Below, piece after piece: positions 1-64,000 of a DNA stretch of 64,000 nucleotides. The translations under genes were made by a program, and so were the position numbers. Source of the DNA: an uncultured bacterium (GTDB lineage: Bacteria > Bacteroidota > Ignavibacteria > Kapaibacteriales > UBA2268); contig OW818654.1 of NCBI GenBank assembly GCA_942492935.1, positions 3,587,918-3,651,917 of the forward strand, in the 5' to 3' direction. Positions within the stretch are counted from its first letter, which is position 1. The number at the start of each line of letters is the position of its first letter. The notes below the pieces were generated by a model. It had not been told where the DNA came from, ran no database searches, and saw nothing but the letters and a program-made list of their open reading frames with translations.

Positions 1-1753
1 ATCCATTTTACTTGTATCACTATTCACTTCACCAAAATCCAAATTATTTAGATTAACAGAGAATGAAGATGATACACCAGTACCTGTAACTGAAATTGAA
101 TCTTTCAAATTACTTGAATGGTTAAAATAAATAAAGCCATTTTGTAAGCCATCTACAACAGGTGTAAATGTTACATAGAATTTCTTTGATTCACCAGCAG
201 GAATAGTTCCATTTTCAGGACTATAAGTGTATTTAGTATTTGAACTTGAAATACTACTTATAACTAAATTCACAGTACCATTATTGGATACTGTAACTGA
301 ATCCATTTTACTTGTATCACTATTCACATTGCCGAAATTCAAATTATTTAGATTAACAGAGAATGAAGATGATACACCAGTACCTGTAACTGAAATTGAA
401 TCTTTCAAATTACTCGAATGATTAAAATAAATAAAGCCATTTTGTAAACCATCAACTATTGGAGTGAAAGTTACATAGACTTTCATAGAGTCACCGGCAG
501 CAATAGTTCCATTTATAGGACTATAAGTATATTTAGTATTTGAACTCGAAATACTGCTTATAACTAAGTTTGTACTTCCATTATTTTTAATCATTACTGA
601 ATCAACTTTACTTGTATCACTATTCACTTCACCGAAATTCAAATTATTAGGATTTACAGCGAATGCTCCTGAACCTCCTTCTCCACTTACGCTAATGGAA
701 TCTTTGGCGTTTGAAGCATTATGATTGAAATATACAAATCCTGTCCTCAAACTATCGTCAAGAGGAGAGAATGTAACATAATATTTCTTTGTTGCACCAG
801 CTGAAATTGTACCATTTTCTGGTGTAACTGTATATGTAGTATCTGAACTTGTAACACTTGTGATGACCAAGTTTGATGTACCTGTATTAGTAACTGTAAC
901 TGAATCCATTCTACTCGAATTGATTTCAACAATCCCGAAATCTAAACTATCAGGGTTAACAGAAAATATTGGATACAATCTAACGGGTTTTGTAGATGAA
1001 AAACCTGCAGCCATGGTAACTGCACCTGTAAATGCTAATGCCCTACCATCCATTGAAGAACCTGTACCGAATGATATTGATTGGTCAGCAAGAATTGTAC
1101 CTTTGAACGTGGCGTAAGTTCCTATAGTAGCTGAAGAACCAACCTGCCAAAATATATTTGCAGCTTGGGCGCCACCTGCTAATATTACTTTAATACCACT
1201 TCCAACATTAAGCGATGTACCAATTTGAAAAATCCATACATCGTCAGCACTACCTGTAAGTGTAACATCAGAACCCGTAATGGCAGCAGCTGATGTAAAT
1301 TTATACAATCCCGGTACCAAGTTTAAACCACCAATATTTCCACCATTTGGATTTAAAAAATCTCCTGTTGGAACTGGTGTTCTACCTGCTGCATCATTAT
1401 ATGACGTTGTCAAATCACTTTTTGCAGTTTGTAATAGCGATGCATCAATTACCGACCCTACTGGTCCAGTTGCATCAACAACATATAAATATCCTGTTAC
1501 ATCTCCACCATCAAAACCTATAACATAGCTACCAGCAGCTGGACTTAATCCAACGTTTCCTGTCATTGAAACAGTAGGAATTCCAGTAATCGTAGAACCG
1601 GCAAGAATTACGAAATCCTCATTTGATAGTAAGTTCAAAGCAGGGATTGATAATGCAAAAGGTGTTCCAGTTAAGGCAATAAATAACATTGCCACAAGGA
1701 ACCGTGTGGAATAGTTATACATACTTGCTATGTTAGTCTTAAGAAATTTCATA
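1..1753 (-). CDS. Secreted ice-binding-like (DUF3494/IBP family) protein with tandem choice-of-anchor-D (ASH-like) repeats; 3' end (C-terminus) lies beyond window start
   Basis: Manual minus-strand translation from ATG at 1753 gives the signal peptide MKFLKTNIASMYNYSTRFLVAMLFIALTGTPFALS. It is followed by an IBP-fold region (…ILAGSTITG…AAGRTP…LVPGLYKF…IFWQVGSSATIG…DGRALAFTGAVT) strongly resembling DUF3494 ice-binding proteins. Then come ≥4 ~100-aa repeats (LDFGxVxxxSxxxDSVTVxNxGTxNLVITSV…). The ORF is open to position 1 and is absent from the ORF track only because it is edge-truncated. Confidence 0.7.
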
Positions 1754-2295
1754 GATTTACCCATAATAAAATTAATTTTGTTTACTGCTTCCATTCTGAA
1801 AGCAAAGTATATTTACAGAAGTTTACTTCTGTTCATCATGATGTCATAATTAGACTTTTTTTTCTCTTGCTACTTTTTTTTTATTAGTAGCTGCTACCCA
1901 TTCGTAGATTATTTTTTTCCATTTCCTCCTTAAAATATGGGAAATCAGTACACTACAAAAGTAATAGTTTTGTTCATACTAAATGTTACAAACTATAAGC
2001 TATTAGTTACATGCTTTACTTATTTTCGGATTTTTTATTTATGATTGACATTTGTCATAAAATCAATATACGATATTTCAGCTGGGATTTTCAAAAGAAG
2101 AAACAATGTGATTTTTAAAATGGATTATTGAAACAAATTATTGAAAATTATTTGGATAATATTAAATTTATGTTTAATTTTCCTTTTTAATAATTGTAAT
2201 TCTCTAATTATAATTCAAACATACGTTTTGGGGAATTCTAAAATAATAGAAGATTTTTATCGTAAATAGTTCCTATACTAATTATAAAGGTTGAT

Positions 2296-3708
2296 ATGAA
2301 AAAGTATTTTTTAAATTCGCTAGTTGCAGTATTTGTTATAATACTTGCTACTTTTTATTTTACAAATAGTTCCCAGCAAGGACACGACCATAGTTCTTAT
2401 TTTAGTGAGCCGTTTGCAACTCCGCAAGACCTAACCAAAGCATGTTTGGAGTGTCATGACGATGCCGCTGTTGATTTCATGAAAACACGCCACTGGAATT
2501 GGGAAGGCGATGAATTTGAAATGAAAGGCAAAGGAAAAATGAAATTTGGCAAAAAGCAAATAATCAATAATTTTTGTATTGCCGTGCCATCCAATGAGCC
2601 AAGATGCACAAGTTGCCATCCGGGTTATGGCTGGAAAGATAAGTCTTTCGATTTCACCAAAAAAGAAAATATCGACTGCGTGGTTTGTCATGACGGCACA
2701 AAGACTTACACAAAAACTCCAACCGCCGCAGGTATGCCCGACCCAAAAGTTGATTTGCTCAAAGTGGCAAAAAGCGTTGGCAAACCTACAATCGAAAATT
2801 GCGGTGCTTGCCATTTCAATGGTGGTGGCGGAGAGGCGGTTAAGCATGGAGATTTAGATCCTGCTTTGCTCAAAGCAACCAAAGATGTAGATGTTCATAT
2901 TGGTGGAATGGGCTTCCAATGCACAAATTGCCATAAAACCGAAAAACATAAAATTTCTGGTGCCGGACATGGTTCGATTGCCGCAAATACAAATCATATT
3001 TCATGCGAAAATTGCCACAGCACAAGCAAAGCAAATATTCACAAAAATCAAGTTTTGAACAAACATACAAAATCTCTTGCTTGCGAAACTTGCCATATTC
3101 CTTCCATCGGAAGAAATATGCCTACAAAAACGTTTTGGGACTGGTCAACAGCCGGTATGAAAGTTGATGTTAAAGATGCAAATGGAAGATACACTTATTC
3201 GAAAATGAAAGGTGATTTCAAATGGGAAAGCAACGTTGTTCCAGAGTATTTATGGTATGATGGTAGCGGCGATTATTACCTTGCAGGCGATAAAATCGAT
3301 CCAAATTCTCCAATTTATTTGAATAAAATGAATGGAAATATCAGCGATAAAAATTCCAGAATCACTCCATTCAAGAAGATGGTTGGCAAGCAACCTTATG
3401 ATAAAGTTAACAATTATCTTATCGTACCAAAATTATTCGGTCCTGACGGCTACTGGAAAACTTACGACTGGACAAAAGCATCTACTCTTGGAATGAAAGA
3501 AATCAATCTTCCGTTTTCTGGTGAAGTTGGCTTTGCCGAAACATACATGTATTGGCCTCAAAATCACGCAGTTGCACCAAAAAATCAGGCAATAAAATGT
3601 AATGAATGCCATTCAAAAGGCACCCGTATGAATTGGCAAGCACTTGGCTATCCAAATGGCGACCCAATGAAAAAAGGTGGCAGAGAAAAAATTGGTTTGC
3701 TAAAGTAG
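2296..3708 (+). CDS. Octaheme c-type cytochrome (tetrathionate-reductase/Otr-like family), secreted/anchored
   Basis: Eight CxxCH heme-binding motifs (CLECH, CTSCH, CVVCH, CGACH, CTNCH, CENCH, CETCH, CNECH) in 470 aa. N-terminal hydrophobic signal/anchor. The size and motif spacing are typical of the OTR/ONR octaheme family. Confidence 0.8.
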   Translation: MKKYFLNSLVAVFVIILATFYFTNSSQQGHDHSSYFSEPFATPQDLTKACLECHDDAAVDFMKTRHWNWEGDEFEMKGKGKMKFGKKQIINNFCIAVPSNEPRCTSCHPGYGWKDKSFDFTKKENIDCVVCHDGTKTYTKTPTAAGMPDPKVDLLKVAKSVGKPTIENCGACHFNGGGGEAVKHGDLDPALLKATKDVDVHIGGMGFQCTNCHKTEKHKISGAGHGSIAANTNHISCENCHSTSKANIHKNQVLNKHTKSLACETCHIPSIGRNMPTKTFWDWSTAGMKVDVKDANGRYTYSKMKGDFKWESNVVPEYLWYDGSGDYYLAGDKIDPNSPIYLNKMNGNISDKNSRITPFKKMVGKQPYDKVNNYLIVPKLFGPDGYWKTYDWTKASTLGMKEINLPFSGEVGFAETYMYWPQNHAVAPKNQAIKCNECHSKGTRMNWQALGYPNGDPMKKGGREKIGLLK

Positions 3709-3719
3709 TAATGAAAAAA

Positions 3720-3753
3720 ATCTATCCGTTGCAAAATTAAGCAACGGATAGAT
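3720..3753 (+). terminator. Stem-loop (13-bp stem ATCTATCCGTTGC/GCAACGGATAGAT) 11 nt after cytochrome stop; probable intrinsic terminator
   Basis: Perfect inverted repeat seen in sequence, preceded by an A7 run. The downstream U-tract is weak. Confidence 0.45.
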
Positions 3754-4311
3754 TAACTTTACTGCATATTTATTGAAATATTCCTAATTTCCTCCAAAAG
3801 TAACCATTAAAAAATAAAAATAATCCTAAATCCCAAGTCGAGCGTTAAAACACCTGCAATTTGGCATTAATTATGTAATTTATATTTGTCGATATATAAT
3901 TTAATTGAAAGGCGAATTGAAGTAATTCAATAATGAAAACGCTATAACACAAGACACAACAACTTTGAACAAACGAAATCCTCCAATTTTGAGAATATTT
4001 TTGAAATGAGAACTAAAATCTATGAGTAAAACTATCAATTTTTTTAATACAAAGTCAAAAAAACAACAAAATGCTTATATTTATTCTTTGGTAATTATTA
4101 ATTTTAAAAATATTTTTTTTGAAGAATGAATATAAAATCCCCGCTTTTGTTTCCAATGATATAGTGCTTATAATCAATGTTTTATAAGCTTATACCTATT
4201 ATTACCACGCAATTCACAAATGAAGCCGATAACATTTGAATATTTATCGGCATGTTCTCTGGTGAAGAAAAAATATTATTAGAACAAAATAATTCAATAA
4301 CAAACTTGGTA

Positions 4312-6906
4312 TTAATTTCTAAAATAAAATCTTGATGACTTAGCAATACGAATATAATGAGAATTTTGAGGCATCTTTACTTCTTCTCTTTTCATATTAT
4401 TTTTTATCTTATTTCGCAATTTAACGGTTTTTATATAATCAGAATTTTCATATCTTAAAATTTTACTTCTTATTTCAAATGCTTTTTCTATGTAAAATTT
4501 TGCTTTCTCATAGGATCCGGTTTGAAAAAGTGTTTCAGCAAAATTATAATAAGATAATGCTAAATCCGGATTATATTTATCTAAAGTTTTTTCCTTTATT
4601 TTAATTGCATCTATATTGTACTTATTAGAAAAATTATATTCTTTCAATTGAGCATAAGCAAAAGCGATGTTTGTATAATTTGCTGCTATTAAAATTTGAT
4701 TTTCTTCCGAAAAAACTAGATTACTATCTAATGCTTTGAAGAAATAGTTTAAAGATTTAGTATAATTACCAATACTTAAATAGGAAATTCCAATTTCATT
4801 ATATATAGCAGCTAAATGTGTTTTTGGTCTGTCCACTGATGTGATCAATATATCTAATTCACCGAAATTATTTGTAATAGTTTCCCAATTATCAGGTAAT
4901 TTTTTATATATTTCAGCAATTTTCAAGTAAACTGAATCCAAATCTGATTTTTGTTTATCCAATACATTTTCTAATATTTTTATTTCTTCTAAATAATTAT
5001 TTATTGCTAAAGATGACGATTCTAAAATAATATATAAGGAAGCAATATCATTATACGTTTTGGCAATTTCAATATCAACATCATCATCATTATCTTCATT
5101 ATCTAACAATTTATTATATATTTCCAATGCTTTTAAATAATACTTCAAAGATTTATTATATTCCTTTAAATTTTTATAAATTAAAGCCAATTTATTAAAT
5201 GAGTGTACCAAAGTAATACTACAATTACCAAATACTTCTTGTACTATATCAATTTTTTTTAAACAATATCCTATAGCATTATCATAATAGCCCATATAAT
5301 ATAAAGAATTTACAATATTATCATAAATTTCGACTAAATCAGGATGTTGTTTATTTGAAATTTTCTTTTTGATTGCCAATATTTTTTTTTCAAATAATAT
5401 TGAATTTTCGTAATCTCCAATTAATCTATATGTTGTTGCCAAACTTTTATAAGAATCAGCTAAATCAGGATGTTTTTTCTTTAAAATTTTCTTTCTAATT
5501 TCTAATAATTTCAAATCAAAAATGATTGAATTTTGGTAATCGCCTAAGAATCTATATGTTGTTGCCAAATTTTTATAAGATTCAACTAAATCAGGATGTT
5601 TTTTCTTTAAAATTTTCTTTCTGATTTCTAATAATTTCAAATCAAAATTGATTGAATTTTGGTGATCGTCTAAGAGTCTATATATTGTTGCCAAACTATT
5701 ATATGATTCGGCTAAATCAGGGTGATATTTACTCAAAATATTCTTTCTGATTTCTAATAATTTCAAATCAAACAAAATTGAATTTTGGTAATCGCCAAAA
5801 AGTCTATAAGTTGTTGCCAGACTTTTATAAGATTCGACTAATACAAGATGTTTTTTATATAAGATTTGGTTTCTGATTTCCAATACTTTTAAATCAAAAT
5901 AAATTGAATTTTGGTAATCCCCTAAACATCTATACGAAACAACTATTTTATTGTAAACTTCAACTAATTTTGGATGACATTTATTCAAAACTTTCTCTTT
6001 TATTTGCATTGCTTTTAAAAGAAACTCAAGAGATTTTCGATAATTATTTAATTGTTCATAAAATGAGGCTATCTTTTCATAATACTCTGCTAATTTAAAA
6101 GGATGTTCAACAAACATTTTCTCCTTAGTATTAAAAAACTTTAACTCATATTCTAAACTTTTCTGATAATTGCTGGATTGAAAAAATATTTCTGCCAAAT
6201 TATTCGATAAATCTGCAATTATACAATTTTCAATATCAAAATTTTTTATAATACTTTCTGCAAAGGCAATTAAAATATTTTTTGACTGATTGTCTAAATT
6301 TGAATAATTTTCAATTTGATTTGTTATATTATTAATTAGAATGCTGCAATTCTTTGTATTCGGATGCAATTTATTTTGAATAATTTTTTGGATTAATGGA
6401 TTGATATCTAACATATTATCTTCGATTCTAAGCCAGCCCCTTTTTATTAAAGAATTCAATGTTTTTTCAAACTCATTTTTAGTTTCAATAGTTATCGAAA
6501 AATATTTATGTAAATCATTCGAGCTAATTTTGATTGAGGGTAATATTGAGAAATAAAGAAGATACTGTTTTTCAATATCAATTAAAGACCTATATTCAAG
6601 CATCTTGCAAATATATTTGAAAATCTTCGTTTCTTTACTCTTAAAAAATATTTTTTCTTCAATATCAAAGGAAGGGTTTTCAGCTTTTTCATTGCATACT
6701 TTAATAGTTAATTCATCTAACTTCATCTGAAATTTTGATTTATCCTTAATCCTTTGAAAATTGATATCATCGAATAGCAATACTATAAGATTCTCATGAT
6801 TATAAGTACTAAACTGATTGATATTTGAATTAATTTCATCAAATAAATTGCAATTATCATTATTTGAAATTAATTTTATTGTTTCACTATTATTATTTGA
6901 TTCCAT
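4312..6906 (-). CDS. Tetratricopeptide (TPR_12-like) repeat protein, 864 aa, with N-terminal non-TPR domain
   Basis: About 14 consecutive ~42-aa repeats of form HPDLxxSYxxLAxxYRxxGDYxNSIxFDLKLLEIRKKIL. The N-terminal 280 aa has an hhhhDD motif (NLIVLLFDDINF) and an LPxxxK…FP-like segment reminiscent of the NB-ARC Walker B and winged helix, but no P-loop. Confidence 0.6.
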   Translation of the reverse strand: MESNNNSETIKLISNNDNCNLFDEINSNINQFSTYNHENLIVLLFDDINFQRIKDKSKFQMKLDELTIKVCNEKAENPSFDIEEKIFFKSKETKIFKYICKMLEYRSLIDIEKQYLLYFSILPSIKISSNDLHKYFSITIETKNEFEKTLNSLIKRGWLRIEDNMLDINPLIQKIIQNKLHPNTKNCSILINNITNQIENYSNLDNQSKNILIAFAESIIKNFDIENCIIADLSNNLAEIFFQSSNYQKSLEYELKFFNTKEKMFVEHPFKLAEYYEKIASFYEQLNNYRKSLEFLLKAMQIKEKVLNKCHPKLVEVYNKIVVSYRCLGDYQNSIYFDLKVLEIRNQILYKKHLVLVESYKSLATTYRLFGDYQNSILFDLKLLEIRKNILSKYHPDLAESYNSLATIYRLLDDHQNSINFDLKLLEIRKKILKKKHPDLVESYKNLATTYRFLGDYQNSIIFDLKLLEIRKKILKKKHPDLADSYKSLATTYRLIGDYENSILFEKKILAIKKKISNKQHPDLVEIYDNIVNSLYYMGYYDNAIGYCLKKIDIVQEVFGNCSITLVHSFNKLALIYKNLKEYNKSLKYYLKALEIYNKLLDNEDNDDDVDIEIAKTYNDIASLYIILESSSLAINNYLEEIKILENVLDKQKSDLDSVYLKIAEIYKKLPDNWETITNNFGELDILITSVDRPKTHLAAIYNEIGISYLSIGNYTKSLNYFFKALDSNLVFSEENQILIAANYTNIAFAYAQLKEYNFSNKYNIDAIKIKEKTLDKYNPDLALSYYNFAETLFQTGSYEKAKFYIEKAFEIRSKILRYENSDYIKTVKLRNKIKNNMKREEVKMPQNSHYIRIAKSSRFYFRN

Positions 6907-6914
6907 AAATAACC

Positions 6915-7103
6915 TTAAAAAAAATTTACCCTATTACCCCTCTCTACCACACCATTTACCTTCAATTTGATGATTTCAATTGCTTCTAATCCGTCATTAT
7001 CAACAACTTTTTCCTCTTTACTCATTTTTTTCAATACCAGCTTGTTGAGCAGATGCAAAGCATAATATCGAAACAAGCAAATATAGCTCAATGACCAAAA
7101 CAA
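6915..7103 (-). CDS. Small hypothetical protein (possibly starting at internal Met, MSKEEK…, coord 7025)
   Basis: ORF-track only. It lies between acd and the TPR gene on the same strand, with no recognisable domain. Confidence 0.2.
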   Translation of the reverse strand: MFWSLSYICLFRYYALHLLNKLVLKKMSKEEKVVDNDGLEAIEIIKLKVNGVVERGNRVNFF

Positions 7104-7119
7104 GCAACATTTTAATTAT

Positions 7120-9177
7120 TTATTTTTCTATTCTAATTCTACCATCAACAGCAATAACAGTATCTTTTTTCCCTAATAGTGGGTTCAAATCAAGCTCTGA
7201 AATTTCAGGAGCAGCATCAAGTAAGGCACTTAACCTAACAATAATATCTGCAAATATTTCTTGATTGACTCCTTCACGTTTTCGGACGCCTTCAATTAGC
7301 TTATAAGATTTCAACGATTTTATCATAGTCAATGCCTCTACTTTACTGATTGGTGCCAATCCAAAAGACACGTCTTTCAGAACCTCTATAAAAATTCCTC
7401 CAAGTCCGCAAAGAATTATATGTCCAAAATTGTCTTCATGTTTTGCACCTACAAATAATTCAGTACCATTCAACATCGGCTGCAAAAGTACACCAATAGC
7501 TCCTTCAATTTCCATCATCTTTTCAAATTCTGCTTCTACAGTAACTGCGTGCCTTAAATTAAGTGCAACTCCTCCAACATCTGTTTTATGAATAGGTCCA
7601 ATCACTTTCATAACCACAGGAAAACCTAATTCTTCAGCAAATTTAACTGCCATTTCTTTAGTATTTGCTAATCGTTCTGGTACTCTTGGTATTCCTGCAG
7701 AATCTAATAGAATTTGTATTTTATCAGGTGAGAGATAACCACTTTCTGACTTATCTATAATTTCTCTGATTTTTACTCTGTCAATTTCTGGAAATTCATA
7801 AGTTTCTGCTGGTTTTGGAGTAGTATAAACTTTTGAAAGTGCTGCTCCTAAAGATACTTCATCTGTAAAATCAATTCTGCCAAGTGAAAGGAAATGCTGA
7901 ACTGCTTTTCCTGCTTGTACTACTGATGGTAAGCATGGATAAATTGGCTTCTTGCACCATTTCATTTTTTCGTGAAGAACATCATAAACGCCGGTTACAT
8001 CAAACATACCGGTAGTTCCAAATATTACTACAGAAGCATCAATATTATGAAATTCTCTATCTACATATTCAAGAATTGTTCCTAATTGGTCAGCACTACC
8101 AGTTGCGAGAAAGTCAATCGGATTAGAAACTGAAGAACCATGATAAAGTTGGGAAAGCAATTCTTCGGCAGCAGCACCTGATATTGGAGGTACATTCAAG
8201 CCACCTTTTGCTAAAGCATCAGTTAGCATAACACCAGAACCACCTGCATGAGTAATAACCGCTATATTCGGACCTTGCAATTCTTTGTGAAGTAGCACCC
8301 CTGCTACATAAACAAGTTCAGCCCTTGAATGACAACGAACAACTCCAGCTTTTTTAAACAATGCATCAACAGCTGCATCCGAACCAGCCAATGCTCCTGT
8401 ATGAGATGATACTGCTCTTGAACCAGCTTCAGTAGTTCCAGCTTTAATTGCTGCAATCCTACAACCTTTATTGATTAAAGAACGACAATGTTTGAGTAAT
8501 TTTTCTGGTTTTATGATTTGTTCAATATAAAATAATTTTACTCTTGCACTTGTGGCTGGGTCAAAATGTTCGTCCCAATATTCAAGCACTTCTTCTACAC
8601 CTATTTGGGCGCTATTTCCAACTGATAATATATTTGAAAATCTCAAACCTCTTGGCACAGCCATTTCCAAAATAAAGCATATTGTAGCACCTGAACCTGA
8701 AACTAAATCACAACCATTTTTTTGAGCCAATTGTGGAACTAAACCAGCAAACACACCTTTATAATTTTCATTGAGAACACCAATACAATTCGGTCCAATT
8801 AAAGAACCATTTACAGATTCTGTAATTTCAACTAATTTTGCCTCTAATTTCTTGCCTTCTGCTCCAAATTCACTAAAACCTGCTGATAATACAATAAATG
8901 CTTTTGTTCCTTTTTCTTTTGCAAGAATTTCCATAGCACCGGGTATTGCTCTTGCAGGAATTGCCAGAATTGCAAGGTCTGTATTTTCAATTTCAGAAAC
9001 GCTCTGATAACATTTCAAACCCTGAACTAAATTTTCTTTCGGATTAACAGCGGTAATTCTACCTCTGAATCCACCGTCAATGATATTTTTAATAATTTTG
9101 CCACCGGGCTTTTCTACATCATTCGAACCACCCACAATAACAATACTTTTCGGATTTAATAATTCTTTAACTAACAT
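7120..9177 (-). CDS. ADP-forming acyl-CoA synthetase (acetate--CoA ligase [ADP-forming], fused alpha/beta; NDP-forming family)
   Basis: N-terminal CoA-binding domain (IVIVGGSN…). Succinyl-CoA-synthetase-like ligase-CoA domain. C-terminal ATP-grasp (…VMKV…GGVAL…). 685 aa, typical of the fused Acd. Confidence 0.8.
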   Translation of the reverse strand: MLVKELLNPKSIVIVGGSNDVEKPGGKIIKNIIDGGFRGRITAVNPKENLVQGLKCYQSVSEIENTDLAILAIPARAIPGAMEILAKEKGTKAFIVLSAGFSEFGAEGKKLEAKLVEITESVNGSLIGPNCIGVLNENYKGVFAGLVPQLAQKNGCDLVSGSGATICFILEMAVPRGLRFSNILSVGNSAQIGVEEVLEYWDEHFDPATSARVKLFYIEQIIKPEKLLKHCRSLINKGCRIAAIKAGTTEAGSRAVSSHTGALAGSDAAVDALFKKAGVVRCHSRAELVYVAGVLLHKELQGPNIAVITHAGGSGVMLTDALAKGGLNVPPISGAAAEELLSQLYHGSSVSNPIDFLATGSADQLGTILEYVDREFHNIDASVVIFGTTGMFDVTGVYDVLHEKMKWCKKPIYPCLPSVVQAGKAVQHFLSLGRIDFTDEVSLGAALSKVYTTPKPAETYEFPEIDRVKIREIIDKSESGYLSPDKIQILLDSAGIPRVPERLANTKEMAVKFAEELGFPVVMKVIGPIHKTDVGGVALNLRHAVTVEAEFEKMMEIEGAIGVLLQPMLNGTELFVGAKHEDNFGHIILCGLGGIFIEVLKDVSFGLAPISKVEALTMIKSLKSYKLIEGVRKREGVNQEIFADIIVRLSALLDAAPEISELDLNPLLGKKDTVIAVDGRIRIEK

Positions 9178-9497
9178 AATAACATTCTATAATTTATTTC
9201 AAAAATTAATTAATTTACACAATCAAATATATTAGCAAAATTACTCAAAACCTATTAAATTACAAAGTATTATAAAGAAAAATAAAACAATATACAGATT
9301 TTAAAGCTGACCATATCTTAAAACAAATTGATAACTATTCGACCGATATAATTTTATATTTGCCAGTTAATTTCAATTAAATATAAAGTACATTTGAAAT
9401 TAATGGAAAATAATGCACCCGTAAACAATTAGTTCCAAAATAGTATGTTTATTTTGATGCTCTAATTATGTTAATAATTCCTGCATAATTTTAAATT

Positions 9498-9671
9498 ATC
9501 GCGTAGTGATTGCATTATGGTAATAAATTTCAAATACAAAATTTCATTTATCACGTAGTGATTATACCATTTAACTTATAATATTACAAAATGTTACTAA
9601 TAATTTAATCACTACGTGATAACTCATCAAATAGCAATTCATCGCTTACCATAATTTAATCACTACGCGAT
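9498..9671. promoter_or_regulatory. Four 13-bp palindromic operator-like sites ATC(A/G)C-N3-GTGAT at 9498-9510, 9550-9562, 9608-9620 and 9659-9671, nested as outer and inner inverted pairs
   Basis: Read directly from the sequence. Sites 2 and 3 are perfect palindromes. Sites 1 and 4 are reverse complements of each other. Centre-to-centre spacing is 51-58 bp. Flanks also form a 28-bp inverted repeat (9490-9518 vs 9648-9676). Confidence 0.5.
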
Positions 9672-9918
9672 AAATTAAAAACATTTAGGAAAATTATTTA
9701 TCATTTTTACCCATAGAGTAAACATAACAGTACCAAACTCTTGTCTAACTTAGTAGTCAAACATCCTATGTTTTGGAATCATCGGATGTTTTAAAATAGT
9801 TAGCTGTAATATACACATGATTTTTTCACTTAGAAACTGAGCAATTTCAAAAAAATAACAATTCTTATAATTGAAAATTTGTTATTTTTGCTTTTTTGAA
9901 ATATAAACGGTAAAAATT

Positions 9919-10341
9919 ATGAAAAAATTAGTTGCTGTATTATTTATTATGAGTGTGATTTGGGGATGCTCTTCAAGTACTTCACCAGAAAGCATAATTG
10001 ATAACAATTGTATAGAATCTCGAATATTCTTTGGATTATCAAGTCCAGCAGGTGAAATAACAGATGAACAATGGCAATCATTTATGACAAATGAAATTGC
10101 TTCAAGATTTCCATCTGGATTCACTATAATAGATGCAATTGGATATTGGAGAGAATGTGATACGTGTCAATTTTATCAAGAAAAATCAAAAATGATGCTA
10201 TTAGTTTATCCTGATAGTTTATTCAAAAAAAATATACCGATAATTGAAGATATGGCTTACAAATATATAGAAAAATTTAATCAGCAAGCCGTACTTCAAT
10301 CATCAACAGAGGTCAATTGCGAATTTTATTTCAAAAAATGA
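9919..10341 (+). CDS. Hypothetical lipoprotein
   Basis: Signal peptide with lipobox (…VIWGC). 140 aa. No confident family assignment. Confidence 0.5.
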   Translation: MKKLVAVLFIMSVIWGCSSSTSPESIIDNNCIESRIFFGLSSPAGEITDEQWQSFMTNEIASRFPSGFTIIDAIGYWRECDTCQFYQEKSKMMLLVYPDSLFKKNIPIIEDMAYKYIEKFNQQAVLQSSTEVNCEFYFKK

Positions 10342-10343
10342 AA

Positions 10344-10700
10344 TCAATTAAACAATTTAATTGCTTCTTCTTTAGTTTCGCAAACAGGCATAACAGTACT
10401 TATTTTCAAAATTGATAATAAGTTTGATACCGTTTTATTTGCACCAAATAATACAATCTTAAAATCCTTATTATGCTTTTTTGCAAAGTCTTCGAGATTA
10501 TTATTTACAGTAATTATAGAACCAATACCGGCACTATCAATATAATCAACAGCGGTCAAATCAATTGCAAAAAATAATGACTCTGAAAATTTCTGTTCAA
10601 ATTGCTCTCTGAATGAAGCAAAATGTAAATTAGTGAATTTCGGTTCAAATACTTTAACTAACATAAAATTGTCGTTTTTTTCGAATGATAACTCAATCAT
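10344..10700 (-). CDS. STAS-domain anti-sigma-factor antagonist (SpoIIAA-like)
   Basis: 118 aa single STAS domain with the phosphorylatable DSAG motif (…VDYIDSAGIGSI…). Confidence 0.75.
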   Translation of the reverse strand: MIELSFEKNDNFMLVKVFEPKFTNLHFASFREQFEQKFSESLFFAIDLTAVDYIDSAGIGSIITVNNNLEDFAKKHNKDFKIVLFGANKTVSNLLSILKISTVMPVCETKEEAIKLFN

Positions 10701-10768
10701 TATTATATCCTTTAACAGTTATTTAAATTACAAATTTATTAAAAATATTCTAAGTTCTTATCATTAAA

Positions 10769-11377
10769 TTATTTTTTCTTTTGCATAATATCTCTTAAAA
10801 AGTTCTTTTGAAGAACGGGATTTTCGCTTGATGGAAATACTCCACCACTTATTTGTCTTACATCTTCAATTGAATAGAATGCATTAGGAGCAAAATTATT
10901 GATAATTTCTTTCACCTTTATCAAATCAAATCTTTTAATAACCATAAATATTACCTTGACTTCGCCATATTTGCCTTCTCCATCAACCAAAGTAACAGAA
11001 TAGTCCAAATCACGAATTTTTTGAACCATTTCTGGAGAATTAACACCCGATATTACGCGAACAATTATATATCCTAATGATATTTTACCTTCCAACCACA
11101 TTCCAACATAAGTACCAGTAGCAAATCCAGCAGCAAAAGCAGCATAATTGAACACGCTATTAGCACTGCTTAGTAATTGTCCAACTGTTGTTATCCAGAT
11201 AAATACTTCGATAAATCCAAGTGTAGATGCATAACCTCTATAACCTTTGCTAATTAGAATAATTCTCAATGTTCCTAAGCTCACATCAATTATTCTTGCG
11301 AGAAAAAGAAATAAAGGCAAAATCAGATAATTTATTATGTCAGGATTTACGCCTTCAAAAAAATTCAATAAATTCAT
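10769..11377 (-). CDS. DUF2179/UPF0316-family membrane protein
   Basis: N-terminal TM helices followed by a C-terminal soluble domain resembling DUF2179 (YebE/UPF0316-like). Confidence 0.45.
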   Translation of the reverse strand: MNLLNFFEGVNPDIINYLILPLFLFLARIIDVSLGTLRIILISKGYRGYASTLGFIEVFIWITTVGQLLSSANSVFNYAAFAAGFATGTYVGMWLEGKISLGYIIVRVISGVNSPEMVQKIRDLDYSVTLVDGEGKYGEVKVIFMVIKRFDLIKVKEIINNFAPNAFYSIEDVRQISGGVFPSSENPVLQKNFLRDIMQKKK

Positions 11378-11550
11378 TCTGCTAATTCCAAAATTTTGTT
11401 ATACAATTTCTAAATAATTTACAATCAAATAATATAATATGTGAATAACATATCTAATAATAATGTAATTATTCAAAAAATAATACTATAAATTAATATA
11501 AAAGTAACGTTTATGTTTATGATTTATTTGTAATTTGTTATATTTGATTT

Positions 11551-11565
11551 TTTGCATAATGCAAA
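11551..11565. promoter_or_regulatory. Perfect 15-bp palindrome TTTGCAT-A-ATGCAAA ~65 bp upstream of ptb; candidate operator
   Basis: Seen in sequence. It sits in the 250-bp AT-rich promoter region of ptb-buk. Confidence 0.3.
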
Positions 11566-11629
11566 TTTGAAATTTTATTAAAATGATGATAAATAATAAT
11601 ATTACTATAAAAATAATTAAAGGATAGTT

Positions 11630-12526
11630 ATGATTTTAAAAACATTAAATACGTTTATTGAAATAGCGAAAAGTAAGCCAAAGAAAAATTTAGTTATCGC
11701 TGCTGCCGAAGACGAACCAGTATTGCAAGCTGTCAAAGCTGCATTGGTAGAAGATATTTGTACTCCATTATTAATTGGCGATACAAATAAAATCAAAAAA
11801 ATTGCTGATGAAATTGAGTTTGATTTGGCTAATATTGAAATTATTGAAGAAATAGACCCTGCAAAATCAGCACTTAAAGCTGTCAGTATGGTTAAAGAAG
11901 GTAAATCACAGATAATAATGAAAGGTCTTGTGGGAACAGCTGATTATTTAAGAGCAATTCTCAATAAAGAAGGTGGATTAAGAAAAGGTGCTTTACTATC
12001 GCACATAGGTTTTTTTGAATCGCCTTATTATCATAAATTGCTTGGCTTAACAGATGCAGCTCAAAATCTTGCTCCAGATATAAATGAAAAGGTTGCAATT
12101 ATTCAAAATTCTGTTGAATTGTATCAAAGATTAGGTGTTGCAATCCCTAAAATTGCTTTAATTGCAGCAATAGAAGGAGTAAATACAAAAATGGCTGCAA
12201 CAACAGACGCTGCTATTATAACTATGATGTATAAAAGAAAGCAAATTAAAGGGTGCATAATTGATGGGCCTCTTGCATTTGATAATGCAGTTTCAAAAGA
12301 AGCAGCTGAGCATAAAGGTATCGAAAGTGAAGTTGCTGGCGAGGCAGATTTGATTTTTGCTCCTAATATTGAAGTTGCAAATGCTCTTTATAAAAGCTTT
12401 ACATATATGGGTGGTTCGACCGTTGCGGCAATTATACTTGGAGCTTCTGTTCCTATTGTTCTTACATCAAGAGCAGATTCAGACAGAAGTAAATTGATGT
12501 CTATTGCTTTGGCGGCATCTTACTAA
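11630..12526 (+). CDS. ptb: Phosphate butyryltransferase (phosphotransacylase, PTA/PTB family)
   Basis: 298-aa PTA_PTB-fold protein immediately followed by butyrate kinase. The size is typical of Ptb rather than full-length Pta. Confidence 0.8.
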   Translation: MILKTLNTFIEIAKSKPKKNLVIAAAEDEPVLQAVKAALVEDICTPLLIGDTNKIKKIADEIEFDLANIEIIEEIDPAKSALKAVSMVKEGKSQIIMKGLVGTADYLRAILNKEGGLRKGALLSHIGFFESPYYHKLLGLTDAAQNLAPDINEKVAIIQNSVELYQRLGVAIPKIALIAAIEGVNTKMAATTDAAIITMMYKRKQIKGCIIDGPLAFDNAVSKEAAEHKGIESEVAGEADLIFAPNIEVANALYKSFTYMGGSTVAAIILGASVPIVLTSRADSDRSKLMSIALAASY

Positions 12527-12533
12527 GGAGAAA

Positions 12534-13604
12534 ATGATGAAATTACTTGCTATTAATCCGGGTTCAACATCAACAAAAATTGCTGTTTATGAAGATTTGA
12601 ATCCATTATGCGTGAAAACTCTAAGACATAGTGTTGAGGAGTTGTCCGAGTATCCAAATATAATCGACCAATATGAATTTAGAAAAAATGTTATTATTGA
12701 AACTTTAAAAAATGAATGTATTGAATTATCTGAACTTACAGCAATAGTTGGAAGAGGTGGTTTGGTTAAGCCAATTCCAGGCGGTGTTTACAAAGTTAAT
12801 GAAGAATTACTTGAAGATTTACGAAAAGGTGTAATGGGAGAGCATGCTTCAAATTTAGGTGGAATTATTGCTTATGAAATTGCAAAGGGTTTGAATATTG
12901 AAAATAATTCATTTATCGTTGACCCAGTTGTAGTTGATGAAATGGACGATATTGCACGCTATTCAGGTCGTCCAGAATTGCCGAGATTAAGTATTTTTCA
13001 CGCTTTAAATCAAAAAGCTGTTGCAAGACGATTTGCAAGAGAACATTCATTAAATTATGAAAAAATTAATATAATTGTGGTTCACCTTGGCGGTGGGATT
13101 ACTGTAGGCGCCCACAAGAATGGAAGAGTGATAGATGTTAATAATGGTCTTGATGGTGATGGACCATTTTCACCTGAAAGAACTGGCAGTTTACCTGCAG
13201 GTGCTTTAGCAAAACTATGTTTTACTGGAAAATTTCAATTACATCAGGTAAAGAAAATGATTACAGGACAAGGTGGAATTGTGGCTTATCTTGGTACTAA
13301 TAATGGCACAGAAGTAGAAAAGAGAATCGAAGAAGGCGACCAAAAAGCAAAAGATGTTTTCGAAGCAATGGCATATCAAATTTCAAAGGAAATTGGCTCA
13401 TGTGCAGCAGTTCTGTTTGGTAAATGTGATGCAATTGTCATTACAGGCGGTATGGCGCATTCAAATATATTGGTTGAATGGATTACTGAAAGAGTAAAAT
13501 TCATTGCACCTGTTTATGTTTATCCGGGTGAAGATGAAATGCAAGCATTAGCAGAAGGAGTATATTTTGGGTTGAAAGGTGAAATTCCAATTAGAGATTA
13601 TTAA
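12534..13604 (+). CDS. buk: Butyrate kinase (ASKHA superfamily acetate/butyrate kinase)
   Basis: MKLLAINPGSTSTKIAVYED N-terminus, ~357 aa. AGGAG RBS lies 7 nt upstream of ATG 12534. The track ORF start at 12504 overlaps ptb and is less likely. Confidence 0.85.
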   Translation: MMKLLAINPGSTSTKIAVYEDLNPLCVKTLRHSVEELSEYPNIIDQYEFRKNVIIETLKNECIELSELTAIVGRGGLVKPIPGGVYKVNEELLEDLRKGVMGEHASNLGGIIAYEIAKGLNIENNSFIVDPVVVDEMDDIARYSGRPELPRLSIFHALNQKAVARRFAREHSLNYEKINIIVVHLGGGITVGAHKNGRVIDVNNGLDGDGPFSPERTGSLPAGALAKLCFTGKFQLHQVKKMITGQGGIVAYLGTNNGTEVEKRIEEGDQKAKDVFEAMAYQISKEIGSCAAVLFGKCDAIVITGGMAHSNILVEWITERVKFIAPVYVYPGEDEMQALAEGVYFGLKGEIPIRDY

Positions 13605-13625
13605 TTCCAATATGCACAAAAAAAA

Positions 13626-13647
13626 AGTCCTTGAATAATCAAGGACT
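13626..13647. terminator. Bidirectional intrinsic terminator (9-bp stem AGTCCTTGA/TCAAGGACT, loop ATAA) flanked by A8 and T7 runs
   Basis: Seen in sequence. It terminates buk (+) and lies just downstream of the minus-strand tRNA-Glu. Confidence 0.8.
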
Positions 13648-13661
13648 TTTTTTGTTAGGTG

Positions 13662-13733
13662 TGATCCCAAGGGGATTCGAACCCCTACTGCCAGCGTGAA
13701 AGGCTGGTGACCTAACCGTTAGTCGATGGGACC
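13662..13733 (-). tRNA. tRNA-Glu (anticodon UUC)
   Basis: Manual cloverleaf on the reverse complement: acceptor GGTCCCA/TGGGATC. D-stem GACT/GGTC. Anticodon stem CCAGC/GCTGG with loop CTTTCAC (anticodon TTC). T-arm AGGGG-TTCGAAT-CCCCT. 72 nt, CCA not encoded. Confidence 0.8.
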
Positions 13734-13997
13734 AACTTGTAAAAGAACAAGAATTCAAAATTACGAACTTTTTGTGAATCTACCAAATAAATATTTAATT
13801 ATTTTTATGAAATGAAAAAAAAATTGCATTTTTGTTCAAATTCTGGCAAAAATGATTAATCTACAAGGTAACTTATCTATCAAATATTATAATTTACATG
13901 ATTTTCAAAATGTTTTTTGTTACTCAAAAAAAAACCGAGTAGTATAAACAAAATAAAATAGCAGTGCAGTTACTATGTTTTTTAAAAGTTATTTGTT

Positions 13998-14285
13998 TTA
14001 ATGGTAATCCCTTATATATTTTAACAAATTATCAAGTTCATCATTGTTGAAATTATCAGGAAATAATACACGAATTATTTGATTTCCTTCACTACCTCGA
14101 ATTGTATATCTTGCACGGTTAATTATTTTGAAAAATGGTTTTTCAAATACATGAATGTAGGTTAATTTACCTAATTGTGCAAGATATTCAATAAAAGCCA
14201 AATCAATTTCTTTATCAATAATTATGTCATAAACATTTCTTGCTTCAAGGCAGTCTTCTACTTTTGCAATTTGTAATATATTCAT
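13998..14285 (-). CDS. Hypothetical protein (95 aa), co-directional and 6 bp downstream of the cysteine desulfurase-like gene
   Basis: ORF-track. No recognisable motif. Confidence 0.35.
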   Translation of the reverse strand: MNILQIAKVEDCLEARNVYDIIIDKEIDLAFIEYLAQLGKLTYIHVFEKPFFKIINRARYTIRGSEGNQIIRVLFPDNFNNDELDNLLKYIRDYH

Positions 14286-14291
14286 ATAATT

Positions 14292-15428
14292 CTACAAATC
14301 TGATTCACATATTTTTTGTAATGCTGTTATAAAATAATAAATTTCTTCCTCGTTTGTAAAATATGAAGGACTTACTCTAACAGTTCCTTGAGGATAACAA
14401 CCGATTGCCATTGCTGATAATGGGCTACAATGAAGCCCTGCTCTTGCAATTATTTCAAATGAATTTTCCAATATAAAATTTACTTCTTCTGGCAAAATTC
14501 CTTTTATATTAAAAGTGAAAACTCCAAAACTATTATGTATGATGGAATGATATATATGTAATTTATCATAATGGTTTAGATTTTCATAAATGAGCATCCA
14601 AAGTCTTTTTTTCCTTGCCATAATATTTTCTAAGTCAACGCTATTTATCCAATTAATTCCTTCAGTCAATGCAATTATACCAGCATAATTTAATGTGCCA
14701 GATTCATATCTATAAGGAAATTCTTCAGGTTGAGATGTTAAAGTACCTAAAACACCCGTACCGCCATGACGAAATGGCTGAATTATATGTTCTTTTTTTA
14801 GAATTAAAACACCACTTCCAGTAATTCCGTAAAGTGATTTATGACCCGTTATTGCAACCGCATCAATATCAACTTCACTCAAATCAATACAAACTGCTCC
14901 AGCTGATTGTGAAGCGTCAAGAATGAAAAGCAAACCATTATCTTTGGCAATCTTTGAAATTGCTTTAATATCTTGTATTGTACCAGTAACATTTGAGCAA
15001 TGATTAATAACAATGGCTTTCGTATTCTTGTCTATATGATTTCTAATATCATCTGGCGAAACAAATCCTGTATTATCAGCATTAACAATTTTGGTTTCAA
15101 CATTAAATTTATTAAGATAATTAAGCGGTCTTAGTACAGAATTATGCTCAATTTGCGTAGTAATGATATTACAATTTTCAAATCCAAATCCCTTGATAGC
15201 AAGATTTAATGCTTCCGTACTACCTGAGGTTATTATTACATTATGTGTATTATTACAATTAAAAAATTCAGAAACTTTACTTCTTAATTCAGAAGTATAA
15301 CTTTTTGAACCAGTTTTATTTCCCGAGCGTGTAAAATCTACAGGTGCATTTGTTAGATATCTATTTACAGCATCAATTACTGTTTGTGGTTTTGGAAAAG
15401 TAGTAGCAGCATTATTCAAATAAATCAT
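14292..15428 (-). CDS. Class V aminotransferase-fold PLP enzyme, SufS-like cysteine desulfurase
   Basis: PLP-lysine motif ITGHKSLYGITGSGVLILKK. C-terminal RAGLHCSPL (catalytic Cys loop, SufS-type RxGxHC). 378 aa. Confidence 0.7.
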   Translation of the reverse strand: MIYLNNAATTFPKPQTVIDAVNRYLTNAPVDFTRSGNKTGSKSYTSELRSKVSEFFNCNNTHNVIITSGSTEALNLAIKGFGFENCNIITTQIEHNSVLRPLNYLNKFNVETKIVNADNTGFVSPDDIRNHIDKNTKAIVINHCSNVTGTIQDIKAISKIAKDNGLLFILDASQSAGAVCIDLSEVDIDAVAITGHKSLYGITGSGVLILKKEHIIQPFRHGGTGVLGTLTSQPEEFPYRYESGTLNYAGIIALTEGINWINSVDLENIMARKKRLWMLIYENLNHYDKLHIYHSIIHNSFGVFTFNIKGILPEEVNFILENSFEIIARAGLHCSPLSAMAIGCYPQGTVRVSPSYFTNEEEIYYFITALQKICESDL

Positions 15429-15430
15429 TG

Positions 15431-16594
15431 TTAAATTCCTATTGATTGAAATAAAAACGTAAATATAGCATCAGTTAATATTATTAAAAACACGCCGGCA
15501 ACTACTGCAGATGTGGTATATTTTCCTACAGCAGAGGCACCGCCTTTAGCTTGTAAGCCCTTGAAACATCCAATTGAAGCAATTAAATAAGCAAACACTA
15601 TACTCTTGAATACTCCCGAAAAAACATCACCAAAACCAAGCGACATTTCTAATCTGTTTGTAAAACTTGTTATAGTTATGTCAAGAGTTCCTAATGCCGC
15701 AATTAAACCACCTGCAACACCTATCAAATCACATATTATAACCAATATCGGCATTGCAACAACTACAGCTAATACGCGTGGAATTACTAAAAAATAAGTA
15801 ACATCAAATCCCATTGTAGTTAAAGCATCTACCTCATCAGATACACGCATTGTGCCTATTTCTGCTGCATAAGCAGAACCAGACCTACCTGCAACTAAAA
15901 TTGCAACGAGCATTGGAACAAGAGTTCTGGTCAGCGAAATACCAATCAAATCGGCTATAAATATATCTGCTCCAAATTGTTTCAATTGATTTGCACCCTG
16001 ATAGCCAGTAACTAATCCGATTAGAAATACTATTAAAGCACTGATTGGTAAAGCATTTACGCCCGCTGAAGTGAAAAATTCTGGAAAATCCTTCCATCTG
16101 ATTTTAGATGGTTTGAATAAACCAATTATCAACTTGTTTGTAAGTTCACCAAAGAATTCAATAATATTATATACTTCTTTAAAAAATCGGTAAGTTTTAT
16201 CGCCTACTTCTGTAATATGTACTTTTAGTGGAGAAATTTTTTCAAATTGAGTGGCAGGTAATATTGGTTTCTTTTTAAAAACATTGATGAATCTTTGTAA
16301 ATCTTCGGAAATATTCTGAAAAAATATTTCTTTTTTCTTTTTATCGCAGAACTTTTGAATTGAATTTAGAAATACAACCAAATATGTATCATAATTAGTT
16401 ACTTCGTTAAAATCAAGAATAACTTTTTTGATTTTATCATCTTTAAGAAAAGTGAAGTTTAATTTAAAATTGGCAGCATTATTTTGTGTTATTTCACCAA
16501 TTAAATATAATGTCAAAACCTCATTTTCTGTTTTAGTTTTGAATGGTTCTATATCGTTTTTCTTTTTTGACATCAAAATCTTAATTTTAACCAA
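15431..16594 (-). CDS. MlaE-family ABC transporter permease with N-terminal STAS domain
   Basis: C-terminal ~250 aa match the MlaE/YrbE permease topology and motifs (…LVAILVAGRSGSAYAAEIGTMRVSDEVDAL…). The N-terminal ~120 aa is STAS-like. Stop and start are separated by 2 nt from the downstream desulfurase gene. Confidence 0.7.
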   Translation of the reverse strand: MVKIKILMSKKKNDIEPFKTKTENEVLTLYLIGEITQNNAANFKLNFTFLKDDKIKKVILDFNEVTNYDTYLVVFLNSIQKFCDKKKKEIFFQNISEDLQRFINVFKKKPILPATQFEKISPLKVHITEVGDKTYRFFKEVYNIIEFFGELTNKLIIGLFKPSKIRWKDFPEFFTSAGVNALPISALIVFLIGLVTGYQGANQLKQFGADIFIADLIGISLTRTLVPMLVAILVAGRSGSAYAAEIGTMRVSDEVDALTTMGFDVTYFLVIPRVLAVVVAMPILVIICDLIGVAGGLIAALGTLDITITSFTNRLEMSLGFGDVFSGVFKSIVFAYLIASIGCFKGLQAKGGASAVGKYTTSAVVAGVFLIILTDAIFTFLFQSIGI

Positions 16595-16768
16595 AATTCA
16601 CAATATAAACATACAAAAAAAATACAACAAAAAATAATTTTTGTCAAAAAAATTGTATTGCTATGCAATAATTTTATTACAACAAAACCTCCGATAGGTA
16701 AAAAATGGGCATTTGTACATCTGGTTTATAATGAAATTTGGTTGAATTTTTACAAAAATCATATAAAG

Positions 16769-19700
16769 CTAATTGGCTAATTTAATAGTTTTAATATGTT
16801 TGTTGTTGTAGATTATATTCAAATAATAAATTGATTGTGCAAAATTTTTCAAATCAAATTTTGATTTATAATATCCATAATGTTGGTTATTTGATTCATT
16901 TGTAATCAATTTTCCATTTAAGTCATACAATTCAATTGTTAATTCAGAATTAGAAGGTAATAAAGTATTGAATTCATATTCTCCATCAATAGAAGTAGTA
17001 TTAATTGAAACAGGTATCGGAAAATCTCTTGGAATTATGATAATTATTTCCTCTGATGTTTGATTGCAATAATTTTCATCATAAATTATCGCTGAGTAAA
17101 TTCCAGAACTGTCTATTTTTATACTTTCTTGATTTATTTCATCTGTCTCTATTTTTACGCCATCTTTAAACCATAATACAGAAGCAAGAATCCCTGAATT
17201 TGAAGAATTGTACAGAAATATTTCATTCGTTTTGCTATTGAAACTTAAAATTGGTGTTGATGGTTTTGAATTGAATTTTATATCATGAATTTTTGTAGTA
17301 TTTCTACATCCGTTTGCAAATTCCACTGTACAGTAATATTGCCCATCTTCAGTAACTTTTATAGATTGAGTAGTATCTCCTATTGACCAAAAATATTTTA
17401 TCGGAGTAAACCTATAAACATCTACGAATAAAATAGCTGTATCACCTTTGCAAAATTTACTATATGTATCAACGAAAATATTGAAATTATACGATTTTGA
17501 ATCGACATTGAAAAAATTTGAATTAGAAACACAACCAAATTTATCAAAAGCCGAAACGAAATATTCCCCGCTTTCCTTGATATCAACTTCTGTTCCTGTT
17601 TGACCATTACTCCATAAATAAATTAAATCTTTTTGTGGGTTCAAAACCTTCACTTTAATTGAACTATCTTTACATACATAATTATAAGTATTCTCTATAT
17701 CAATTAAAATTTTATTTTGCTCACAATTCCATAATTTTGCTTTCCAAATGCCCCTCCCCCACGTTCCTGCAATTAAATAACCTGAAGCATAATTGATTTT
17801 TATATCATTTACAATTACATTTGGTATTCCTGAACCAAACAATTCCCATTTATTGGCTGAAGTGTCTTTTGCAAAAACTCCCAAATCAGTTGCTATTATT
17901 AAATAATCTGGATTAGTATTTGGAATAATAATTTTATTTACTGGTACATTCATTAAGTTGAAAGAAATATTCCTCCAAGTCCCATTTTTATATTCATAAA
18001 CTTTGTTTTCAGAATCATATCCAGTTAATGAAATATAAGCAATTTTATTATCTTCAGGATGAATTACAATTGATGAAATTTTGTATTTAGATTCAAATAT
18101 GGAACTCCAATTTTTACCACCATCTATTGTTTTTATGACTTCACTACCACGAACAATATAAATTACATCTGAATCTGATTTATCAACATCAAAAAAAGTA
18201 ATGGTTTTATTATCTGTAAATTGTGATAATTTTATTAATGAATCCAAGATAACATCATATATATACAAATTCTGGAAACCAAAATATATTTGTCCAGAAT
18301 TTTTATGATGTGCTATATAATGAGTAGTCCATGGTTTTGATTCATTTATATTGTAAATTTTTAACAGTGTTATTTCAGAATTATTCCGAATAATATAACC
18401 ATTTTGAGCAGATTTATAATTTATTGCAGGAATAAAATTATCATATACACATTCCATCCCATCAGCTTCAAGTATATTATACCATTTTTCATTCTGGAAA
18501 TCCACAACTCCATTATCCTGTGAACCAGCCATCAAATTACTTGAATGAAATGGATTTGGTGTTGCTCTATAAACTTGCATTATGCTTAGACCGTTTGAAA
18601 TATTTTCCCACTTATTATTCTGCGGGTCTCTTGTTCTGTAAATTCCACCATCAGTACCACAATAAAAATATGAATCATGTTCGTTGTAAACCACACAATG
18701 AAAATCAACGTGTGGTCCATTTTGATAATACAATTTTGTGGACTTGGTATCCACATAACCTAAATAAATTCCGCCTATAAAAAAACTTGAATCAGACATA
18801 TAATCATTGAATAGTACCAAATTATAAAATCCCTGCCCATGAACCATATCTATTTGACGATTAGTTTTATTTATCCAAGTATCTCCTTTATTATAGGACA
18901 GCATATATAATCCCAAATTTGAATTTTCAAGTGAGGAACCAATAAAATATAAATTATTAGGATATTTTTTATTAACAGAAATAGCAATTCTATTTATTAA
19001 CTCAAATTTTGCAATTTCAGTCCAATTTTTTCCTTCGTCTGTTGTTCTGATTATTTTAGTATTTCCTCTCCAATGAGCAGTTCCTGCGTAAAGAATTTCA
19101 GGATTTTCAGGGTGCATTTTAATCGAAGAAAAGCAATTGCCAGTAACTTCATAAAACCAATTTAAACCACCATCATTTGTTCTAATTATTCCATTATTTG
19201 TAGCTGCCCAAACAATATTTTCGTTATTTGGGTGAATAATCAATTCATAAATCAATAATCCATCAGATAAATTGTGAAAATTAGTAATATTCCAAGTTTG
19301 TCCATTATCTGATGTTTTTATAATGCCGATTGAATAAGTACCAGAAAACATACCACCATCAGCATCACCTGTTGCCGCATAAGCTATATTTGGATTGTGA
19401 GTAGAAAATTTAATATCAGAAATACCAATAGACATAAATTGAGTCATATCAATAGGTTTCCAGCTGTTACCGCTGTCCTCAGATTTCCACATTCCTCCAG
19501 AAGCTGCACCTATCCATATTTCCTTTTCTTTTAATGGATTAAATGCAATACAATTTACCCGACCATTTCCTGCATTTTCTAAATCAGTTTCAATTTTCAT
19601 TGGACCTAATTCTTCCCAGTTAATTGATTGTAACTTTTCGTTATAATTATATTTATACTTCGTTTGAAATTCATTATATAATCTTACAATGTCAGGATAA

Positions 19701-19918
19701 TTACCATTATCTAAACGATTTTTTCTGAAATTAATAAATCTGTCTAATTGTTTATTGGTTCTTCTTAAATTGCTTGTATCTTTTATATTTATTATTGTTG
19801 AATTTCTAAAATTTACAATTGAATCAAAATTAAAAATATTTTGTGAAAATATATCTATTGAATTTATTGTTAGTAATAACAATATTAATAAAACACTATT
19901 TTTCAATAAATTTTGCAT
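16769..19918 (-). CDS. Secreted BNR/Asp-box repeat protein (sortilin/VPS10- or GH74-like beta-propellers) with T9SS type-A C-terminal sorting domain
   Basis: Signal peptide. Multiple SxDxGxTW motifs (SDNGQTW, TNDGGLNW, TDEGKNW, NKGDTW, IDGGKNW). C-terminal ~80 aa T9SS CTD (…ELYDLNGKLI…YYLNIIYNNKHIKTIKLAN). Confidence 0.75.
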   Translation of the reverse strand: MQNLLKNSVLLILLLLTINSIDIFSQNIFNFDSIVNFRNSTIINIKDTSNLRRTNKQLDRFINFRKNRLDNGNYPDIVRLYNEFQTKYKYNYNEKLQSINWEELGPMKIETDLENAGNGRVNCIAFNPLKEKEIWIGAASGGMWKSEDSGNSWKPIDMTQFMSIGISDIKFSTHNPNIAYAATGDADGGMFSGTYSIGIIKTSDNGQTWNITNFHNLSDGLLIYELIIHPNNENIVWAATNNGIIRTNDGGLNWFYEVTGNCFSSIKMHPENPEILYAGTAHWRGNTKIIRTTDEGKNWTEIAKFELINRIAISVNKKYPNNLYFIGSSLENSNLGLYMLSYNKGDTWINKTNRQIDMVHGQGFYNLVLFNDYMSDSSFFIGGIYLGYVDTKSTKLYYQNGPHVDFHCVVYNEHDSYFYCGTDGGIYRTRDPQNNKWENISNGLSIMQVYRATPNPFHSSNLMAGSQDNGVVDFQNEKWYNILEADGMECVYDNFIPAINYKSAQNGYIIRNNSEITLLKIYNINESKPWTTHYIAHHKNSGQIYFGFQNLYIYDVILDSLIKLSQFTDNKTITFFDVDKSDSDVIYIVRGSEVIKTIDGGKNWSSIFESKYKISSIVIHPEDNKIAYISLTGYDSENKVYEYKNGTWRNISFNLMNVPVNKIIIPNTNPDYLIIATDLGVFAKDTSANKWELFGSGIPNVIVNDIKINYASGYLIAGTWGRGIWKAKLWNCEQNKILIDIENTYNYVCKDSSIKVKVLNPQKDLIYLWSNGQTGTEVDIKESGEYFVSAFDKFGCVSNSNFFNVDSKSYNFNIFVDTYSKFCKGDTAILFVDVYRFTPIKYFWSIGDTTQSIKVTEDGQYYCTVEFANGCRNTTKIHDIKFNSKPSTPILSFNSKTNEIFLYNSSNSGILASVLWFKDGVKIETDEINQESIKIDSSGIYSAIIYDENYCNQTSEEIIIIIPRDFPIPVSINTTSIDGEYEFNTLLPSNSELTIELYDLNGKLITNESNNQHYGYYKSKFDLKNFAQSIYYLNIIYNNKHIKTIKLAN

Positions 19919-19937
19919 TTAAACCACAAAATAATTT

Positions 19938-21161
19938 TTAATAAAGAGCAAAACCTGCAAATGTAACAGCGGATTCAGTAGCTTTTTCGTTCCATTGTTT
20001 ATAATCAATAAACGATGCTTCAGAAAATTTTATTGATTTAAGCATTGAATAAATTGGAGAAGCACCACAAATTTTCCATTTATCTTTATCTAATGAAATT
20101 TTCTCAAAAAAAGCATCTGGATTTAAATCTTGAATATATTTAATTAGTTGATTATCTTCAATTGCAACTGTATCGAGCATTGTATCAGCATTAAAATTAT
20201 CATCAAACTTTCTACCGATATGAGCAAAATCAACACTTGCAATGTAAGTTGCTTTTCTACCGCTTTTTGAGATTATCTCTTCAATATTTTTTGTAAACGT
20301 ACTTATTTTATTATTCTCAGAAGGAGATATTCCTTTTTTAGAAAATTCAAAAAATGAACTTACCAAAATAGGTAAGATTTTAATTTTTCGATTTCTAAAT
20401 AAATAACTAAGCAAAACAACTTGCAATTCAATTGAATGTTCGGGGCGATGTGCCAAGTCATCAATTTTAAAACTATTTTCAATTTCTTTTTCGAGAATTT
20501 CAATTAATTCAGAATCAGTTTCAACTATTCCAAGAGGTGTTTCAAAATTTTTCTTGGTGAGCATAAAATAGTCAGAAAAAGCATAATGCGATGTACCAAA
20601 AATCACGAACAAATCTGAATTTGAATTTAAAATACTTTTATAAGCTTTTGCATAAACAGCTTGGGATAACTCTCCTAAAGTGAAATCAATATGAGGTGCA
20701 ATTATGGCTTTTGCATTGCCATCTGAGATAAACGAATCAGAATAATTCATAAGAGTATCGCAAAATGCGATGAATTCTTTTTTTTCACTCGGATAAGAAT
20801 GGTCAACACAAACCATTGGTCTGCTTGGCAGTGCAATATAATTCTGCTCGAACTCATATTTTTTTAAAAGAAAATTAACGCTTTCGAGATAATAAAGATT
20901 GTCAAGATTATTTATTTGTTCAATTATCAAATCTAAATCATTAGCTAATCCTTTAATATCTGAAAGAATTGCTTTAAATTCATCTAAAGATAAACCTGAA
21001 TTTAAAATATTGAGAATTAAAAAGAAATTGTAATTTAGAGCAATTTGTTCGGTTGCAATGCCTAAAGGGTCGTTTAATACAACAAAATTTAGTCCGTCTT
21101 GCTCAATCAAATTAAGATGTAAATCGCTTCTTAATTTTGGCATTAAAATTTTATTTTTCAT
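19938..21161 (-). CDS. MEMO1-family protein (AmmeMemoRadiSam system protein B-like) with ~130-aa N-terminal extension
   Basis: C-terminal region contains the MEMO-like motifs IIAPHIDF…, EHSIELQ… and SVDFAHIG. Confidence 0.6.
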   Translation of the reverse strand: MKNKILMPKLRSDLHLNLIEQDGLNFVVLNDPLGIATEQIALNYNFFLILNILNSGLSLDEFKAILSDIKGLANDLDLIIEQINNLDNLYYLESVNFLLKKYEFEQNYIALPSRPMVCVDHSYPSEKKEFIAFCDTLMNYSDSFISDGNAKAIIAPHIDFTLGELSQAVYAKAYKSILNSNSDLFVIFGTSHYAFSDYFMLTKKNFETPLGIVETDSELIEILEKEIENSFKIDDLAHRPEHSIELQVVLLSYLFRNRKIKILPILVSSFFEFSKKGISPSENNKISTFTKNIEEIISKSGRKATYIASVDFAHIGRKFDDNFNADTMLDTVAIEDNQLIKYIQDLNPDAFFEKISLDKDKWKICGASPIYSMLKSIKFSEASFIDYKQWNEKATESAVTFAGFALY

Positions 21162-21396
21162 TTTCGGTTTCTTGCTTTTTGATTGCAGGTAAATATCTAT
21201 TTTCCAAGGATTTAATTACAAAAACAAATGCTATACTTGCTGTAAAGCACACAACGGCAAGAATTAGAAACCAGATAATTCCAATAAGTATATATGTTAC
21301 CAAAAACAATAATGCACCAACGAGAAAAGAACCAAATGTAATATACATTGATTGCTTTAAGTTATCTTTTATCGATTTTTCTTGTTCTTTTTTCAT
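21151..21396 (-). CDS. Small two-TM membrane protein, hypothetical
   Basis: 81 aa with two hydrophobic helices flanked by charged termini. It overlaps neighbours by a few nt (operonic). Confidence 0.4.
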
Positions 21397-22241
21397 CTTA
21401 AATCGTAATTTAATGAAGTTCTTGCATCAGTTTTTTCATCTCTGTATTTAATAATTAATGGAGAAGAAATCGTCAATCCATGTTTCTTACCAAATTCTGT
21501 ATTTATTGCGCGAGTACCAGGTACAACAACAGCAGATTCAGGGATTTCAAGAGGATTATCAGGAGTTGATTGTAAAATTGTTTCATTTACAAGGTCGAAT
21601 ACTTTTGTCGAAGCAGTTAAAATTACTCCTGACCCAAGAACAACTCTTTTTCTTAACATTACACCTTCATATATACCACAATTACCGCCTACCATAACAT
21701 CATCTTCAATAATCACAGGTCTTGCACCTGCTGGTTCGAGAACTCCACCAACTTGAGCTGCAGCACTTATATGTACTCTTTTCCCAACTTGTGCGGCAGA
21801 ACCAACCAAAGCATGGGAATCAATCATAGAACCTTCATCTATATAAGCACCAATATTTATATACATTGGAGGCATACAAATTACACCAGGGGCAATATAT
21901 GCTCCGGTTCTAACAGATGAGCCGCCGGGAACTATTCTAACATTATCTTCTAAATTGAATGATTTAAGAGGAATTAAATTTTTATCATAAAATTTGAAAT
22001 TTTCATTGATTGACATATCTGTTAATTTGCCGACTTTAAACAACGATAAAATACCTTGTTTTACCCATTTATTTACTTTCCAATTTCCATTTCCATCTGG
22101 TTCGGCTGTACGGATAGTACCATTATTTAATCCAGCAAGCAATTGTTTAAAATAATTATAAACTTCTTCGTTGATTTCAATAGATGAGTTGTTATAAAAT
22201 GAATCAATAAAATCAATTAGTTTATGCATAATAATTCTCAA
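21393..22241 (-). CDS. dapD: 2,3,4,5-tetrahydropyridine-2,6-dicarboxylate N-succinyltransferase (DapD)
   Basis: Left-handed beta-helix hexapeptide repeats. Strong similarity to the E. coli DapD core ([39 protein letters not shown]…IIEDD…) and C-terminal tail. Confidence 0.8.
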
Positions 22242-22289
22242 AAAATTAATTACTAAAAATTATAGATACGAAGTAAATCAAAAATATTG

Positions 22290-23801
22290 CTATTTTTTAT
22301 GCAAGTAAAATTCTACCCTTCTGTTTAACGCTCTTCCTTCCTCTGTGTCATTTGAGGTGATGGGTTCTTTATTACTTTTACCTTTTGTTTTTATTCTATC
22401 TTCTGGAATACCTGCTTTAACAAGAGTTTCTTTAGCGTTTTTTGCTCTTTGTTCGGAAATTTCTTTATTTTTTTTATCGGTGCCAATATTATCTGAATGA
22501 CCAACGATTTCAATATAATAATCTTTATTTTGGTTTAGAAATTTTGATATTATCTCAAAATATGGATTAGATTCATGGTCAAAATTTTCTTTACCTAATT
22601 CAAAAAGAATATTTCTCATCAAAAATATTGAATCTAATTTTGGAGTTAATGAAAAATCCCTCTGCAATTCTGTATATTCTTCAATATTTGATAAATCAAG
22701 AATACATGTTTGCGGTTCATAATTTTCAGCAGAAATTTTCATACTCCATACATCACCGATTTGCAGAGTAAACCCATATTGACCATTGAAGTAATTTGAT
22801 TTTACAGCTGTTTCTGATTTATTTTCTGGATATGTCATCACTTCAATATCTGCTAAAATAGGTTTTAATGACTTACCATCTTTTATTGTGCCTTGTACTA
22901 AAACCACAGTTTGTGGTCTAACTCTTTCAGGTACTTTTATTCTGAAAATATCACTTTGTCCATAGCTATCTTTATTTGAAGCAAAATATGCATAATCACC
23001 TTTTGCTGTAATTTTAAAAAAAGCATCCCAATCAGGAGTATTTATTTCTGGTCCGAGATTAATTGGGTGAGACCAATTTAACCAAGAATCGTCAAGTCGT
23101 TTACTAACAAATACATCAGCACTCCCGCAACCTTTTCTCCCATCTGATGAGAAATATAGATAAACGCCATCAGAAGCAAGAAATGGAGAAATTTCTTCTC
23201 CTTGAGTATTTATTATATCACCTAAATTCAAAGGTTCACTCCAAATATTTCCTTCTACCAAAAAACTTACATAAATATCTTTCTCGCCAAATGAATCATC
23301 ACCTTTTATTGTCATTAATAATACTCTTCCATCATTTGAAAGAAAAAATCCATAACTTTTAGAATGGTTTTTGAAGTTGGTAATGATTAAATTTTCTGGT
23401 TTAGACCAGCCATTTTCTGTTCTCCTAACTAAAGATACTCCCTCAATTTGTTTTCCTAATGAATCAAAAGCTGAGCCAAGTAAAATTGTATTCCCATCAG
23501 CCAAAACAGAACTTGCAAAATTCGACTGACCGATATTCAAACTTATACCTGCATTTACTGCTCGTGTCCATTCATCATTTTCATCAAGAAAAGAAACCCA
23601 AATATCTTCTTTACCTAAATTACCTCGACAATAACTTCTGCAAAAGTAGATTGTTTTGCCATCTGGAGTGATAATTGGACTAAGTTCATCGCAAACAGAA
23701 TTTATAGCAGGTCCAAGATTTTCTTTATTATTCGATAAAGAAAAAGTTTGCACTAAGCTAAAAAAGAAATATATGATTATTAATAGTAAATTCAATCTCA
23801 T
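22290..23801 (-). CDS. OmpA-family protein with TolB-like (PD40) beta-propeller repeats and C-terminal OmpA peptidoglycan-binding domain
   Basis: Signal peptide MRLNLLLIIIYFFFSLVQTFS (the track start at 23831 is probably too early). Repeated …SP.IT.DG…YF.S.R…G..DI. C-terminal OmpA motif (…IVGHSDNIG…NQ.LSE.RA…V….L…G…). Confidence 0.7.
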   Translation of the reverse strand: MRLNLLLIIIYFFFSLVQTFSLSNNKENLGPAINSVCDELSPIITPDGKTIYFCRSYCRGNLGKEDIWVSFLDENDEWTRAVNAGISLNIGQSNFASSVLADGNTILLGSAFDSLGKQIEGVSLVRRTENGWSKPENLIITNFKNHSKSYGFFLSNDGRVLLMTIKGDDSFGEKDIYVSFLVEGNIWSEPLNLGDIINTQGEEISPFLASDGVYLYFSSDGRKGCGSADVFVSKRLDDSWLNWSHPINLGPEINTPDWDAFFKITAKGDYAYFASNKDSYGQSDIFRIKVPERVRPQTVVLVQGTIKDGKSLKPILADIEVMTYPENKSETAVKSNYFNGQYGFTLQIGDVWSMKISAENYEPQTCILDLSNIEEYTELQRDFSLTPKLDSIFLMRNILFELGKENFDHESNPYFEIISKFLNQNKDYYIEIVGHSDNIGTDKKNKEISEQRAKNAKETLVKAGIPEDRIKTKGKSNKEPITSNDTEEGRALNRRVEFYLHKK

Positions 23802-23933
23802 ATTTATCCAAAAAATCAAATTCAAATGCATTCTAAAAGTGATTGCAAAATATAAAATATTTACATTGCAAAATCTACGTATAAATACTTAATTTTAAAT
23901 GTCATATTTCCAAATTTTAACTATTTTGCAATA

Positions 23934-25142
23934 TTATATTTTAATCTCTTTGTAATTGTCAGTATGCTCCCACTCACTACATAAATTTAAAATGCCTCTG
24001 AATATAGCATAAATATATTCAATATGATTGTATGATAAATTTTGATGAACTGGTAAACCAATTATTGAATTGGCTTGATTATATTTATGTTCAATTTCAA
24101 ATTCGACCAACTTTCGATGATATTTGTCATTCAAATTGTGAGAAAAATAAAAGTATTCGTAAATAAATTGTTCATTTAAAATAGGTAGAATATCTTCAAT
24201 TAAAAAATAGTTTTCAAATTGCAAGTAATTTCTCTTTCTATTTTCAATTGATACACTTAAATTATTGATTTCATTATAAATTGCGTTCAAAACAAATTTG
24301 CGTTTATAAACATCAAGACAATGAAATTTATTCCACATATCAGTATCATTTATTTCAAGATTGACAATTATTGCACCAAATTGAACGGTGAACAAGCGAG
24401 TTAAATCAATGATATATGGCTTATTTTTTTTTGCATTTTTATAATCAAATGTCGAGTTGATTACTTCATATTCTAATAGAGTTAATATAGTTTCAGCAAA
24501 TTGAATATTAGGTACAAATGTTATTTTTGGAGTATCAAATATTTCTTTGAGCAATGTTGTTGATAATTCTTCATTATCAGATGGAATTGTATATAATTGT
24601 GGTACAAATGGTTTATCTGATATTTTAATCACTGATTCGGGTTTATTAAAAATAACTGGATATGAAATTGTCTGCCATTTTTTGAAGAAATTGTAAAGCA
24701 TTTGACGATATGACACGCCAACATCAATATATTTAAATCTACTATCTTTAAAAAAATTCACAGTATGCCACAGCAAATAATCCTGAATTCCTAATGCTTT
24801 ACCTTTGGCATTTCCAGCAAGATTATTCAAAAAAAGATGATTCCCAACCGGCAATAAAATTACAGCGCCAATAGGTTCATTCATTCCATTATATGCAATA
24901 AACATATAATCATCAACACTCAATTGATATGGCATATTTGGGTCATCATAATCATACCACATTGATTTTAATACTTCAATATCTTCTTTTGAACCGATGA
25001 CTTTTTCAATTCTTACATGATTTCTAATGGCTTTTTTAATATTTTTTTGAACAGAGTAAGGAATTAGTTCCCATACTTTATCAGGTTCTAATATCAGACC
25101 ACAGCCATAGTGTACAAAATCTTTACTAATATAATGAGCCAT
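23934..25142 (-). CDS. Hypothetical protein, possible GNAT/FemAB-like acyltransferase fold; last gene of STAS-ABC operon
   Basis: 402 aa. Only 6 bp separate it from the ABC ATPase stop. Weak resemblance of the N-terminal half to FemAB/BioF2-like acetyltransferase. No confident motif. Confidence 0.3.
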   Translation of the reverse strand: MAHYISKDFVHYGCGLILEPDKVWELIPYSVQKNIKKAIRNHVRIEKVIGSKEDIEVLKSMWYDYDDPNMPYQLSVDDYMFIAYNGMNEPIGAVILLPVGNHLFLNNLAGNAKGKALGIQDYLLWHTVNFFKDSRFKYIDVGVSYRQMLYNFFKKWQTISYPVIFNKPESVIKISDKPFVPQLYTIPSDNEELSTTLLKEIFDTPKITFVPNIQFAETILTLLEYEVINSTFDYKNAKKNKPYIIDLTRLFTVQFGAIIVNLEINDTDMWNKFHCLDVYKRKFVLNAIYNEINNLSVSIENRKRNYLQFENYFLIEDILPILNEQFIYEYFYFSHNLNDKYHRKLVEFEIEHKYNQANSIIGLPVHQNLSYNHIEYIYAIFRGILNLCSEWEHTDNYKEIKI

Positions 25143-25148
25143 TTTCTT

Positions 25149-25961
25149 CTAATAATTATTACGAAATTCATTTAGTAATTCGGGAGTTAGTTTTTCGATT
25201 TTTCTGATATTTGCAAATTTATCAAGTAAATCATCAACTGTAAACATACTTTTTTCTTTCTGAGAAATTTCTTCGATAATCTTTCCTTTATGCATCATAA
25301 TAGTTCTATTACCAAGTTCTATTGCCTGTTGCATACTATGAGTAATCATAATAGTAGTAAGGTTATCTTTTTCGATGAACATTTTTGTCAATCTGATAAG
25401 TTGTGCTGCAGATTTAGGGTCTAATGCCGCTGTATGTTCGTCAAGAAGCAATACATCTGGTTTTTGAATCACAGCCATAAGCAAAGTAATTGCCTGCCTC
25501 TGACCTCCTGAGAGAGTACCGATTACATTATTCATTCTATCTTCAAGTTGCATTTCGAGTAATGCAATTTGTTCACGATAAAAAGATTTATGTTTAGTAT
25601 CGAGTGAAATCCATAAATTTCTACTTTTTCCACGCATATAAGCGAGATGAAGATTTTCTGCAATAGTCATTCCTGGAGCTGTGCCAAGGAATGGATTCTG
25701 AAATACTCTTGCAATGTATTTTGCTCTTTTAAAATCAGGTTTTTTTGTTACGTTTTTATCTTTGACAAAAATTTCTCCTTCATCAGGTAGGAATGAACCA
25801 GAAACCGCATTCAATAATGTAGATTTACCGGAGCCATTTGTACCAATAATTGTAATAAAATCGCCTTGTTTAATTTCAAGGTCAATTCCACGAAGAGCAT
25901 AAACTTCGTCAAAAGTTCCTTCATTAAACTTTTTATGCAAATTATTTATCTTAATCATCAT
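25149..25961 (-). CDS. ABC transporter ATP-binding protein (COG1101-like)
   Basis: Walker A GTNGSGKST. Signature LSGGQRQ. Walker B LLLDEHTAALD. 4-nt overlap with the upstream permease gene. Confidence 0.85.
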   Translation of the reverse strand: MMIKINNLHKKFNEGTFDEVYALRGIDLEIKQGDFITIIGTNGSGKSTLLNAVSGSFLPDEGEIFVKDKNVTKKPDFKRAKYIARVFQNPFLGTAPGMTIAENLHLAYMRGKSRNLWISLDTKHKSFYREQIALLEMQLEDRMNNVIGTLSGGQRQAITLLMAVIQKPDVLLLDEHTAALDPKSAAQLIRLTKMFIEKDNLTTIMITHSMQQAIELGNRTIMMHKGKIIEEISQKEKSMFTVDDLLDKFANIRKIEKLTPELLNEFRNNY

Positions 25962-28795
25962 AACTTTGTCCTTATTTTATTAGCTGATTTAAGAACATCA
26001 TCAGGAATACTAATCTTCAATTTATCAGCAAGAGCTTTATTTAAATATATTCTTTTCGGCATAAAGTCATTAATTGGTATTGCTTCTGGTTTCTCGCCTT
26101 GCAATACTCTTTTGAAAATATTTGCCACTTCAGCACCAACTTCTTGATAATCGGCACCGATTGTTAAAAATGCACCAAAATCTACATCAGAAAAATTGTT
26201 GGTATAATAAAGAATACCCTTGTCCGCCAATATTTTTGCAACGGATTCTGTAGCAAGCATTACTGTAACATCTCCCGAAGTTAAGAAAATTTCAACTCCC
26301 TTGTCGGCAACTGATTTAACTGCTTCGACTACTTCATTTGGATTTGATGCATTTGCTTCAATTAGTTTGAAACCATATTGTTTAGCAAATATTCTTGCTT
26401 TTTTTGTACATGCTTCTGAGTTAGCTTCAGATGGGTTCCAAACTATTCCGATTGATTTAGCTTTGGGCGATATCTCTCTCATTAATTTTATTGTAGCTTC
26501 AATAGGTTGAAATGTTGAAATTCCTGTTATATTTTTCTGATGGTCAGTAGTAGTTTTTGCTACACCGGCAACAAATGGGTCAGTAACTGCACCGAAAATA
26601 TGCGGTATCTGTGTATTTGATTTAGCACCCAATTGCAATGCAATTGTTGAAAATGTAACTATATAATCATATTTGCTTCTAACAATATCATTTATAATAG
26701 ATTGACCAATAGAATAATCATTTTGGGCATTTTTATCATCAATTTTCAAATTATATTGTTTAATCATACCTGATTCATTTGCTCGTGCCACAAAGCCATC
26801 TCTGGCTTCTACCAACGCTTTGCTTTCGCTAAACAGAAACAAAGCAATTTTCTTTTGAGGAATAGCATTTGACAAAAATTCTGTTTTTAATGTTTTATCT
26901 AAAATTGAACCATCTTCTTGAACGATATAATTAAAATCTTTAATTGTTTGTGCATCAATTTTAATATTCATTGCTTTAGCAGTTTGAAGATTTATACCTT
27001 TAATCACATAAGTATATTTTTCAAATGGAATATCTTTTGGTTTTTCACCGTTAAATATTCTTTTCATAATATGAGCAGCTTGAATACCACTCGCAGCGTA
27101 ATCGTAACCGTAAGTAGCAAAAGCACCATCTTTTAACCTATCCACATCGGATAAAAATGATGGGATTTTCTTATACAAACTAATTTTTGCGATTGCATCA
27201 AAAGCTGAATAAACTATATTATCAGGAGTAAGCAAAAACGCTTGAATGTCTTTTTCGGCAACTGTTTGTGCTGCTTGCTGCACTTCTGCGGAAGAATTAA
27301 CAGTCATTGCTTGTAATTTAACTTTTCCTTCTTTTGCAACAGCTTTGAGCATCATTTCATAATTGAATACAGAATTTGATTGCCCTGGGTCATATATCAA
27401 ACCAGCTTTCTTAAGATTCGGTACAAATGTTTTTGCTAATTTTAATAAGCTATCTGCTTCCACCCAACCATATACACCAGTTACATTAGGTAGATGGTCT
27501 GTATCACTTTTTCCTGCACCAATAATAAATGGATTAGCAACAGTTGCAAAAATAATTGGAGTGCTTTTTAATTTATTAATAGCAGCTTGAGTTACAGGTG
27601 TGGATATTGCAATTAAAACATCGTAATCGCCTGATTCTATTTCATCAAGAATTTGATTCACAGTCGGAATATCACCGTGGGCATTTCGATAAACAATTTT
27701 TGCATTTCTACCATCAATATAACCGAGCTGTTTAATTTCTTCAAGAGCAGCCAATCTTGTTACATCAAGTAAGCCGTTTTCAGCAAACTGAACGATTGCA
27801 ATTTTATAAACTTTGCCTTGATGAACTTCTTCTTTTTCAGAGCCAAAATAATAGTAAGATAATGAAATAACAGCAATTGAAAATACAGCGAGAATAATAT
27901 ATTTCAAATTCTTACTGAATTGGTGCATTTTCTTTCTATCATTCGATATTTTTGAAACAAATAATGTAAGCAATACAAACAATGATGTCAATAATTTCAA
28001 ATCAATTGGGTTCATTCCTGCGTAAAGTGCGAATGCAATAATCAGACGATAAACTAACGAGCCGATTATTGCACTAAATACCATTACTGCAATAGATTTA
28101 CTTTTGAATACAGTTTCACCGATAATAACTGAGGCAAGTCCAACCATCAATGTACCTATACCCATTTGAATATCTGCAAATCCTTGATATTGTGCTACCA
28201 AACCACCAGCAAGTGCAACAAGTCCATTTGAAATAGCAAGACCAATTATGTATATTAAATCAACATTTACTCCTGTTGCTTTCGACATTTCAGGATTATT
28301 TCCAGTAGAACGAAGTGTTAAGCCAAAATCTGTTTTTAAAAATAAAACTGTTGCGAGCCAAGAAATTGCTGCAAATACTGATAAACAACAAAAATACCAT
28401 ATTTCTTTTGCTAAACCAGGATTAAATGGGTCGAAATAATTGAATACAGTTGGATATTGTAATAATGGTACATTTGATTTTGTCATAATATGCAAATTGA
28501 TTGAATATAATGCAATCATTACCAGAATACCTGCAAGTAATCCCGAAATTCTAAGCCAAGTATATACAATTCCTGTTGCAACTCCAGTAAGCATACCTGC
28601 AAGAAATGCTATCACTAAAGATAAAGATGGGTCTAATCCCATTGTGATTAAAATGGCAGCAACTGCCGCACCGGTTGTAAACGAACCATCAACAGTAATA
28701 TCAGCAAAATTTAAAATTTTATATGTGAGTAAAGCACCAATTGCCATTAATGAGTACAAAATACCCAAATTTAATGCACCAAACCATAGTTCCAT
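25958..28795 (-). CDS. ABC transporter permease (COG4120/BPD_transp_2-like) fused to two tandem ABC_sub_bind (COG2984-type) substrate-binding domains
   Basis: N-terminal ~310 aa polytopic membrane domain. It is followed by two ~300-aa repeats with the PF04392-like pattern (…IVQFAE…LD…G…; …IVWNPSEANS…). 945 aa. Confidence 0.6.
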   Translation of the reverse strand: MELWFGALNLGILYSLMAIGALLTYKILNFADITVDGSFTTGAAVAAILITMGLDPSLSLVIAFLAGMLTGVATGIVYTWLRISGLLAGILVMIALYSINLHIMTKSNVPLLQYPTVFNYFDPFNPGLAKEIWYFCCLSVFAAISWLATVLFLKTDFGLTLRSTGNNPEMSKATGVNVDLIYIIGLAISNGLVALAGGLVAQYQGFADIQMGIGTLMVGLASVIIGETVFKSKSIAVMVFSAIIGSLVYRLIIAFALYAGMNPIDLKLLTSLFVLLTLFVSKISNDRKKMHQFSKNLKYIILAVFSIAVISLSYYYFGSEKEEVHQGKVYKIAIVQFAENGLLDVTRLAALEEIKQLGYIDGRNAKIVYRNAHGDIPTVNQILDEIESGDYDVLIAISTPVTQAAINKLKSTPIIFATVANPFIIGAGKSDTDHLPNVTGVYGWVEADSLLKLAKTFVPNLKKAGLIYDPGQSNSVFNYEMMLKAVAKEGKVKLQAMTVNSSAEVQQAAQTVAEKDIQAFLLTPDNIVYSAFDAIAKISLYKKIPSFLSDVDRLKDGAFATYGYDYAASGIQAAHIMKRIFNGEKPKDIPFEKYTYVIKGINLQTAKAMNIKIDAQTIKDFNYIVQEDGSILDKTLKTEFLSNAIPQKKIALFLFSESKALVEARDGFVARANESGMIKQYNLKIDDKNAQNDYSIGQSIINDIVRSKYDYIVTFSTIALQLGAKSNTQIPHIFGAVTDPFVAGVAKTTTDHQKNITGISTFQPIEATIKLMREISPKAKSIGIVWNPSEANSEACTKKARIFAKQYGFKLIEANASNPNEVVEAVKSVADKGVEIFLTSGDVTVMLATESVAKILADKGILYYTNNFSDVDFGAFLTIGADYQEVGAEVANIFKRVLQGEKPEAIPINDFMPKRIYLNKALADKLKISIPDDVLKSANKIRTKL

Positions 28796-30009
28796 TATTT
28801 ATTCTCCGGAATAATTATACCAGCAAGCATTTTCTTAAAGTTAGACATTCCAAGCAAATGAAATACTCGCATAGGATTTAATTCAGTAGTGATTCTAATT
28901 AATTCTTTATCAAACAAATTCAAATCGTTATTAATAAATCCTCTTTCAAAAACAACCGAATGGAAATGATAATTTGTTGCATTAGGAAGGAATGGTAGTA
29001 ATTCAGGATATTTGCTTTTATCTTTTACAACAATTCCTGTACTAACTACTAAATGATGATTCCATTCTGGCTCCATTGGAAAATTGAACCATTCTGCAAA
29101 ATTTGATTCTGCAAAAATATCGCCTTCTTTCTGAGGTTTGTTTTCCTTCAATGGAACTTTTTTGATATTCATTCCCCATAATCCTTTGCTTTCAAATATC
29201 ATTACAACACAAAAAAGTGGAGCATCAATTATTTCAGTTAATTCTGAAATTAATTTATTCAATTCAGAAAATTCATTTTTCGATTCGGCAAGTATGATTT
29301 GTGAATATTTCCCTGTAAATGCTATTCCATTCAGAAATTGTTTATTATAAGAATTATTCTTTGCAATCATATAATCTACAGTAGGATTTTTGACTGCTGG
29401 ATACCAGAATAAATTATTATTAACAAGTAAAGCATCACCAAAAAACTTATTATAATCAACAAAATTATCCCCAGCTGTTGCAAGTCCAAGCCCATATTCA
29501 TAATTATTAGTATCAATTGTAACTATATCTTTATCAGTATATTCTGATTTTAGAAATGGATTCATGTTGCCAATTGTTTTGAATTTTCCATTTGAATTCT
29601 GATTTAGATTTTTAATTTTAAACTTAATTTCATCTGTTTCTTTAGAAATAATATCTGATAAGGAAACTTGTTTCACATCCTTAGCAGAGATTTCATCTAA
29701 ATTATCTACAAATTGAAAAATTTTCAGAAAGCCAGATATTTTGAAAATTTCTTTGATAGAAGGTGTTACTTTGTAGAATGCCATTTTGCCACCAGCAGAA
29801 TCTAACTCCTTGCGAAAACTCATAAAAACACGAATACCCACACTACTAATGTAATTAACATTAGTAAAGTCGAGTATAAAATTTCTGTTTCCGTCAAGTA
29901 TGGATTTGCTGAAAGAAGCCAGAAGTTCTGCAGATGTAATACCATCAATTCGACCATTTAATTCAACCAAAGTATAATTTTGGTCTTGCTTGTAAATAAA
30001 TTCTAACAT
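28795..30009 (-). CDS. STAS-domain (anti-sigma-factor-antagonist-like) protein fused to a ~290-aa C-terminal domain of unknown function
   Basis: N-terminal 110 aa SpoIIAA-like (…LVELNGRIDG…ILDFTNVNYISSVGIRVF…). No recognisable motifs in the remainder. Its stop overlaps the permease start. Confidence 0.6.
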   Translation of the reverse strand: MLEFIYKQDQNYTLVELNGRIDGITSAELLASFSKSILDGNRNFILDFTNVNYISSVGIRVFMSFRKELDSAGGKMAFYKVTPSIKEIFKISGFLKIFQFVDNLDEISAKDVKQVSLSDIISKETDEIKFKIKNLNQNSNGKFKTIGNMNPFLKSEYTDKDIVTIDTNNYEYGLGLATAGDNFVDYNKFFGDALLVNNNLFWYPAVKNPTVDYMIAKNNSYNKQFLNGIAFTGKYSQIILAESKNEFSELNKLISELTEIIDAPLFCVVMIFESKGLWGMNIKKVPLKENKPQKEGDIFAESNFAEWFNFPMEPEWNHHLVVSTGIVVKDKSKYPELLPFLPNATNYHFHSVVFERGFINNDLNLFDKELIRITTELNPMRVFHLLGMSNFKKMLAGIIIPENK

Positions 30010-30105
30010 TTCTATGCCTTGATAATAATCCAGATTCTAAATTATATAAATAAATCGAAACTTCAAACTAAATTCTTTGTGAATTAATTGACAAATAAAT
30101 ATTGA

Positions 30106-30876
30106 TTATTTGCTTAATTTTTCTCTTTTTAATATATTTTTTAAACTATCAGGTTGCGAATAATTATTATTGTATAGTGTTGATTCCCATTCACCATACA
30201 TTGGATTTGGAAATACAACAAACTTTTCTAAATACTCATCTAAATTTTCATAAATTAATTCTTTCCCAAACGTTCTACGTTTAGCAAAAATTTCTGAAAA
30301 ATCAATTAAATTATCACCCAACAAAAGAACAATATTATAATTTTCTGAAATTTTATTTCTTCTTTCGGATTTGTCTGATGTAGTAGATTTTAATAGCACA
30401 TAATGACTATCTGCATTTGGGAAATTGTGCTTTTTCAAATTGATTATTGTGGGTAATAATTCCTTTTCTAAACGATTTGAAACATAGAAAACTTCTACCC
30501 CCATAAATTTTGCAAATTCAAGAAATTGAACAGCACCGGGAAGTGGTAATGCTTCAGCTTTATTAACCCATTGATTCCAAGATTCTGGATTATAAGATTG
30601 ATTCTTCAAGATTAACTCAGCTTGATATGGGCTATTGTTTAACACAGTTTCATCAATATCTAATACAATTGCAGGTTTCTTTTGATTTTTAAAATTATAA
30701 TCTTTCAACTTATCTACTAATAGAAACTTTGCATGATTATAAGTTTGTAAATAGCAAAATTCAGCTTCAGCAGATGTTTTAAACCAAGCTACTGCATTTA
30801 CACTTTGTTCTGTTAAGAGATTTTGAGAGAATAATTCAAGATTAATAAGAATTATTAAAAGAAGAATTTTTTTCAT
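30106..30876 (-). CDS. Class B acid phosphatase / 5'-nucleotidase, lipoprotein e(P4) family (HAD superfamily)
   Basis: Signal peptide. Motif IVLDIDETVLNNSPY (DxDET). Confidence 0.75.
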   Translation of the reverse strand: MKKILLLIILINLELFSQNLLTEQSVNAVAWFKTSAEAEFCYLQTYNHAKFLLVDKLKDYNFKNQKKPAIVLDIDETVLNNSPYQAELILKNQSYNPESWNQWVNKAEALPLPGAVQFLEFAKFMGVEVFYVSNRLEKELLPTIINLKKHNFPNADSHYVLLKSTTSDKSERRNKISENYNIVLLLGDNLIDFSEIFAKRRTFGKELIYENLDEYLEKFVVFPNPMYGEWESTLYNNNYSQPDSLKNILKREKLSK

Positions 30877-31201
30877 AATAATTTATCATTTATATCACAT
30901 ATCAATACAAAAATACAAAAAAGCTATTAATATTTCAGCATTTATACTTAATTAAATAATTGAAATTTGTACTTTGTGGAAAAATTGACAATTATTGTAA
31001 CAGTAAAGCCATCAAGAATAAATAGATTAAATGAAATAATTTTCAAATTTCATTGGCTTATTTAATTTGAAACATAATATATTAGCAATTGATAATTTTA
31101 AACATTTGAATTTATCTCAATCTACTTATAAATGAATTTCATAAAATGAAATTCACTAAAAGCAGGATGAACCTACTTTTAGTGAATATAGTTTTAAAAA
31201 A

Positions 31202-32800
31202 TTATGATGGATTTGATTTGTCTTTTAATGCTGAAAGGATGTCAACACCTGTTGCATTTTCAATCATTTCAGAAAGGGAAATTACTGAACCGGGCAGTTG
31301 ATTTACTAATTTACTTAAACCGGTTTGCTCGCCGGAATTACCGTTTTCAATAACAGAAATTTTATCAATTTTGATATTTTTAACAACCCCAGTAAGCATT
31401 TCGGTAATTTGAGGGAGCATATTAAGCATAAATATTTTATTGCCTTCACCATTTGCAGATAGATACGCTTGAATTTTGCGGAGCAAAATTTCAATTTCTG
31501 CATTACCATCAGCAATAATACTTGCAGCTTCACCTTTTGCTTTTAATTCCATAGCTTCCTTTTCAGCTTTTGCAGGTTCAATCACATCAGCCATAAGTCG
31601 CTTTTGTTGCAATTTAATACGTTCTTCTTCGAGTTCCTGTTCGAATAAAACTTTTGCTTTTTGTCCAGCCACTTCTGCTTCTTTTTCTTTAATAATCGCA
31701 ACTTTTTCAAGTTCTGCTTTCTTTACTCTATAAGAATTATTTTCAATTTCAACATTAGTATTTGCTTTAGCGTTTGTAACTTTTACATTTTGTTCTGATT
31801 CAATTTGAGCTTGTTTAATATTTTGTTCTGCAACTGCTCTTGCTTTTTCAGACCTTTCCTTTGCAACAGCTTCAGCTTCTTGTGTAGCAGCTACTCTATT
31901 AGCATTTGCAATAGCAATATTTTGTTCAGTTTCAATTTGAGCTTTCTCAATTTCTTGTTTAGCTTTAGCTTTAGCTTTTTCTGCCCTTTCAAGTGAAAGT
32001 GATTCAGCTTCATGAGTGGTTGCTGTTTTATTAGCATTTGCAACAGCAATATTTTGTTCGGTTTCAATTTGAGCTCGTTGAATTTCCAATTTAACTAATG
32101 CTTTTGCTTTTTCAGCTCTTTGCGTTGCGAGTGCTTCTGTTTCTTCAGCTTGGGCTTTGCTATCAGCTTCGGCAATTCTTGCTCTTGTAATAACTTCTGC
32201 AGTTTTTACACGACCAATCGAATTCAGATAATCACTTTCATCAGAAATATTTGTGATTTTCAAAGTATCAAGAAGTAATCCTAATTTGTTCAAATCAGTT
32301 TCAGCTTCTTCCATCAACGACTCTGCAAATTTAAGTCTGTCTTCGTTCACTTCTTCAGGTGTAAGAGTAGCAAGAATACCACGAAGGTTACCTTCCAGCG
32401 TGTCTTTTGCAATTTGATGAATTTCACCTTCTGTTCTGTTTAAAAATCTTTCAACTGCATTTCCAAAACTTGGCTCAGTAGAATTAATTTTGATATTTGC
32501 AATTGCCTGAACAGCCAAAGGAATTCCTCCTTTTGAATAAGCATTTGCGATTGATAATTCAATAGGTATAGTATTTAATGACATACGTGCCGCTTTTTCG
32601 AGCAAAGGTATTTTCAAAGCCCTGCCGCCTCTTATCATTCTATAACCTACAATTTCACCATTGTTAGTTTTACGTTTTCTTCCAGATAATACGATAACTT
32701 CATTTGGTTGGGCAATTAAAAGTAATCTGCTAATAGTAATTATTATAACAACAATTGCTAATGCACCAATACCAGCTAATGCAAGAATAAAATCTTCCAT
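31202..32800 (-). CDS. Flotillin-like SPFH/band-7 protein (YqiK/FloT-like) with triplicated coiled-coil repeat
   Basis: N-terminal TM plus SPFH domain. Three ~40-aa repeats (EKAKA..QEIEKAQIETEQNIAIANAN…TQEAE). Gene order NfeD-flotillin. Confidence 0.75.
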   Translation of the reverse strand: MEDFILALAGIGALAIVVIIITISRLLLIAQPNEVIVLSGRKRKTNNGEIVGYRMIRGGRALKIPLLEKAARMSLNTIPIELSIANAYSKGGIPLAVQAIANIKINSTEPSFGNAVERFLNRTEGEIHQIAKDTLEGNLRGILATLTPEEVNEDRLKFAESLMEEAETDLNKLGLLLDTLKITNISDESDYLNSIGRVKTAEVITRARIAEADSKAQAEETEALATQRAEKAKALVKLEIQRAQIETEQNIAVANANKTATTHEAESLSLERAEKAKAKAKQEIEKAQIETEQNIAIANANRVAATQEAEAVAKERSEKARAVAEQNIKQAQIESEQNVKVTNAKANTNVEIENNSYRVKKAELEKVAIIKEKEAEVAGQKAKVLFEQELEEERIKLQQKRLMADVIEPAKAEKEAMELKAKGEAASIIADGNAEIEILLRKIQAYLSANGEGNKIFMLNMLPQITEMLTGVVKNIKIDKISVIENGNSGEQTGLSKLVNQLPGSVISLSEMIENATGVDILSALKDKSNPS

Positions 32801-32823
32801 GTTAAACTCCTTGTATAAAAAAT

Positions 32824-33456
32824 TTATAAGTCATTTTTTTCTATATATGCCATATTATTAATTATTTCTAAAACTAATACTTCCTCGCCTCTCTTTAAAT
32901 AATCGTATTCAGAATTTTCTGCAATAAGTGCTTGTATTTCAAAATATTGACCACGGCTTTCAAGTAATAATTTGCCCGGTTTGTTTTTTGAAACTGGTAT
33001 TACAACTTTACCGATTCTTCCTTCGAGTAATTTAATAGAACTATCAGTTCCTGTTTCAGAATTTTTCAGATATTTCATAAACTGATACCCAAATCCTGCT
33101 GAAAATCCACCCATTACAAAAGACACCAAACCCGTTAAGATACTACCAAAATGTAAAAAATTCAGTACAGTACCAGTTAGACCAAAAAATGTAAGAAAGA
33201 AAATAATATTTCTAAAGCTGAAAAACTTAATTGCATCAGTAATGTGAGCTGAATTGTCTGAAAAATCTGTTGTGTGTTCTGCTGAATGCTCGAAGGAATG
33301 TGTTGTAATTTCATTTGTGGAGTCTATATCACCAAAATTATGGTCTGAATCAAAATCATGGTCAACATCACTATCTGTATCCGATGAACCACTAAAAAGT
33401 GAGACTGAAAGCAAAATTCCACCAAAAATTAAACAAGCAAGATAAATTGTCAGCAT
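32824..33456 (-). CDS. NfeD-family membrane protein (YqiJ-like) with C-terminal OB-fold
   Basis: TM helices. Acidic D/H-rich loop. C-terminal OB-fold-like segment (…GRIGKVVIPV…GKLLL..RGQYFEIQAL…). Immediately upstream of flotillin. Confidence 0.6.
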   Translation of the reverse strand: MLTIYLACLIFGGILLSVSLFSGSSDTDSDVDHDFDSDHNFGDIDSTNEITTHSFEHSAEHTTDFSDNSAHITDAIKFFSFRNIIFFLTFFGLTGTVLNFLHFGSILTGLVSFVMGGFSAGFGYQFMKYLKNSETGTDSSIKLLEGRIGKVVIPVSKNKPGKLLLESRGQYFEIQALIAENSEYDYLKRGEEVLVLEIINNMAYIEKNDL

Positions 33457-33719
33457 AATGATTTGTTCTATATTAATATTTCAAATTTTTATTCATTTCA
33501 AAAATCGAAATTTAAATAAATTAAATTGATTAATCAAATAAATTTGAAAAAAAATTAAAAAATACAGATTGAAATAAATATATAGAAAATATCAATATAA
33601 TAATTCATACTTATCTGATATTGGTTTGATTGAATCTATAACTACAAATTCACATAAGCAAAAAGAGCTTGATATTCAAGAATAGCAAGCTCTAAGATTT
33701 GTAAAAAAAGAAATAAATA

Positions 33720-34217
33720 TTATATGCCTAACTTTTCTTTTAATTTTAATTGTGTATATGCAATTAAACCGCCTGCTTTAACAATTGCTTGTCTTGCTGC
33801 TGGAAGTGGAATTATAGCAAATGTTTTATTTTTTGTTAAGTTTCGGACTTCTGTTTCAGTTAATTCGATTTCATCATCTAAATCTGCTTCAATATCAGGG
33901 CAAATTACTGTATTTAAACCAAGATTAATGCTATTTTGTAAAAATATTCTCGCAAAATCTCTGGCAATTACAGTTAAATTATGACCTTTCAAAGTTGATG
34001 CAGCTTGTTCTCTCGAAGAGCCACATCCGAAATTTTTTCCACCAATGATAATTGCTTCTTCAGATTTATCTTTCTTATTAAGCAAAGTATTCAAATCCGT
34101 TATATCAGAAAATGCAAACTGTGGAGTTTCAGATGGCAAAACAGTTGCCATAAATCTTCCAGGATAAATAATATCAGTTGAAATATCATCACCTATTTTA
34201 TAAATTACTTTTGCCAT
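33720..34217 (-). CDS. leuD: 3-isopropylmalate dehydratase/homoaconitase small subunit (LeuD type 2)
   Basis: 165 aa aconitase swivel domain (…IIIGGKNFGCGSSREQAA…). 1-nt gap from the large subunit. Confidence 0.75.
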   Translation of the reverse strand: MAKVIYKIGDDISTDIIYPGRFMATVLPSETPQFAFSDITDLNTLLNKKDKSEEAIIIGGKNFGCGSSREQAASTLKGHNLTVIARDFARIFLQNSINLGLNTVICPDIEADLDDEIELTETEVRNLTKNKTFAIIPLPAARQAIVKAGGLIAYTQLKLKEKLGI

Positions 34218-34218
34218 T

Positions 34219-35511
34219 TTATAAATCTCCTTTGTTTGGGTTGGAAATTACGCCAGTCAATGCTGAATAAGCCGCAACTGCAGGCGATGAAAGATAAACA
34301 TCAGAAGTAGGATTGCCCATTCTACCAAGGAAATTACGGTTCGTTGTTGCAAGTGCAACTTCTCCATCACCTAAAGCTCCTTGATGCACGCCAAGACAAG
34401 GACCGCAGCCGGAATTCATAACTACTGCACCCGCTTTCATCAAGTCAGCTACATAGCCAAGTTCAAGTGCTTCCTGATAGATTCTCGAAGAAGCTGGAAA
34501 TACTAACATTCTTGTATTTTTGTCCACTTTTTTGCCACGAATTATATCCGCAGCAATTTTTATATCGTCTAATCTTCCATTTGTGCAAGAACCTATTACA
34601 ACTTGATGAACTTTTGTACCTTCAACTGCTGAAATTGGTTTTACATTATCAACTGTATGCGGACAAGCAATTTGTGGCTCAAGTGTTGAAGCGTCTATTT
34701 CAACTACTTGAATATATTCAGCATCATCATCTGGCGATACAAACTCAATTTCACCTTGATAGTTTGCAACATTGCGCAGATAATTTACTGTTTCTTCATC
34801 TGGAGGAACAATACCACTTGTTGCACCTGCCTCTACACTCATATTGCATAAAGTAAGTCTTCCAGAAGTGGACATATTACGTATAGTTGAGCCGTGAAAT
34901 TCAAGTACTTTATAATTTGCACCTTCTGCGGAAATTTTTCCAATTAAATGCAAAATCAAATCCTTTGGTGAAACATATTTTGGAAGTTCGCCTTCAACAA
35001 CAACTTTGATAGTTGCTGGTACTTCAACATTGAGAATATTTCCAAGTGCCCAAACTGACGCCATTTCTGTTGCACCAATACCAAATGAAAAAGCACCTAA
35101 CGCACCGTGAGTTGTAGTATGACTATCAGTACCAACAACTATACCCCCAGGCAAAACATAACCTGATTCTGGTAAAATCTGATGACAAATGCCACCTTCA
35201 TCGCCTCGAATATCATGAAATTTTTCAATACCTTGATTTGCTACAAATTCTCTGATTTTTTTCTGATTGGTAGCTGTTTTTTTACTTTCAGCTGGAACTC
35301 TATGGTCAAAAATGATTGCTATTTTGGAAGGGTCCCATACATTTGCAGCTACATTCAAACCTTTATAAATCTCATTAAACTGATTGATAACTAATGCCGC
35401 ATTTTCGTGCGACATAGCCAAACTAACTTGTGGTTCAACAACATCACCTACCATCACTGTTGGTAAATTGCATTGTTTTGCTATTATTTTCTGAACAATG
35501 GTTTTTCCCAT
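34219..35511 (-). CDS. leuC: 3-isopropylmalate dehydratase/homoaconitase large subunit (LeuC type 2)
   Basis: 430 aa aconitase catalytic domain with Fe-S cysteines (…GSCTNGR…, …NSGCGPCLG…). Confidence 0.75.
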   Translation of the reverse strand: MGKTIVQKIIAKQCNLPTVMVGDVVEPQVSLAMSHENAALVINQFNEIYKGLNVAANVWDPSKIAIIFDHRVPAESKKTATNQKKIREFVANQGIEKFHDIRGDEGGICHQILPESGYVLPGGIVVGTDSHTTTHGALGAFSFGIGATEMASVWALGNILNVEVPATIKVVVEGELPKYVSPKDLILHLIGKISAEGANYKVLEFHGSTIRNMSTSGRLTLCNMSVEAGATSGIVPPDEETVNYLRNVANYQGEIEFVSPDDDAEYIQVVEIDASTLEPQIACPHTVDNVKPISAVEGTKVHQVVIGSCTNGRLDDIKIAADIIRGKKVDKNTRMLVFPASSRIYQEALELGYVADLMKAGAVVMNSGCGPCLGVHQGALGDGEVALATTNRNFLGRMGNPTSDVYLSSPAVAAYSALTGVISNPNKGDL

Positions 35512-35705
35512 TAAAACACCTTAAAATTACATTATTTTAATAAAATGCAATACTTTAAGATTCAAAATTAAGGAAAAAATATGTAATTATTTTTATTAGA
35601 GTGAAAATTATTTAATAACTTAACCAGAATTTTCAAATTTCCATTTCATTTACTAAATATATACAGCATTATTGAATATCATTTCAAAATTAAATTAGAT
35701 GCTAT

Positions 35706-36971
35706 TTACACTTTGATTGGTATTTCAATTGCAAATGTTGTGCCTTTGCCGATATTTGAATCTTTCACATAGATTTTGCCATCGTGATATTCTTCGATAA
35801 TTCTTTTGCATAAACTTAAGCCCAAACCCCAGCCACGCTTTTTGGTAGAAAATCCAGGGTAGAATATTTGCCTTCTTAATTTAGGCGACATTCCTTTGCC
35901 TGTGTCTCTTACAAAAATATAAACTTTTTTATCAGGAATTAGTTTCATTGTAATGAATATTTCACCAAATTTCTCTTCAACAGCTTCAGCACCATTTTTC
36001 AAAAGATTTTCAATAACCCAAGCAAACAAATCTGTATTTACCTTTACGTAAATATTATCATATAGACTTCGGTTAATCTCAATTCTTTTGCCAAGATGTG
36101 GTAATCTTCTATCGAAATATACGCAAACATTTTCAATTAAATCTGGCAAATTCACAAGTTCTTTATCGGGCATTGAACCAATTTTTGAGAAACGAATTGC
36201 AATTGTATTCAAACGATTTACATCATTCTCCATTTCTTTGATTGCTTCGTTGGTTAGTTCTTCGTCTTTAAAATCAGATTTCAATATTTCTAACCATGCA
36301 AGCATACTCGATAATGGCGTTCCAAGCTGATGTGCAGCTTCTTTTGCCATACCAACCCAAACTTTTGACTGCTCGTGATTTCGTGCAGAACTGAATGAGA
36401 AATAACCAAGAATTACAAATACCGTGATAGCTATTAATGCAATAAATGGAAAAAACCTCAATTTGTCAACCAAAGTGGAATGTGTGTAATAAAATTTGCC
36501 AATAATTTTCCCTTCTTGGTCCTTAACAATTATTGGCGGATAATTTTCTTGCATATTTTGTAAATAATCTACAACAATTTCTCTCTGTCTTTCAATTGTG
36601 GTTTTTGGCTTAAAGTCTAAATTCAATGTCCATTGTTCATAAGGTTCTTGTGGTTCGCCTTTTTCATTTGTGAAAATAATTGGAAATGTAATTGTTGGAG
36701 TAACTTCTTCACTGAAAAACAATATAAAATCTGCATCACTAACTTCTGAATCTGTGAATTGCAATGCAAGCAATTTTTGAAAAATTTTAGCATATAATTC
36801 TACAGATTTTTGTTCTCTAATAATTATTTCATTTACCAAAGAATTTGTAAATAAAACAATTGAAAGCATAATTGATAATGCAACAATTGCAAATGCAAGT
36901 TTTAATTGCCATTTCGATAAAGAAAAAGCAATAAAATCACCTATTTTTTTTTCAGGAAATAGTTTTGGCAT
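35706..36971 (-). CDS. Sensor histidine kinase (two TM, HisKA + HATPase_c), no adjacent response regulator
   Basis: H-box HQLGTPLSSMLAWLEIL. G-boxes DTGKGMS… and GWGLGLSLC. Confidence 0.8.
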   Translation of the reverse strand: MPKLFPEKKIGDFIAFSLSKWQLKLAFAIVALSIMLSIVLFTNSLVNEIIIREQKSVELYAKIFQKLLALQFTDSEVSDADFILFFSEEVTPTITFPIIFTNEKGEPQEPYEQWTLNLDFKPKTTIERQREIVVDYLQNMQENYPPIIVKDQEGKIIGKFYYTHSTLVDKLRFFPFIALIAITVFVILGYFSFSSARNHEQSKVWVGMAKEAAHQLGTPLSSMLAWLEILKSDFKDEELTNEAIKEMENDVNRLNTIAIRFSKIGSMPDKELVNLPDLIENVCVYFDRRLPHLGKRIEINRSLYDNIYVKVNTDLFAWVIENLLKNGAEAVEEKFGEIFITMKLIPDKKVYIFVRDTGKGMSPKLRRQIFYPGFSTKKRGWGLGLSLCKRIIEEYHDGKIYVKDSNIGKGTTFAIEIPIKV

Positions 36972-36975
36972 ATAA

Positions 36976-38226
36976 TTATTTCAATTCTAATTCATGTATT
37001 TTGCTTAATTCAATCTCTGTTTGTTCGGAAGTAATCATATTTTTCAACAATACTGTATTTCTATTTAATTCTTCTTCAGCTACAATGACGGAGTATTTAG
37101 CATTAAATTTATTAGCTTCTTTAAATTGTGATTTCATAGACCTACGGTTAATATCTGTAATAACTCTTAAATTTTTATTTCTAAACAATTCTGCAATAGA
37201 ATTTGCTTTTGCACTTAAATTTTGATTAGCACATACTACATAAATATCACATTCTGAATCAGATTTTTTGGATATATTTAATGCTTCAAGAATTAATAAA
37301 ATTCTTTCAACACCCATAGCAAATCCTACAGCAGGATTAGCTTTCCCGCCTAATTGTGCAAACAAACCGTCATATCTACCACCACCACCAAATGAATCTT
37401 GAGCGCCCAACGCTGAAGATTGAAATTCAAAAACAGTATGGCAATAATAATCCAAGCCACGAACTAAACGTGGTTGAATTGTAAAATTAACATCTTCTGC
37501 GGAAAGTAATTTTTTGACTGTTTCAAAATGTGTTGAACTTTCTTCATCAAGATAATCAAGAATGACTGGAGCTTTGTTGATAACTTCAATATCCTTTTCG
37601 CTTTTTGAATCAAGAACTCTTAGAGGATTATTTTCCAATCTCTGCTTAGATTCTTCTGATAAGAATTCTTTATTTTGATTTAGATATTCTATCAATGCAG
37701 TTCTGTAATTCTGTCTTGAGTTTTCTGTACCGAGTGTATTTATCAATAAATTATATTCACTAATACCAAGTTCTTTAATAATTTTATTAGCTAAAAGCAG
37801 TATTTCAACATCTGCTTCTGGATTTGGTGAACCAATAGATTCTGCTCCATACTGATGAAATTGGCGTAAACGTCCTTTTTGTGGTCTTTCATAACGGAAA
37901 TAAGGACCTATATAATATAATCTTAAATTTGCTCCATCTCTATCTAATGAATTTTGAATAACTGCTCTCACAAGTGCGGCAGTTTGTTCAGGACGAAGTG
38001 TGATTGATTCTCCACCTTTATCAGTAAAAGTGTACATTTCTTTATTTACAATATCGGTATCATCACCAATGCTACGTGAAAATACTTCAGTTTTTTCAAA
38101 AATAGGGGTTCTTAATTCCTTATAGCCATAAATTTGGGATACATTTCTGAATACATTTTCTACAAAATGCCAATCAGAAATAGTAGCAGGAATAATATCT
38201 TTTGTACCACGAACAGTATTAATCAT
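36976..38226 (-). CDS. hisS: Histidine--tRNA ligase
   Basis: Class II aaRS motifs (…YRYERPQKGRLRQFHQ…, …GGGGRYDGL…). C-terminal anticodon-binding domain. 416 aa. Confidence 0.9.
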   Translation of the reverse strand: MINTVRGTKDIIPATISDWHFVENVFRNVSQIYGYKELRTPIFEKTEVFSRSIGDDTDIVNKEMYTFTDKGGESITLRPEQTAALVRAVIQNSLDRDGANLRLYYIGPYFRYERPQKGRLRQFHQYGAESIGSPNPEADVEILLLANKIIKELGISEYNLLINTLGTENSRQNYRTALIEYLNQNKEFLSEESKQRLENNPLRVLDSKSEKDIEVINKAPVILDYLDEESSTHFETVKKLLSAEDVNFTIQPRLVRGLDYYCHTVFEFQSSALGAQDSFGGGGRYDGLFAQLGGKANPAVGFAMGVERILLILEALNISKKSDSECDIYVVCANQNLSAKANSIAELFRNKNLRVITDINRRSMKSQFKEANKFNAKYSVIVAEEELNRNTVLLKNMITSEQTEIELSKIHELELK

Positions 38227-38435
38227 AATGAATTTCTTATTTAAGTTCTTAAAAACAACTAAAATAATAAAACAAATCTTAAAAATAAAACAATTAAGAT
38301 TTTTTTTGGAAAAATATGATATATAATAACTTTCTACAAGCTCAATTTTTCAAATTTGAAAATGTCAACGGCTGATATTTTTATTTTTCTTATTTTTGTA
38401 TATTGTAAAATGATAAATTATGGAGATTATTTTTT

Positions 38436-39482
38436 ATGAAATTTATATTATACATTTGTGTTGCTACAATAATATTATTAGTATCTTGTTCGGATAATGG
38501 CTCGAATCAAACAAGCGATGATAAAATTAATGTATTATATCTTATGGATAGTACAGGACATTATAGTCAATTTGGTATTGAAGCAATGAACGGAATGAAA
38601 TTGGCTGGAAAAAACTCTGAAAAATTAAATATAATAACAATAGATACTAAATCTGATGCAAATTTTGCAATCATTGAATTTAATAGAATAATTTCTGAAA
38701 AGAAAATAACAGCTGTCATTACATTAACAAGTTGGGTTTCAAATGCAATTTCACCAATCGCAAAACAAAATAATATTTCACATTTTGCTATTGGTAGTGC
38801 TGTTTTTGATAATAAATCCTTAAACAATACAATTAGATTTACAACAGATGTACTTAAAGAATCACAGTATATTCAAACATATCTGAATAAATTTAACAAA
38901 GTTGCAATGATGTATTTTGTGAATGATTATGGAATTGGCTGGAAAAATAGAATGGAGCAAGGATTGGGAAATAAACTCACAAAAATTGTTAGTTATAGTG
39001 ATTTAAATGATGATTTTACAGATGAATTAAATTCGATTAATACCGAAAAACCTGATGTTTTGCTATTAATTAGCACAAAAGAAGCTGCCATTATTGCAAA
39101 ACAAGCTGCTCAACTTGGAATCAAAACACAGTTAGTTGGCGTTAGACCTACATTTTCTGACTATTTAAAAGATGAACCTACAGCTGAAGGATTTATTTTT
39201 TCATATCCAGCAATGGATTTTACAAATAAATTATTTGCTGATTATCAATCAATTTATGGAAAAAAAGCATCTGCTTTTTCAGCTGAAGGTTATGATTTAA
39301 TCAATTCATTAATTGATGCAATTAATTTAAATAAAATTACAAATACCGAAATTTTCGATTTTTATAAGAATAAATCTTATAATGGTGCTTTAGGTAAAAT
39401 TACATTTGATGAATTTGCCCAAGCAGATTATAAGTTTAGCTTAATGAAACTAACAAATAAAAATTATGTTACAATTGAATAA
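38436..39482 (+). CDS. Periplasmic-binding-protein type I lipoprotein (LivK/Peripla_BP_6-like ABC substrate-binding protein)
   Basis: Lipobox LLVSCSD. Overall fold-level resemblance to the Leu/Ile/Val-binding protein family. Confidence 0.5.
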   Translation: MKFILYICVATIILLVSCSDNGSNQTSDDKINVLYLMDSTGHYSQFGIEAMNGMKLAGKNSEKLNIITIDTKSDANFAIIEFNRIISEKKITAVITLTSWVSNAISPIAKQNNISHFAIGSAVFDNKSLNNTIRFTTDVLKESQYIQTYLNKFNKVAMMYFVNDYGIGWKNRMEQGLGNKLTKIVSYSDLNDDFTDELNSINTEKPDVLLLISTKEAAIIAKQAAQLGIKTQLVGVRPTFSDYLKDEPTAEGFIFSYPAMDFTNKLFADYQSIYGKKASAFSAEGYDLINSLIDAINLNKITNTEIFDFYKNKSYNGALGKITFDEFAQADYKFSLMKLTNKNYVTIE

Positions 39483-40164
39483 TAATCAGCTAACAATTGA
39501 TTTTCGTAAATATCCTTATTCTACAAAGATAAGACATCATGTTACAGCTTATCACTATTTGCCTATCGAGGAATTGAAAGTAGTACCTGAAAATTATCCT
39601 GTAGTACATAAAGAATTGAATTGGTCTAATATTTTTCTAAATGGGAAAAAACCAGATAGATTAGATATTGGGTGTGGAAAAGGTATTTTCTTACTAAGTA
39701 TGGCAGTTCAAACCCCAGAAAAAAATATAATGGGAATTGAAATTAGAGATATTGCTGTGGACTGGATAAATAACTACATTCAAGGTGAAAATATTCAAAA
39801 TTGTTATGCACTTCTTTATAGTGTTGCTAATGGTTTGCCTTTTATTGAAAGTAATTCCATTGAAGAAATTTATTATTTGTTTCCTGACCCTTGGCCCAAA
39901 AACCGACATCATAAAAGACGTGCTTATAATTTGAATTTCTTGAATGAAATATTTAGAGTATTAAAACCGGATGGAAAATTATATCTTGCTACTGATGTTG
40001 ATTATGTAGATTCCTATCAAAAAAAATTACTAAATGATTTTGGAAAATTTGAAATTAATGAAATTAAAGATAATTCAGATTGGAATTTACCTGTTACAAA
40101 TAAAGAAAGCTTTTGTTTGATAAAAAATATTCAGCAATATAAAACCATTTGCAGAAAAATATAA
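39466..40164 (+). CDS. trmB: tRNA (guanine46-N7)-methyltransferase
   Basis: SAM motif DIGCGKG. Signature FPDPWPKNRHHKRR. Confidence 0.85.
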   Translation: MLQLNNNQLTIDFRKYPYSTKIRHHVTAYHYLPIEELKVVPENYPVVHKELNWSNIFLNGKKPDRLDIGCGKGIFLLSMAVQTPEKNIMGIEIRDIAVDWINNYIQGENIQNCYALLYSVANGLPFIESNSIEEIYYLFPDPWPKNRHHKRRAYNLNFLNEIFRVLKPDGKLYLATDVDYVDSYQKKLLNDFGKFEINEIKDNSDWNLPVTNKESFCLIKNIQQYKTICRKI

Positions 40165-40266
40165 TAGTTCTTAAACTATATCAAGGTGGAATTTTCGGTA
40201 TAATATTTGATTTTACTTTATTGCTATTTTGATTGAATTTTTGCTAACTTAACTTGAAGAGTATCT

Positions 40267-43200
40267 ATGAAAATGAATATAAAATTGCTTATAACGATGC
40301 AAATATTTCTTATTTTTATCTGTTATAAGAGCTTGGCTCACGATTGGACTGGACTTGTAAAACCAACTATTTTAAATAATGGAACTGGATATTCCACAAT
40401 GGATATTGCCTATTCCATTACAATTGATGCTTCAGGTAATTACTATTTTACAGGTTTTTTTGATGGTAAAATTGGCTTCGGAAATGATACTTTGGAAAGT
40501 GCAGGTAGTAGAGATGTTTTTATTGTCAAGATGCATAGTTCAGGAACATATTTATGGGCAAGACGTGCTGGTGGTTTAGGTTCTGACTTAGCGAGAGATA
40601 TTGCAGTTGACAATTCTGGAAATGTTTATATCATTGGATATTATTATGGAACAGCAAAATTTGGCAGTACAACGCTTACAGCAAATAGAAATTCTGATAT
40701 TTTCGTTGCTAAGTTAAATAACTCTGGCACTTTTCAATGGGCTAAATCAGCAGGTGGGATTGGATTTGATAAAGGTAATGCAATATGTGTAGAATCAAAT
40801 GGAACTGTTTATATTGCTGGTTCTTACGAGAATACATCTACATTTGGGACAGTATCACTAAATTCTTCAGGTAGCAAGGATATTTTTATTTCAAAATTAT
40901 CATCGGCTGGCAATTGGATTTGGTCAGTAAAAGCTGGTGGTAGTTCTTCTGAAGAGCCAAATTCTATTAAATATCATTCTACATCAAATAAATTAATAGT
41001 TGGAGGATTTTTTGCATCAAGTTGTACTTTTGGAGCAACTGTTTTGACTTCTGCTGGACAGCGAGATGGCTTTCTAACTAAATTGGATAGTAATGGAACT
41101 TTTAATAATTCTCTTAAAATTGGAAGTACAGGTTTTGATGAAATCAAGAATCTCGTAGTTAATTCAGATGGAAAAGTATTTGTAACAGGTTATTTTGAAA
41201 ATCAAGTTAGCTTTGGCGAATCTACAATTACATCATCTGGTAGCAGAGATTTATTTGTTTCTGGATTAAATTCTGATTTAAATTGGGAATTTGCTATAGG
41301 AGCTGGAGGTACAAGTGAAGATGAAGGCACTGGAATTGCAATTGATAATTCTTCAAATATATACATAACAGGGAATTTCTACCAAACTGCATATTTTGGG
41401 GAAAATTCAATTACAAGTAATGGAGATAAAGATGCTTTTATAGCAAAAATTAATACAGCAAAAGAATTTGAATGGATATTACAAGCAAAATCATCATCGA
41501 GTATTGATTCATATAATATTGTTTCGGATAACTCGGGAAATACTGTCATTGCAGGTTCATTTAATAATTATTTGGAAACAACTGGCGATGTGTTAAATTC
41601 AGTTGGTGAATCAGATATTTTTGTTGCAAAAGCAAATTCAAATGGAGAATGGCAGTTTGCTAAAAGTAAAGGCGGTGTTTTCGGTATAATTAACACTAAA
41701 GCAATTACTGTTGATAAACAAGGAAATAGATATATTTGCGGTGGTTTCTATGGAACTATTTTACTTGGAAGTGATACATTACAAAGTAGTGGCTCTGAAG
41801 ATGTATTTGTTTACAAATTAAGTAAAAATAATCAATTTCTATGGGCAAGAAAAGCTGGTGGGATTGATTTGGATAGAGCTGAGAGTATTGCTTGTGATAC
41901 TAACAACAACATTTTTATAACTGGATATTTTGGAAATGACGCTACGATTGGCGATTCATCATTCAGTTCAAATGGGTTTGACGATATATTTATTGCAAAA
42001 TTAGATAGTAATGGCAATTGGATGAATGCTAATTTTGGCGGCAGTATGCTTACAGACAAAGGGTTATCAGTTGCAATATCTTCTCAAGGAGATATTTACA
42101 TTTCTGGAATCATAAACAATGATGTCATTTTTGGGGATATTACAATTTCAAATTGTATTGAAGATGATATCTTTGTTGCAAAATTAAATAGTGAATTTGA
42201 ATGGATTTGGGTAATCAATGCTGGTGGGTCTGGTTGGGATGCCGCTACTGCAATTACAGTTGATACTAATGAAAATATATTTGTAACAGGATATTTTGAG
42301 GAAACTGCAACTTTTGGAAATAATAGTATTTCTTCATTGGGCTATGACGATATTTTTATTGCAAAATTAAATTCATCTGGCAACTGGATATGGGTAAATT
42401 CCACAGGAAGTGAATATCTTGGTGAGAATGGAAATAGCATTATTTCTGACAATAACAATTCAGTATATTTCACAGGATATTATAAAAATATTTCTGCCTT
42501 TGGAAATACGAATCTTGTAAGTAAAGGATTATCTGATGCTTTTATAGCAAAATTAAACTATGATGGCAATTGGATTTGGGCAAAAAATGTTGGTTCAACA
42601 GCAGATGACGAAGGTAAAAGTATAAGTTTTTTTAATGGAAATATTTATCTGAGTGGAAATTATTCTGCTACATTTAATGTTGGGGATACTACTTTTACAA
42701 ATCAAGGCGGTAAAGATATATTTTTAATTAAATATAATCCTGCTGGCAATTTATTATGGAAAGAAACTGCTGGTTTAACTTATGATGATGATATTGCAGG
42801 GCATTGTATTGACAATGAAAGCAATATTAGTCTGGCAGGTTCTTTTTATCATAGTACAAAATTTAGTAATTTACAATTTACTAATTTCGGTGCCAAAAAT
42901 AGAAATTCTTTCGTTTCAACTTTGGGATTAATTTCACCAGCTAATAGTTGGACATTTAAAAACAATACCGGTAGAAGTGCCGAAATAAAAATTCCCTCAA
43001 ATATAAATCCAAGATTCAATCATAGAAATTTGCAAAGTGGTGATGGCATTGGAGTATTCTATACAAGAAATTCTAATTTGTATTGCGCCGGTTGGGGATT
43101 ATGGAATGGTTTAGACCTTACAGTGGAAGTCTGGGGTGATGATAATATTACTTTAGTAAAAGATGGAATGGCAAATAATGAGCCATATATTATTAAATTG

Positions 43201-43806
43201 TGGGACGCTATTCGAGGTATTGATACTTTGATTTCTGTTAGGTTTGTAGATAATAACAAAAAATATAATGACAATAATCTTTCTATTGTGTCAAGAATGC
43301 CCGATTTTGATGATACATTAAGAATTCCATTGAGAGCTGGTTGGAATATGATTGCATCAAGTATTTATCCCTACAGAGAGCCAAGCATGGTTGATGTATT
43401 TAAAAACATTAAAAATAATATCAAAATTGTGAAAAATATTGCAGGGAAAGTATATATACCCGAAAATAATATTAACACAATCGGAAATTGGAATTTTAAA
43501 GAAGGTTATACAGTATATTCAACAGTTGCAGATACTTTAAAGATAATTGGTATGGCTATAGATATTGATACAGTTCAAATCAACTTAACAAAAGGATGGA
43601 ATATGTTGCCATCTTTATTAACAGAACAAATGCTTATGCCAACAGTAGTTCAATCTCTTGTTCAAAGTGGAAATCTCAAAATTGTTAAGAATATTTTCGG
43701 AAAAGTTTACTTACCAGAGAATGGACTTAATACGATTGGAAATATGCTCCCAAAAGAAGCATATCAAATATATATGAATGAAGCACAAGTATTTTCATTT
43801 CCATAA
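40267..43806 (+). CDS. Secreted SBBP (beta-propeller) repeat protein, 1179 aa, with duplicated ~75-aa C-terminal module
   Basis: Signal peptide. About 14 PF06739-like repeats (D.F.AKL.S.G.W…GG…D.G..I..D..GN.Y.TG.F). The C-terminal ~300 aa contains two copies of …GWNM…KIVKNI.GKVY.PENG.NTIGN…. Confidence 0.65.
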   Translation: MKMNIKLLITMQIFLIFICYKSLAHDWTGLVKPTILNNGTGYSTMDIAYSITIDASGNYYFTGFFDGKIGFGNDTLESAGSRDVFIVKMHSSGTYLWARRAGGLGSDLARDIAVDNSGNVYIIGYYYGTAKFGSTTLTANRNSDIFVAKLNNSGTFQWAKSAGGIGFDKGNAICVESNGTVYIAGSYENTSTFGTVSLNSSGSKDIFISKLSSAGNWIWSVKAGGSSSEEPNSIKYHSTSNKLIVGGFFASSCTFGATVLTSAGQRDGFLTKLDSNGTFNNSLKIGSTGFDEIKNLVVNSDGKVFVTGYFENQVSFGESTITSSGSRDLFVSGLNSDLNWEFAIGAGGTSEDEGTGIAIDNSSNIYITGNFYQTAYFGENSITSNGDKDAFIAKINTAKEFEWILQAKSSSSIDSYNIVSDNSGNTVIAGSFNNYLETTGDVLNSVGESDIFVAKANSNGEWQFAKSKGGVFGIINTKAITVDKQGNRYICGGFYGTILLGSDTLQSSGSEDVFVYKLSKNNQFLWARKAGGIDLDRAESIACDTNNNIFITGYFGNDATIGDSSFSSNGFDDIFIAKLDSNGNWMNANFGGSMLTDKGLSVAISSQGDIYISGIINNDVIFGDITISNCIEDDIFVAKLNSEFEWIWVINAGGSGWDAATAITVDTNENIFVTGYFEETATFGNNSISSLGYDDIFIAKLNSSGNWIWVNSTGSEYLGENGNSIISDNNNSVYFTGYYKNISAFGNTNLVSKGLSDAFIAKLNYDGNWIWAKNVGSTADDEGKSISFFNGNIYLSGNYSATFNVGDTTFTNQGGKDIFLIKYNPAGNLLWKETAGLTYDDDIAGHCIDNESNISLAGSFYHSTKFSNLQFTNFGAKNRNSFVSTLGLISPANSWTFKNNTGRSAEIKIPSNINPRFNHRNLQSGDGIGVFYTRNSNLYCAGWGLWNGLDLTVEVWGDDNITLVKDGMANNEPYIIKLWDAIRGIDTLISVRFVDNNKKYNDNNLSIVSRMPDFDDTLRIPLRAGWNMIASSIYPYREPSMVDVFKNIKNNIKIVKNIAGKVYIPENNINTIGNWNFKEGYTVYSTVADTLKIIGMAIDIDTVQINLTKGWNMLPSLLTEQMLMPTVVQSLVQSGNLKIVKNIFGKVYLPENGLNTIGNMLPKEAYQIYMNEAQVFSFP

Positions 43807-43996
43807 TCAGTAGTAATTTTTGAAATAACTTTGTAACTGTAACAAAATAACAAGTTCGACTAACATTTTCTGTTAATCAAACTTGTTGTTAAGTTTAATT
43901 TGCAATAACCAATTACTCAATCCCAAAACGGATTTTCAAGGTGCAATTTTATTTATTTATTTTACATATTTGATAGCAACCTGATATTAAATGAAA

Positions 43997-44815
43997 TCAA
44001 TTTGGTAAAATTGATTTCATTTGAGAGTACTTTGTTCCAAATAAGTTACTTTCTGATGCAGGTTGTACTTTATTATCTGTGATAAATTTATTAATTGCAT
44101 CTATCCTTTTTTGGTCCATTGGATGGGTAGATAGCAATTCTTCGATTGATGACTGGTTAGCATTCTTAATTTTATCAAAGAAATAAGTTGAGGCACCCGG
44201 ATAGTATTTACTGTTTAATAAATAATTGAAAGAATATTCATCGGCTTCATATTCATCTTCCCTGCTATTCCACAAGAAACCAAGACCAGTAACTAAGTTG
44301 GCTCCAATTTCAGTGAGTGCATCAGAATTTGTTCCTAATACTATATCAAGCATTAATGAAACTCCATATTGTTTTGTTAATCTCTTGGTTGCGTGCCTGC
44401 GTTCAGCGTGAGCAATTTCGTGAGCAATTATTGCAGCTAAAGTAGCTTCATTGTCAATAAATTTCAACAGACCTGTATAAATATATATATATCCTCCTGG
44501 TGTAGCAAAAGCATTGACAGTCTTTGAATTGATGAGTGTCATTTTGTATGGAAATTTATCTTTGTATTCAATATACTTTGACTTAACAATTTCATCTCTA
44601 ATACTATTGACATAGTTTTGCCAATCTGTATTATTGTAAATTGGATATTCTTGAGGATTACCTGCAATTTGTGTGTCAAGGTCTTTCCCAAGCTGGACGT
44701 CATCATCTGTTGTAAAAATATTTATATTGTTAATGTTTACACCATCTTCGCATGAAGAAAATGAAATTGATGCGATAATCAATAAAATAGCAAATAGAAA
44801 TTTAAATTTAGGCAT
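43997..44815 (-). CDS. M48-family zinc metallopeptidase lipoprotein
   Basis: Signal peptide plus Cys (…ISFSSCED). HExxH motif AHEIAHAERRH. Confidence 0.75.
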   Translation of the reverse strand: MPKFKFLFAILLIIASISFSSCEDGVNINNINIFTTDDDVQLGKDLDTQIAGNPQEYPIYNNTDWQNYVNSIRDEIVKSKYIEYKDKFPYKMTLINSKTVNAFATPGGYIYIYTGLLKFIDNEATLAAIIAHEIAHAERRHATKRLTKQYGVSLMLDIVLGTNSDALTEIGANLVTGLGFLWNSREDEYEADEYSFNYLLNSKYYPGASTYFFDKIKNANQSSIEELLSTHPMDQKRIDAINKFITDNKVQPASESNLFGTKYSQMKSILPN

Positions 44816-44826
44816 AAAATGTCCTT

Positions 44827-46203
44827 TTATCTTGATATATAAAATTTGTTTGATTCAAAATAGTCATTATATTTAAATTTGTAAATATATAGTGAAGCTG
44901 GATATGTAGAAAAATCGAATGAAAAATTGTGTTCCCCTTCTGTTAAATTTTTGTCAATCAATGTATCAATTTCATTACCCAAAATATTGTAAATTTTCAA
45001 AGTAACTTCACCTGATTTAGGCAAATAAAATGAAATATCAGCTTTTGAATTTACAGGATTTGGAGTAATTTTAACTGCCAAAGCTTTTACATTTTTTGGC
45101 CTCTCTTTTACAGAAGCTGGTTTGTCTATTGTTTCACGAATTGACTTCTTTAATTTAACATAAGTTGGCATAACTGTTTCTAAATCACTAAAAACTGATA
45201 ATACGCCAACCATATTTCTATCATAATCAATCCATGGACTAAATCCTAAAGCACCTTGCGATGAAGATTCAAATCGTTCATTATTTGAAATAGATTGTTC
45301 TCTCCAATTTCCAATGCCATATTTATATTCTGTTTTGCCATCAGATAAATATGTGTATTTAGTATGTGGCGAGAATGCAATTGGAGCATTATTTGTCTGG
45401 TCTTTGAGCATTTCTTTAACAGAATTTGATGACAATACTTGATTTCCATTAAATTTTCCATTTCCTATTAGCATTGATAAAAAATTGGCGTAATCAGTAG
45501 CATTCGAATAAACACCGCCACCAATTCTCGGGTTTGTAGATTCTGTTAATGGATTAAGATTATATCTTGTATTTGGCATATTACATTCTGACTTGATATA
45601 ATTATCGAATAAACTATTCCAAGCATATCCAGACTGCATTTTAATACCACTCGCAATTTCTGCTATTCTACCAGCAACTTGCATAGATAATCCACCATAA
45701 GCAAAGAATTGCCCTGGGTTAGATGCTAAATCTAATTCAAGTATTTTATTTGCACAATCCTCAAGTGTACTGCTTTTATCTGATAAGCACTCTTCATCTT
45801 CACTTGCTAACATTCCTGAAGTATGTGAGAATAACTGACGAATTGTTATTGAGGATTTTGGCGAAGTCAAATTTGGATAAAACTTACCAAGTGTATCGTC
45901 TAAACTTAATCTACCGTCATCAACGAGTTTCATAATTACACCAGCAGATAGCCATTTAGAGGCAGATGCAATTGGAACTACTTTTTTTGAAGAATATGAT
46001 GATTCACCTTTTACATTAAAGCTTTTGTCATAAATAGTTTGACCATCTTTTATTAAAACTAATGAAGCACCTTTGCCAAAACCGGCAATAACTTCAATTG
46101 AATCTTCCAAAATTCTTTCAACTTCACTGAAATCATATTGTGCATACATTGCTAAATTTGTCATAACGATTAATATAAGTACAATTTTTTTCATTTTTAT
46201 CAC
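44827..46203 (-). CDS. Serine hydrolase of beta-lactamase/transpeptidase fold with T9SS C-terminal sorting domain
   Basis: Signal peptide. SxxK motif ASASKW. The C-terminal ~80 aa is T9SS CTD-like (…TLKIYNILGNEI…YIYKFKYN…). Confidence 0.7.
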   Translation of the reverse strand: MIKMKKIVLILIVMTNLAMYAQYDFSEVERILEDSIEVIAGFGKGASLVLIKDGQTIYDKSFNVKGESSYSSKKVVPIASASKWLSAGVIMKLVDDGRLSLDDTLGKFYPNLTSPKSSITIRQLFSHTSGMLASEDEECLSDKSSTLEDCANKILELDLASNPGQFFAYGGLSMQVAGRIAEIASGIKMQSGYAWNSLFDNYIKSECNMPNTRYNLNPLTESTNPRIGGGVYSNATDYANFLSMLIGNGKFNGNQVLSSNSVKEMLKDQTNNAPIAFSPHTKYTYLSDGKTEYKYGIGNWREQSISNNERFESSSQGALGFSPWIDYDRNMVGVLSVFSDLETVMPTYVKLKKSIRETIDKPASVKERPKNVKALAVKITPNPVNSKADISFYLPKSGEVTLKIYNILGNEIDTLIDKNLTEGEHNFSFDFSTYPASLYIYKFKYNDYFESNKFYISR

Positions 46204-46398
46204 TCAAAAAAATAATTAAACAATTATTTTGACAATTTCAATCATAAAAAGTTTAATTTGAATCTAATATACGAATAAATATCAAAAATATTTAGTTATA
46301 TCACTATTATCAACATCCATCAGATGTTAGACAAAATAATGATTTCAAAATAATAACGTCTCTTTGATGTTGTTTGACGAATTTTATTGAATAAATAA

Positions 46399-47271
46399 AT
46401 GAAAGTAAGTGGATTTACAATAATTAGAAATGCTGTGAAATATGATTATCCAGTTGTTGAAGCAATTAAATCAGTTTTGCCATTAACTGATGAATTTATT
46501 GTTCTTGTAGGTAATAGCGATGATGATACTGAATTACTAATTAAATCAATAGATTCCGATAAAATAAAAATACATCATTCCATTTGGGATGATAATCTTC
46601 GTCAAGGCGGCAAAGTACTTGCTGCTGAAACAGATAAAGCGTATAAATTAATCTCAGATGACACGGATTGGTGCTTTTATATTCAAGCAGATGAAGTATT
46701 GCATGAAAAATATTTAAATACAGTCAAAAATGAGATGTTTCGTTGGAAAGATGAAAGTAATGTTGATGGTTTACTTTTTAATTATAGACATTTTTATGGG
46801 TCTTACGATTATATTGGTGATTCATATCGCTGGTACAGAAAAGAAATCAGAGTTATTAGAAAAAGAGAGGATATTTATTCATACTTAGATGCACAAGGTT
46901 TTCGCAAAGGGAATAATCAAAAATTAAATGTCAAACTAATTGATGCCTACATTGAGCATTACGGCTGGGTTAGAGAACCATCGAAACAACAGCAAAAGAT
47001 AGAAAATTTTGAAAAACTTTGGAATCCTGATAATTGGATTGAACAGAATATAAAAAAAGCTGATGAATTTGATTATTCTGAAATTGACTCATTGAAAAAA
47101 TATAATGATACTCATCCTTCTGTAATGCTTGATAGAATTAAAAGAAAAAATTGGCAATTTGATTTTGATTTATCTAAAAAGAAATCATCTACCAAAGATA
47201 AAATACGCAAAGTTTACGAAAAGCTAACAGGTAAAGTATTAGGAGAATATAGAAATTATATAATCATTTAA
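46399..47271 (+). CDS. Putative glycosyltransferase family 2-like protein
   Basis: Recollection of a conserved Bacteroidota family annotated GT2 (MK.SGFT.IRNA.KYDYP..E…). No DxD motif was verified. Confidence 0.4.
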   Translation: MKVSGFTIIRNAVKYDYPVVEAIKSVLPLTDEFIVLVGNSDDDTELLIKSIDSDKIKIHHSIWDDNLRQGGKVLAAETDKAYKLISDDTDWCFYIQADEVLHEKYLNTVKNEMFRWKDESNVDGLLFNYRHFYGSYDYIGDSYRWYRKEIRVIRKREDIYSYLDAQGFRKGNNQKLNVKLIDAYIEHYGWVREPSKQQQKIENFEKLWNPDNWIEQNIKKADEFDYSEIDSLKKYNDTHPSVMLDRIKRKNWQFDFDLSKKKSSTKDKIRKVYEKLTGKVLGEYRNYIII

Positions 47272-47319
47272 CTTCTAATTAAAAAATTTTAATGGTTATT
47301 ATTCGTTTATATTACTTAT

Positions 47320-48064
47320 GTGAAATTTATTAGATTCAACTTTAAAATGAATATGATTAATGAAATTTATAGAGCTAATACGAGGGGCTTTGCAAAATAT
47401 GACTGGCTCGAATCCTTTCATTCATTTAGTTTCTCTTCATATTATAACCCTCAGAGAATGGGCTTCGGATTGTTAAGGGTTTTAAATGATGATTGTGTCC
47501 AACCAAAAACAGGTTTTAGTACACATCCTCATAAAAATATGGAAATTATTTCCATTCCTTTGTCTGGTACTTTGACGCATCAGGATAGTACGGACGGTTT
47601 TATGGATATTTGCGAAAACAATGTTCAAATTATGTCTGCTGGATATGGAATTGAACATTCCGAAATGAATAACTCAAGCACAGAAGAAGCTAAGTTTTTT
47701 GCAGATATGGATTTATCCTAAGCTTAAAAACATCGCTCCAAGATATGAAATGAAGTATTATAATCGTGAATTATATAAAAATAATTTTTTTCCAGTAGTT
47801 GCTCCTGATAGAGCAGATACTTCCCTTTGGATAAATCAAGATGCTGTGATTTCATTATTAGATTTAGATAAAGATAATTCTGCTGAATACAAAGTAAATT
47901 TTTTTGGTAATGGTTTATTTTTATTCGTAATTGAAGGCAAAGTTGAATATAAAGAGAATATTTTAGACAGACGTGATTCTATTTCGGTTGCAACAGTTGA
48001 ATATTTTGAGATTAAAGCACAAGAAAATTCTAAATTATTGCTGATAGAAGTTCCATTAATTTAA
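47320..48064 (+). pseudogene. Pirin-family (bicupin) gene interrupted by a +1 frameshift in a T6 homopolymer (~47695-47700)
   Basis: ORF 47320-47721 carries the pirin N-cupin (HPHKNMEIISIPLSG…SAGYGIEHSEMN). ORF 47699-48064 in the next frame carries the motif QIWIYPK and the C-terminal cupin. Deleting one T restores …EEAKFLQIWIYPK…. Confidence 0.6.
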
Positions 48065-48096
48065 TAATAATAACAAATAATATATAAAGTATAAAT

Positions 48097-50271
48097 ATGA
48101 ATTCTTACTCTCTCGGTATAAGTGGTAATTGGTTTCTGGTAGTTTTGCTTGTTTTGATTGCAGTTGGGATTTCATTCTGGACGTATCGCAGAACTGTTCC
48201 TGAAATTCCATTAAATAAAAAGATATTATTAATTTCATTTAGAATTATTGCAATATTTTTACTGTTATTTGCTCTTTTTGAGCCGGTTCTTACTATGATT
48301 ACAGGTAAGAGTTTGCCACCGGGAATAGTTTTTCTATTTGATAATTCAGTATCATCTTCACTAAAAGATGCAAAAACTGATAGAAAGCAAGATTATCAAA
48401 GTATTATAAATAATATTGATTTTGAAAAAAATAAAGAAAATTCAAAATACAATTTATTTGATGAAACTGTAGTTCAATTGAATGATTTTTCTTTCGATTC
48501 ATTGAATTTTAAAGGACAATTAACAGATATTTCAAAAGCAATTAATTTTGCATCGGTTGATGCTGAAAAATCAAATCTTAAAGCAGTAGTTTTGTTAACT
48601 GATGGTGCTTTTAATACTGGTAGCAATCCTTTATATTCTGCTGAACTACTTGGCAAACCAATTTATGTGGTTGGATTAGGGGACTCTTCATTTCCAAAAG
48701 ATTTATCTGTTCAAAGTATAATTACTAATGAAATTGCTTATATAAATAATCCTGTTCCTGTAAATGTAAATGTTAGAATTTCAGGTTATGAATCTGGCGA
48801 AGCAAAACTAACAATTTCAGATAATAATAAGAAAATTTCTGAACAGAATATTTTTATAAATCCTGATATCAATGATTATTCTGCTGTCATAGATTATTTG
48901 CCAACAGAAGAGGGAATTCGAAAAATTACCGCCACAATTTCAAAAGCAGATGAGGAAATTACAGAAAAAAATAATTCAGCTTCAGAATTTATTAAAGTAT
49001 TAAAAAACAAAAGAAAAATTGCTTTGTTTGCAGGAAGTCCAAGTGCGGATGTTGGTTTTGTGAAACAAGTATTAGCTAAAGAAGAAGGTATTGAAATTGC
49101 AGAATACATTCAGCAAGTTGGTGCTAAATTCTATAATGAACCAAATGCAAGTTTGTTAAATGATGCTGAATTTTTTGTACTTATAGGATTTCCTATTAAT
49201 ACTACTCCACAAAATGTACTAAATTTAATTGCAAAAGAGCTTGAAAGGGGAAAATCTATTCTTTTTATTGCAGGGCAACAAACTGATTATGCTAAATTAA
49301 AATCTTTAGAACAATATTTGCCATTTAATACAGCTTCTTCTTCACCACAGGAATTTTTAGCTACATTAGATGTTAGCCCTCAATCATTATCAAGTTCTTT
49401 GTTAAGAGTTACAGGTACTGATGCGGATATTGATTATTGGAATAATTTGCCTCCTTTGTTTAGAACAGAAACATTTGTGAGAACAAAACCAGAAAGTGAT
49501 TTCGTTGCTGGTTTCAAAGTGAATAATGTAGTTCTGAAAGAACCAATGATATTGACACGCGATTTTCAAAATAAAAAATCTGTAGCTTTCCTTGGATATG
49601 GCTTATATCGCTGGAAATTACTTGGTTATGCTCAGGATATGTCCAAAGGTAGAACAGAAACTCCTGATTTATTCAGTATATTAGTTGCAAATTCATTCAA
49701 ATGGCTTTCCATAAATGAAAAGCTAAAGAATGTAATTATCAAAACAAATAAGAAAATTTATGCAAGTTATGAAAAAGTGGAATTCATAGCATCTGTTTAT
49801 GATGCGGCATATACACCTTTAGATAATTGTGATTTAATTGTAAATTTAAAATCTGGTAACGAAAGCCGTGATATTCCATTGGTGAATATTGGAAATGGTA
49901 GATATACAGGTATAATTGAAGGATTAGAATCTGGGGATTATAATTTTAGTGGAACTGCAAAATACAAAGACAGAGTTATCGGAACTGATAATGGAAGATT
50001 CAATATTGGTGATTTGTCCGCTGAATATCAAAATCTGCAAATGAATATTGGGTTGCTGAAAGAACTTGCTATTAGAACAGGCGGTAAATTTTATACAAAA
50101 GACAATGTTTCTCAATTAATAAATGATATTAATTCTCATAAAAAATTCAAAACAAAAGATGTTACTGTTAAAAGTGAATTTGGAATATGGAATATTTGGT
50201 GGGTTTTGGCTATAGCATTACTTTTGTTTTCATTAGAATGGGTAATTAGAAAAAGAGCGGGGATGATTTAA
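48097..50271 (+). CDS. VWA-domain membrane protein with BatA-like N-terminal double-TM anchor and C-terminal TM helix
   Basis: N-terminal two TM helices. MIDAS-like FLFDNSVSSS. LLTDGAFNTG motif. C-terminal IWNIWWVLAIALLLF. Its stop overlaps the next gene start (TAATG). Confidence 0.55.
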   Translation: MNSYSLGISGNWFLVVLLVLIAVGISFWTYRRTVPEIPLNKKILLISFRIIAIFLLLFALFEPVLTMITGKSLPPGIVFLFDNSVSSSLKDAKTDRKQDYQSIINNIDFEKNKENSKYNLFDETVVQLNDFSFDSLNFKGQLTDISKAINFASVDAEKSNLKAVVLLTDGAFNTGSNPLYSAELLGKPIYVVGLGDSSFPKDLSVQSIITNEIAYINNPVPVNVNVRISGYESGEAKLTISDNNKKISEQNIFINPDINDYSAVIDYLPTEEGIRKITATISKADEEITEKNNSASEFIKVLKNKRKIALFAGSPSADVGFVKQVLAKEEGIEIAEYIQQVGAKFYNEPNASLLNDAEFFVLIGFPINTTPQNVLNLIAKELERGKSILFIAGQQTDYAKLKSLEQYLPFNTASSSPQEFLATLDVSPQSLSSSLLRVTGTDADIDYWNNLPPLFRTETFVRTKPESDFVAGFKVNNVVLKEPMILTRDFQNKKSVAFLGYGLYRWKLLGYAQDMSKGRTETPDLFSILVANSFKWLSINEKLKNVIIKTNKKIYASYEKVEFIASVYDAAYTPLDNCDLIVNLKSGNESRDIPLVNIGNGRYTGIIEGLESGDYNFSGTAKYKDRVIGTDNGRFNIGDLSAEYQNLQMNIGLLKELAIRTGGKFYTKDNVSQLINDINSHKKFKTKDVTVKSEFGIWNIWWVLAIALLLFSLEWVIRKRAGMI

Positions 50272-52280
50272 TGATGAAAAAAATAATATATATATCATTT
50301 TTTGTAATTGTATTCAATAGCTTATTGTTGGCAGATTTGAGAGATTCTCTCTTTAATGCAACAGGTGAAAGAAGATTGGAATTATTAAACAATTTGTCAT
50401 CTCAACATACACTTGGTTCGCCACGTGAAGCATTGAACTATGCCACAGAAGCTATTAAACTTGCAACAGATTTAAAAGATACTCTTGCACTTGCAAAAGC
50501 ATATTACAATCTGGGAAATTCATATTTTTTTGCTGGATATTACCCTGAATCAAAAAAATCATTTTTGCAATCTGGAACTTATTATTTATCATCAAATAAC
50601 AAAACAGAATATGCCAATGCTATAGTTGAAGCTGCAAAAAAAGCAACAATTTTAAATCAATTTGAAGAAGCATATAAATTATTTGATGAAGCAATTAAAG
50701 TATTTCAAGAGCAAAAGGAAATTCTTTATAATGTTACCGCATTAATTGAATATAGTAAATCTCTTAGAGCTACTAAAAATTCCAAAGCATTAGAAGTTCT
50801 TGATGAAGCTTTTAAAATTTCTGAAGAAAGAATGAGGGACAAGCAAATTAAGCCATTGATAATTTTTGAAACAGGCAACTATTATTTTGCTTTAGGTGAA
50901 TTTGATTTAGCAATTAAAAAATATTCCGAAGCAAAAGCAATCTATGATAAAATGAAAGATAGACAAAATTCAGCAGAATGTTTGATGAATATTGGTTATG
51001 CTCAAAAAGAACTTGGAAATAATGCAGAAGCCCAACAAAAATTTATACAAGCTCTTCCTATGTATGAAAATCCAAAAGATAGAGAAGGACTTAGATTAGT
51101 ATATGATAATTTATATAGAATTGAATACGAGAATGGGAATTATAAGGAAGCTATCAAATATCTTGAAAAACATACTGAAATACTAAAAGAATATTACAGC
51201 ATGAATGTTTTTAGAGCCGAATCTCAAAAAAAATTAGAAAGGGAATCTAATAACAGAGAAAAATATGAAATGCAAAGTCGTCAGCAAGAACTCGAAAAGC
51301 AAAGAGTACTATTAGAAAAAAAAGCAAAAGAAATGCAGCTTTCTACAGAAAGGTCAAGATTAATATCGTTAGCTGTTCTGTTGATTTTACTTGTTGTAGT
51401 AGCATATTTTCTTTTTAAACAGAATAAAATTAAAAAGAAAATCAATATTATGTTAGAGGAAAAAAATCTTGCATTGACTGAGAAAAACATTGAAATTGAA
51501 AATCAGAAAAAGGCAATTCAAGAAAAGAATAATGAGATTCTGGCAGGTATTCGCTATGCAAGTCAAATACAAAATGCAATTTTACCAAATGATGATGAAG
51601 CAGCCCAACTGTTTAAAGAATACTTTATATTTTTCAAGCCAAAAGATATAGTTTCAGGTGATTTTTATTGGTTTTACCAAACCGAAAAAGACATTTTCAT
51701 TACAGTAGCAGATTGCACAGGTCATGGCGTTCCGGGAGCATTTATGTCTTTAATAGGAACGGTTTTTCAAAATGAAATTGTGATTGAAAAGAAAGAAACA
51801 AATCCAGCAAATATTTTGAAATTACTTAATAATGCAGTTCGTGATGCCTTAAAGCAAGACGAGAATGATGCTAATCAAGATGGGATGGATATAGCCGTGT
51901 TAAGAATATCAAAAAATGACAACAAACTTACTTTTGCTGGAGCAAAAAGACCTCTTTATTACTTTGATAATGATAAATTAATTGAAATCAAAGGTGATAA
52001 ATTTTCTATTGGTGGCGTGCAATTGACAGATGTGAATTTCACTGAAATTGAAATCATGCTTAAAAAAGACATGAAATTCTATCTCACAACTGATGGATTT
52101 GCTGACCAAAATAATTCTCAAAACAAAAAGTATAATACAAAGCAATTAAAATTATTCCTTGAAAAAATTCATAACGAAAAAATGGCAACACAATTGAAAA
52201 TGATTGAAGATGAATTTAATTCATTCAAAGGTGATGAACCACAGAGAGACGATGTAACAATTCTTGGATTCAAGATTTAA
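50271..52280 (+). CDS. Transmembrane sensor PP2C-type Ser/Thr phosphatase (signal peptide + TPR repeats + TM + coiled coil + SpoIIE/PP2C domain)
   Basis: TPR-like repeats (AKAYYNLGNSYF…). TM LISLAVLLILLVVVAYFLF. PP2C motifs ADCTGHGVPGAFMS and TTDGFADQ. Confidence 0.75.
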   Translation: MMKKIIYISFFVIVFNSLLLADLRDSLFNATGERRLELLNNLSSQHTLGSPREALNYATEAIKLATDLKDTLALAKAYYNLGNSYFFAGYYPESKKSFLQSGTYYLSSNNKTEYANAIVEAAKKATILNQFEEAYKLFDEAIKVFQEQKEILYNVTALIEYSKSLRATKNSKALEVLDEAFKISEERMRDKQIKPLIIFETGNYYFALGEFDLAIKKYSEAKAIYDKMKDRQNSAECLMNIGYAQKELGNNAEAQQKFIQALPMYENPKDREGLRLVYDNLYRIEYENGNYKEAIKYLEKHTEILKEYYSMNVFRAESQKKLERESNNREKYEMQSRQQELEKQRVLLEKKAKEMQLSTERSRLISLAVLLILLVVVAYFLFKQNKIKKKINIMLEEKNLALTEKNIEIENQKKAIQEKNNEILAGIRYASQIQNAILPNDDEAAQLFKEYFIFFKPKDIVSGDFYWFYQTEKDIFITVADCTGHGVPGAFMSLIGTVFQNEIVIEKKETNPANILKLLNNAVRDALKQDENDANQDGMDIAVLRISKNDNKLTFAGAKRPLYYFDNDKLIEIKGDKFSIGGVQLTDVNFTEIEIMLKKDMKFYLTTDGFADQNNSQNKKYNTKQLKLFLEKIHNEKMATQLKMIEDEFNSFKGDEPQRDDVTILGFKI

Positions 52281-52290
52281 AGAGGCAAAT

Positions 52291-52824
52291 ATGAAAGCAT
52301 TGGATTTATTTAACGCAACCGATAAAGCAGAAAACATACTTTTCTTTTTTAGAGGTGGATTATCACAAGAAATATTGGTTGAATTTAGTAATTATATGAA
52401 AGCACAATATTTCCACGGTAAAGTTTCTAAGAAAATATTATCTGTTTTTGTAGAATTATGGCAAAATATTATGCACTATTCTTCAGAAAGAGTGTGTTTT
52501 GATGGTAAAGATATTGGCTCGGGAATAATTATTTTCTCTGAAAATGCAAACAAATATATCATAACTTCTGGAAATCAGATACAAAATATTCAAGTTAATA
52601 AATTGCTTAGTAAACTATCCGAATATAAAGGCAAAAGTTCTGAAGAACTAAAAGAAATATATATGAAATTAATAAATCAAGACCCAGAATCAGACAGTAA
52701 AGGAGCAGGACTTGGTTTTATTGATATTGCAAGAAAATGCAATGGTAATTTTGATTTTTCGATTACTGAATTAAATGAAAATTATTCTTTTTTTGAGTTG
52801 AATGTGGAAATTTTAAAAGGGTAA
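52291..52824 (+). CDS. SiaB-like GHKL-type Ser/Thr protein kinase (anti-sigma-factor-like HATPase)
   Basis: N-box-like ELWQNIMHY. G2 box SKGAGLGFIDIARK. About 177 aa. AGAGG RBS upstream of ATG 52291; the track start at 52264 overlaps the upstream gene. Confidence 0.6.
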   Translation: MKALDLFNATDKAENILFFFRGGLSQEILVEFSNYMKAQYFHGKVSKKILSVFVELWQNIMHYSSERVCFDGKDIGSGIIIFSENANKYIITSGNQIQNIQVNKLLSKLSEYKGKSSEELKEIYMKLINQDPESDSKGAGLGFIDIARKCNGNFDFSITELNENYSFFELNVEILKG

Positions 52825-52827
52825 ATT

Positions 52828-53199
52828 ATGAATAATCTTATAGTAAAAGCAAGTAAAACTACTCCTGAAATTAATTTTAATTTTGAAACAGGAATTTTGT
52901 GTATTTCTGGTGAATCATATCCTGAAAATTCAAAAGAATTTTATGCGGAGCCATTTCAATGTATTAATAGAGCCGTTGAGCAAAAAAAAGAACTTAGTTT
53001 TAATTTTAAATTGACTTATTTCAATACAAGTTCATCAAAAATCATTCTTGATATAATTAGATTATTGAATAATTATCATCTAAATGGTGGTAAAGTGATT
53101 TTAAACTGGTTCTATGAAGAAGATGACGAAGATATTTATGACAGCGGTGTTGAATTTACAGATGGTTTAGAATTAAAATGTAACTTTGTTTCCTATTAA
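52828..53199 (+). CDS. DUF1987-family (SiaC-like) partner-switching substrate protein
   Basis: Characteristic DUF1987 pattern: …FNFETGILCISGESYPEN…FKLTYFNTSSSKIILDII…VILNWFYEEDDEDIYDSG…. Confidence 0.7.
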   Translation: MNNLIVKASKTTPEINFNFETGILCISGESYPENSKEFYAEPFQCINRAVEQKKELSFNFKLTYFNTSSSKIILDIIRLLNNYHLNGGKVILNWFYEEDDEDIYDSGVEFTDGLELKCNFVSY

Positions 53200-53211
53200 A
53201 AGAATAAAATT

Positions 53212-54219
53212 ATGTCAGAAAGTATATTTGAAAGAGAAATACAGCTTAGCCAAACTATTAATGATTTTTTAAATAGTTACTCAAATGAAGTTGATGAATA
53301 TAGAAATCAATTGGTAATGCTTGTTGAAGAATACAACGCATTATTATCGCAATCTGAAAAATTAGTAAAAATTGGCGATACAACTCAACGAAAATTACGT
53401 AATGCTAAACAATTACTTGAAGAGCAAAACGAAGAGATTAATGAGAAGAATTTAAAATTGATTCAGTTAAACCAAGAAAATGAGAATTATTTAAAACAAA
53501 TAAATAATGATTTGAATCAAGCGGTTAAATATATTCATTCTTTATTACCGCCATATTTAACAAATGAAAATATTGGAATAAGCTGGAAATTTGTACCATC
53601 ATCATCACTTGGTGGTGATTTATTTGGATATAGATGGTTAGATGATAAGAATATAATGATATTTCTTATTGATGTTTGCGGACATGGAGTTAGGTCTGCA
53701 TTATATTCTGTTTCAGTACGCAATACATTGTATTATATGAATTTACCAAATACAGATTTTTATGAACCCCCGAGTGTATTTGCTGGGTTGAACGAAATGT
53801 ATAAGATGAAAGAGCATAACGATTTATATTTTACTATCTGGTATGGAGTTTACAATGTTAAAAGTAGAGAATTGAATTATTCTACTTCTGGGCATCCCCC
53901 TGCATTTGGAATTATAAATGGTAAAAGATTTGAACTTGCCACAGATAACTTTCTAATCGGTGTATTAAGACAATATCCTTATATTTCAGAAAAAATTATT
54001 GTTGAAAGTGGAACAAGTTTGTATATTTTTTCTGATGGTGCTTATGAAATTCAAAAAGAAGATAATGAAATGTGGACACTTGAAGAAATGCAAAATTATT
54101 TGATTGAATCACAATCAAAAGAAAATACAGAACTAAATATGCTGTACGAATATATTCAGAATCTGCATATAAATAAAAATATTGATGATGACTTTACGAT
54201 TATGAAAATTTCATTTTAG
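53212..54219 (+). CDS. Cytoplasmic PP2C-type Ser/Thr phosphatase (SpoIIE/RsbU-like) with N-terminal coiled coil
   Basis: Motifs IDVCGHGVRSALYS and FSDGAYE. No TM helix. Confidence 0.75.
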   Translation: MSESIFEREIQLSQTINDFLNSYSNEVDEYRNQLVMLVEEYNALLSQSEKLVKIGDTTQRKLRNAKQLLEEQNEEINEKNLKLIQLNQENENYLKQINNDLNQAVKYIHSLLPPYLTNENIGISWKFVPSSSLGGDLFGYRWLDDKNIMIFLIDVCGHGVRSALYSVSVRNTLYYMNLPNTDFYEPPSVFAGLNEMYKMKEHNDLYFTIWYGVYNVKSRELNYSTSGHPPAFGIINGKRFELATDNFLIGVLRQYPYISEKIIVESGTSLYIFSDGAYEIQKEDNEMWTLEEMQNYLIESQSKENTELNMLYEYIQNLHINKNIDDDFTIMKISF

Positions 54220-54425
54220 AGGATTAATTATTACTAACTGTCTGTTGCTCAAGTAATATTGAAATGATATTCCAAGTGGCTAAAATAAATTCTTTGAAAA
54301 ACCCAGCGGGATTTATTTGTAATTATTTGTAGAGAATAGGTCTTTTGATGGGACATGTCGCTACCTATCCCTTCGAGATACCTCAACATGAAACTATCTA
54401 AAATCACCCAATTCCTATTGAAATT

Positions 54426-54956
54426 TTATCTGTTAATCTCTCTTCTTGGCAAATTGATTAGCATTGCAATTATTGAAAAAACTCCAGTGTATGCACTTGT
54501 AGCAAGTCCGTAACGAATAAAAAAATCAAAATAATTTAAATCACTTAAACGAATATAAAAGAAATAATATATTAAATTATGCAAAATTGAAGAGAAAAGT
54601 GTAATTAAAACAAAAAAGAAACTTCCCAATCTTTCAGATTCATAACCTTCTTTATAAAAATATCCTACAAAAAAAGCAGTAATGGTTTTGGCAAGAGCAT
54701 TTGTACCAATGACATCTAAAGTAAATATATCGAATAACAAACCAATTCCAAATCCAAAAAATAAACCAGCAAATCTACCTTCAGCAAGAGTGATCCATAC
54801 AACAAGAATGATAAGTAAATCAGGTGTAATTCCTCGTACTTCAATTAAATTTACAACTGAAATTTGCAGTAAAGTAAGCATAATTGCAATCAAAGAAAAA
54901 ATCGAATATTTCTGTACTAAGTTTTTATTTTTAATTGGGTCAAATAATAATCTCAT
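54426..54956 (-). CDS. mreD: Rod shape-determining protein MreD
   Basis: 176 aa polytopic membrane protein directly downstream of mreC (2-nt gap). Confidence 0.55.
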   Translation of the reverse strand: MRLLFDPIKNKNLVQKYSIFSLIAIMLTLLQISVVNLIEVRGITPDLLIILVVWITLAEGRFAGLFFGFGIGLLFDIFTLDVIGTNALAKTITAFFVGYFYKEGYESERLGSFFFVLITLFSSILHNLIYYFFYIRLSDLNYFDFFIRYGLATSAYTGVFSIIAMLINLPRREINR

Positions 54957-54957
54957 T

Positions 54958-55812
54958 TTATTTCTCGCTTCTTTTGGATTTTAACTTCTTTTCAATTTCA
55001 TCTATCAGTCGCTGTCTTTCTGGGTCTGCAATTTGTTTGATAATAAAAATCTGTTCTAATGATTGAAAATTCACATACGGTTGAACTAAAATTTTTAAAA
55101 ATAGTGACGATTTATCATTTTCTACTTTTGCAATTTTACCAAAGGGAATATTTGGAGGGTATTTGTTACTAAAATTAGATGTAACTACTTCATCACCAAC
55201 TAACACATCAAAGGAACCTGGAATATTATTTAATGTAAACAATTCATCACCGTTCCAACTCAAAATTCCATCAATATTTGTTCTTGTAATTTTACCCGAA
55301 ATCTTGACATTCCTATTTGCAATTAATTCAATTAATGAATAATTCTCAGTTGAAGCAATTACAGTACCAACAATACCAGCATCTGTTCTTGCTGTCATAC
55401 CTTTATAAATGCCATCATTTTTACCAGTATTAACGGTAATGTAATTTCTCATTTCGACTGTATTTCTACCAACTATTTCACATGAAATCAATTCTGTTTC
55501 TGAAATACTTTTAAAATTTAACATTCTTTTAAGTCGTTCATTTTCAATGATTGATTGTCTCATTCTTGTAACTTCAGTAGATAATTGCAAATTCAGTTCA
55601 CGTAAAGCTCTATTTTCACTCTGAATTGCAGCTGGATTTGGAATCCAAGAAAAAGCCCCTTGCAAATGCCCCATTGTTCCAATTAGAATTGTTCTAAATC
55701 CACCAATTTGTGAAACTGAACCAACAGAAATTAAAGACATACAAATAATTACCAAGGCAATGAATGCTATGTACTCTTTAAATTTAACTATGAAATTAAT
55801 AAAAATCTGCAT
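54958..55812 (-). CDS. mreC: Rod shape-determining protein MreC
   Basis: N-terminal TM, then a coiled coil, then the MreC beta-domain motifs (…GIVGTVIAS…, …VVTSNFSNKYPPNIPFGKIAKV…). No mreB is adjacent. Confidence 0.75.
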   Translation of the reverse strand: MQIFINFIVKFKEYIAFIALVIICMSLISVGSVSQIGGFRTILIGTMGHLQGAFSWIPNPAAIQSENRALRELNLQLSTEVTRMRQSIIENERLKRMLNFKSISETELISCEIVGRNTVEMRNYITVNTGKNDGIYKGMTARTDAGIVGTVIASTENYSLIELIANRNVKISGKITRTNIDGILSWNGDELFTLNNIPGSFDVLVGDEVVTSNFSNKYPPNIPFGKIAKVENDKSSLFLKILVQPYVNFQSLEQIFIIKQIADPERQRLIDEIEKKLKSKRSEK

Positions 55813-55971
55813 TATATATTTATTATTAAAATTTTCAAAATTATTAAACTCAAAAATACGAAATTATTGAAAAATAAAATTAAGTTATGCTAATTTTTTG
55901 AATTTTCATTAATTTAGTTTAATTTTGAGTTTATTTTTTATACAAATTAAAATATTTGGAGAGTTAATATA

Positions 55972-57156
55972 ATGCATGATTTAAAAAAAATGGGTATGGA
56001 TACTATTTGTATTCATGCTGGACACAAAGAAAACCCAGAAGGAGCTGTTGTTACTCCTATATATCAAACATCAACATTTAAATTTAAAGATTCTGACCAT
56101 GGAGCAAGATTATTCAAAGGTGAAGAAGAAGGTTATATTTATACAAGAATGAGAAATCCAACTGTTGAAGCAATGGAAGACGCTGTTGCTGCATTAGAAG
56201 GTGGTTATAAGGCACTTGGCTGTGCCAGTGGAATGGCAGCTGTTCATACTTTATTTGCTTCATTATTAAAAAGTGGCGACCACGTAGTTTGTTGTAATGC
56301 TGCTTATGGACCAACCATTGTAATTTTAAATACTTTCTTTGCAAAATATGGCGTAGAAACTACTTTTGTTGATACATCTGATTTAGAAGCAGTTTCTCAT
56401 GCAATGAAAGATAATACTAAGTTAATATTTGTAGAAACTCCTGGCAATCCTACCCTTGTAATTTCTGATATTGCAGAAATTTGCAAAATCGCACAAAAAT
56501 ATAATGCAAAAGTAGCTGTGGATAATACATTTATGAGCCCAATTTATCAAAGACCTTTTGAATTAGGAGCAGATTATGTTATGCATAGCATGACAAAATT
56601 CTTAAATGGTCATGCAGATGTTGTTGCCGGAATAATAATTGCAAAGAATGAAGCAGATTATTTATTATTCAGAAAAACTCTCAATATGCTTGGTGGAGTG
56701 ATTGACCCATTTAATTCTTTCCTTGTTCATAGAGGATTACGCACTTTAGCTATGAGAGTAAAACTTCAAACAGAAAATGCGATTAAAATTGCTGATTTTC
56801 TTGAAAATCATCCTAAAGTAGAAAGAGTATTTTTCCCTGGATTACCTTCTCATCCTCAATATGAAATTGCCAAAAAACAAATGACTGGTTTTGGTTCGAT
56901 GATTGCAATTGAATTAAAAGGTGGTTTTGATGCAGGTAAAAAATTGATGGATAATATTGAACTCTTTGCACTTGCAGTAAGTCTTGGCGGAGTAGAATCT
57001 CTAATTCAGCATCCTGCTTCCATGACACACGCTGGTATGGGTAGAGAAGCTCGTCTTGAAGGAAATATCACTGATGGATTGGTACGTATCGCAGTTGGTT
57101 GCGAAAATGTAGAAGATTTGTTAGATGCAATGAAACATGGATTAGATTTGATTTAA
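55972..57156 (+). CDS. Cys/Met-metabolism PLP-dependent enzyme, methionine gamma-lyase / O-acetylhomoserine sulfhydrylase-like
   Basis: 394 aa. PLP lysine in SMTKFLNGHADVVAGI. N-terminal …TPIYQTSTF…. Confidence 0.7.
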   Translation: MHDLKKMGMDTICIHAGHKENPEGAVVTPIYQTSTFKFKDSDHGARLFKGEEEGYIYTRMRNPTVEAMEDAVAALEGGYKALGCASGMAAVHTLFASLLKSGDHVVCCNAAYGPTIVILNTFFAKYGVETTFVDTSDLEAVSHAMKDNTKLIFVETPGNPTLVISDIAEICKIAQKYNAKVAVDNTFMSPIYQRPFELGADYVMHSMTKFLNGHADVVAGIIIAKNEADYLLFRKTLNMLGGVIDPFNSFLVHRGLRTLAMRVKLQTENAIKIADFLENHPKVERVFFPGLPSHPQYEIAKKQMTGFGSMIAIELKGGFDAGKKLMDNIELFALAVSLGGVESLIQHPASMTHAGMGREARLEGNITDGLVRIAVGCENVEDLLDAMKHGLDLI

Positions 57157-57852
57157 GTATTTTAGAAATAACTTAAATTTTAAATTAATTATTTTCATTT
57201 TTTTGAAGGAAAAGAATGTCTTTGTAACTGGTTTATAAAAATCAGTTGTGTGGATATTCTTTTTTTTATGCTGTATTATTCTAAAAGCATTTGCACATTG
57301 AATAAGTATTTTACAAAATTGCTATAAAGAATAAAATAATCATCTTCCCAAATTACCCAATATTACATTTTCAGAATTAATGTTTTAAGAATTTATGAGT
57401 TGTTATTTTTTTGTAACGACTAAGCCCTTTTATAATTTTAAATATGTTATGTTTTTTGAATGCGAATAAAGTACAATTGGAACAAGTTGAAAATAATTAT
57501 AAAAATGAAATTCCTTGAAAATCCCGTTAGGGATTACCTGTTTGTAATAAAAATACACAACTTGAGATTTCCCCTCTAAAAAGAGGGGAGCAAGGGGTGT
57601 GTATTGATGGATGCGGGTTTTGGGCGAAATTGCAACCATAATTCAACACCTACGGCGTTGCAGTTGGTCATGGGAGATTCATCAGTTACAAACATTAATT
57701 CCCTATGGGAATTTCAAGGAATTTTTTACAAAAAACAACAGAAATTCGATATTATTCAAATGTGGCTAAGTTGTTATTTTTTTAAAATGTTGAAAAATAA
57801 TTAAAATTTTTTTTTATTTATAACAAATCTTTCCGTAAATTGCATTTGTGAA

Positions 57853-57877
57853 GTGGGTAAAAGTGGGAAATTTTCCC
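57853..57877 (+). promoter_or_regulatory. Candidate MraZ operator: two direct GTGGG repeats with 10-bp periodicity (57853, 57863) plus adjacent palindrome GGGAAA-T-TTTCCC. A TTGACA -35-like hexamer lies at 57900
   Basis: Seen in sequence ~80 bp upstream of mraZ. MraZ is known to bind GTGG(G) direct repeats at its own promoter. Confidence 0.35.
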
Positions 57878-57941
57878 TAAATTTTGCAAACTTTGTTCAT
57901 TGACAAGAAATTTTAGAAATTTTTAGTATATTTAATCAGAA

Positions 57942-58385
57942 ATGACATTCTTTCAAGGCGAAGAAACATACTCTATAGATAATAAAGGTAGAGTAAATAT
58001 TCCGGCTAAAATGAGAAAGGCAATTTCTCCTGAAGCCAATGATACCTTTGTATTAACAAGGGGTTTGGAAGATTGTGTTGTTGCTTATCCTATGGATGAA
58101 TGGAAAAAATATATGGAAAAGTTTCAACAATTAAATCACTACAACGACAGTAACCGATTCTTTTTAAGAACTTTACTTCGTTGGAATGAAGAAGTTACTC
58201 TTGATGCACAGCAAAGAATTAATATTTCAAAAAAATTAATTGATTTTGCAGGTATTGATGGAAAAGTAAGAATTGTTGGATTAGTTGACCATATTGAATT
58301 TTGGAATCCTGAAAAATATGATAATTACTTAGATAGTCATATTGAGAAATATGAAGAAGTAGCAGCAAAAGTAATGTCAAACTGA
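57942..58385 (+). CDS. mraZ: Transcriptional regulator MraZ
   Basis: Tandem MraZ/SpoVT-AbrB domains. N-terminus MTFFQGEETYSIDNKGRVNIPAKMRK. Confidence 0.85.
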   Translation: MTFFQGEETYSIDNKGRVNIPAKMRKAISPEANDTFVLTRGLEDCVVAYPMDEWKKYMEKFQQLNHYNDSNRFFLRTLLRWNEEVTLDAQQRINISKKLIDFAGIDGKVRIVGLVDHIEFWNPEKYDNYLDSHIEKYEEVAAKVMSN

Positions 58386-58387
58386 TT

Positions 58388-59359
58388 ATGAAAAAAAAGA
58401 GTAAAAATAGACAACACTTTCGTAGAAAAACGGATAAAGACAAGATAGCAGAATATGACTATCATTTACCAGTTTTACTGAACGAATGTATTGAAAATTT
58501 GATTACTAAAAGTAGTGGCACCTATATAGACGGAACACTCGGAGGTGGGGGGCATGCAGTTCGGGTTCTTGAAAGCTTGACAGAGGGGGGAATTCTGCTG
58601 GCGTTCGATAAAGACCCAAATGCTATTGAGCATTGCGAGAGGAAGTATCATTCTTATATGATAAATACCGCATCCGTACAACTTCGTTTATATAATGACT
58701 GCTATAGCAAGGCTCCCGTAATTGCTGAACAATTTGGGAAAATTAACGGTCTTCTGCTTGACTTGGGCGTTTCCTCAAGGCAATTGGATTCCGAATCGAG
58801 GGGGTTAAGTTATCGGGTGGAATCACCACTTGATATGCGATTCGGCACAAAAGGTAGTTCGGCAGAAGACCTGTTGAATTCAGCAAATGCGGATGAGCTG
58901 GAGATGATTCTTCGCAATTACGGCGAAGAACCACGTTCAAAGTTGATTGTGCGGCGAATAATTGAACGTCGCCGCCTCTCTCCTTTAAAAACTACTTTCG
59001 ACTTGAAAGAAATTGTCGAATCTTGCGTACCGTTCAATTTACAATTCAAAACTCTTTCTCGTGTTTTTCAAGCAATTAGAATCTACATAAATGATGAACT
59101 CAATGTTTTAGAAAAAACAATTGAAGCAATTATTCCAAAATTAGAAATTGGCGGAAGAATTGTAATAATGTCATATCATTCATTAGAAGATAGGATAGTA
59201 AAAACTTCATTTAAGAAATTCTCAATGAAAAATGATGATGAAATCCCACCAACTCTCAAAATTCTTACCAAAAGACCTATTTATCCATCTGAAGAGGAAA
59301 TAGAAATCAATCCAAGAGCAAGAAGTGCCAAATTAAGAATATCAGAAAAATTAATTTAA
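58388..59359 (+). CDS. rsmH: 16S rRNA (cytosine1402-N4)-methyltransferase RsmH
   Basis: Motifs DGTLGGGGHA, FDKDPNAI, LLDLGVSSRQLD and LDMRF. Unusual 27-aa basic N-terminal extension. Confidence 0.85.
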   Translation: MKKKSKNRQHFRRKTDKDKIAEYDYHLPVLLNECIENLITKSSGTYIDGTLGGGGHAVRVLESLTEGGILLAFDKDPNAIEHCERKYHSYMINTASVQLRLYNDCYSKAPVIAEQFGKINGLLLDLGVSSRQLDSESRGLSYRVESPLDMRFGTKGSSAEDLLNSANADELEMILRNYGEEPRSKLIVRRIIERRRLSPLKTTFDLKEIVESCVPFNLQFKTLSRVFQAIRIYINDELNVLEKTIEAIIPKLEIGGRIVIMSYHSLEDRIVKTSFKKFSMKNDDEIPPTLKILTKRPIYPSEEEIEINPRARSAKLRISEKLI

Positions 59360-59412
59360 AACAACAAAATTTTCGTAATTTTGTATTTTAACAATTAAGC
59401 TATTTAAAATAA

Positions 59413-61698
59413 ATGTCATATTATTCTGAAGAAATTAATAGTAATTTAAGTCATAATATATCTGCTATTACTGAAGGTTTGAATCCTGAGCAAAAATCCG
59501 CAGTTGAAATAATTAATGGACCTATTCTTGTACTTGCTGGTGCAGGTAGCGGAAAAACAAGAGTTTTGACAAACCGTATTGCATATTTAATTGAAAAAAG
59601 CATCAATCCTTATAATATTCTTGCCCTCACATTTACAAATAAAGCTGCAAATGAAATGAAGGAGAGAATTTCACGGCTCGTACATTACAGATTGGCAAAG
59701 AATATTTGGGCTGGTACATTTCATTCTGTTTTTGCAAGAATCCTAAGAATTGAAGCTGAAAATATTGGATATCAAACAAATTTTTCAATATATGACCAAG
59801 ATGACTCGCTAAGTGTTGTTAAAAATATAATGAAAGATTCTGGATATAGTTCAGCAAAACTCCAACCAGCAAATGTGAGAGGAGTAATTTCTTCTAATAA
59901 AAATAAAATGATTAGTTGGCAAGAATTTGAAAGAAATGCAAGTAATGCAATAGAACGACAAATTGCTGATATATTCAGAGAATACGAAACTGTTTTACTG
60001 AAAAACAATGCTATGGATTTTGATGATTTACTTTTAAATTTTATAATTTTATTGAAAAAATCTAAAGAATTACTCAATAAATATCAGCAACAGTTTAAAT
60101 ATATCCTTGTTGATGAATATCAGGATACAAATAAAGCACAATATATTGCAATTCAAATGCTTGCAAAAGCACATCAGAATATTTGTGTTGTTGGTGATGA
60201 TGCACAAAGCATTTACCGTTGGCGTGGAGCTGAAATTCAAAATATTCTTGATTTTCAGAAAGATTATCCATATTCTAAAATAGTTCGTCTTGAACAAAAT
60301 TACAGGTCAACAAAAACCATATTAGCCGCTGCACATGCAGTTATTTCAAACAATAGCAAGCAAATCGCAAAAAAATTATGGACTGATAATCCAGATGGTG
60401 ATTTAATTGAGGTCTTAGCTTGTAATGATGACCGAGAGGAAGCAAGAAAAGTAGCTGATTTAATACAAAAAATGTATAATTCAGGTCGAAATTTGAAAGA
60501 TTTTGCTGTTTTGTATAGAACAAATGCCCAATCACTTGCTTTAGAAACATCATTAAGAGCTGCAAATTTACCCTATATAATCGTTGGTGGGGTTTCCTTT
60601 TACAAGAGAAAAGAAATCAAAGATGTTCTTGCTTACATTAGAATTTTGATGAATAATCGTGATGCTGAATCATTATTACGAATAGTTAACGAGCCACCAC
60701 GTGGGCTTGGGCAAACATCAATCAATCATTTAAAGGAATTTGCAAAAGAATATGATAAAACATTATATGAAGTATTCCAAAATGCAGATAGGGTTGTAAG
60801 TTTGCAAAATAGAGCTGCTCAATCAGCAAAATCTTTCATAGAATTTCTCAATAAATACCGTTCTTTACTCAATGATTTACCGGTTTATGAAGTAATTACC
60901 GAATATATCAACGCAACTGGTATATTGGATATGTACCGTCAAATAAATACGGAAGACTCATTAGACAGATGGAACAATATCAATCAATTATTATTTGATA
61001 TTAAGCAATTTTTCATAAATAATCCTGAATCAACAATTGAGGATTATGTTCAGCAAATTTCATTAGTAGCTGATATTGATGAAAAAGATTTGCATGGTAA
61101 TGCAATAACATTAATGACATTACATTCCGCAAAAGGATTGGAATATCCTTGTGTATTTATCACTGGTATAGAAAAGGGTTTATTTCCATTAACAAGAATG
61201 GATTTTACTAAAGATGAGGAAGAAGAGGAAAGACGCTTGTTTTATGTTGGGATAACAAGAGCAAAAGAAAAATTATTTCTTAGTTATGCACTTAGAAGGG
61301 CAAAATTTGGTGATGTTCAAACATCAGTGCCGTCTCCATTCTTGAGAGAAATACCTGATAATCTTACAAAATACGGATTGAAAGCCAAAACACAAACTTC
61401 AAATGAAGTTTTTCTCCCACAAAAAGCATATACAGGCAATCCATTTCAAAAGCCAGTTCCAAAACCAGTAGTTAAAAGTTCATATAGTCAAATACCTGAT
61501 GCAGAACAAAGTTATTCTCAAATACCAGTTGATGATTCAAGTTTTAATGTTGGAGATAAAGTTCATCATTCACAATTTGGAAAAGGTACAATTTCGGCAA
61601 TAACTGGAGTTGGTCAATCCAAAAAAGCAACTGTAATATTTAATTCTGTAGGTCCGAAGCAATTAATTTTACAATACGCGAAATTACAAAAATTTTAA
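59413..61698 (+). CDS. UvrD/PcrA/Rep-family ATP-dependent DNA helicase
   Basis: Walker A GAGSGKTRVL. Motifs DEYQDTN, YRS, and a C-terminal Tudor-like tail. 761 aa. Confidence 0.8.
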   Translation: MSYYSEEINSNLSHNISAITEGLNPEQKSAVEIINGPILVLAGAGSGKTRVLTNRIAYLIEKSINPYNILALTFTNKAANEMKERISRLVHYRLAKNIWAGTFHSVFARILRIEAENIGYQTNFSIYDQDDSLSVVKNIMKDSGYSSAKLQPANVRGVISSNKNKMISWQEFERNASNAIERQIADIFREYETVLLKNNAMDFDDLLLNFIILLKKSKELLNKYQQQFKYILVDEYQDTNKAQYIAIQMLAKAHQNICVVGDDAQSIYRWRGAEIQNILDFQKDYPYSKIVRLEQNYRSTKTILAAAHAVISNNSKQIAKKLWTDNPDGDLIEVLACNDDREEARKVADLIQKMYNSGRNLKDFAVLYRTNAQSLALETSLRAANLPYIIVGGVSFYKRKEIKDVLAYIRILMNNRDAESLLRIVNEPPRGLGQTSINHLKEFAKEYDKTLYEVFQNADRVVSLQNRAAQSAKSFIEFLNKYRSLLNDLPVYEVITEYINATGILDMYRQINTEDSLDRWNNINQLLFDIKQFFINNPESTIEDYVQQISLVADIDEKDLHGNAITLMTLHSAKGLEYPCVFITGIEKGLFPLTRMDFTKDEEEEERRLFYVGITRAKEKLFLSYALRRAKFGDVQTSVPSPFLREIPDNLTKYGLKAKTQTSNEVFLPQKAYTGNPFQKPVPKPVVKSSYSQIPDAEQSYSQIPVDDSSFNVGDKVHHSQFGKGTISAITGVGQSKKATVIFNSVGPKQLILQYAKLQKF

Positions 61699-61723
61699 AT
61701 GTTTGGGTTGGATTTTGGAATCT

Positions 61724-62063
61724 GAAACAAGTTCAGAATGACACTTATTAGATGTCCAACACTTCAAAAGTGTTGGACATCTTGTATCAAAATTGACAGT
61801 ATTCAATAATGATTTCTGAAATGAGTTCAGAATGACTGTAATGTTTCCTTGTCATTCCCAACTTGATGCGGAATCTAATATATGCAGATGTCCAACACTT
61901 TCAAAGTGTTGGACATCTTGTATCAAAATTTACAGTATTCAATAATGGTTTCAGAAACAAGTTCAGAATGACATAATTGTTTTCCTTGTCATTCCTCACT
62001 TGATGCTGAATACACATCAAATTATAATTGAAAATGTCCAACCATAACAATATAGTTGGACAT
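61724..62063. repeat. About 2.7 tandem copies of a ~136-bp unit, each with two hairpins (GAATGAC…GTCATTC and GATGTCCAACAC-loop-GTGTTGGACATC), filling the convergent uvrD-like/rseP intergenic region
   Basis: Direct alignment by eye. S-motif GAAA(C/T)(A/G)AGTTCAGAATGAC at 61724, 61818 and 61954. 12-bp-stem hairpins at 61751-61781 and 61887-61917. Degenerate third copy at 62035-62063. Confidence 0.65.
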
Positions 62064-62105
62064 AAGAAAATAATTTTGACAAATAAACTTTGGTTATCAA
62101 AATTC

Positions 62106-63470
62106 TTATAAAAATCTTGATACGTCATTTATTATAACATAAATTGATAATACGATTATTAGTATAATTCCTGCTTGCTGAATGTAGAGTTTTGCTTTTG
62201 TCGGAATTTCGCGTCTAAAAATACCTTCTATTATTAGCATAGCAATATGCCCGCCATCAAGAGCTGGTAATGGTAGAATATTCAAAAATCCAAGGGAGAT
62301 TGAAAGCAATGCCATAAAATTCAGCAAACTTGCTAATCCTTCCTTCGCTTGTTTTGAAGTCATATCAAAAATCATAACTGGACCAGCTATTGATTCTTTG
62401 AATGTTACATTACCTTTAAACATTTGAGCAATTGATGAAACAATAAAGACTGTTTTATCAACTGTTTCTGATGCACCAAATTGAATTGATTCAATTAAAG
62501 AATAATCAATTTTAGTTAGTGGTGCGATTCTTAATTGTATTCCAAGTAAACCGTCATCGTTTAATTGAGCAGAAGAACTCATCAGTTGATTGTTTCTTAG
62601 CCATTCTACATTTACTTGTTGATTTTTAAATTTTTTGAGTGTTTCTTGTAATTTATTTTGTGCATTAATTGGAATAGAATTTACAGCAATAATTTGGTCG
62701 CCACTAATAATACCTGCTTTTTCAGCTGGTCTGCCTTTAACAACATCAGCAACAAAAACTTGTATCCCGCCTGGATTCAATCCAAGTGGAGATTTCCCTG
62801 CAAATAACTTTACTAATTTTCCGCCATCATATTTCAAATTAACATTTTCATTATTTCGTATAACTTCTACATTGAGTTGGTCACCAAAATCTTTCAAAGT
62901 TAAACCATAAATAATTTCGTTCCAAGTTCGTACTTTTTCATTATTTATTTTGATGATTTTGTCATTATTTTGAAAACCAATTTGCTCGGCTATTGAACTT
63001 GTTTCAACTGTTCCAACAGTAGTTACTCCGAGTTCTGTTCTACCTTCGGAAAATGCAATGAAGCTGAAAATGATTGCAGCAAGTACAAAATTCATTATTG
63101 CACCAGCACTCATGACTAGAATTTTTGCAAAAGAACCCTTTGACCTAAATTCGTAAGGTTGTGGTGGTGCATTGATAAAATCTGTATCCATACTTTCATC
63201 TACCATACCTGAAATTTTGACATAACCTCCAATTGGAAACATCGCAAGACGATAATCAGTATTACTTCCCAAATCAATATCATCGTTTAACTTCCCAAAG
63301 TTAAATCCAGTCTTTCTATTCCAACCAAGTAATCTTGGTCCCATACCAATGCAAAATACTTCTGCCCGCATACCCGTTAACCTTGCAGCTAGAAAGTGTC
63401 CGAGTTCGTGAATTGTAATCAAAACTCCGATTACAAGTACAAAATAAAATATATTACCGAAAATATCCAT
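62106..63470 (-). CDS. rseP: RIP site-2 metalloprotease RseP
   Basis: HELGHF zinc motif at N-terminal TM. Tandem PDZ domains. C-terminal TM helices. 454 aa. Confidence 0.85.
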   Translation of the reverse strand: MDIFGNIFYFVLVIGVLITIHELGHFLAARLTGMRAEVFCIGMGPRLLGWNRKTGFNFGKLNDDIDLGSNTDYRLAMFPIGGYVKISGMVDESMDTDFINAPPQPYEFRSKGSFAKILVMSAGAIMNFVLAAIIFSFIAFSEGRTELGVTTVGTVETSSIAEQIGFQNNDKIIKINNEKVRTWNEIIYGLTLKDFGDQLNVEVIRNNENVNLKYDGGKLVKLFAGKSPLGLNPGGIQVFVADVVKGRPAEKAGIISGDQIIAVNSIPINAQNKLQETLKKFKNQQVNVEWLRNNQLMSSSAQLNDDGLLGIQLRIAPLTKIDYSLIESIQFGASETVDKTVFIVSSIAQMFKGNVTFKESIAGPVMIFDMTSKQAKEGLASLLNFMALLSISLGFLNILPLPALDGGHIAMLIIEGIFRREIPTKAKLYIQQAGIILIIVLSIYVIINDVSRFL

Positions 63471-63511
63471 AAATCCTTCTATTTTAATTTTTTTGATGCA
63501 AATAATTGTAA

Positions 63512-64000
63512 TTATATAGATACGTAATTACTTTCAATGTATTTTTTTGTAAATTCTCTTGTTTCCTTATCAGTTTCTACAATATCCATTATATCAGGAT
63601 TTTCAATCATATTTACAGACTCTAAAGAAATATCAATAATTTTGCTTATATCAGTAAAATGAATTTTCTTATCAAGAAATGCGGCAACACATATTTCATT
63701 AGCGGCATTTAAAACAGCAGTAGAATTTCCTCCGTTTTGAATTGCTTTATAAGCTAAATCAAGACAAGGATACCTTCTCATATCAGGTTTATAAAATTCT
63801 AAACTGCCCATTTCTGATAAGTTCAATCTTGGAAAATTATATGAAAATCTTTCAGGATAAGTTAAACTATAAGAAATTGGAATTCTCATATCAGGTAAAC
63901 CAAGTTGTGCTTTTACAGAACCGTCAATAAATTGTACAAAAGAATGAATAATACTTTGTGGATGTATAACAACTTCAATATTTTCATAATCAATTCCAAA
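63512..64000 (-). CDS. dxr: 1-deoxy-D-xylulose 5-phosphate reductoisomerase, C-terminal portion (N-terminus beyond window end)
   Basis: …MRIPISYSLTYPERF… matches the Dxr C-terminal domain. The reading frame stays open to position 64000. Confidence 0.75.
   Translation of the reverse strand, partial: FGIDYENIEVVIHPQSIIHSFVQFIDGSVKAQLGLPDMRIPISYSLTYPERFSYNFPRLNLSEMGSLEFYKPDMRRYPCLDLAYKAIQNGGNSTAVLNAANEICVAAFLDKKIHFTDISKIIDISLESVNMIENPDIMDIVETDKETREFTKKYIESNYVSI

Follow-up and report, generated by a model that had tools for sequence, protein, structure and literature searches.

The window (the whole stretch of DNA analysed, 64 kb of a 4.49-Mb genome) comes from an uncultured, AT-rich bacterium of the Kapabacteria/Ignavibacteria group. 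It carries one octahaem cytochrome c gene which, judged by its sequence, is an ordinary, canonical member of the OTR family (tetrathionate reductase family octahaem c-type cytochromes). Two observations are supported by the data below: the gene is compositionally foreign in its genome, and its divergence from the closest orthologue is far below that of three housekeeping genes from the same two genomes. This suggests that the copy was acquired fairly recently, and from a related bacterium, not a distant one. Lateral acquisition of the gene, or replacement of an older copy, from a related Kapabacteria/Ignavibacteria-group lineage is the reading that we favour and hold to be probable.

The first-pass annotation had placed an octahaem cytochrome c gene at this locus, and it was right: the ORF at 2296..3708 (+ strand) encodes 470 aa with exactly eight CxxCH motifs, which start at residues 50, 104, 128, 169, 209, 237, 263 and 435. 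No other ORF of >=60 aa in the whole 64-kb window contains a CxxCH motif. The protein has 17 cysteines in total, and Cys94 is the only one outside these motifs. It scored 581.1 bits against the TIGR04315 profile (cut-off 375), with an alignment to positions 2-440 of the 440 in that profile, and its C-terminal part (residues 278-441) matched positions 1-172 of the 173 in PF11783 (Cytochrome_cB, E=4.4e-66). Residues 31-460 (430 residues) matched the Shewanella oneidensis OTR, PDB 1SP3 (E=5e-149), with the motifs aligned without rearrangement; no other PDB chain matched the protein at E<=1e-3. The N-terminus reads MKK followed by a hydrophobic stretch of ~19 residues, and homology to 1SP3 begins only at residue 31. 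Approximately residues 1-27 (2296..2376, + strand; MKKYFLNSLVAVFVIILATFYFTNSS) were read from the translation as what is presumably a Sec signal peptide or a signal anchor; through it, we infer, the protein reaches the periplasm.

Alignments to 1SP3 and to 16 homologues located the putative catalytic residues. The segment GKKxxINNFC runs from Lys86 (2551-2553) to Cys94 (2575-2577), thus occupying 2551..2577 (+ strand), and the haem-2 motif C104-T-S-C-H108 (2605..2619, + strand), the predicted catalytic site, is the same as the CTSCH (C74-H78) of 1SP3. Lys86, Cys94 and C104TSCH are invariant across the 16 homologues aligned. Cys94 aligns with the active-site cysteine of S. oneidensis OTR, and Lys86 aligns with its haem-2 ligand Lys56 and is predicted to play the same role. 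The Shewanella OTR has tetrathionate, nitrite and hydroxylamine as substrates. In the S. oneidensis protein (SO4144) Lys56 is the haem-2 ligand and the haem-2 motif is C74xxC77H78 (PMC3769277), and a lysine ligand together with a cysteine are conserved catalytic features of OTR (bioRxiv 10.1101/2023.04.20.537704). Nitrite and hydroxylamine are also reduced by OTR in vitro (Atkinson et al. 2007, as reported in PMC3769277). By homology, the window protein is predicted to reduce tetrathionate, nitrite or hydroxylamine. It would be periplasmic with eight covalently attached c-type haems, and the iron of haem 2 would be ligated by the distal Lys86 and not by the histidine in the CxxCH motif of that haem. 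Haem 2 would presumably be where a small oxidised compound of sulfur or nitrogen is reduced, with electrons probably arriving from quinol-linked carriers coded elsewhere in the genome. The first-pass annotation had assigned the protein to the OTR/ONR families jointly and had allowed for a CxxCK variant. The OTR half of this assignment stands (TIGR04315, 1SP3, Lys86). The ONR half does not, because CxxCK is absent from the protein, as are CxxxCH and CxxxxCH, and the predicted lysine ligand is instead the distal Lys86, aligned to 1SP3.

The gene had been described as standing alone between AT-rich spacers of ~500-600 bp, with convergent or unrelated neighbours, and this description is accurate. 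The upstream spacer (1753..2295) is 543 bp long with a GC content of 23.8%, lies between divergent genes and contains no credible small ORF; the downstream spacer (3709..4311) is 603 bp long with a GC content of 25.2%, lies between convergent genes and contains no credible ORF. Five other long spacers in the window (407-785 bp) have a similar GC content. The upstream neighbour (1..1752, - strand), whose ATG is at 1752 and which extends beyond the window edge, encodes an ice-binding-like protein with ASH/DUF1573 Ig repeats (PF11999, E=1e-55; PF15780; PF07610) and is divergent from the OTR gene. The downstream neighbour (4312..6906, - strand) is convergent and encodes an 864-aa protein with TPR_12/TPR_10 domain matches; its GC content (23.0%) is the lowest in the window. 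Both neighbours lie outside the OTR unit. Searches of the spacers with the neighbours of five relatives (tblastn) and for ORFs found no OsmC or other relict neighbour gene, and no Rfam family was found in them at E<=1 besides a chance match on the hairpin described below.

The closest OTR belongs to the MAG GCA_024710535.1 (RXS1 bin.37), a metabat bin of short contigs in which the OTR contig (locus L001) is 12 kb long. In a blastn comparison with L001, positions 2135-3707 of the window were covered at 85% identity and the flanks were unrelated, such that homology spans only the 161 bp before the ATG through to the stop codon. The conserved 5′ region (2135..2295, + strand) presumably contains the promoter. 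It includes a 36-nt block (2169-2204) with 34/36 positions identical between the window and L001; a sigma-70-like TTAATA-16-TATAAT at 2187-2214 matches the consensus but no more than that, and L001 does not preserve the -10 element. An inverted repeat (I7, 3719..3754, 100% complementary) begins 11 nt past the OTR stop codon and would fold into a mismatch-free 14-bp stem around an 8-nt loop. This hairpin presumably terminates transcription, perhaps in both directions, and was scored by the terminator scan on the - strand, the side of its T-run. The hairpin at the equivalent position of L001 is a different one. The OTR gene (2296-3708) forms a one-gene unit complete in itself, preceded by its own 5′ region and followed, past the stop codon, by the hairpin. 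No integrase, transposase, target-site duplication or terminal inverted repeat marks this unit, and no plasmid relative of it was found. The only tRNA of the window is at 13661-13733, there is no tRNA junction at the unit, and such repeats as surround the gene are short and at chance level.

The composition of the gene was compared with that of the other window genes. The first-pass annotation had given a GC content of ~42-45% against ~30% in the surroundings. The gene does rank highest of 45 window genes (mean 30.6±3.3%), but as a whole it reaches 39.1%, and only positions 2400-3000 lie at 42-44%. Its GC3 is 0.334 compared with 0.189±0.040 in window genes. The excess lies wholly in C-ending codons, with C3 at 0.206 compared with 0.085±0.02 (z ~5) and a normal G3. 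Strand or replication bias was rejected as its source, as genes on the + and - strands are equal (0.084 and 0.087). A codon-usage log-likelihood classifier, contrasting the RXS1 background with the window background, gave the window OTR a score of +0.073 per codon toward RXS1, compared with -0.036±0.020 for the other 46 window genes that served as reference. Genuine RXS1 genes range from -0.03 to +0.08 and the RXS1 OTR scores +0.057; within its own genome the latter has a GC3 z of 1.45 and is mildly C3-rich (z=2.05). By GC3 (z ~3.6) and by the classifier (z=5.4), both measured against window genes only, the window OTR is atypical, as had been supposed.

Such a profile might also be expected if the gene were native and vertically inherited, present before the RXS1 lineage split off, with codon selection and strong protein conservation preserving it whilst the genome at large became richer in AT and the neighbourhoods were rearranged. 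We regard this as somewhat unlikely. OTR C3 is highest or near-highest in most relatives' contigs too (including L039, L040 and L043), therefore some gene-intrinsic codon preference exists, and GroES/GroEL of a relative likewise have high C3 and low G3. Vertical descent would also be consistent with the coherence of the FCB-group OTR clade and the presence of an orthologue in the nearest available genome, with the conservation of the promoter-proximal 160 bp, as for a functional resident gene, and with the absence of mobile-element hallmarks around the gene. However, the codon deviation of the OTR gene is correlated with the RXS1-versus-window axis (r=0.66) and only weakly with the GroES/GroEL expression axis (r=0.26), which was taken from a related genome because none of the window's own genes is known for high expression. 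The first-pass annotation had named a match to highly expressed native genes as the result that would speak against acquisition; this test could be no more than approximated, on the borrowed axis, and the match was poor. The OTR gene is enriched in GCC, ACC, AGC, GGC and ATC and not in AAC, whereas GCC, ACC and AGC are depleted in GroES/GroEL of the relative; an expression-type codon bias was rejected on these grounds.

Divergence from the RXS1 copy also argues against vertical descent. The two OTRs share 91.7% aa identity with a dS of 0.83, whilst between the same genomes HisS shares 81% (dS 1.98), a histidine kinase 80.5% (dS 2.03) and PcrA 79%. At four-fold degenerate sites the identity is 82/137 (0.60) for OTR and 123/315 (39%) for the three reference genes pooled (Fisher p=5.7e-5; singly 0.36, 0.43 and 0.38), a discrepancy that is a lower bound only, because there are three reference genes and their synonymous sites are saturated. 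Both dN and dS are two- to three-fold lower in OTR with a similar dN/dS (0.056 vs 0.06-0.076), which fits a shorter divergence time. The genomes carrying L042 and L043, whose HisS proteins are about as far apart (79%) and which have kept the OsmC-OTR pair in synteny, served as a control pair. Here the four-fold identity of OTR is 0.42, near saturation (chance 0.34), so there is no intrinsic synonymous constraint on OTR. Relative to that of HisS, the divergence of OTR comes to 0.83 in this control and 0.44 between the window and RXS1. Moreover, OTR is no slower than HisS in more distant genome pairs. A mosaic origin or partial gene conversion was rejected, since divergence from the RXS1 copy is uniform and without indels.

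A second alternative is that the 12-kb OTR contig was misbinned and derives from a closer relative of the window bacterium in the same sample, not from RXS1, so that the similarity is spurious. The MAG is indeed a metabat bin of short contigs, and a closer relative of the window genome does exist (GCA_038317825.1, HisS 86%). However, even against that genome the four-fold identities of HisS (0.45) and the histidine kinase (0.31) fall below the 0.60 of OTR against RXS1. The genes beside the RXS1 OTR, with a GC3 of ~0.25, score as RXS1-like and not window-like in the codon classifier, and its flanks have no synteny to the window. Misbinning would also leave the codon-outlier status of the gene inside the window unexplained, and we consider it very unlikely.

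Synteny was examined in eight OTR contexts. The L041, L042 and L043 loci all have OsmC immediately upstream of OTR, whereas the window, RXS1, UR.bin11, L045 and L047 each have distinct OTR neighbours. The window OTR is syntenic with that of no relative examined, where shared synteny across the lineage would have counted against transfer. An inversion joining the window and RXS1 loci through a shared 150-nt element at 9738-9890 was also considered and rejected: the other genes at the two loci mismatch, therefore no simple rearrangement explains them. A transfer could in principle have run from the window lineage to RXS1, or both lineages could have received the gene independently from a third related donor. 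The mild C3-richness of OTR in RXS1 and the lack of the OsmC linkage in both genomes would agree with this, as would UR.bin11, whose OTR is 74% identical to that of the window, closer than its HisS (58.6%) would predict. On the other hand, the RXS1 OTR lies well within the codon range of its own genome, and the window copy deviates from that of its host by 5 sigma. We judge these other directions and sources unlikely. As the RXS1 OTR is typical at home and the window copy is not, entry into the window lineage is the simplest reading.

Under the favoured reading of lateral acquisition, OTR would have arrived, or replaced an older copy, from a Kapabacteria/Ignavibacteria-group relative with a somewhat GC-richer codon usage resembling that of GCA_024710535.1. 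The transfer would have taken place after the split of the window and RXS1 lineages, and without a recognisable mobile element. All near homologues of the protein belong to Ignavibacteria, Kapabacteria, Bacteroidota or Chlorobi; their clade has 100% support and is separate from the proteobacterial OTRs. As these are all related groups, no capacity new to the lineage was imported. The proposal of horizontally acquired respiratory capacity can therefore be kept in part: codon usage, divergence and synteny speak for a transfer, but its source is a relative and the capacity is not new.

The gene is a clean, small example of exchange among related lineages, of a kind that would escape simple screens by taxonomic best hit, given that the gene passes between relatives. 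A more speculative idea, which we consider doubtful, is that OTR genes are minimal promoter-to-stop cassettes swapped among Kapabacteria/Ignavibacteria relatives by recombination, with no mobile element involved, displacing an ancestral OsmC-adjoining copy. The OsmC-OTR pairing recurs in relatives and offers a cheap lead on the unsettled in-vivo role of OTR enzymes. If the linkage to an OsmC/Ohr-type peroxiredoxin is functional, OTR may serve in stress defence, by detoxifying reactive nitrogen or sulfur species, and not in energy-conserving respiration. For annotation, the gain is a predicted tetrathionate/nitrite/hydroxylamine reductase in this uncultured bacterium; beyond that its importance is small: the enzyme is an ordinary one, and its evolutionary story is modest.

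The known system closest to the window gene is SO4144 of S. oneidensis (1SP3, TIGR04315). The two are colinear over 430 residues, with eight CxxCH in order, an identical CTSCH and both the distal lysine and the active-site cysteine kept, and both genes stand alone. They differ in host, gammaproteobacterial in one case and an AT-rich member of the Kapabacteria/Ignavibacteria group in the other. Moreover, the first 30 residues of the window protein, and likewise its basic C-terminal tail (DPMKKGGREKIGLLK), are specific to the FCB-group clade.

Nearer in lineage, OTR is a predicted terminal reductase in the Ignavibacteriae genome Ch128a (PMC7509429). The otr genes of Ch128a and of Caldithrix abyssi (Cabys_2302; PMC5317091) belong to the same family, as putative tetrathionate/nitrite terminal reductases, and their hosts, like the window bacterium, to one broad group of organotrophs that are facultative anaerobes and also ferment. 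However, the Ch128a gene is clustered with a cytochrome b561 gene and Cabys_2302 lies near an uptake hydrogenase (PMC5317091), whereas no redox partner occurs within 64 kb in the window. Family scans of the genes of the 64-kb window found no Ccm/Ccs biogenesis gene or quinol-dehydrogenase partner, in agreement with what had been noted from the letters; missing biogenesis genes in 64 kb of a 4.49-Mb genome say little. In C. abyssi the otr gene is present yet confers no growth on tetrathionate (PMC5317091). The OTR gene had further been thought noteworthy in a butyrate/acetate-fermenting context, and Ptb-Buk and ADP-forming acetyl-CoA synthetase genes are indeed located nearby. This metabolic oddity is unsupported, because OTR standing alone without partner genes is the norm in most loci examined; nor do these nearby genes mark the bacterium as a strict fermenter.

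Lastly, ONR (TvNiR of Thioalkalivibrio) and the pentahaem NrfA resemble the predicted window enzyme in being multihaem c-type proteins with a lysine-ligated catalytic haem and in reducing nitrite. ONR and NrfA draw the lysine from a CxxCK motif and have their catalytic haem in the C-terminal module. The window OTR differs in having no CxxCK and in matching, at E<=1e-3, 1SP3 alone among PDB entries, and OTR is a structural outlier among these multihaem families (PMC9250108).

The octahaem tetrathionate reductase family cytochrome c (OTR) is encoded at 2296..3708 (+) by an ORF of 470 residues with eight CxxCH motifs (residues 50, 104, 128, 169, 209, 237, 263 and 435) and one further cysteine. 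Among the window's ORFs of 60 aa or more, across the full 64 kb, CxxCH was found in OTR alone. The gene lies between spacers of 543 bp (GC 23.8%, upstream) and 603 bp (GC 25.2%, downstream), and is thus the isolated octahaem gene described in the first-pass annotation. Neither spacer holds a credible ORF or a match to an Rfam family. Five further spacers in the window (407-785 bp) have similar GC, and long AT-rich spacers are therefore a trait of the genome rather than of OTR. The upstream neighbour, identified by translation and family matches as an ice-binding-like protein (IBP) with ASH/DUF1573 Ig repeats, starts at 1752 on the minus strand and is therefore divergent from OTR. The downstream gene (4312..6906 (-)), which encodes an 864-aa protein with TPR_12/TPR_10 matches, is therefore convergent. 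It has the lowest GC among all window genes (23.0%, GC2 0.218) and its N-terminal 260 residues have no family match. A perfect 14-bp hairpin at 3719-3754 starts 11 nt past the OTR stop codon.

The GC of OTR (39.1%) is the highest of 45 window genes (mean 30.6±3.3%). The raised GC reported earlier is therefore real, but the 42-45% then given does not apply to the whole gene, as values of 42-44% are confined to 2400-3000. GC3 is 0.334 vs 0.189±0.040 for window genes, and C-ending codons carry the entire excess (C3 0.206 vs 0.085±0.02), with G3 normal. A strand effect was ruled out as the source by a strand comparison of window genes. A log-likelihood codon classifier was trained on the other window genes vs 26 genes of RXS1 (RXS1 bin.37, MAG GCA_024710535.1), the genome carrying the closest OTR. 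Per codon, the window OTR scored +0.073 towards RXS1, against -0.036±0.020 (z=5.4) for the remaining 46 genes of the window. Genuine RXS1 genes fall between -0.03 and +0.08, with the RXS1 OTR at +0.057. A second outlier is RsmH at 58388-59359 (+) (GC3 0.307, +0.032 towards RXS1-type usage), unexpected for a housekeeping gene of the mraZ-rsmH cluster.

The main rival explanation is that OTR was inherited vertically under codon selection whilst the genome drifted towards AT. Relatives' OTRs also tend to be C3-rich, which speaks for it, yet we regard it as rather improbable. The codon deviation of OTR correlates with the RXS1-versus-window axis at r=0.66 and with a GroES/GroEL-versus-background axis, borrowed from a related genome, at r=0.26. 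Moreover, GCC, ACC and AGC are favoured in the window OTR and depleted in the chaperonin genes of that related genome.

The RXS1 OTR, on contig JANJUO010000035, shares 91.7% amino-acid and 86% nucleotide identity with the window OTR, whilst three housekeeping proteins used as reference are much less similar (HisS 81%, the histidine kinase encoded beside it 80.5%, PcrA 79%). dS is 0.83 for OTR vs about 2.0 (saturated) for HisS and the kinase, with similar dN/dS. Four-fold sites, counted under conserved amino acids only, are 60% identical in OTR (chance 32%) and 36%, 43% and 38% identical in the reference genes (82/137 vs 123/315 pooled, Fisher p=5.7e-5). In a control pair of related genomes, L042 and L043, HisS has diverged to a similar extent (79%) and the synteny of OsmC and OTR is kept, but OTR four-fold identity is just 0.42 and the OTR/HisS divergence ratio 0.83, vs 0.44 for window and RXS1. 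OTR is therefore not under intrinsic synonymous constraint, nor is it an unusually slow protein. Divergence between the window and RXS1 OTRs is even along the whole gene, with zero indels, and homology between the loci spans 161 bp 5′ of the ATG through the stop codon, no further. That the similarity is a binning artefact seems very unlikely, given that the RXS1 OTR is flanked by genes of RXS1-type codon usage. We therefore lean towards the window OTR having come by transfer from an RXS1-like relative, newly or in place of an older copy, after the lineages split, in keeping with the horizontal acquisition proposed at first. The case is built on three reference genes and RXS1 is a metagenome bin; the evidence for OTR exchange between related lineages is reasonably good, not conclusive.

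A search of OTR homologues gave 5248 scored matches at E<=1e-10. Those above 54% identity are exclusively from Ignavibacteria, Kapabacteria, Bacteroidota or Chlorobi, followed by proteobacterial and Desulfuromonadia OTRs at 38-53%. In a neighbour-joining tree all FCB-group OTRs form one clade (100% bootstrap), with the window OTR inside a twelve-member subclade (98%) and the RXS1 OTR as its sister (100%). On this placement, transfer from a distant phylum is excluded. Named relatives of the window HisS and PcrA (55-65% identity) are likewise Kapabacteria, Kapaibacterium, Ignavibacteria and Bacteroidota. The window further encodes a PorE-like type IX secretion protein. With a relative as donor, the capacity imported is not foreign to the lineage, and the idea of a new respiratory capacity falls away.

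The neighbours of OTR are unlike in each relative: in the window they are IBP-like and TPR genes, in RXS1 genes for a type IX secretion PKD protein and a histidine kinase, in UR.bin11 those for HisS and DnaK, and in L045 others again. Three loci, L041, L042 and L043, have an OsmC/Ohr-family gene (at 9141-9530, 7244-7702 and 7247-7705, respectively) directly upstream on the same strand, 300-470 bp away. As they come from two OTR subclades and lie on both sides of that of the window in the tree, the arrangement is probably ancestral. It may point to a connection of OTR with stress defence; the three OsmC proteins are only distantly alike. No OsmC remnant was found in the window spacer, nor any integrase, transposase, tRNA junction or flanking repeat around the OTR unit. 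At most of the loci examined OTR likewise stands with no partner genes beside it, and the missing partners once thought telling say little. In L047 a 494-aa multihaem cytochrome gene (6504-7988) ends 13 nt before OTR (8001-9413), and farther upstream come genes for an OmpA-like barrel and for a type IX secretion protein with ASH/DUF1573, an operon-like arrangement that the window lacks. L043, from a related complete genome, encodes CcmE, CcmF and a thioredoxin-like protein 3-6 kb downstream of OTR (12243-15669), and cytochrome c maturation in the lineage is therefore by System I, the Ccm pathway.

The window (9738-9890 (+)) and the RXS1 OTR locus (L001, 5673-5821 (-)) share a non-coding block of ~150 nt at 77% identity, despite saturated synonymous sites in the housekeeping genes of the two genomes. 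It is single-copy in both genomes, lying about 75 nt past the OTR stop codon in RXS1 and, in the window, 6 kb from OTR just 5′ of a DUF3574 lipoprotein gene. It contains a nested palindrome (9759-9791, CTAACT..AAACATCC-N17-GGATGTTT..AGTTAG) and could be an operator or small RNA; an Rfam search of the block gave no match, and it folds with a z-score of just -1.3 to -2.0. An imperfect inverted repeat of ~240 nt (9473-9698, 72.5% self-complementary) lies in the 741-bp spacer that separates the acetyl-CoA synthetase and DUF3574 genes. Elsewhere, pirin N- and C-terminal cupin domains are split over overlapping ORFs offset by one frame (47320-47721, GC3 raised at 0.30, and 47699-48064 (+)), which is a frameshifted gene, sequencing error or pseudogene. 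A 945-aa ORF (25958-28795 (-)) joins ABC-permease-like segments to a TrpX-like substrate-binding domain (E=8e-98), an unusual permease/binding-protein fusion.

Lastly, the window protein scores 581 bits against TIGR04315 (NCBIfam, tetrathionate reductase family octahaem c-type cytochromes; cut-off 375), contains PF11783, and has Shewanella oneidensis OTR (SO4144, 1SP3) as its sole PDB match (E=5e-149 over 430 residues). Haem 2 of SO4144 is attached via C74xxC77H78 and its iron ligated by Lys56 (PMC3769277), the histidine of the motif swinging away to make room (PMC13562315); the other catalytic feature that is conserved is a cysteine close by (bioRxiv 10.1101/2023.04.20.537704). Their counterparts, Lys86, Cys94 and C104TSCH108, are each invariant across 16 homologues. 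On homology alone the enzyme is predicted to reduce tetrathionate at haem 2, and possibly nitrite and hydroxylamine; electrons would pass from a quinol-linked donor through the remaining seven haems. The N-terminus, MKK and then a run of hydrophobic residues, is compatible with periplasmic export, by cleaved signal or anchor. Butyrate kinase, phosphotransbutyrylase and ADP-forming acetyl-CoA synthetase genes lie near OTR, but the context is not thereby exclusively fermentative. Otr has already been described alongside fermentation pathways in an Ignavibacteriae genome (PMC7509429), which leaves the oddity seen in this setting unsupported. In Caldithrix abyssi an otr gene did not confer tetrathionate respiration (PMC5317091). 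Unlike octahaem nitrite reductase (ONR) and NrfA-type enzymes, the window protein has no CxxCK and is therefore an OTR; of the OTR/ONR assignment made at first, the OTR half stands on TIGR04315 and Lys86 and the ONR half is dropped. It adds a member to an already well-known enzyme family.

Follow-up and report, generated by a model that had tools for sequence, protein, structure and literature searches.

The four short dyads in the intergenic region between acd and a DUF3574 lipoprotein gene very probably constitute a transposase-less (non-autonomous) REP/BIME-like cluster, cognate to small IS200-like Y1 HUH transposases of TnpA-Y1 subclass 1.2. The dyads belong to a repeat family with a constant period, whose stems co-vary around an invariant loop, whose copies follow an orientation rule, and which is dispersed to non-orthologous intergenic sites. 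The array is repeat DNA and does not constitute evidence for regulation of acd.

Four nested copies of a directional unit form a long imperfect palindrome

The window, i.e., the whole stretch of DNA analysed, comprises 64 kb. Its intergenic region 9178-9918 (741 bp) is flanked on one side by acd, an ADP-forming acetyl-CoA synthetase-type gene (7120-9177, - strand), and on the other by the DUF3574 lipoprotein gene (9919-10341, + strand), whose product matched only itself in a word-indexed search for protein homologs. In agreement with the original prediction, which had been made from the sequence of the window, 13-bp dyads were located at positions 9498, 9550, 9608, and 9659, two of them perfect (ATCACGTAGTGAT and its complement) and two carrying one G/A change (ATCGCGTAGTGAT). 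With at most one mismatch allowed, ATCACNNNGTGAT has seven matches in the 64-kb window compared to 1.77 expected, a number reached in 0 of 100 shuffles, and four of these seven matches are packed into 174 bp; the motif is thus present in the window at more than random frequency. The conserved core is longer than the dyad and directional. Specifically, the 16-mer TTATCRCGTAGTGATT is exact in all four copies, at 9496 (+), 9548 (+), 9607 (-), and 9658 (-), and no further copies with up to two mismatches are present elsewhere in the 64 kb. The start-to-start distances of the four sites are 52, 58, and 51 bp.

The predicted nesting of an outer and an inner inverted pair was likewise borne out: the outer arms (9478-9523 and 9646-9691, 46 nt) are 85% complementary and the inner arms (9548-9571 and 9599-9622, 24 nt) 88%, and the four nested copies together form an imperfect palindrome of 214 nt. 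Both outer copies carry the G variant and both inner copies the A variant; as the G/A difference is mirrored between the arms, the long-range complementarity is preserved, with the local dyad broken in two sites. Single-strand RNA folding compared to shuffles gave z = -10.3 for the + strand and -9.1 for the - strand, and the DNA fold of 9440-9735 has an energy of -46.3 kcal/mol (z = -9.0), either strand adopting one long branched hairpin. In isolation, the 13-nt hairpins have little thermodynamic stability (-2 kcal/mol), and those of the G variant do not fold by themselves. The parts of the element are listed below, with scores from the covariance model R1 described in the following section.

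9496..9525, + strand: REP-like unit A (outer left), TTATCGCGTAGTGATT plus tail GCATTATGGTAATA; R1 12.3 bits, E 0.33
9548..9577, + strand: REP-like unit B (inner left), TTATCACGTAGTGATT; R1 10.6 bits; DNA fold -2.0 kcal/mol
9593..9622, - strand: REP-like unit B' (inner right, inverted), TTATCACGTAGTGATT plus AAATTATTAGTAAC; R1 15.0 bits, E 0.044
9644..9673, - strand: REP-like unit A' (outer right, inverted), TTATCGCGTAGTGATT plus AAATTATGGTAAGC; R1 10.1 bits
9478..9691, no strand: composite palindrome A> B> <B' <A' with terminal arms TTCCTGCAT...ATTTAGGAA, based on the inverted repeats, the folds, and a three-copy homolog at locus L098
9444..9727, no strand: probable full extent with putative boundaries, outer arms TATGTTTATT / AGTAAACATA being paired in the ssDNA fold
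9759..9791, no strand: separate hairpin, AAACATCCTATGTTT / AATCATCGGATGTTT

The hairpin of unit A, ATCGC-GTA-GTGAT, contains one G.T pair, and unit B features a perfect 5-bp stem with a GTA loop and a degenerate tail (ATACCATTTAAC). Unit A' is near-identical to units that flank a Y1 transposase gene at locus L133 (see below). The left outer arm of the probable full extent is common to L098 and, more weakly, to locus L223.

The same repeat unit occurs in other genomes

The 16-mer TTATCRCGTAGTGATT was used to scan one genome per species, and the following statements cover the matches listed. Among these, multi-copy loci in metagenome-assembled genomes (MAGs) of Ignavibacteria, Melioribacteraceae, and Kapaibacteria stand amid single chance matches. 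When the MAG loci were rescanned at up to two mismatches, arrays with a period of 50-53 nt emerged, in which TTATCACGTAGTGATT plus (A/T)(A/T)ATTATGGTA(A/G) is followed by a variable spacer. Arrays with the identical 16-mer, from several Ignavibacteria and Kapaibacteria MAGs, have periods of 51-53 nt. The unit comprises 28-30 nt, namely the hairpin ATCAC-GTA-GTGAT and the tail ATTATGGTAA; in a frequent partner unit, TTATCCCGTAGGGATT, both half-sites are changed together. In the window and nine MAG loci, none of the arrays overlaps an ORF of at least 100 aa, the neighbouring genes are unrelated, and some of the units lie between convergent or tandem genes. The common dispersed form in the sister MAGs is a direct doublet.

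The dyad sites were also recovered by R1, a covariance model trained exclusively on units from other clades, with no ATCAC unit included. In the window, the four dyad sites occupy ranks 4, 6, 8, and 9, and the top three matches make up a second intergenic cluster at 57519-57713:

57519..57549, + strand: second cluster, unit 1, ATCCC-GTTA-GGGAT plus TACCTGTTTGTAATA; best R1 match in the window, 22.5 bits, E 2e-4
57631..57660, - strand: second cluster, unit 2, ACGCC-GTA-GGTGT plus TGAATTATGGTTGC; R1 21.0 bits, E 5e-4
57684..57713, - strand: second cluster, unit 3, TTCCC-ATA-GGGAA plus TTAATGTTTGTAAC; R1 19.0 bits, E 2e-3; intergenic

In total, the 64-kb window holds two clusters with seven units, and several clusters are present per MAG fragment; the MAG arrays were recovered by R1 as well, with E values down to 1e-6.

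Two of the loci, L098 and L223, stem from the same assembly (RXS1 MAG) and bear directly on the window element. L223 is the orthologous acd contig, its Acd protein falling into the same 90%-identity cluster as that of the window, and the end of this contig coincides with the expected start of the first unit. At L098, a version of the window element with three copies is present, 82.5% identical over a 183-nt stretch that takes in the spacers and the terminal arms; it adjoins different genes, i.e., it occupies a non-orthologous site in this close relative.

A miniature inverted-repeat element had been mentioned in the original prediction as a second possibility, and the finding of an 82.5% identical copy at a non-orthologous site puts this suggestion close to the mark. 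In its classical form, it would be a cut-and-paste MITE, i.e., a palindrome of 250-280 bp with terminal inverted repeats that is moved by a DDE transposase with target-site duplication, the hairpin units being cargo or relics. Such an origin would suit the conservation of the composite, including its spacers, between two loci, the matching outer arms in the window (TATGTTTATT / TAAACATA), and the outer inverted ends at L098, (ACTGG)TATGTTTATT, where the same 9-nt sequence, GTGTAGGAC, flanks the element at either end. However, L098 is the one example of this kind; around the window copy, no clear target-site duplication and no flanking direct repeat was seen. Moreover, GTGTAGGAC includes a GTAG and forms one arm of a local palindrome (GTCCTACA...TGTAGGAC); it may therefore not be a duplication. 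As direct doublets, tandem arrays of six copies, and arrays flanking a transposase gene are left unexplained by it, we consider a classical MITE unlikely and the REP/BIME-like cluster the better description of the element.

Arrays of the unit bracket a Y1 transposase gene

In two lineages, arrays of the unit flank a gene for a Y1 HUH transposase of 155-157 aa, and over the two together, the copies number 3-7 upstream, in gene orientation, and 3-4 downstream, in inverted orientation. The first lineage (L073/L143) contains a Y1_Tnp ORF of 157 aa with seven copies of the core motif upstream in gene orientation, six of them no more than 300 nt from the start codon, and three inverted copies downstream. 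In the second (P0008, represented by the six contigs L133-L138), the homolog is 82% identical to the L073 protein and is preceded by 3-4 units and followed by 3-4 inverted ones, with a period of 51 nt; the downstream series begins with a unit that overlaps the stop codon, and both the number and the sequence of the copies vary between samples. P0008, P0086, and P0070 each show one neighbourhood across 17-24 contigs, and this single genomic context per homolog fits a domesticated single-copy gene rather than an active IS. At two further loci with homologs of approximately 65% identity, the flanks hold no more than a single CCGTTAGGG pair (L141) or no such hairpins (L139).

At the family level, a metagenome scan with the L073 protein yielded 80 loci (53-100% identity), of which flanks of 350-400 nt were examined. 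Perfect hairpins with a 5-bp stem and a GTA loop occur upstream 70 times in gene orientation versus 12 times in the opposite one, and downstream 50 times inverted versus 14 times not; with perfect stems only being counted, 41 of the 80 loci have such a hairpin upstream and 36 of the 80 downstream. Among the 64 possible loops, GTA is by far the most frequent. The stems, in the form NNNNC-GTA-GNNNN with the loop invariant, comprise 23 distinct sequences, all of them complementary. If CGTAG sites in proper orientation are taken without any preselection on pairing, all four outer pairs are complementary in 122 of 178; in alignment A3, whose 51 units were preselected for at least three of four pairs, 99% of the cells are paired, and 70 double-change cells compare to 19.5 in shuffles. 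In the family consensus, a-NNNNC-GTA-GNNNN-g(a/g)cAT.Tt.(g/a)TAG(a/c)a, the tail is conserved and terminates in (G)TAG. Distances between successive hairpins show a sharp peak at 49-52 nt, to which 25 loci with unrelated sequences contribute, and the proximal hairpin ends either 8-16 or 58-67 nt before the ATG.

These data bear on the first reading given in the original prediction, a multi-operator array that might loop DNA. According to this reading, four dyads about five helical turns apart would be bound by a cooperative dimeric transcription factor that regulates the divergent promoters of acd and the DUF3574 gene, and the 13-bp dyads in a divergent promoter region, their spacing of 51-52 bp, and a promoter-like site between the inner pair are all in line with it. 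Yet the motif is directional, with GTA distinguished from TAC in the loop and a conserved tail on one side only, and the dyad is interrupted in two of the four sites with the pairing between the arms maintained. Identical units are found beside unrelated genes and in arrays of up to seven around a transposase gene. Finally, half-sites that co-vary (23 stems) about an invariant loop are the signature of a folded strand and not of half-sites in duplex DNA. An operator array, and with it the looping ascribed to it, is therefore very improbable; an effect on the expression of acd or the DUF3574 gene, if any, would be secondary.

Classical REPs influence mRNA stability (cited in PMC3733652), and the very stable RNA fold on either strand (z around -10 and -9) might suggest a structured noncoding RNA or an attenuator/terminator, the long hairpin acting as an sRNA or as an mRNA stabiliser. 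This we regard as highly unlikely, since any DNA palindrome would fold equally well on both strands, as this one does, the two flanking genes both lie downstream of the element, a terminator-like site was not found, and the sRNA locus that had also been envisaged was met by no Rfam family above threshold (whole window at the gathering threshold and a permissive search of 9150-9950, which returned a tRNA elsewhere and chance matches to miRNA precursors, E 0.15-0.7).

Classification of the associated transposase

The L073 ORF was assigned to the Pfam family Y1_Tnp (PF01797) with an E value of 1.9e-25. Its protein scored 70.5 bits with the NCBIfam model IS200 (cut-off 55), as compared to 24.5 bits with the RAYT model REP_Tyr_transpos (cut-off 80), and the closest solved structures by sequence are ISDra2 TnpA (2xm3, E 4e-8) and IS608 TnpA (E 6e-3). 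The 157-residue protein contains the motifs SDHVH, EWQ, and YIENQEKHH. Among its homologs, WQ is present in 120 of 120 and Y---Q--HH in 117 of 120, and the HuH motif reads [ND]H[IV]H. The Y---NP motif (NP[LV][RK]xG) that defines RAYTs (Nunvar 2010, PMC2817692) is absent from the L073 protein, which has YIENQEKHH. Judged by these sequence motifs, the L073-type protein carries the signature of TnpA-Y1 subclass 1.2.

This subclass was described as close to IS200, devoid of IS features, and catalogued with no REP (Quentin et al. 2018, PMC6006769). The search rules of that study called for a stem of 7-20 bp and for GTAG/GTGG located 0-2 nt 5' of the foot, and its manual table has no entry for subclass 1.2 (PMC6006769). 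Under these rules, mini-hairpins with 5-bp stems were undetectable. In the literature searched, no description of REPs in Ignavibacteria was found.

Proposed mechanism and origin of the window element

The unit consists of a hairpin with a 5-bp stem and a GTA loop (ATCAC-GTA-GTGAT in the window), a tail that measures about 13 nt and terminates in GTA(A/G), and a spacer, which together give the period of approximately 51 nt; in relatives, arrays of such units bracket the single-copy Y1 gene in inverted orientation, and gene-less copies are scattered in intergenic DNA. In the mechanism that we propose by analogy with IS608 and ISDra2 TnpA and with E. coli TnpA-REP (PMC3333891, PMC2817692), a Y1 dimer would recognise the hairpins on single-stranded DNA and cut at a nearby (G)TAG. 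Units could then be copied or moved in trans and become amplified head to tail. We infer that the constant period would arise if a unit of about 50 nt inserted beside the terminal (G)TAG of a unit already in place.

With its >> << arrangement, the window element may represent a transposed deletion derivative of a unit consisting of the gene plus its arrays, or the scar of one. It is a speculation that the inner spacer, …ATG|TTAC…, is the scar of a deleted Y1 ORF; the TTAC… part of this spacer is the tail of an inverted unit. No Y1_Tnp gene is present in the 64-kb window, and none of the 120 closest clusters of L073-type homologs is located on a contig of 4.49 Mb, the size of the source genome, so that the window copies may be orphans. 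A close cognate enzyme may be missing from that genome.

Comparison with known repeat systems

The family resembles the REPs, BIMEs, and REPtrons of Proteobacteria (PMC2817692, PMC3333891) in that short extragenic hairpin repeats occur as singles, doublets, or clusters, in that a single-copy Y1 HUH gene lies between inverted repeat copies, as seen in L073/L143 and L133-L138, in the joint variation of repeat and enzyme between lineages, in a conserved GTAG, and in the presence of transposase-less clusters. As to the last point, E. coli strains that have lost tnpA-REP by precise deletion retain the flanking BIMEs (PMC3333891). The differences concern the architecture. REP stems measure 7-20 bp, compared to 5 bp in the present unit, and REPs carry GTAG at the 5' foot, whereas here it lies within the hairpin, across the loop and the 3' stem, and another (G)TAG follows 9-11 nt beyond the hairpin on its 3' side. 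BIMEs have alternating orientations, in contrast to the head-to-tail arrays with a fixed period of about 50 nt described above. The enzyme, which lacks Y---NP, belongs to a different subclass than the RAYTs, and the repeat appears to be much less abundant than Proteobacterial REPs, of which a genome usually has more than 100 dispersed copies.

With REPINs, the window element shares the inverted REP copies in one long hairpin, the compensated differences between the arms, the non-autonomous nature, and the intergenic location. However, two direct units face two inverted ones, which amounts to a double REPIN of approximately 214 nt, and the common form in the sister MAGs is a direct doublet instead of the inverted pair of a REPIN. 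The IS200/IS605 elements IS608 and ISDra2 have in common with the present family a Y1_Tnp transposase, small subterminal hairpins, and a short conserved sequence about 10 nt 3' of them; a hairpin followed by a short sequence at this distance recalls the right end of IS608. In IS200/IS605 elements, one hairpin is located at each end, both ends lie on one strand, and the whole IS is present in several near-identical copies, whereas the present hairpins are inverted and multiplied in phased arrays. Furthermore, the present gene has one fixed context per lineage, no tnpB accompanies it, and gene-less copies of the repeat are dispersed. Subclass 1.2 as catalogued (PMC6006769) agrees with the present proteins in [ND]H[IV]H, WQ, and Y---Q--HH, in their size (about 150 aa) and short C-terminal extension, in the low copy number, and in its occurrence in lineages of the Bacteroidetes/Chlorobi group; it is listed without REP or IS200-type terminal structures, whereas the present genes are flanked by inverted arrays of mini-hairpins. 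The family is thus best filed as one that probably works like a REP/RAYT system and stands outside the classical REP and class 2 RAYT families.

No better example of intragenomic replicators that are long-lived and vertically inherited exists than the REP/RAYT systems. To our knowledge, nearly all of those known come from Proteobacteria and share a single repeat architecture. The locus described here leads to a second REP-type architecture, characterised by a mini-hairpin, a loop-embedded GTAG, and phased 50-nt arrays, and linked to a Y1 subclass for which the reference classification gives no repeats. If this second architecture and its link to the subclass hold up, REP-type systems would reach into the FCB group and numerous uncultured lineages, biochemical work on subclass 1.2 would gain a concrete substrate in the spacing and the tail motif, and regulon predictions based on motifs would pick up such repeats as false operators in these genomes. 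Tentatively, and with the odds close to balanced, we suggest that subclass 1.2, catalogued as a domesticated transposase, might be the hub of a widespread, undescribed REP-like class, featuring mini-hairpins with a 5-bp stem, a GTA loop, and a (G)TAG tail, head-to-tail arrays phased at about 50 nt that bracket the gene in inverted orientation, and dispersed doublets or palindromic quadruplets that lack the gene. Its hosts would include Ignavibacteriota, Bacteroidota, and many bacteria of soil and sediment.

Other features of the region

A blastn search of 9440-9830 against phages and plasmids gave no match, and the 19 single matches of the 16-mer TTATCRCGTAGTGATT in viral contigs are in keeping with chance. 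Tandem Repeats Finder reported nothing relevant, since beyond their core the units have diverged too far. The only small ORFs of the region, 22-27 aa in length, were dismissed as mechanical. A CRISPR-like array was rejected because the would-be "spacers" of any one array are either near-identical or switch between two versions, and because the arrays are inverted around a transposase gene. DnaA boxes of an oriC were rejected as well: the motif is unlike TTATNCACA, and the GC-skew turn of the window, at about 38 kb, follows gene orientation.

The strong hairpin predicted downstream of the array is real, but it spans 9759-9791 and not 9748-9795 as originally given; its DNA fold has an energy of -6.9 kcal/mol (z = -3.75). 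A perfect palindrome related to this hairpin accompanies REP doublets at locus L080.

Hairpin units and companion palindromes

The hairpin family is represented in the window by a second intergenic cluster, whose three units have stems differing from those of the main array and constitute the top three matches of the family model in the whole window. The palindromic features of these regions and of two loci from other genomes are as follows.

Window 57519-57713: second intergenic cluster, three units
Within 57519-57713, + strand: unit ATCCC-GTTA-GGGAT
Within 57519-57713, - strand: unit ACGCC-GTA-GGTGT
Within 57519-57713, - strand: unit TTCCC-ATA-GGGAA
Window 57571-57600: companion palindrome
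L073 5280-5320 and 5497-5535: companion palindrome
L097 3219-3255 and 3537-3575: companion palindrome
Window 9759-9791: hairpin downstream of the main array, AAACATCC..GGATGTTT

The companion, a palindromic element of approximately 35 nt with the sequence CCCCTCTAA(A/C)AAGAGGG(G/A)GC..GGGGTGTGT, adjoins hairpin units in each of three genomes; the two copies in L097 flank an ATCAC/ATCCC doublet on both sides. The hairpin downstream of the main array has a relative in locus L080, the perfect palindrome AGACATCCAATGTTTG..CAAACATTGGATGTCT (6831-6865 and 7854-7884), which at two of the three repeat doublets is located upstream, at a distance of 35 to 40 nt. The third doublet is otherwise similar but lacks this palindrome, a pattern that would fit a small palindrome able to insert on its own.

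One further hairpin of the window, ATTGC-ATA-GCAAT (positions 16642-16671, within the intergenic spacer 16595-16768), matches the family model weakly (13.4 bits, E value of 0.15); it may be a degenerate unit of the family or merely a terminator-like hairpin.

Array copy number and element ends

Loci L133 to L138 represent one transposase locus assembled from different samples. The number and exactness of its 51-nt flanking units vary between these samples (e.g., four versus three upstream), and therefore the arrays expand and contract. The three-copy version of the main array in the RXS1 MAG (L098, 700-970) features outer inverted ends (ACTGG)TATGTTTATT, and an identical 9-nt sequence, GTGTAGGAC, is present on both sides of the element. 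This sequence could represent either a target-site duplication or a portion of a local palindrome, GTCCTACA..TGTAGGAC. In the same assembly, the contig carrying the orthologous acd gene (L223, JANJUO010000070.1, 1-358) ends with ...CTTTAAATT, exactly where the first repeat unit begins in the window, which would fit a break of the assembly at a multicopy repeat.

A palindromic repeat of approximately 100 nt occurs in at least 19 copies in the alphaproteobacterium Rhodovibrionaceae bacterium A322 (57 to 60% GC), at loci L020, L022 to L024, L032, L036, L041, L047, L054, L063, L069, L070, L093, L099, L108, L111, L122, and L127. Its apex, inside a stem of approximately 18 bp, is an identical 16-mer, TTATCACGTAGTGATT, shared with the window units, which may reflect either homology or coincidence; the A322 sequence blocks around the repeat loci contain no Y1 gene.

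Other features of the window

The DUF3574 lipoprotein (9919-10341) matches Pfam family PF12098 (1.1e-24), and a word-indexed search of 5.8 billion proteins returned no relative besides itself. At a 209-bp divergent intergenic region (approximately 38200-38450), the cumulative GC skew stops falling and begins to rise, and this turn follows the switch of gene orientation.

Follow-up and report, generated by a model that had tools for sequence, protein, structure and literature searches.

A conserved three-gene cassette predicted to encode an ABC importer whose permease carries its own binding domains, with a STAS-domain accessory subunit

The window, a stretch of 64,000 nucleotides from an uncultured bacterium of the Kapaibacteriales (contig OW818654.1, positions 3,587,918 to 3,651,917), contains four co-directional open reading frames (ORFs) on the minus strand, predicting proteins of 404, 945, 270 and 402 aa. 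Judged from gene order in related loci, the conserved unit consists of the first three genes only, and this three-gene uptake cassette is widespread in bacteria. The first gene, here STAS-X, predicts a STAS domain joined to a second domain (X), the second predicts a permease carrying two fused substrate-binding domains (SBDs), and the third an ABC ATPase. Their products would make up a single PF04392/TrpXYZ-related ABC importer, and we give about even chances to the reading that it is an amino-acid-type importer with tethered SBDs and with STAS-X as an MlaB-like, probably phospho-switchable, cytoplasmic regulatory subunit. The features of the region are as follows.

28795..30009, minus strand: STAS-X gene, 404 aa, cytoplasmic two-domain protein, first in the cassette (ORF; full-length family; AF2 model)
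29686..30009, minus strand: STAS domain, residues 1-108
29842..29847, minus strand: Ser55-Ser56, with Ser56 at the position of the phosphorylated SpoIIAA Ser58 (HMMER alignment, conservation)
28798..29658, minus strand: X domain, residues 118-404, ALDC/PTD012-like fold, without a Pfam family
28858..28968, minus strand: near-invariant H348, H350 and H384, candidate metal or ligand site (conservation)
25958..28795, minus strand: permease with two fused SBDs, 945 aa (ORF, Pfam, homologs)
27944..28795, minus strand: permease core, residues 1-284, BPD_transp_2 (Pfam; collinear with unfused permeases)
27842..27898, minus strand: extra anchor transmembrane (TM) helix, residues 300-318 (hydropathy and charge; missing in unfused permeases)
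26918..27823, minus strand: SBD1, paralog type A, membrane-proximal (Pfam ABC_sub_bind; PDB matches 3lkv and 6hni)
25961..26875, minus strand: SBD2, paralog type C, distal (sequence comparison)
25149..25961, minus strand: ABC ATPase, 270 aa (Pfam ABC_tran)
25152..25250, minus strand: conserved C-terminal tail of the ATPase, residues 238-270, the last residue being a conserved Tyr (alignments, tail conservation)
23934..25142, minus strand: 402-aa FemX-like GNAT plus DegT-like protein, neighbour outside the cassette

The original prediction that the four genes overlap or lie no more than 6 bp apart agrees with the ORF coordinates and with the junctions read from the sequence. The STAS-X and permease genes overlap by 1 bp (TAATG), the permease and ATPase genes overlap by 4 bp (ATGA), and a gap of 6 bp separates the ATPase gene from the gene for the 402-aa protein. 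It was also correct that the genes of an ABC importer with two fused PF04392 SBDs are preceded by a STAS-fusion gene to which they are tightly coupled.

Seventy-five related loci from many phyla, all of them in MAGs, could be evaluated, and 55 of these were long enough to show the position of the ATPase gene. The permease gene is directly downstream of STAS-X in 71 of the 75 (median gap 3 bp), and the ATPase gene comes next after the permease gene in 46 of the 55. Approached from the permease side, all four fused permeases sampled have a 404-405-aa STAS protein encoded upstream and a 270-aa ATPase downstream. Single-SBD relatives at ∼35% identity show the same gene order as the cassette in the window, and in the most distant relatives STAS-X is flanked by a separate multi-SBD protein on one side and by an unfused permease on the other. 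Of the four-gene block, STAS-X, permease and ATPase are thus kept together, whereas the fourth gene is present in none of the 75 loci. The full-length STAS-X family comprises at least 317 clusters (50% identity, E ≤1e-30), with at least 544 loci in species-representative genomes. As every related locus examined belongs to a MAG or other uncultured assembly, the system has probably been overlooked for want of a model organism.

The 945-aa protein matches BPD_transp_2 at residues 6-276 (E 9e-29) and, as predicted, contains two ABC_sub_bind (PF04392) stretches (E 6e-101) in Pfam searches. The permease core shares 41-47% identity with unfused permeases of 293-313 aa, which stop at a basic tail, and alignment to these, together with hydropathy and charge, places the end of the core in a K/R-rich cytoplasmic tail (residues 285-299). 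This K/R-rich loop is followed by one extra TM helix (residues 300-318) that is absent from the unfused permeases, and hydropathy revealed no hydrophobic segment in the 945-aa protein C-terminal to it. Because a normal core and its cytoplasmic tail are followed by a single additional TM helix and by nothing hydrophobic thereafter, both SBDs lie outside the cytoplasmic membrane, and the extracytoplasmic location that the original prediction had proposed to check by TM topology is confirmed.

The probability that the 945-aa ORF is an assembly or annotation artefact joining two or three separate genes is negligible. The reading frame is uninterrupted, the 120 independent homologs listed (40-77% identity), which come from many samples, are likewise collinear in their TMD-SBD architecture, their SBDs numbering 2, 3 or 4, and TMD and SBDs are joined by a defined extra TM helix, which unfused permeases lack. 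Nothing was found in favour of an artefact, which was rejected on these grounds. Neither is the fusion an oddity of this genome, as it is abundant in public metagenomes, where relatives of the permease carry between 1 and 4 fused SBDs. The claim that tandem SBD-permease fusions are unreported for this ABC family survives in the sense that no paper describing one was found, but the fusion itself is common in the public metagenomes. The literature searched contained no description of fused PF04392 systems or of a STAS-ALDC-like protein; subscription journals were outside its scope and a prior description is possible.

The fused SBDs fall into three conserved paralog types that occur in a fixed order, giving ordered arrays of the form A-B-C(-C′) across the relatives, and the protein in the window is A-C. 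SBD2 is 31% identical to SBD1. The SBDs match 3lkv, 6hni and 3lft with E values of 1e-23 to 1e-39, the SBD1 matches to 3lkv and 6hni being at 1e-38 and 1e-36, respectively. For three relatives of solved structure the ligands are Phe, Tyr and Trp (PMC6816091, PMC10443332), and the selectivity residues are Glu/Tyr in the Tyr binder, Ala/Tyr in the Phe binder and Ala/Gln in the Trp binder (PMC6816091). The corresponding residues are Asp/Tyr in SBD1 and Asn/Tyr in SBD2, such that the Tyr equivalent to CD0873 Tyr279 is retained. Type A SBDs are ∼60% identical across proteins and carry Asp at the CD0873 Glu263 selectivity position in 119 of the 120 listed, whereas in type C SBDs (57-61% identical across proteins) the residue at this position is small and varies. 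These two types probably bind amino-acid-like ligands, by analogy with the solved proteins, with two different specificities or affinities. With the TrpX equivalog model a score of 327.5 bits was obtained, which is below the NCBIfam cutoff of 390, and the SBD is therefore a member of the family and not a TrpX ortholog.

The 270-aa product of the third gene matches ABC_tran (E 1.4e-28), and the motifs GTNGSGKST, LSGGQRQ, LLLDEH and THS, corresponding to the Walker A, signature, Walker B and H-loop, are conserved across the family. The original description of the gene product as the cognate ATPase stands. Family members share a median identity of 64%, and 47 of 60 have the same length of 270 aa. 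Alignments to nucleotide-binding domains in the PDB end at about residues 231-237, leaving a tail (residues 238-270) that is conserved at 0.69-0.73, similar to the core. The whole tail was considered as a feature specific to STAS-X systems, and this was rejected as most of it, to about residue 253, is common to STAS-less relatives; the last ∼14 residues differ in the two control proteins compared. MlaF has a C-terminal extension, of about 25 aa, that is functional, and Thr52 of the STAS protein MlaB is at the centre of the interface with MlaF (PMC7367683).

In the 404-aa protein, for which the AF2 model has a pLDDT of 84 and a pTM of 0.82, Pfam places the STAS domain at residues 7-106 (E 1.2e-17). 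This domain is closer to RsbV/SpoIIAA than to MlaB. In HMMER alignments to SpoIIAA chains, Ser56 falls on the position of SpoIIAA Ser58, occupied by Ser in 1th8 and by Ala in 1tid, and Ser55 and Ser56 are each 99% conserved among 134 family representatives with a median identity of 29%. Conservation of Ser56 could also reflect a role in an interface that does not involve phosphorylation.

SpoIIE or HATPase_c_2 genes are found within 9 kb of the cassette in 18 of the 75 loci, directly upstream in 8, and in L019 and L028 a partner-switching gene sits between the permease and ATPase genes. When genes for single-domain STAS proteins are included, partner-switching genes occur at 1.32 per 10 kb up to 1.5 kb from the cassette, whereas the 283 kb of sequence beyond 4.5 kb contain 1 such gene. 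One member of the STAS-X family is fused to a kinase-like TCAD9 domain. About three quarters of the 75 loci have no kinase or phosphatase gene within 9 kb, and none adjoins the cassette in the window, where a SiaC-type module ∼20 kb away contains the nearest SpoIIE genes. The MlaB-like or partner-switching link suggested originally is consistent with the conserved Ser, with the nearby partner-switching genes in about a quarter of the loci, and with the conserved ATPase tail.

In a rival reading, information would flow in the opposite direction, with the transporter as a sensor (transceptor) and STAS-X as a signalling output; as in classical partner switching, STAS-X would convey the state of the transporter to a kinase or an anti-sigma-type partner controlling gene expression or another process. 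We regard this as quite unlikely, given that no sigma-factor family or anti-sigma target is listed for the five cassette loci with Pfam gene tables, that most cassettes have no adjoining partner-switching genes, and that the very tight coupling to the permease gene favours a stoichiometric subunit.

The remainder of STAS-X, originally described as an uncharacterised 290-aa domain behind an N-terminal STAS domain, is not without a recognisable fold. While the STAS assignment stands, the C-terminal part was found by two methods to have an ALDC/PTD012-like two-sheet fold. Membership of the ALDC family (PF03306) by sequence or profile was considered and rejected: no ALDC family is among the Pfam matches at E ≤10, no PDB chain sequence is matched, and the 134-member X family, compared by hhalign with an alignment of ALDC sequences verified through the PDB, gave no significant match (probability 1.9%). 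The X domain defines a new ALDC-like domain family that is not covered by Pfam. Conservation among the 134 representatives (median identity 29%) is 97% for H348, 96% for H350 and 97% for H384, and is also high at two acidic positions elsewhere in the domain, D212 (99%) and position 192, which is E or D (95% for E192). The ALDC zinc site is composed of HxH and a further His plus a Glu (PMC9090609), and the spacing of the His residues is HxH+34 in the X domain compared with HxH+11 in ALDC. Relative to ALDC, the X domain is also ∼50 residues longer, is fused to STAS and has no link to acetoin metabolism in its genetic context, and it has no detectable sequence or profile similarity to either ALDC or human PTD012/C11orf54.

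These properties bear on whether STAS-X might be mainly an enzyme, in which the metallo-domain converts the imported compound at the cytoplasmic face (by decarboxylation, hydrolysis or isomerisation) and the STAS domain only docks, amounting to substrate channelling. In fold, the X domain comes nearest to a family of Zn decarboxylases and to PTD012, called zinc-containing in its PDB title, and the near-invariant HxH...H together with D212 and E192 resembles a catalytic metal site. The sole local match in the hhalign comparison, which overall was not significant, places FG[E/D]192 on the catalytic Glu62 motif of ALDC, and the tight gene coupling suggests production in a 1:1 ratio with the permease. 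However, the domain has no significant sequence or profile similarity to ALDC, an enzymatic role would leave unexplained both a phospho-site Ser that is 99% conserved and the kinase and phosphatase genes that recurrently adjoin the cassette, and the known ligands of characterised SBD relatives are aromatic amino acids, which do not have to be converted once imported. A primarily enzymatic role is thus considered unlikely.

In the regulatory reading, the importer would be expected to be a homodimer, given the single permease gene and the single ATPase gene. The extra TM helix of each permease tethers the proximal type A and the distal type C SBDs outside the membrane, which would provide four capture sites per transporter, and STAS-X would be a dedicated cytoplasmic accessory or regulatory subunit. 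The STAS domain of STAS-X would dock on the ATPase as MlaB does on MlaF, and would do so according to the state of Ser56. This residue would be phosphorylated by RsbW-type kinases and dephosphorylated by SpoIIE-type phosphatases, whose genes lie near the cassette in about a quarter of the genomes and presumably at another site in the genome of the window. Transport would be coupled to the metabolic state inside the cell through the ALDC-like domain, which has three conserved His plus conserved acidic residues and would be the binding site for a metal, a small cytoplasmic molecule or both.

A more far-reaching version can be offered only tentatively. The system would then be the first ABC importer placed under a post-translational partner-switching phospho-relay, with STAS-X as a stoichiometric, Ser56-switched gate on the ATPase dimer and the His-triad domain as a new metabolite or metal sensor that imposes trans-inhibition. 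The A-B-C(-C′) arrays, with up to eight SBDs per transporter, might serve as a multi-substrate scavenging antenna in diderms.

The components of the importer are drawn from the same three families as those of TrpXYZ/CD0873-type importers, namely a PF04392 binding protein, a BPD_transp_2 permease and a COG1101-type ATPase. Identities to ordinary three-gene TrpXYZ-type systems are 46-47% for the ATPase and 41-47% for the permease. In those systems the binding protein is free or a lipoprotein, the permease (about 295 aa) is unfused and a STAS gene is lacking, whereas the window has tandem C-terminal SBDs and an upstream STAS-X gene. The selectivity position also differs, being Glu or Ala in TrpXYZ/CD0873-type proteins, whereas in the SBD types of the window it is Asp in type A and small or polar in type C.

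Two non-identical SBDs in tandem, covalently linked to the TMD of an importer, are also found in GlnPQ of Lactococcus lactis, a homodimeric importer with four binding sites and two SBDs of different specificities (PMC8025302). The SBDs of GlnP are N-terminal to the TMD and belong to structural sub-cluster F-IV (PMC8025302), whereas those in the window are PF04392 domains located C-terminal to a BPD_transp_2 TMD behind the added TM helix, with up to four per chain among the relatives, and a STAS subunit is present. On these sequence grounds, the importer is analogous to GlnPQ and not a member of its family, and SBD-TMD fusions now extend to a second, unrelated lineage of ABC importers with up to four SBDs per chain and three paralog types in conserved order.

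STAS-X resembles MlaB in that a STAS-fold protein is encoded in the same operon as an ABC ATPase, with Ser or Thr at the MlaB Thr52/SpoIIAA Ser58 position. MlaB is a bare STAS domain of ∼97-100 aa in a non-canonical lipid transporter and not in an importer dependent on a binding protein, whereas STAS-X adds the 290-aa ALDC-like domain, its cassettes have kinase or phosphatase genes nearby in about a quarter of loci, and binding of its STAS domain to the ATPase is predicted only. Similarly, SpoIIAA and RsbV share the STAS fold and a conserved phosphorylatable Ser with STAS-X, which differs in having a second domain fused to it and in being tied genetically to a transporter and not to a transcription module. 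To our knowledge, post-translational control of ABC importers is known in few cases, such as the regulatory domains of MetNI, ModBC, MalFGK and OpuA, and MlaFB is the sole STAS-ABC pair that has been studied. Whether MlaFB is subject to phosphoregulation is an open question (PMC7367683). In the present large family from many phyla, a STAS protein whose phospho-site is intact is tied genetically to an importer and often has kinase and phosphatase genes beside it, which opens the question to direct test.

The 402-aa protein matches no Pfam or NCBIfam family, including FemAB and Acetyltransf_6. The weak GNAT/FemAB-like resemblance noted in the original prediction holds for the N-terminal half, which has a FemX/GNAT-like fold, but not at the level of Pfam families; the protein as a whole has a FemX-like GNAT plus DegT-like fold, and PF13480 is found in only 2 of 84 homologs. 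If all four genes formed one unit, an imported amino acid might be attached to an envelope molecule by the FemX-like/DegT-like enzyme. The 6-bp gap, across which no terminator-like site was seen (the sigma-70 promoter/terminator scan being uninformative in AT-rich sequence), is compatible with this, as are the use of aminoacyl-tRNA by FemX- and MprF-type enzymes according to PDB descriptions and the retention of the adjacency in L092 (67% STAS-X identity), the closest relative examined and the only one to retain it. A four-gene unit is nevertheless very improbable and is largely refuted by the absence of the gene from all 75 related cassette loci evaluated. The 402-aa protein was thus rejected as a part of the system, and from its distribution the gene probably specifies an unrelated envelope-modification enzyme that is co-transcribed by chance in the lineage of the window. 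Genes for its homologs (39-57% identity) adjoin an EPSP_synthase-family gene and a peptidase M28 gene, or are located inside a glycan-synthesis cluster, in envelope/glycan neighbourhoods that include no transporter.

Four minus-strand ORFs, overlapping or no more than 6 bp apart, were located at 23934-30009, and their positions agree exactly with the original prediction:

28795-30009, minus strand, gene for the STAS fusion protein STAS-X (404 aa)
25958-28795, minus strand, gene for the fusion of a permease to substrate-binding domains (SBDs) (945 aa)
25149-25961, minus strand, ABC ATPase gene (270 aa)
23934-25142, minus strand, gene for a 402-aa protein

Read from the sequence, STAS-X and the permease gene overlap by 1 bp (TAATG), the permease and ATPase genes overlap by 4 bp (ATGA), and a 6-bp gap separates the ATPase gene from the fourth gene. 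The N-terminal STAS domain proposed for the 404-aa protein was recovered by Pfam (E 1.2e-17) and scores above cutoff for the NCBIfam anti-sigma-antagonist superfamily. The 945-aa protein, thought to join a permease to two binding domains, has a BPD_transp_2 permease and, C-terminal to it, two ABC_sub_bind domains (Pfam, E 6e-101), and the third product is an ABC ATPase as expected (Pfam and NCBIfam). The 402-aa protein has no family assignment in Pfam or NCBIfam.

Topology was predicted from hydropathy and charge, and from alignments with unfused permeases. Residues 1-284, the permease core, align collinearly with ordinary permeases of 293-313 aa, which end at a basic cytoplasmic tail. Beyond the core, the protein in the window continues through a K/R-rich loop into an extra TM helix (residues 300-318) and then the two SBDs, and hydropathy revealed no further hydrophobic segment past this helix. 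The predicted location of both SBDs is thus outside the cytoplasmic membrane, as the original prediction supposed. The refuting case named in that prediction, a mis-assembled 945-aa ORF, is ruled out, since the collinear architecture recurs in 120 homologs.

Of the best 120 permease homologs, 43 carry two SBDs, 69 carry three and 8 carry four. An all-against-all comparison of 325 SBDs resolved three paralog types in a fixed order. Type A is membrane-proximal in every case, type B is the middle domain in proteins with three or four SBDs, and type C is distal and is doubled in the four-SBD forms, giving the architectures A-C (the window), A-B-C and A-B-C-C'. Identity within one type across proteins is ∼57-62%, and higher inside the small four-SBD group, but only 28-41% between types; SBD1 and SBD2 of the protein in the window are 31% identical. 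Because the order of these ancient paralogs is conserved, the sequence comparison argues for types kept for distinct binding functions, as are those of SBD1 and SBD2 in GlnPQ [PMC8025302].

Three solved relatives of the SBDs bind Phe, Tyr and Trp, with specificity tuned by two positions [PMC6816091, PMC10443332], which correspond to Glu263 and Tyr279 of the solved binding protein CD0873. The Glu263 position is Asp in 119 of 120 type A domains and a variable, small or polar residue in type C (Asn in the window), and the Tyr at position 279 is retained almost everywhere. The SBDs score under the NCBIfam TrpX equivalog cutoff. Given the ligands of the solved relatives and the residues at the selectivity positions, an amino-acid-like substrate class may reasonably be expected. 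Since permease and ATPase are each encoded by one gene, the transporter presumably assembles as a homodimer, which would carry four SBDs per complex in the window and up to eight in relatives.

A word-indexed search returned only 12 full-length relatives of STAS-X. An exhaustive profile search (E ≤1e-30) returned at least 317 clusters at 50% identity, nearly all of 400-430 aa, and a separate scan of species-representative genomes gave at least 544 loci. The 79 loci listed out of these 544 or more are all from MAGs and belong to Omnitrophota, Aminicenantes, Acidobacteria, Bacteroidota, Scalindua, Verrucomicrobiota, Hyphomicrobiales-labelled bins, Thermodesulfobacteriota and 'Deltaproteobacteria' (Syntrophobacter, Smithella, Syntrophorhabdus), and Ignavibacteria/Kapabacteria/Melioribacter. 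These 79 loci were fetched and surveyed using a custom ORF and phmmer pipeline, and 75 were evaluable. The permease gene lies immediately 3′ of STAS-X in 71 of the 75 (median gap 3 bp), and in one further locus the ATPase gene is found between the two. The downstream permease is fused to SBDs in 64 cases, the complete fusions including 11 with one SBD, 41 with two and 8 with three, and the ATPase gene then follows in 46 of 55 loci long enough to reveal it. The most distant members have an unfused permease, and a separate protein bearing 2, 3 or 4 SBDs in tandem is encoded just upstream of STAS-X. Approached from the permease side, four fused permeases were sampled, one of them 1568 aa long with four SBDs; in every case a STAS protein of 404-405 aa is encoded upstream and an ATPase of 270 aa downstream. 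Distant STAS-X-like proteins of ∼460 aa (22-24% identity) occur after a group-1 glycosyltransferase, with no adjoining transporter, in a Verrucomicrobiota/Lentisphaerae pair (L083 1697-3076 and L084 8974-10356), and locus L035 has an orphan STAS-X after rpoA-rplQ.

The original prediction included the 402-aa protein in a four-gene block. None of the 75 loci carries its gene, and its homologs (39-57% identity) lie beside a gene of the EPSP_synthase family and a peptidase of family M28, or in a glycan-synthesis cluster; this reduces the functional unit from four genes to three. Adjacency to the cassette is kept only in the closest relative examined, L092. On this distribution and these contexts, the 402-aa protein was rejected as a transporter component. 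From the secondary-structure layout of a confident two-domain model, a FemX-like GNAT match is assigned to the N-terminal half and a DegT-like match to the C-terminal half; the weak GNAT/FemAB likeness suspected in the original prediction thus holds for one half of the protein. The modelled folds and the genomic contexts suggest an envelope- or glycan-modifying enzyme. The family (84 listed homologs, P0134-P0217) has almost no Pfam coverage and many invariant residues, including H102, D140, K280, H366 and R382.

An AF2 model of STAS-X built with 12 homologs is confident (pLDDT 84, pTM 0.82) and places a disordered linker (residues 109-117) between the STAS domain and an X domain with an ALDC/PTD012-like fold. 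Among 134 representatives (median 29% identity to the protein in the window), the most conserved side chains are Ser55, Ser56 and D212 (99%), H348, H350 and H384 (96-97%) and E192 (95%; Asp in the window). In ALDC, Zn is held by an HxH motif together with a third His, and conserved Glu residues are also used [PMC9090609]. By analogy, the X domain could plausibly hold a metal or ligand site, although the His spacing differs from that of ALDC. Two homologs have extra domains: a TCAD9 kinase-like domain fused to STAS-X in P0324 (808 aa), and an additional STAS domain ahead of it in P0306 (549 aa).

The ATPase is far more conserved than STAS-X (median 64% identity), and 47 of 60 family members share its length of 270 aa. 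Residues 238-270 reach past the region with which other NBD structures align; they match the core in conservation and have a conserved Tyr at the end. Two STAS-less relatives on plasmids, which have a free SBP, a ∼295-aa permease and a 264-aa ATPase, served as controls. Judged by these two, the picture is mixed: the tail is family-wide to ∼residue 253, which leaves just its final ∼14 residues as particular to STAS-X systems. This would fit a contact element like that of MlaF [PMC7367683] without arguing for one.

The analysis shows the architecture and its conservation, the folds, the conserved residues, the topology and the enrichment of partner-switching genes near the cassette, whereas the homodimer, binding, phosphorylation, sensing and substrate are all inferred from sequence, fold and gene context. 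The best-supported reading, to which we give about an even chance, makes the cassette an ABC importer whose tethered SBDs differ in function and which has a cytoplasmic subunit of its own, STAS-X. This subunit would act on the ATPase in the manner of MlaB and be switchable via Ser56, and its ALDC-like domain would sense a metal or metabolite. With such a fold, STAS-X might instead be an enzyme acting on the imported cargo, which we consider unlikely. Each ingredient has precedent, in GlnPQ for tandem SBD fusions, in Mla for a STAS subunit, and in partner switching. A STAS-ALDC-like protein locked to a PF04392-family importer with one to four ordered tethered SBDs was absent from the papers searched, and the cassette should interest transporter and signalling specialists.

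Partner-switching genes are found near about a quarter of the cassettes. On an Aminicenantes chromosome, a single-domain STAS protein, an HATPase_c_2 (RsbW-like) kinase, an NMT1-type binding protein and a dCache-HAMP-SpoIIE phosphatase are encoded ahead of the cassette. Of the 75 loci, 18 have SpoIIE or HATPase_c_2 genes within 9 kb; in 8 such genes sit immediately upstream in the same direction, and in several of these cases stop and start codons overlap. In two Ignavibacteria-group loci, a SpoIIE phosphatase gene and a single-domain STAS gene (L019 14791-16558, L028 14797-16561) lie within the ∼4.8 kb that separates the fused permease from the ATPase; both loci have a second STAS/kinase/SpoIIE set upstream. 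As an internal control, the density of SpoIIE/HATPase_c_2 and single-domain STAS genes was followed with distance from the cassette. It falls from 1.32 per 10 kb within 1.5 kb to 0.55-0.68 per 10 kb out to 4.5 kb, and to one gene in 283 kb beyond; the association is therefore positional and not background. STAS-X could also be the signalling output of a transceptor, a reading we rank somewhat below the enzymatic one, and the three-gene unit is retained under both.

An NMT1-type (PF09084) gene recurs in the partner-switching flanks (L009 5932-6927, L011, L019, L027, L028, L060, L061, L063, L066), and its placement in L009, between the kinase and the dCache-HAMP-SpoIIE phosphatase, hints at an extracytoplasmic ligand input. 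Proteins of 504-509 aa are encoded directly upstream of STAS-X in three unrelated lineages (L026 7459-8970, L064 7427-8938, L087 2061-3590) and may represent a larger kinase type dedicated to the cassette. That of L087 has HATPase_c_2 and a faint GNAT match; the other two are recognised solely by a phmmer match to the RsbW-like kinase.

No partner-switching gene lies beside the cassette in the window. A SiaC-type module ∼20 kb away (50271-54219, plus strand) comprises a TPR-SpoIIE phosphatase (669 aa), a DUF6272 protein (186 aa), a SiaC-family phosphoprotein (123 aa) and a second SpoIIE phosphatase (335 aa). Ahead of the module lies an ORF of 724 aa (48097-50271) without a Pfam match. The module could provide phosphatase activity in trans; no link to the cassette was found. 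A lone single-domain STAS protein (10344-10700, minus strand; 118 aa; Pfam STAS E 1e-8) has no kinase or phosphatase gene alongside. Upstream of the cassette, 30106-33456 (minus strand) encodes a class-B acid phosphatase (256 aa), an SPFH/Band-7 protein (532 aa) with a long repetitive Ala/Glu/Lys/Gln-rich middle region and, immediately upstream of the SPFH gene, a membrane protein of 210 aa that matches no Pfam family. The G+C content of 4001-6000 is markedly low (0.23, against ∼0.30 for the window).

Follow-up and report, generated by a model that had tools for sequence, protein, structure and literature searches.

Four consecutive genes of this locus, g2 to g5, appear to encode a partner-switching system of the Sia type in which the last product, a soluble PP2C phosphatase, is probably the SiaC-docked effector in the position that SiaD takes in Pseudomonas. 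This reading follows from the position of g5, from a SiaD-like stalk at its N-terminus and from its PP2C domain, and it supplies a candidate where the preliminary description of this DNA had left the output target open. In Pseudomonas aeruginosa the SiaABCD system (PA0172-PA0169) is composed of the membrane PP2C phosphatase SiaA, the kinase SiaB, the phosphoprotein SiaC and the diguanylate cyclase SiaD; to our knowledge it is understood in this one organism and for one output, c-di-GMP. Since the catalytic domain of g5 is a PP2C and not a GGDEF domain, the output of the present locus would not be c-di-GMP. The window, that is the whole stretch of DNA analysed, comprises 64 kb, and the five open reading frames under study (g1 to g5) occupy positions 48097-54219 on the + strand.

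Table 1. Coordinates of the genes and protein features, as positions in the 64 kb window.
Feature	Coordinates	Strand	Basis
g1, three TM helices and probable VWA/MIDAS domain	48097..50271	+	MIDAS conservation, AlphaFold model
g2, SiaA-like input phosphatase	50271..52280	+	Pfam TPR_12 + SpoIIE, NCBIfam SiaA, PDB 6k4e
g3, SiaB-family serine/threonine kinase, 177 aa	52291..52824	+	PF19788, NF038262, 6kko_A
g4, SiaC-family switch phosphoprotein, 123 aa	52828..53199	+	PF09345, 6kko_C / 6k4f
Thr67 codon of g4, predicted phospho-acceptor	53026..53028	+	Aligns with SiaC Thr68
g5, soluble stalk-PP2C, probable effector in the SiaD position, 335 aa	53212..54219	+	SpoIIE, catalytic motifs, orthologue position
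g5 N-terminal stalk module, aa 5-78	53224..53445	+	Alignments A3, A5; stalk HMM; AlphaFold helix
Predicted SiaC-binding motif K50-L-V-K-I-G55-D56-T-T-Q59-R-K-L62 on the g5 stalk	53359..53397	+	Aligned to SiaD motif

The tight packing of the five genes noted beforehand is confirmed, g1 and g2 overlapping by one base (TAATG) and the g2-g3, g3-g4 and g4-g5 gaps being 10, 3 and 12 nt; these values assume that g3 starts at the ATG at 52291, which is preferred to the alternative TTG at 52264 because it yields the 177 residues found in the orthologues. Here g1 is probably co-transcribed with the Sia genes. Nevertheless, a five-gene unit that includes g1, in the order VWA-PP2C-SiaB-SiaC-PP2C, does not hold on comparison of gene neighbourhoods: the conserved operon has four genes, g2 to g5, and this set recurs without g1 in three other loci (L089, L108, L109). 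Outside the window g1 adjoins Sia genes in L088 alone, one close relative whose g1 is 86% identical, and such adjacency is absent in L001-L007. Orthologues of g1 in six other contigs (49-56% identical) have different neighbours, an upstream pirin gene being the conserved partner of g1 in the three nearest of the six (two orthologues). We conclude that g1 is a lineage-specific neighbour of the Sia module and not a component of it.

As to the nature of g1, it had been described as a dual-anchored VWA/BatA-like protein, of which the first part probably stands and the second is not supported. No Pfam model matches g1 above threshold (VWA_2, E = 0.078), but the label of VWA membrane protein is retained on the basis of the MIDAS invariants and of the model with its TM helices and alpha/beta domain. 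The MIDAS motif (D82-x-S84-x-S86, T143, D169) varies little or not at all among 40 orthologues, and the AlphaFold model (pLDDT 85) has two N-terminal TM helices followed by an alpha/beta domain (aa 64-193), and one C-terminal TM helix; fold matches are OST48, ANTXR2 (by Foldseek) and CARDB. With BatA-type VWA aerotolerance proteins g1 has in common a pair of TM helices at the N-terminus, ahead of what is probably a VWA/MIDAS domain. However, g1 has no above-threshold BatA_N or VWA match in Pfam, the only trace of BatA being 23 bits to the C-terminus of a Leptospira BatA model; it has 724 aa, with additional beta-sandwich and alpha/beta domains, carries a TM helix at its C-terminus and lies in no MoxR/DUF58/Bat operon, with no Bat genes among its neighbours in eight loci.

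Searches with domain profiles placed four of the five proteins above curated thresholds, namely the TPR-TM-PP2C protein, the SiaB-family kinase, the SiaC protein and the soluble PP2C, so that the threonine-phosphorylation switch recognised earlier, made of SiaB, SiaC and PP2C and headed by a phosphatase with a periplasmic TPR domain, holds by homology and domain search. For g2 the arrangement of signal peptide, TPR, TM helix and PP2C is borne out by Pfam (TPR repeats; SpoIIE/PP2C, 68.8 bits, cut-off 25) and by hydropathy: a signal or anchor helix (aa 5-23) precedes a TPR region (about aa 30-310), a coiled coil, a TM helix (aa 364-382) and a cytoplasmic PP2C domain (aa about 430-669). The hydrophobic segments at residues 5-23 and 364-382, the latter followed by a Lys-rich stretch, place the TPR part outside the cytoplasm. 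The catalytic motifs SGDFYW (462), ADCTGHG (480), TDGFAD (607) and RDDVT (659) are in place, with the catalytic Asp and Gly residues preserved, and the sole PDB match of the PP2C domain is SiaA-PP2C (6k4e, E = 1.9e-40). Residues 390-669 score 199 bits against the NCBIfam SiaA model NF038263, under its 700-bit equivalog cut-off. Full-length orthologues of g2 stand first in the operon in L088, L089, L108 and L109.

The kinase and the switch protein were likewise assigned correctly from the outset. g3 scores 144 bits with the SiaB-family kinase model NF038262 (cut-off 85) and 125 bits with PF19788 (DUF6272). It can be aligned with the SiaB chain in the crystal structure of SiaB with SiaC (6kko_A, E = 9e-14); Glu and Asn of vyiEmtqN are kept as VELWQN, and GAGLG is also found. 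g4 scores 130 bits with PF09345 (SiaC/DUF1987; cut-off 24.5) and matches 6kko_C / 6k4f with E = 3e-17. Its YFNTSS segment is invariant across 27 homologues (alignment A1), and of 43 SiaC proteins that are paired with a stalk protein, 39 have T and 4 have S at the predicted phospho-acceptor position. Against the SiaB and SiaC equivalog models the scores are 83 bits (NF038264, cut-off 225) and 89 bits (NF038265, cut-off 150); all four Sia-like proteins fall under the NCBI equivalog cut-offs for SiaA, SiaB and SiaC and only the SiaB subfamily model is passed.

The fourth gene of the operon encodes, as had been recognised, a second and soluble PP2C (SpoIIE/PP2C, 114 bits over aa 144-334, behind a helix of roughly 100 residues), with the PPM motifs GGDLFGY (134), DVCGHG (154), SDGAYE (274) and DDDFT (325) intact. 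It had been taken for a duplicate of the first phosphatase, which is not sustained: the two are only 21% identical and fall on different PP2C branches, g2 being SiaA-like and g5 RssB/RsbU-like, with P. aeruginosa RssB (3eq2, E = 2.9e-12) its best structural relative by sequence. This bears on the earlier five-gene reading, in which the VWA protein is a functional partner, SiaC is the substrate of two redundant or duplicated input phosphatases, and SiaC or SiaB binds the output protein. The g1/g2 overlap, the same arrangement in L088 and the intact catalytic motifs in both phosphatases agree with it, but the occurrence of g1 orthologues elsewhere and of the module without g1, the divergence of the two phosphatases and the SiaD-type stalk on g5, unexpected in an input phosphatase, make it improbable. 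Orthologues of g5 follow SiaC immediately in L088, L089, L090, L108, L109 and L019, and this architecture recurs in 15 of the top 150 representative clusters.

Concerning the cyclase, neither a GGDEF nor any other cyclase domain was found across the whole window, in agreement with the preliminary description. That this lack is unusual is not supported, as a stalk-GGDEF gene is present in only two of 80 SiaC-seeded loci (L009, L012): in this branch of the family loci normally lack a neighbouring GGDEF gene.

The link between g5 and SiaD lies in the N-terminal region. The first ~80 residues of g5 resemble the N-terminus of the gene 3' of SiaC in many genomes, with Y41, D56 and L62 invariant and Q59, L44 and E9 nearly so (g5 numbering, alignments A3 and A5), and share the motif K-L-x-K-I-[GS]-D-x-x-Q, in which D is found in 43, Q in 41 and G or S in 40 of 43 stalks. 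The segment K50-Q59 of g5 aligns with K77-V-A-R-I-S82-D83-R-Y-Q86 of SiaD, whose residues touch T68, N67, S69 and E110 of SiaC in structure 7e6g (PMC8457831). Of the contacts described there, K77, V78, R80, I81, S82, D83 and Q86 (SiaD numbering) on the stalk side and Y31, Y65, N67, T68, S69 and E110 on the SiaC side are conserved. In this branch the Pseudomonas pair SiaC R103 - SiaD D91 is charge-swapped, SiaC having D in 38 of 43 cases and the stalk K, R or N in 33 of 43, which may reflect one ancestral change rather than repeated covariation.

Profile searches point the same way. [quoted passage not shown] In NCBIfam the SiaD model NF038266, matched at its N-terminus, comes first for g5 residues 1-105 (E = 0.0088, 15 bits). 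The match of this helical stalk, rich in charged residues, to SiaD is statistically modest. A single-sequence AlphaFold prediction gives one helix (aa 5-111, pLDDT about 90), the PP2C fold not being obtained. It could be argued that the likeness merely reflects coiled-coil composition and that g5 is an ordinary cytoplasmic PP2C placed after SiaC by chance, the region being a single long helix with many E, K, Q, L and N residues and the E-values against SiaD being modest. This is very improbable, given the position-specific invariants (Y41, D56, Q59, L62), the first rank of SiaD in both PDB and NCBIfam, and the distribution of the stalk HMM matches. In the window, translated in all six frames, g5 alone matches. 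Over 101 loci and the window there are 47 matching proteins, always at the N-terminus; SiaC belongs to the same locus in 43 cases and is encoded directly upstream in 39. No match is given by 135 of 150 close PP2C relatives, many of which have other linkers. A metagenome scan seeded with the stalk motif alone retrieved 16 loci, in 14 of which SiaB and SiaC directly precede the match. Of the remaining two, one has its upstream side cut by the contig end, and the other, a contig of 2 kb, shows no SiaC within the 1.6 kb before the match. In other loci the stalk precedes GGDEF, class III cyclase, histidine kinase, Hanks kinase, MFS transporter or PP2C parts, the stalk-GGDEF proteins of L103, L009 and L012 matching the SiaD model over nearly the whole length of the model, and in Thiomargarita (L019) a stalk-PP2C and a stalk-cyclase share one operon.

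From the homology of the parts, the conservation of contact residues and the recurring gene order we infer each binding and catalytic step of the following scheme. The operon g2-g5 would be a Sia-type switch in which a PP2C phosphatase replaces the diguanylate cyclase SiaD. The periplasmic TPR sensor phosphatase g2, with SiaA-like catalysis, would strip the phosphate from Thr67 of g4, and the kinase g3 would restore it. Unphosphorylated g4 would dock, via the surface around Thr67, on K-L-V-K-I-G-D-T-T-Q in the N-terminal helix of g5, in the same mode as SiaC onto the SiaD stalk; docking would hold two g5 stalks together in a parallel coiled coil, which would set the activity of the dimeric PP2C, by analogy with SiaC-SiaD and RsbT-RsbU, and phosphorylation of Thr67 would release g5. 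As the pathway output, g5 would then have a substrate encoded outside the operon, a phosphoprotein such as a STAS-type antagonist, which is slightly likelier than SiaC~P. The chain as a whole, with a substrate of g5 encoded elsewhere, is plausible but falls somewhat short of probable.

A different role for g5 has to be weighed, in which docking is unchanged but g5 is a feedback phosphatase on SiaC~P: dephosphorylated SiaC would activate g5, which would dephosphorylate more SiaC~P, giving a switch-like, self-reinforcing response triggered by g2, and the real outputs would be other stalk proteins elsewhere in the genome. SiaC is the only phosphoprotein of the operon, and in six loci no conserved extra gene, hence no conserved candidate substrate, is found 3' of g5. 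Also, L107 has a stalk-PP2C away from any SiaC, and in L090 no SiaA-like phosphatase is encoded near SiaB-SiaC-stalk-PP2C, observations which agree with feedback as well as with output, and the Thiomargarita pair could be amplifier and output. However, six of eight stalk-PP2C loci retain a separate SiaA-like or HAMP-linked PP2C, so that g5 does not replace the input phosphatase; its catalytic domain is RssB/RsbU-like and not SiaA-like, and all other domains fused to the stalk are output enzymes or a transporter. We regard feedback as rather unlikely and retain g5 as the probable SiaC-docked effector in the SiaD position.

Compared with SiaABCD, the gene order is identical, the kinase and SiaC genes lying between that of the phosphatase and that of the stalk-bearing effector. 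The g2 PP2C domain, g3 and g4 are homologous to SiaA, SiaB and SiaC, and the phospho-threonine, the stalk motif [KR]-[IV]-[GS]-D-x-x-Q and the surface by which SiaC makes contact are conserved. The differences are that the effector has a PP2C instead of a GGDEF catalytic domain and one SiaC-binding motif where SiaD has two, and that the sensor of g2 is a periplasmic TPR domain without HAMP. RsbT-RsbU of Bacillus subtilis and RssB/RssC of P. aeruginosa involve dimeric PPM phosphatases controlled by a partner or a receiver through crossing helical linkers. Like these, g5 is a soluble PP2C behind an N-terminal helical and putatively partner-binding region, which, however, is neither the four-helix bundle of RsbU nor a receiver domain, and its proposed partner is the STAS-like phosphoprotein SiaC, whereas that of RsbU is the kinase RsbT. 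The locus also resembles RsbU/RsbV/RsbW and SpoIIE/SpoIIAA/SpoIIAB in combining a PP2C, a GHKL-type Ser/Thr kinase and a small phosphorylatable antagonist of STAS-like fold (PMC7647112), but here neither a sigma factor nor an anti-sigma function is evident, the antagonist is of the DUF1987/SiaC family, and the switch protein is proposed to bind an effector stalk rather than to sequester the kinase.

Altogether, the comparison suggests that the SiaD docking helix is a portable part joined to many different output enzymes. We give an even chance to the wider proposal that the stalk of roughly 75 residues is a portable SiaC receptor and SiaB/SiaC a general phospho-switch that serves seven or more kinds of effector: GGDEF cyclases, class III nucleotide cyclases (including a GAF-cyclase of Leptospira interrogans), histidine kinases, a Hanks kinase, PP2C phosphatases, an MFS transporter and small membrane proteins. 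No description of SiaC clients other than GGDEF proteins was found in the literature searched, the coverage of which was incomplete. For DUF1987 proteins, the paper on the SiaC-SiaD structure went no further than to suggest a possible regulation of 'adjacent proteins' (PMC8457831); the stalk comparison makes this concrete as a sequence motif that would mark SiaC clients, and predicts SiaC control of phosphatases, of cAMP/cGMP cyclases, one of them in pathogenic Leptospira, of histidine and Ser/Thr kinases and possibly of a transporter. If the stalk is indeed portable, the window holds an undescribed relay from phosphatase to SiaC to phosphatase. A partner-controlled coiled-coil linker that switches PP2C, GGDEF and histidine-kinase outputs has been described for RsbT/RsbU as an 'exchangeable toolkit' (PMC12143880), and the g5-type module is likewise found on these three kinds of output; it would then be a second, independent case of the same principle.

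The locus resembles the SiaABCD system of Pseudomonas aeruginosa in that it holds homologues of SiaA, SiaB and SiaC together with the stalk of the diguanylate cyclase SiaD, its mode of working being likened from sequence, but the defining output feature, the GGDEF domain, is missing. Indeed, a domain search of the full 64 kb detected neither GGDEF nor nucleotide-cyclase domains, in agreement with the preliminary description, and the five plus-strand ORFs (g1-g5) which it had listed were all present. The first two overlap by one base (…TAATG…), and the most likely start of g3 is the second of its two candidate starts, ATG 52291, because it yields a product of 177 aa, the same length as the orthologues; with this start the remaining intergenic gaps are 10, 3 and 12 nt. 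A pirin gene precedes g1, 207 bp separate g5 from the convergent mreD and mreC genes, and the remaining neighbourhood consists of housekeeping genes. The pirin gene, intact in relatives (236 aa, directly 5′ of the g1 orthologue), is here split by a one-base indel, which reflects either a homopolymer sequencing error or a recent pseudogene. The numbers of promoter-like sites (54, against 54.1 expected from shuffled sequence) and terminator-like sites (3, against 2.6) were no better than chance and are therefore uninformative on transcription units, and Rfam and repeat scans gave no relevant match.

Positions of genes and loci in the window and in comparison contigs
Sequence	Position	Strand	Feature
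Window	47344-48064	+	pirin gene, as ORFs 47320/47344-47721 and 47699-48064
Window	about 47694-47700		T-run with one-base indel
Window	48097-50271	+	g1, putative VWA/MIDAS membrane protein
Window	50271-52280	+	g2, TPR-TM-PP2C
Window	52264/52291-52824	+	g3, SiaB-family kinase
Window	52828-53199	+	g4, SiaC family (DUF1987)
Window	53212-54219	+	g5, stalk-PP2C
L012 (Chloracidobacterium)	10001-12926		SiaC, stalk-GGDEF, SiaB, stalk-histidine kinase
L016 (Leptospira interrogans ATCC 43642)	4064-11861		SiaB-SiaC between about 1,800-aa Pkinase-AAA_16-GAF-SpoIIE and stalk-GAF-class III cyclase
L019 (Thiomargarita)	1-5057		SiaB, HAMP-PP2C, SiaC, stalk-PP2C, stalk-cyclase-hemerythrin
L022, L036, L043	about 10380-10930		160-180-aa stalk proteins with hydrophobic tail, directly 3′ of SiaC
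L025, L044	about 10000-11300		three tandem SiaC paralogues
L059, L060, L063, L066, L072, L073, L075, L076	about 8400-9400 each		conserved about 280-aa protein
L079	about 9100-10000		single 291-aa ORF matching SiaC and SiaB
L087	10408-10728		stalk-only protein (about 108 aa), directly 3′ of SiaC
L096	696-1022		as L087
L097	1791-2114		as L087
L101	1435-1758		as L087
L091	4950-6239		stalk-Hanks-type Ser/Thr kinase, SiaB-SiaC directly upstream
L102	202-1686		stalk-MFS transporter, upstream side ends with contig
L107	901-1860		stalk-PP2C, 319 aa

The earlier assignment of a TPR-sensor PP2C, a SiaB-like kinase and a DUF1987/SiaC-like protein is upheld by matches to Pfam and NCBI domain models, the locus proteins staying under the NCBI equivalog cut-offs for SiaA, SiaB and SiaC. 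In g2 the TPR repeats and the SpoIIE/PP2C domain both exceed Pfam thresholds and the metal-binding Asp/Gly motifs are intact; its C-terminal 280 residues score 199 bits against the NCBI SiaA model (equivalog cut-off 700 bits), and in the PDB this part is related only to the phosphatase domain of SiaA (6k4e, E = 1.9e-40). Judging from two hydrophobic stretches (residues 5-23 and 364-382), with KQNKIKKK after them, the TPR region would lie outside the cytoplasm and the PP2C domain inside. With 144 bits (cut-off 85) the g3 product exceeds the threshold of the SiaB-family kinase model, and it aligns with SiaB from the SiaB-SiaC crystal structure, while g4 is a SiaC-family match (130 bits) whose Thr67, within an invariant YFNTSS, aligns with the SiaC phospho-acceptor Thr68.

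The first gene, g1, had been described as a BatA-like VWA membrane protein forming part of the unit. It has no significant Pfam match (VWA_2 E = 0.078). The MIDAS-type residues D82xS84xS86…T143…D169 vary little or not at all among 40 orthologues, and in a confident model (pLDDT 85) a pair of N-terminal TM helices leads into an alpha/beta domain, two beta-sandwiches and another alpha/beta domain before a TM helix at the C-terminus; these observations favour the VWA membrane protein part of that description, and not the BatA likeness. Foldseek matches in the PDB were at domain level only (OST48, ANTXR2, CARDB), the best being the OST48/DDOST subunit of oligosaccharyltransferase. The family (about 725 aa), for which Pfam has no model, is conserved across Ignavibacteria and Kapabacteria with identities of roughly 50%. 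Orthologues in six other contigs adjoin no Sia gene. Among these contigs the three nearest carry two orthologues (55-56% identity), which have kept pirin as their upstream partner at a distance of 9 nt. Only in the closest relative found, L088 (g1 86% identical), is g1 kept directly before the TPR-PP2C gene. Membership of g1 in the module was thus rejected, as its synteny with Sia genes is not conserved, and on gene order it is a neighbour. Since g1 orthologues lie elsewhere while the order TPR-PP2C, SiaB, SiaC, PP2C recurs without g1 in three contigs (L089, L108, L109), the conserved unit is, by the same reckoning, one of four genes, g2-g5, instead of the five first proposed. A Thiomargarita genome (L019) has a HAMP-PP2C variant of this unit, and a Kapabacteria genome (L090) a three-gene form, SiaB/SiaC/PP2C. 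Other layouts include, in many Bacteroidia loci, the about 280-aa protein without Pfam match between an about 1,100-aa PP2C sensor and SiaB, tandem SiaC paralogues with no SiaB alongside, and a possible SiaC-SiaB fusion (L079).

The last gene of the unit, g5, encodes a PP2C with a complete set of catalytic motifs, preceded by about 100 helical residues. It had been taken for a duplicated phosphatase, but a recent duplication of g2 was rejected, given 21% identity over the catalytic domain; among proteins of known structure its sequence comes closest to P. aeruginosa RssB (E = 2.9e-12), and SiaA matches g5 with 23 bits only, in the linker. A search of 1.84 billion representative proteins gave 698 relatives of the catalytic domain at E ≤ 1e-30, mostly C-terminal domains of larger sensor phosphatases, and the g5 architecture (316-351 aa, same N-terminus) occurs in 15 of the best 150 clusters. 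Single-sequence AlphaFold modelled the N-terminal helix alone.

We have surveyed the genes following SiaC in 80 SiaC-seeded genomes. A Pfam census of 129 same-strand neighbours gave no dominant output family, because what these genes share is a module at the N-terminus, the stalk, for which Pfam has no model: the gene directly 3′ of SiaC often matches g5, through the first ~100 residues only, and the matching proteins end in widely differing Pfam domains. In g5 numbering Y41, D56 and L62 are invariant and E9, L44 and Q59 nearly so, the core motif being Y-x-x-L-L-x-Q-x-x-K-L-x-[KR]-[IV]-[GS]-D-x-x-Q-x-[KR]-L. An HMM of this module matched 47 proteins in 101 loci and the window, where g5 is the sole match, always at the N-terminus; SiaC is in the same locus for 43, and 39 lie immediately downstream of it on the same strand. 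A word-index protein search with g5 aa 1-105 alone gave no match. The C-terminal parts are class III nucleotide cyclases (18, eight with GAF, Leptospira interrogans included, and one with hemerythrin), PP2C (8), GGDEF (6), HisKA/HATPase histidine kinases (4), a Hanks-type kinase and an MFS transporter (one each), and short or membrane-tailed proteins (9). Some of the latter, stalk-only or with a hydrophobic tail, might be decoys, membrane anchors or adaptors. Two stalk effectors share one operon in the Chloracidobacterium locus L012 and in the Thiomargarita locus L019, and the Leptospira arrangement of L016 is found also in L010, L011, L014 and L017. In this branch of the family the lack of a GGDEF neighbour is nothing exceptional: of the 80 loci seeded with SiaC, just two (L009, L012) have a stalk-GGDEF gene.

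Because these loci were chosen through SiaC, the converse, stalk-seeded scan was run on metagenomes with an 8-sequence subset of the 25-sequence stalk alignment and the seed motif K[LI]x[KR]IGD[STV][TAS]Q only. SiaB and SiaC stood immediately upstream in 14 of 16 confirmed loci; of the other two, one upstream side ends with the contig, and the other lies on a contig of 2 kb, where the 1.6 kb upstream of the match contain no SiaC. In L107 a stalk-PP2C gene lies directly upstream of fliP-fliQ-fliR-flhB-flhA, and the 7.9 kb retrieved for this locus are free of SiaC, so that SiaC clients need not be encoded beside the switch genes.

[quoted passage not shown] The distal motif includes S50 and Q54. 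Against the full PDB sequence set the best match of the stalk profile is SiaD (7e6g_A, E = 0.0062; rank 3 with an earlier, cruder profile), the alignment covering LEKVARISDRYQ (K77-Q86) and weakly also the distal LERIARISDGFQ. Likewise, of 18,950 NCBIfam models the SiaD equivalog scores best against g5 residues 1-105, matching with its N-terminal part (E = 0.0088); so it does against the Leptospira cyclase N-terminus, and stalk-GGDEF proteins match this equivalog over nearly full length. The corresponding g5 motif is K50-L-V-K-I-G55-D56-T-T-Q59. Over 43 SiaC-stalk pairs the contact positions are conserved (Pseudomonas numbering): on the stalk K77 (34/43), V78 (L or I, 43/43), R80 (R or K, 39/43), I81 (aliphatic, 43/43), S82 (G or S, 40/43), D83 (43/43) and Q86 (41/43), and on SiaC Y65 and N67 (43/43 each), T68 (T in 39, S in 4), S69 (42/43) and E110 (E or D, 37/43). 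In this branch the salt bridge that Pseudomonas has between SiaC R103 and SiaD D91 appears charge-reversed (SiaC D in 38/43, stalk K/R/N in 33/43). Taken singly, the E-values are modest; even so, sequence, contact residues and genomic context agree and point to the g5 stalk being a SiaD-type SiaC-docking module.

By homology at every step, g2, as a periplasmic TPR input sensor, and g3 would set the phosphorylation state of g4 Thr67, and unphosphorylated g4 would dock onto the g5 stalk, stabilising a dimer of parallel helices through which the catalytic domains would be controlled, as in SiaD. RsbU with RsbT provides a precedent for such control by partner docking (PMC12143880). We regard this docking model as fairly probable. 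Within it, the action of g5 on a target encoded elsewhere has a slightly better than even chance: the other fusion partners of the stalk are all output enzymes or a transporter, a separate SiaA-like phosphatase is retained in 6 of 8 stalk-PP2C loci, and the domain is of RssB/RsbU type, for which the known substrates are STAS proteins. However, g5 might act back on SiaC~P, to which we give somewhat less than an even chance; no conserved substrate gene lies 3′ of g5, the Kapabacteria three-gene locus has no SiaA-like gene, and the Thiomargarita locus holds both a stalk-PP2C and a stalk-cyclase.

The sole mention of DUF1987 in the literature searched is the speculation that these proteins regulate adjacent proteins (PMC8457831), and in the same literature, of incomplete coverage, no report of non-GGDEF SiaC clients was found. 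With respect to SiaABCD the new element is the occupation of the SiaD position by a PP2C, and many effector classes appear to carry the SiaC-binding stalk as a portable module. The Leptospira loci would imply SiaC-controlled cAMP/cGMP synthesis in a pathogen.
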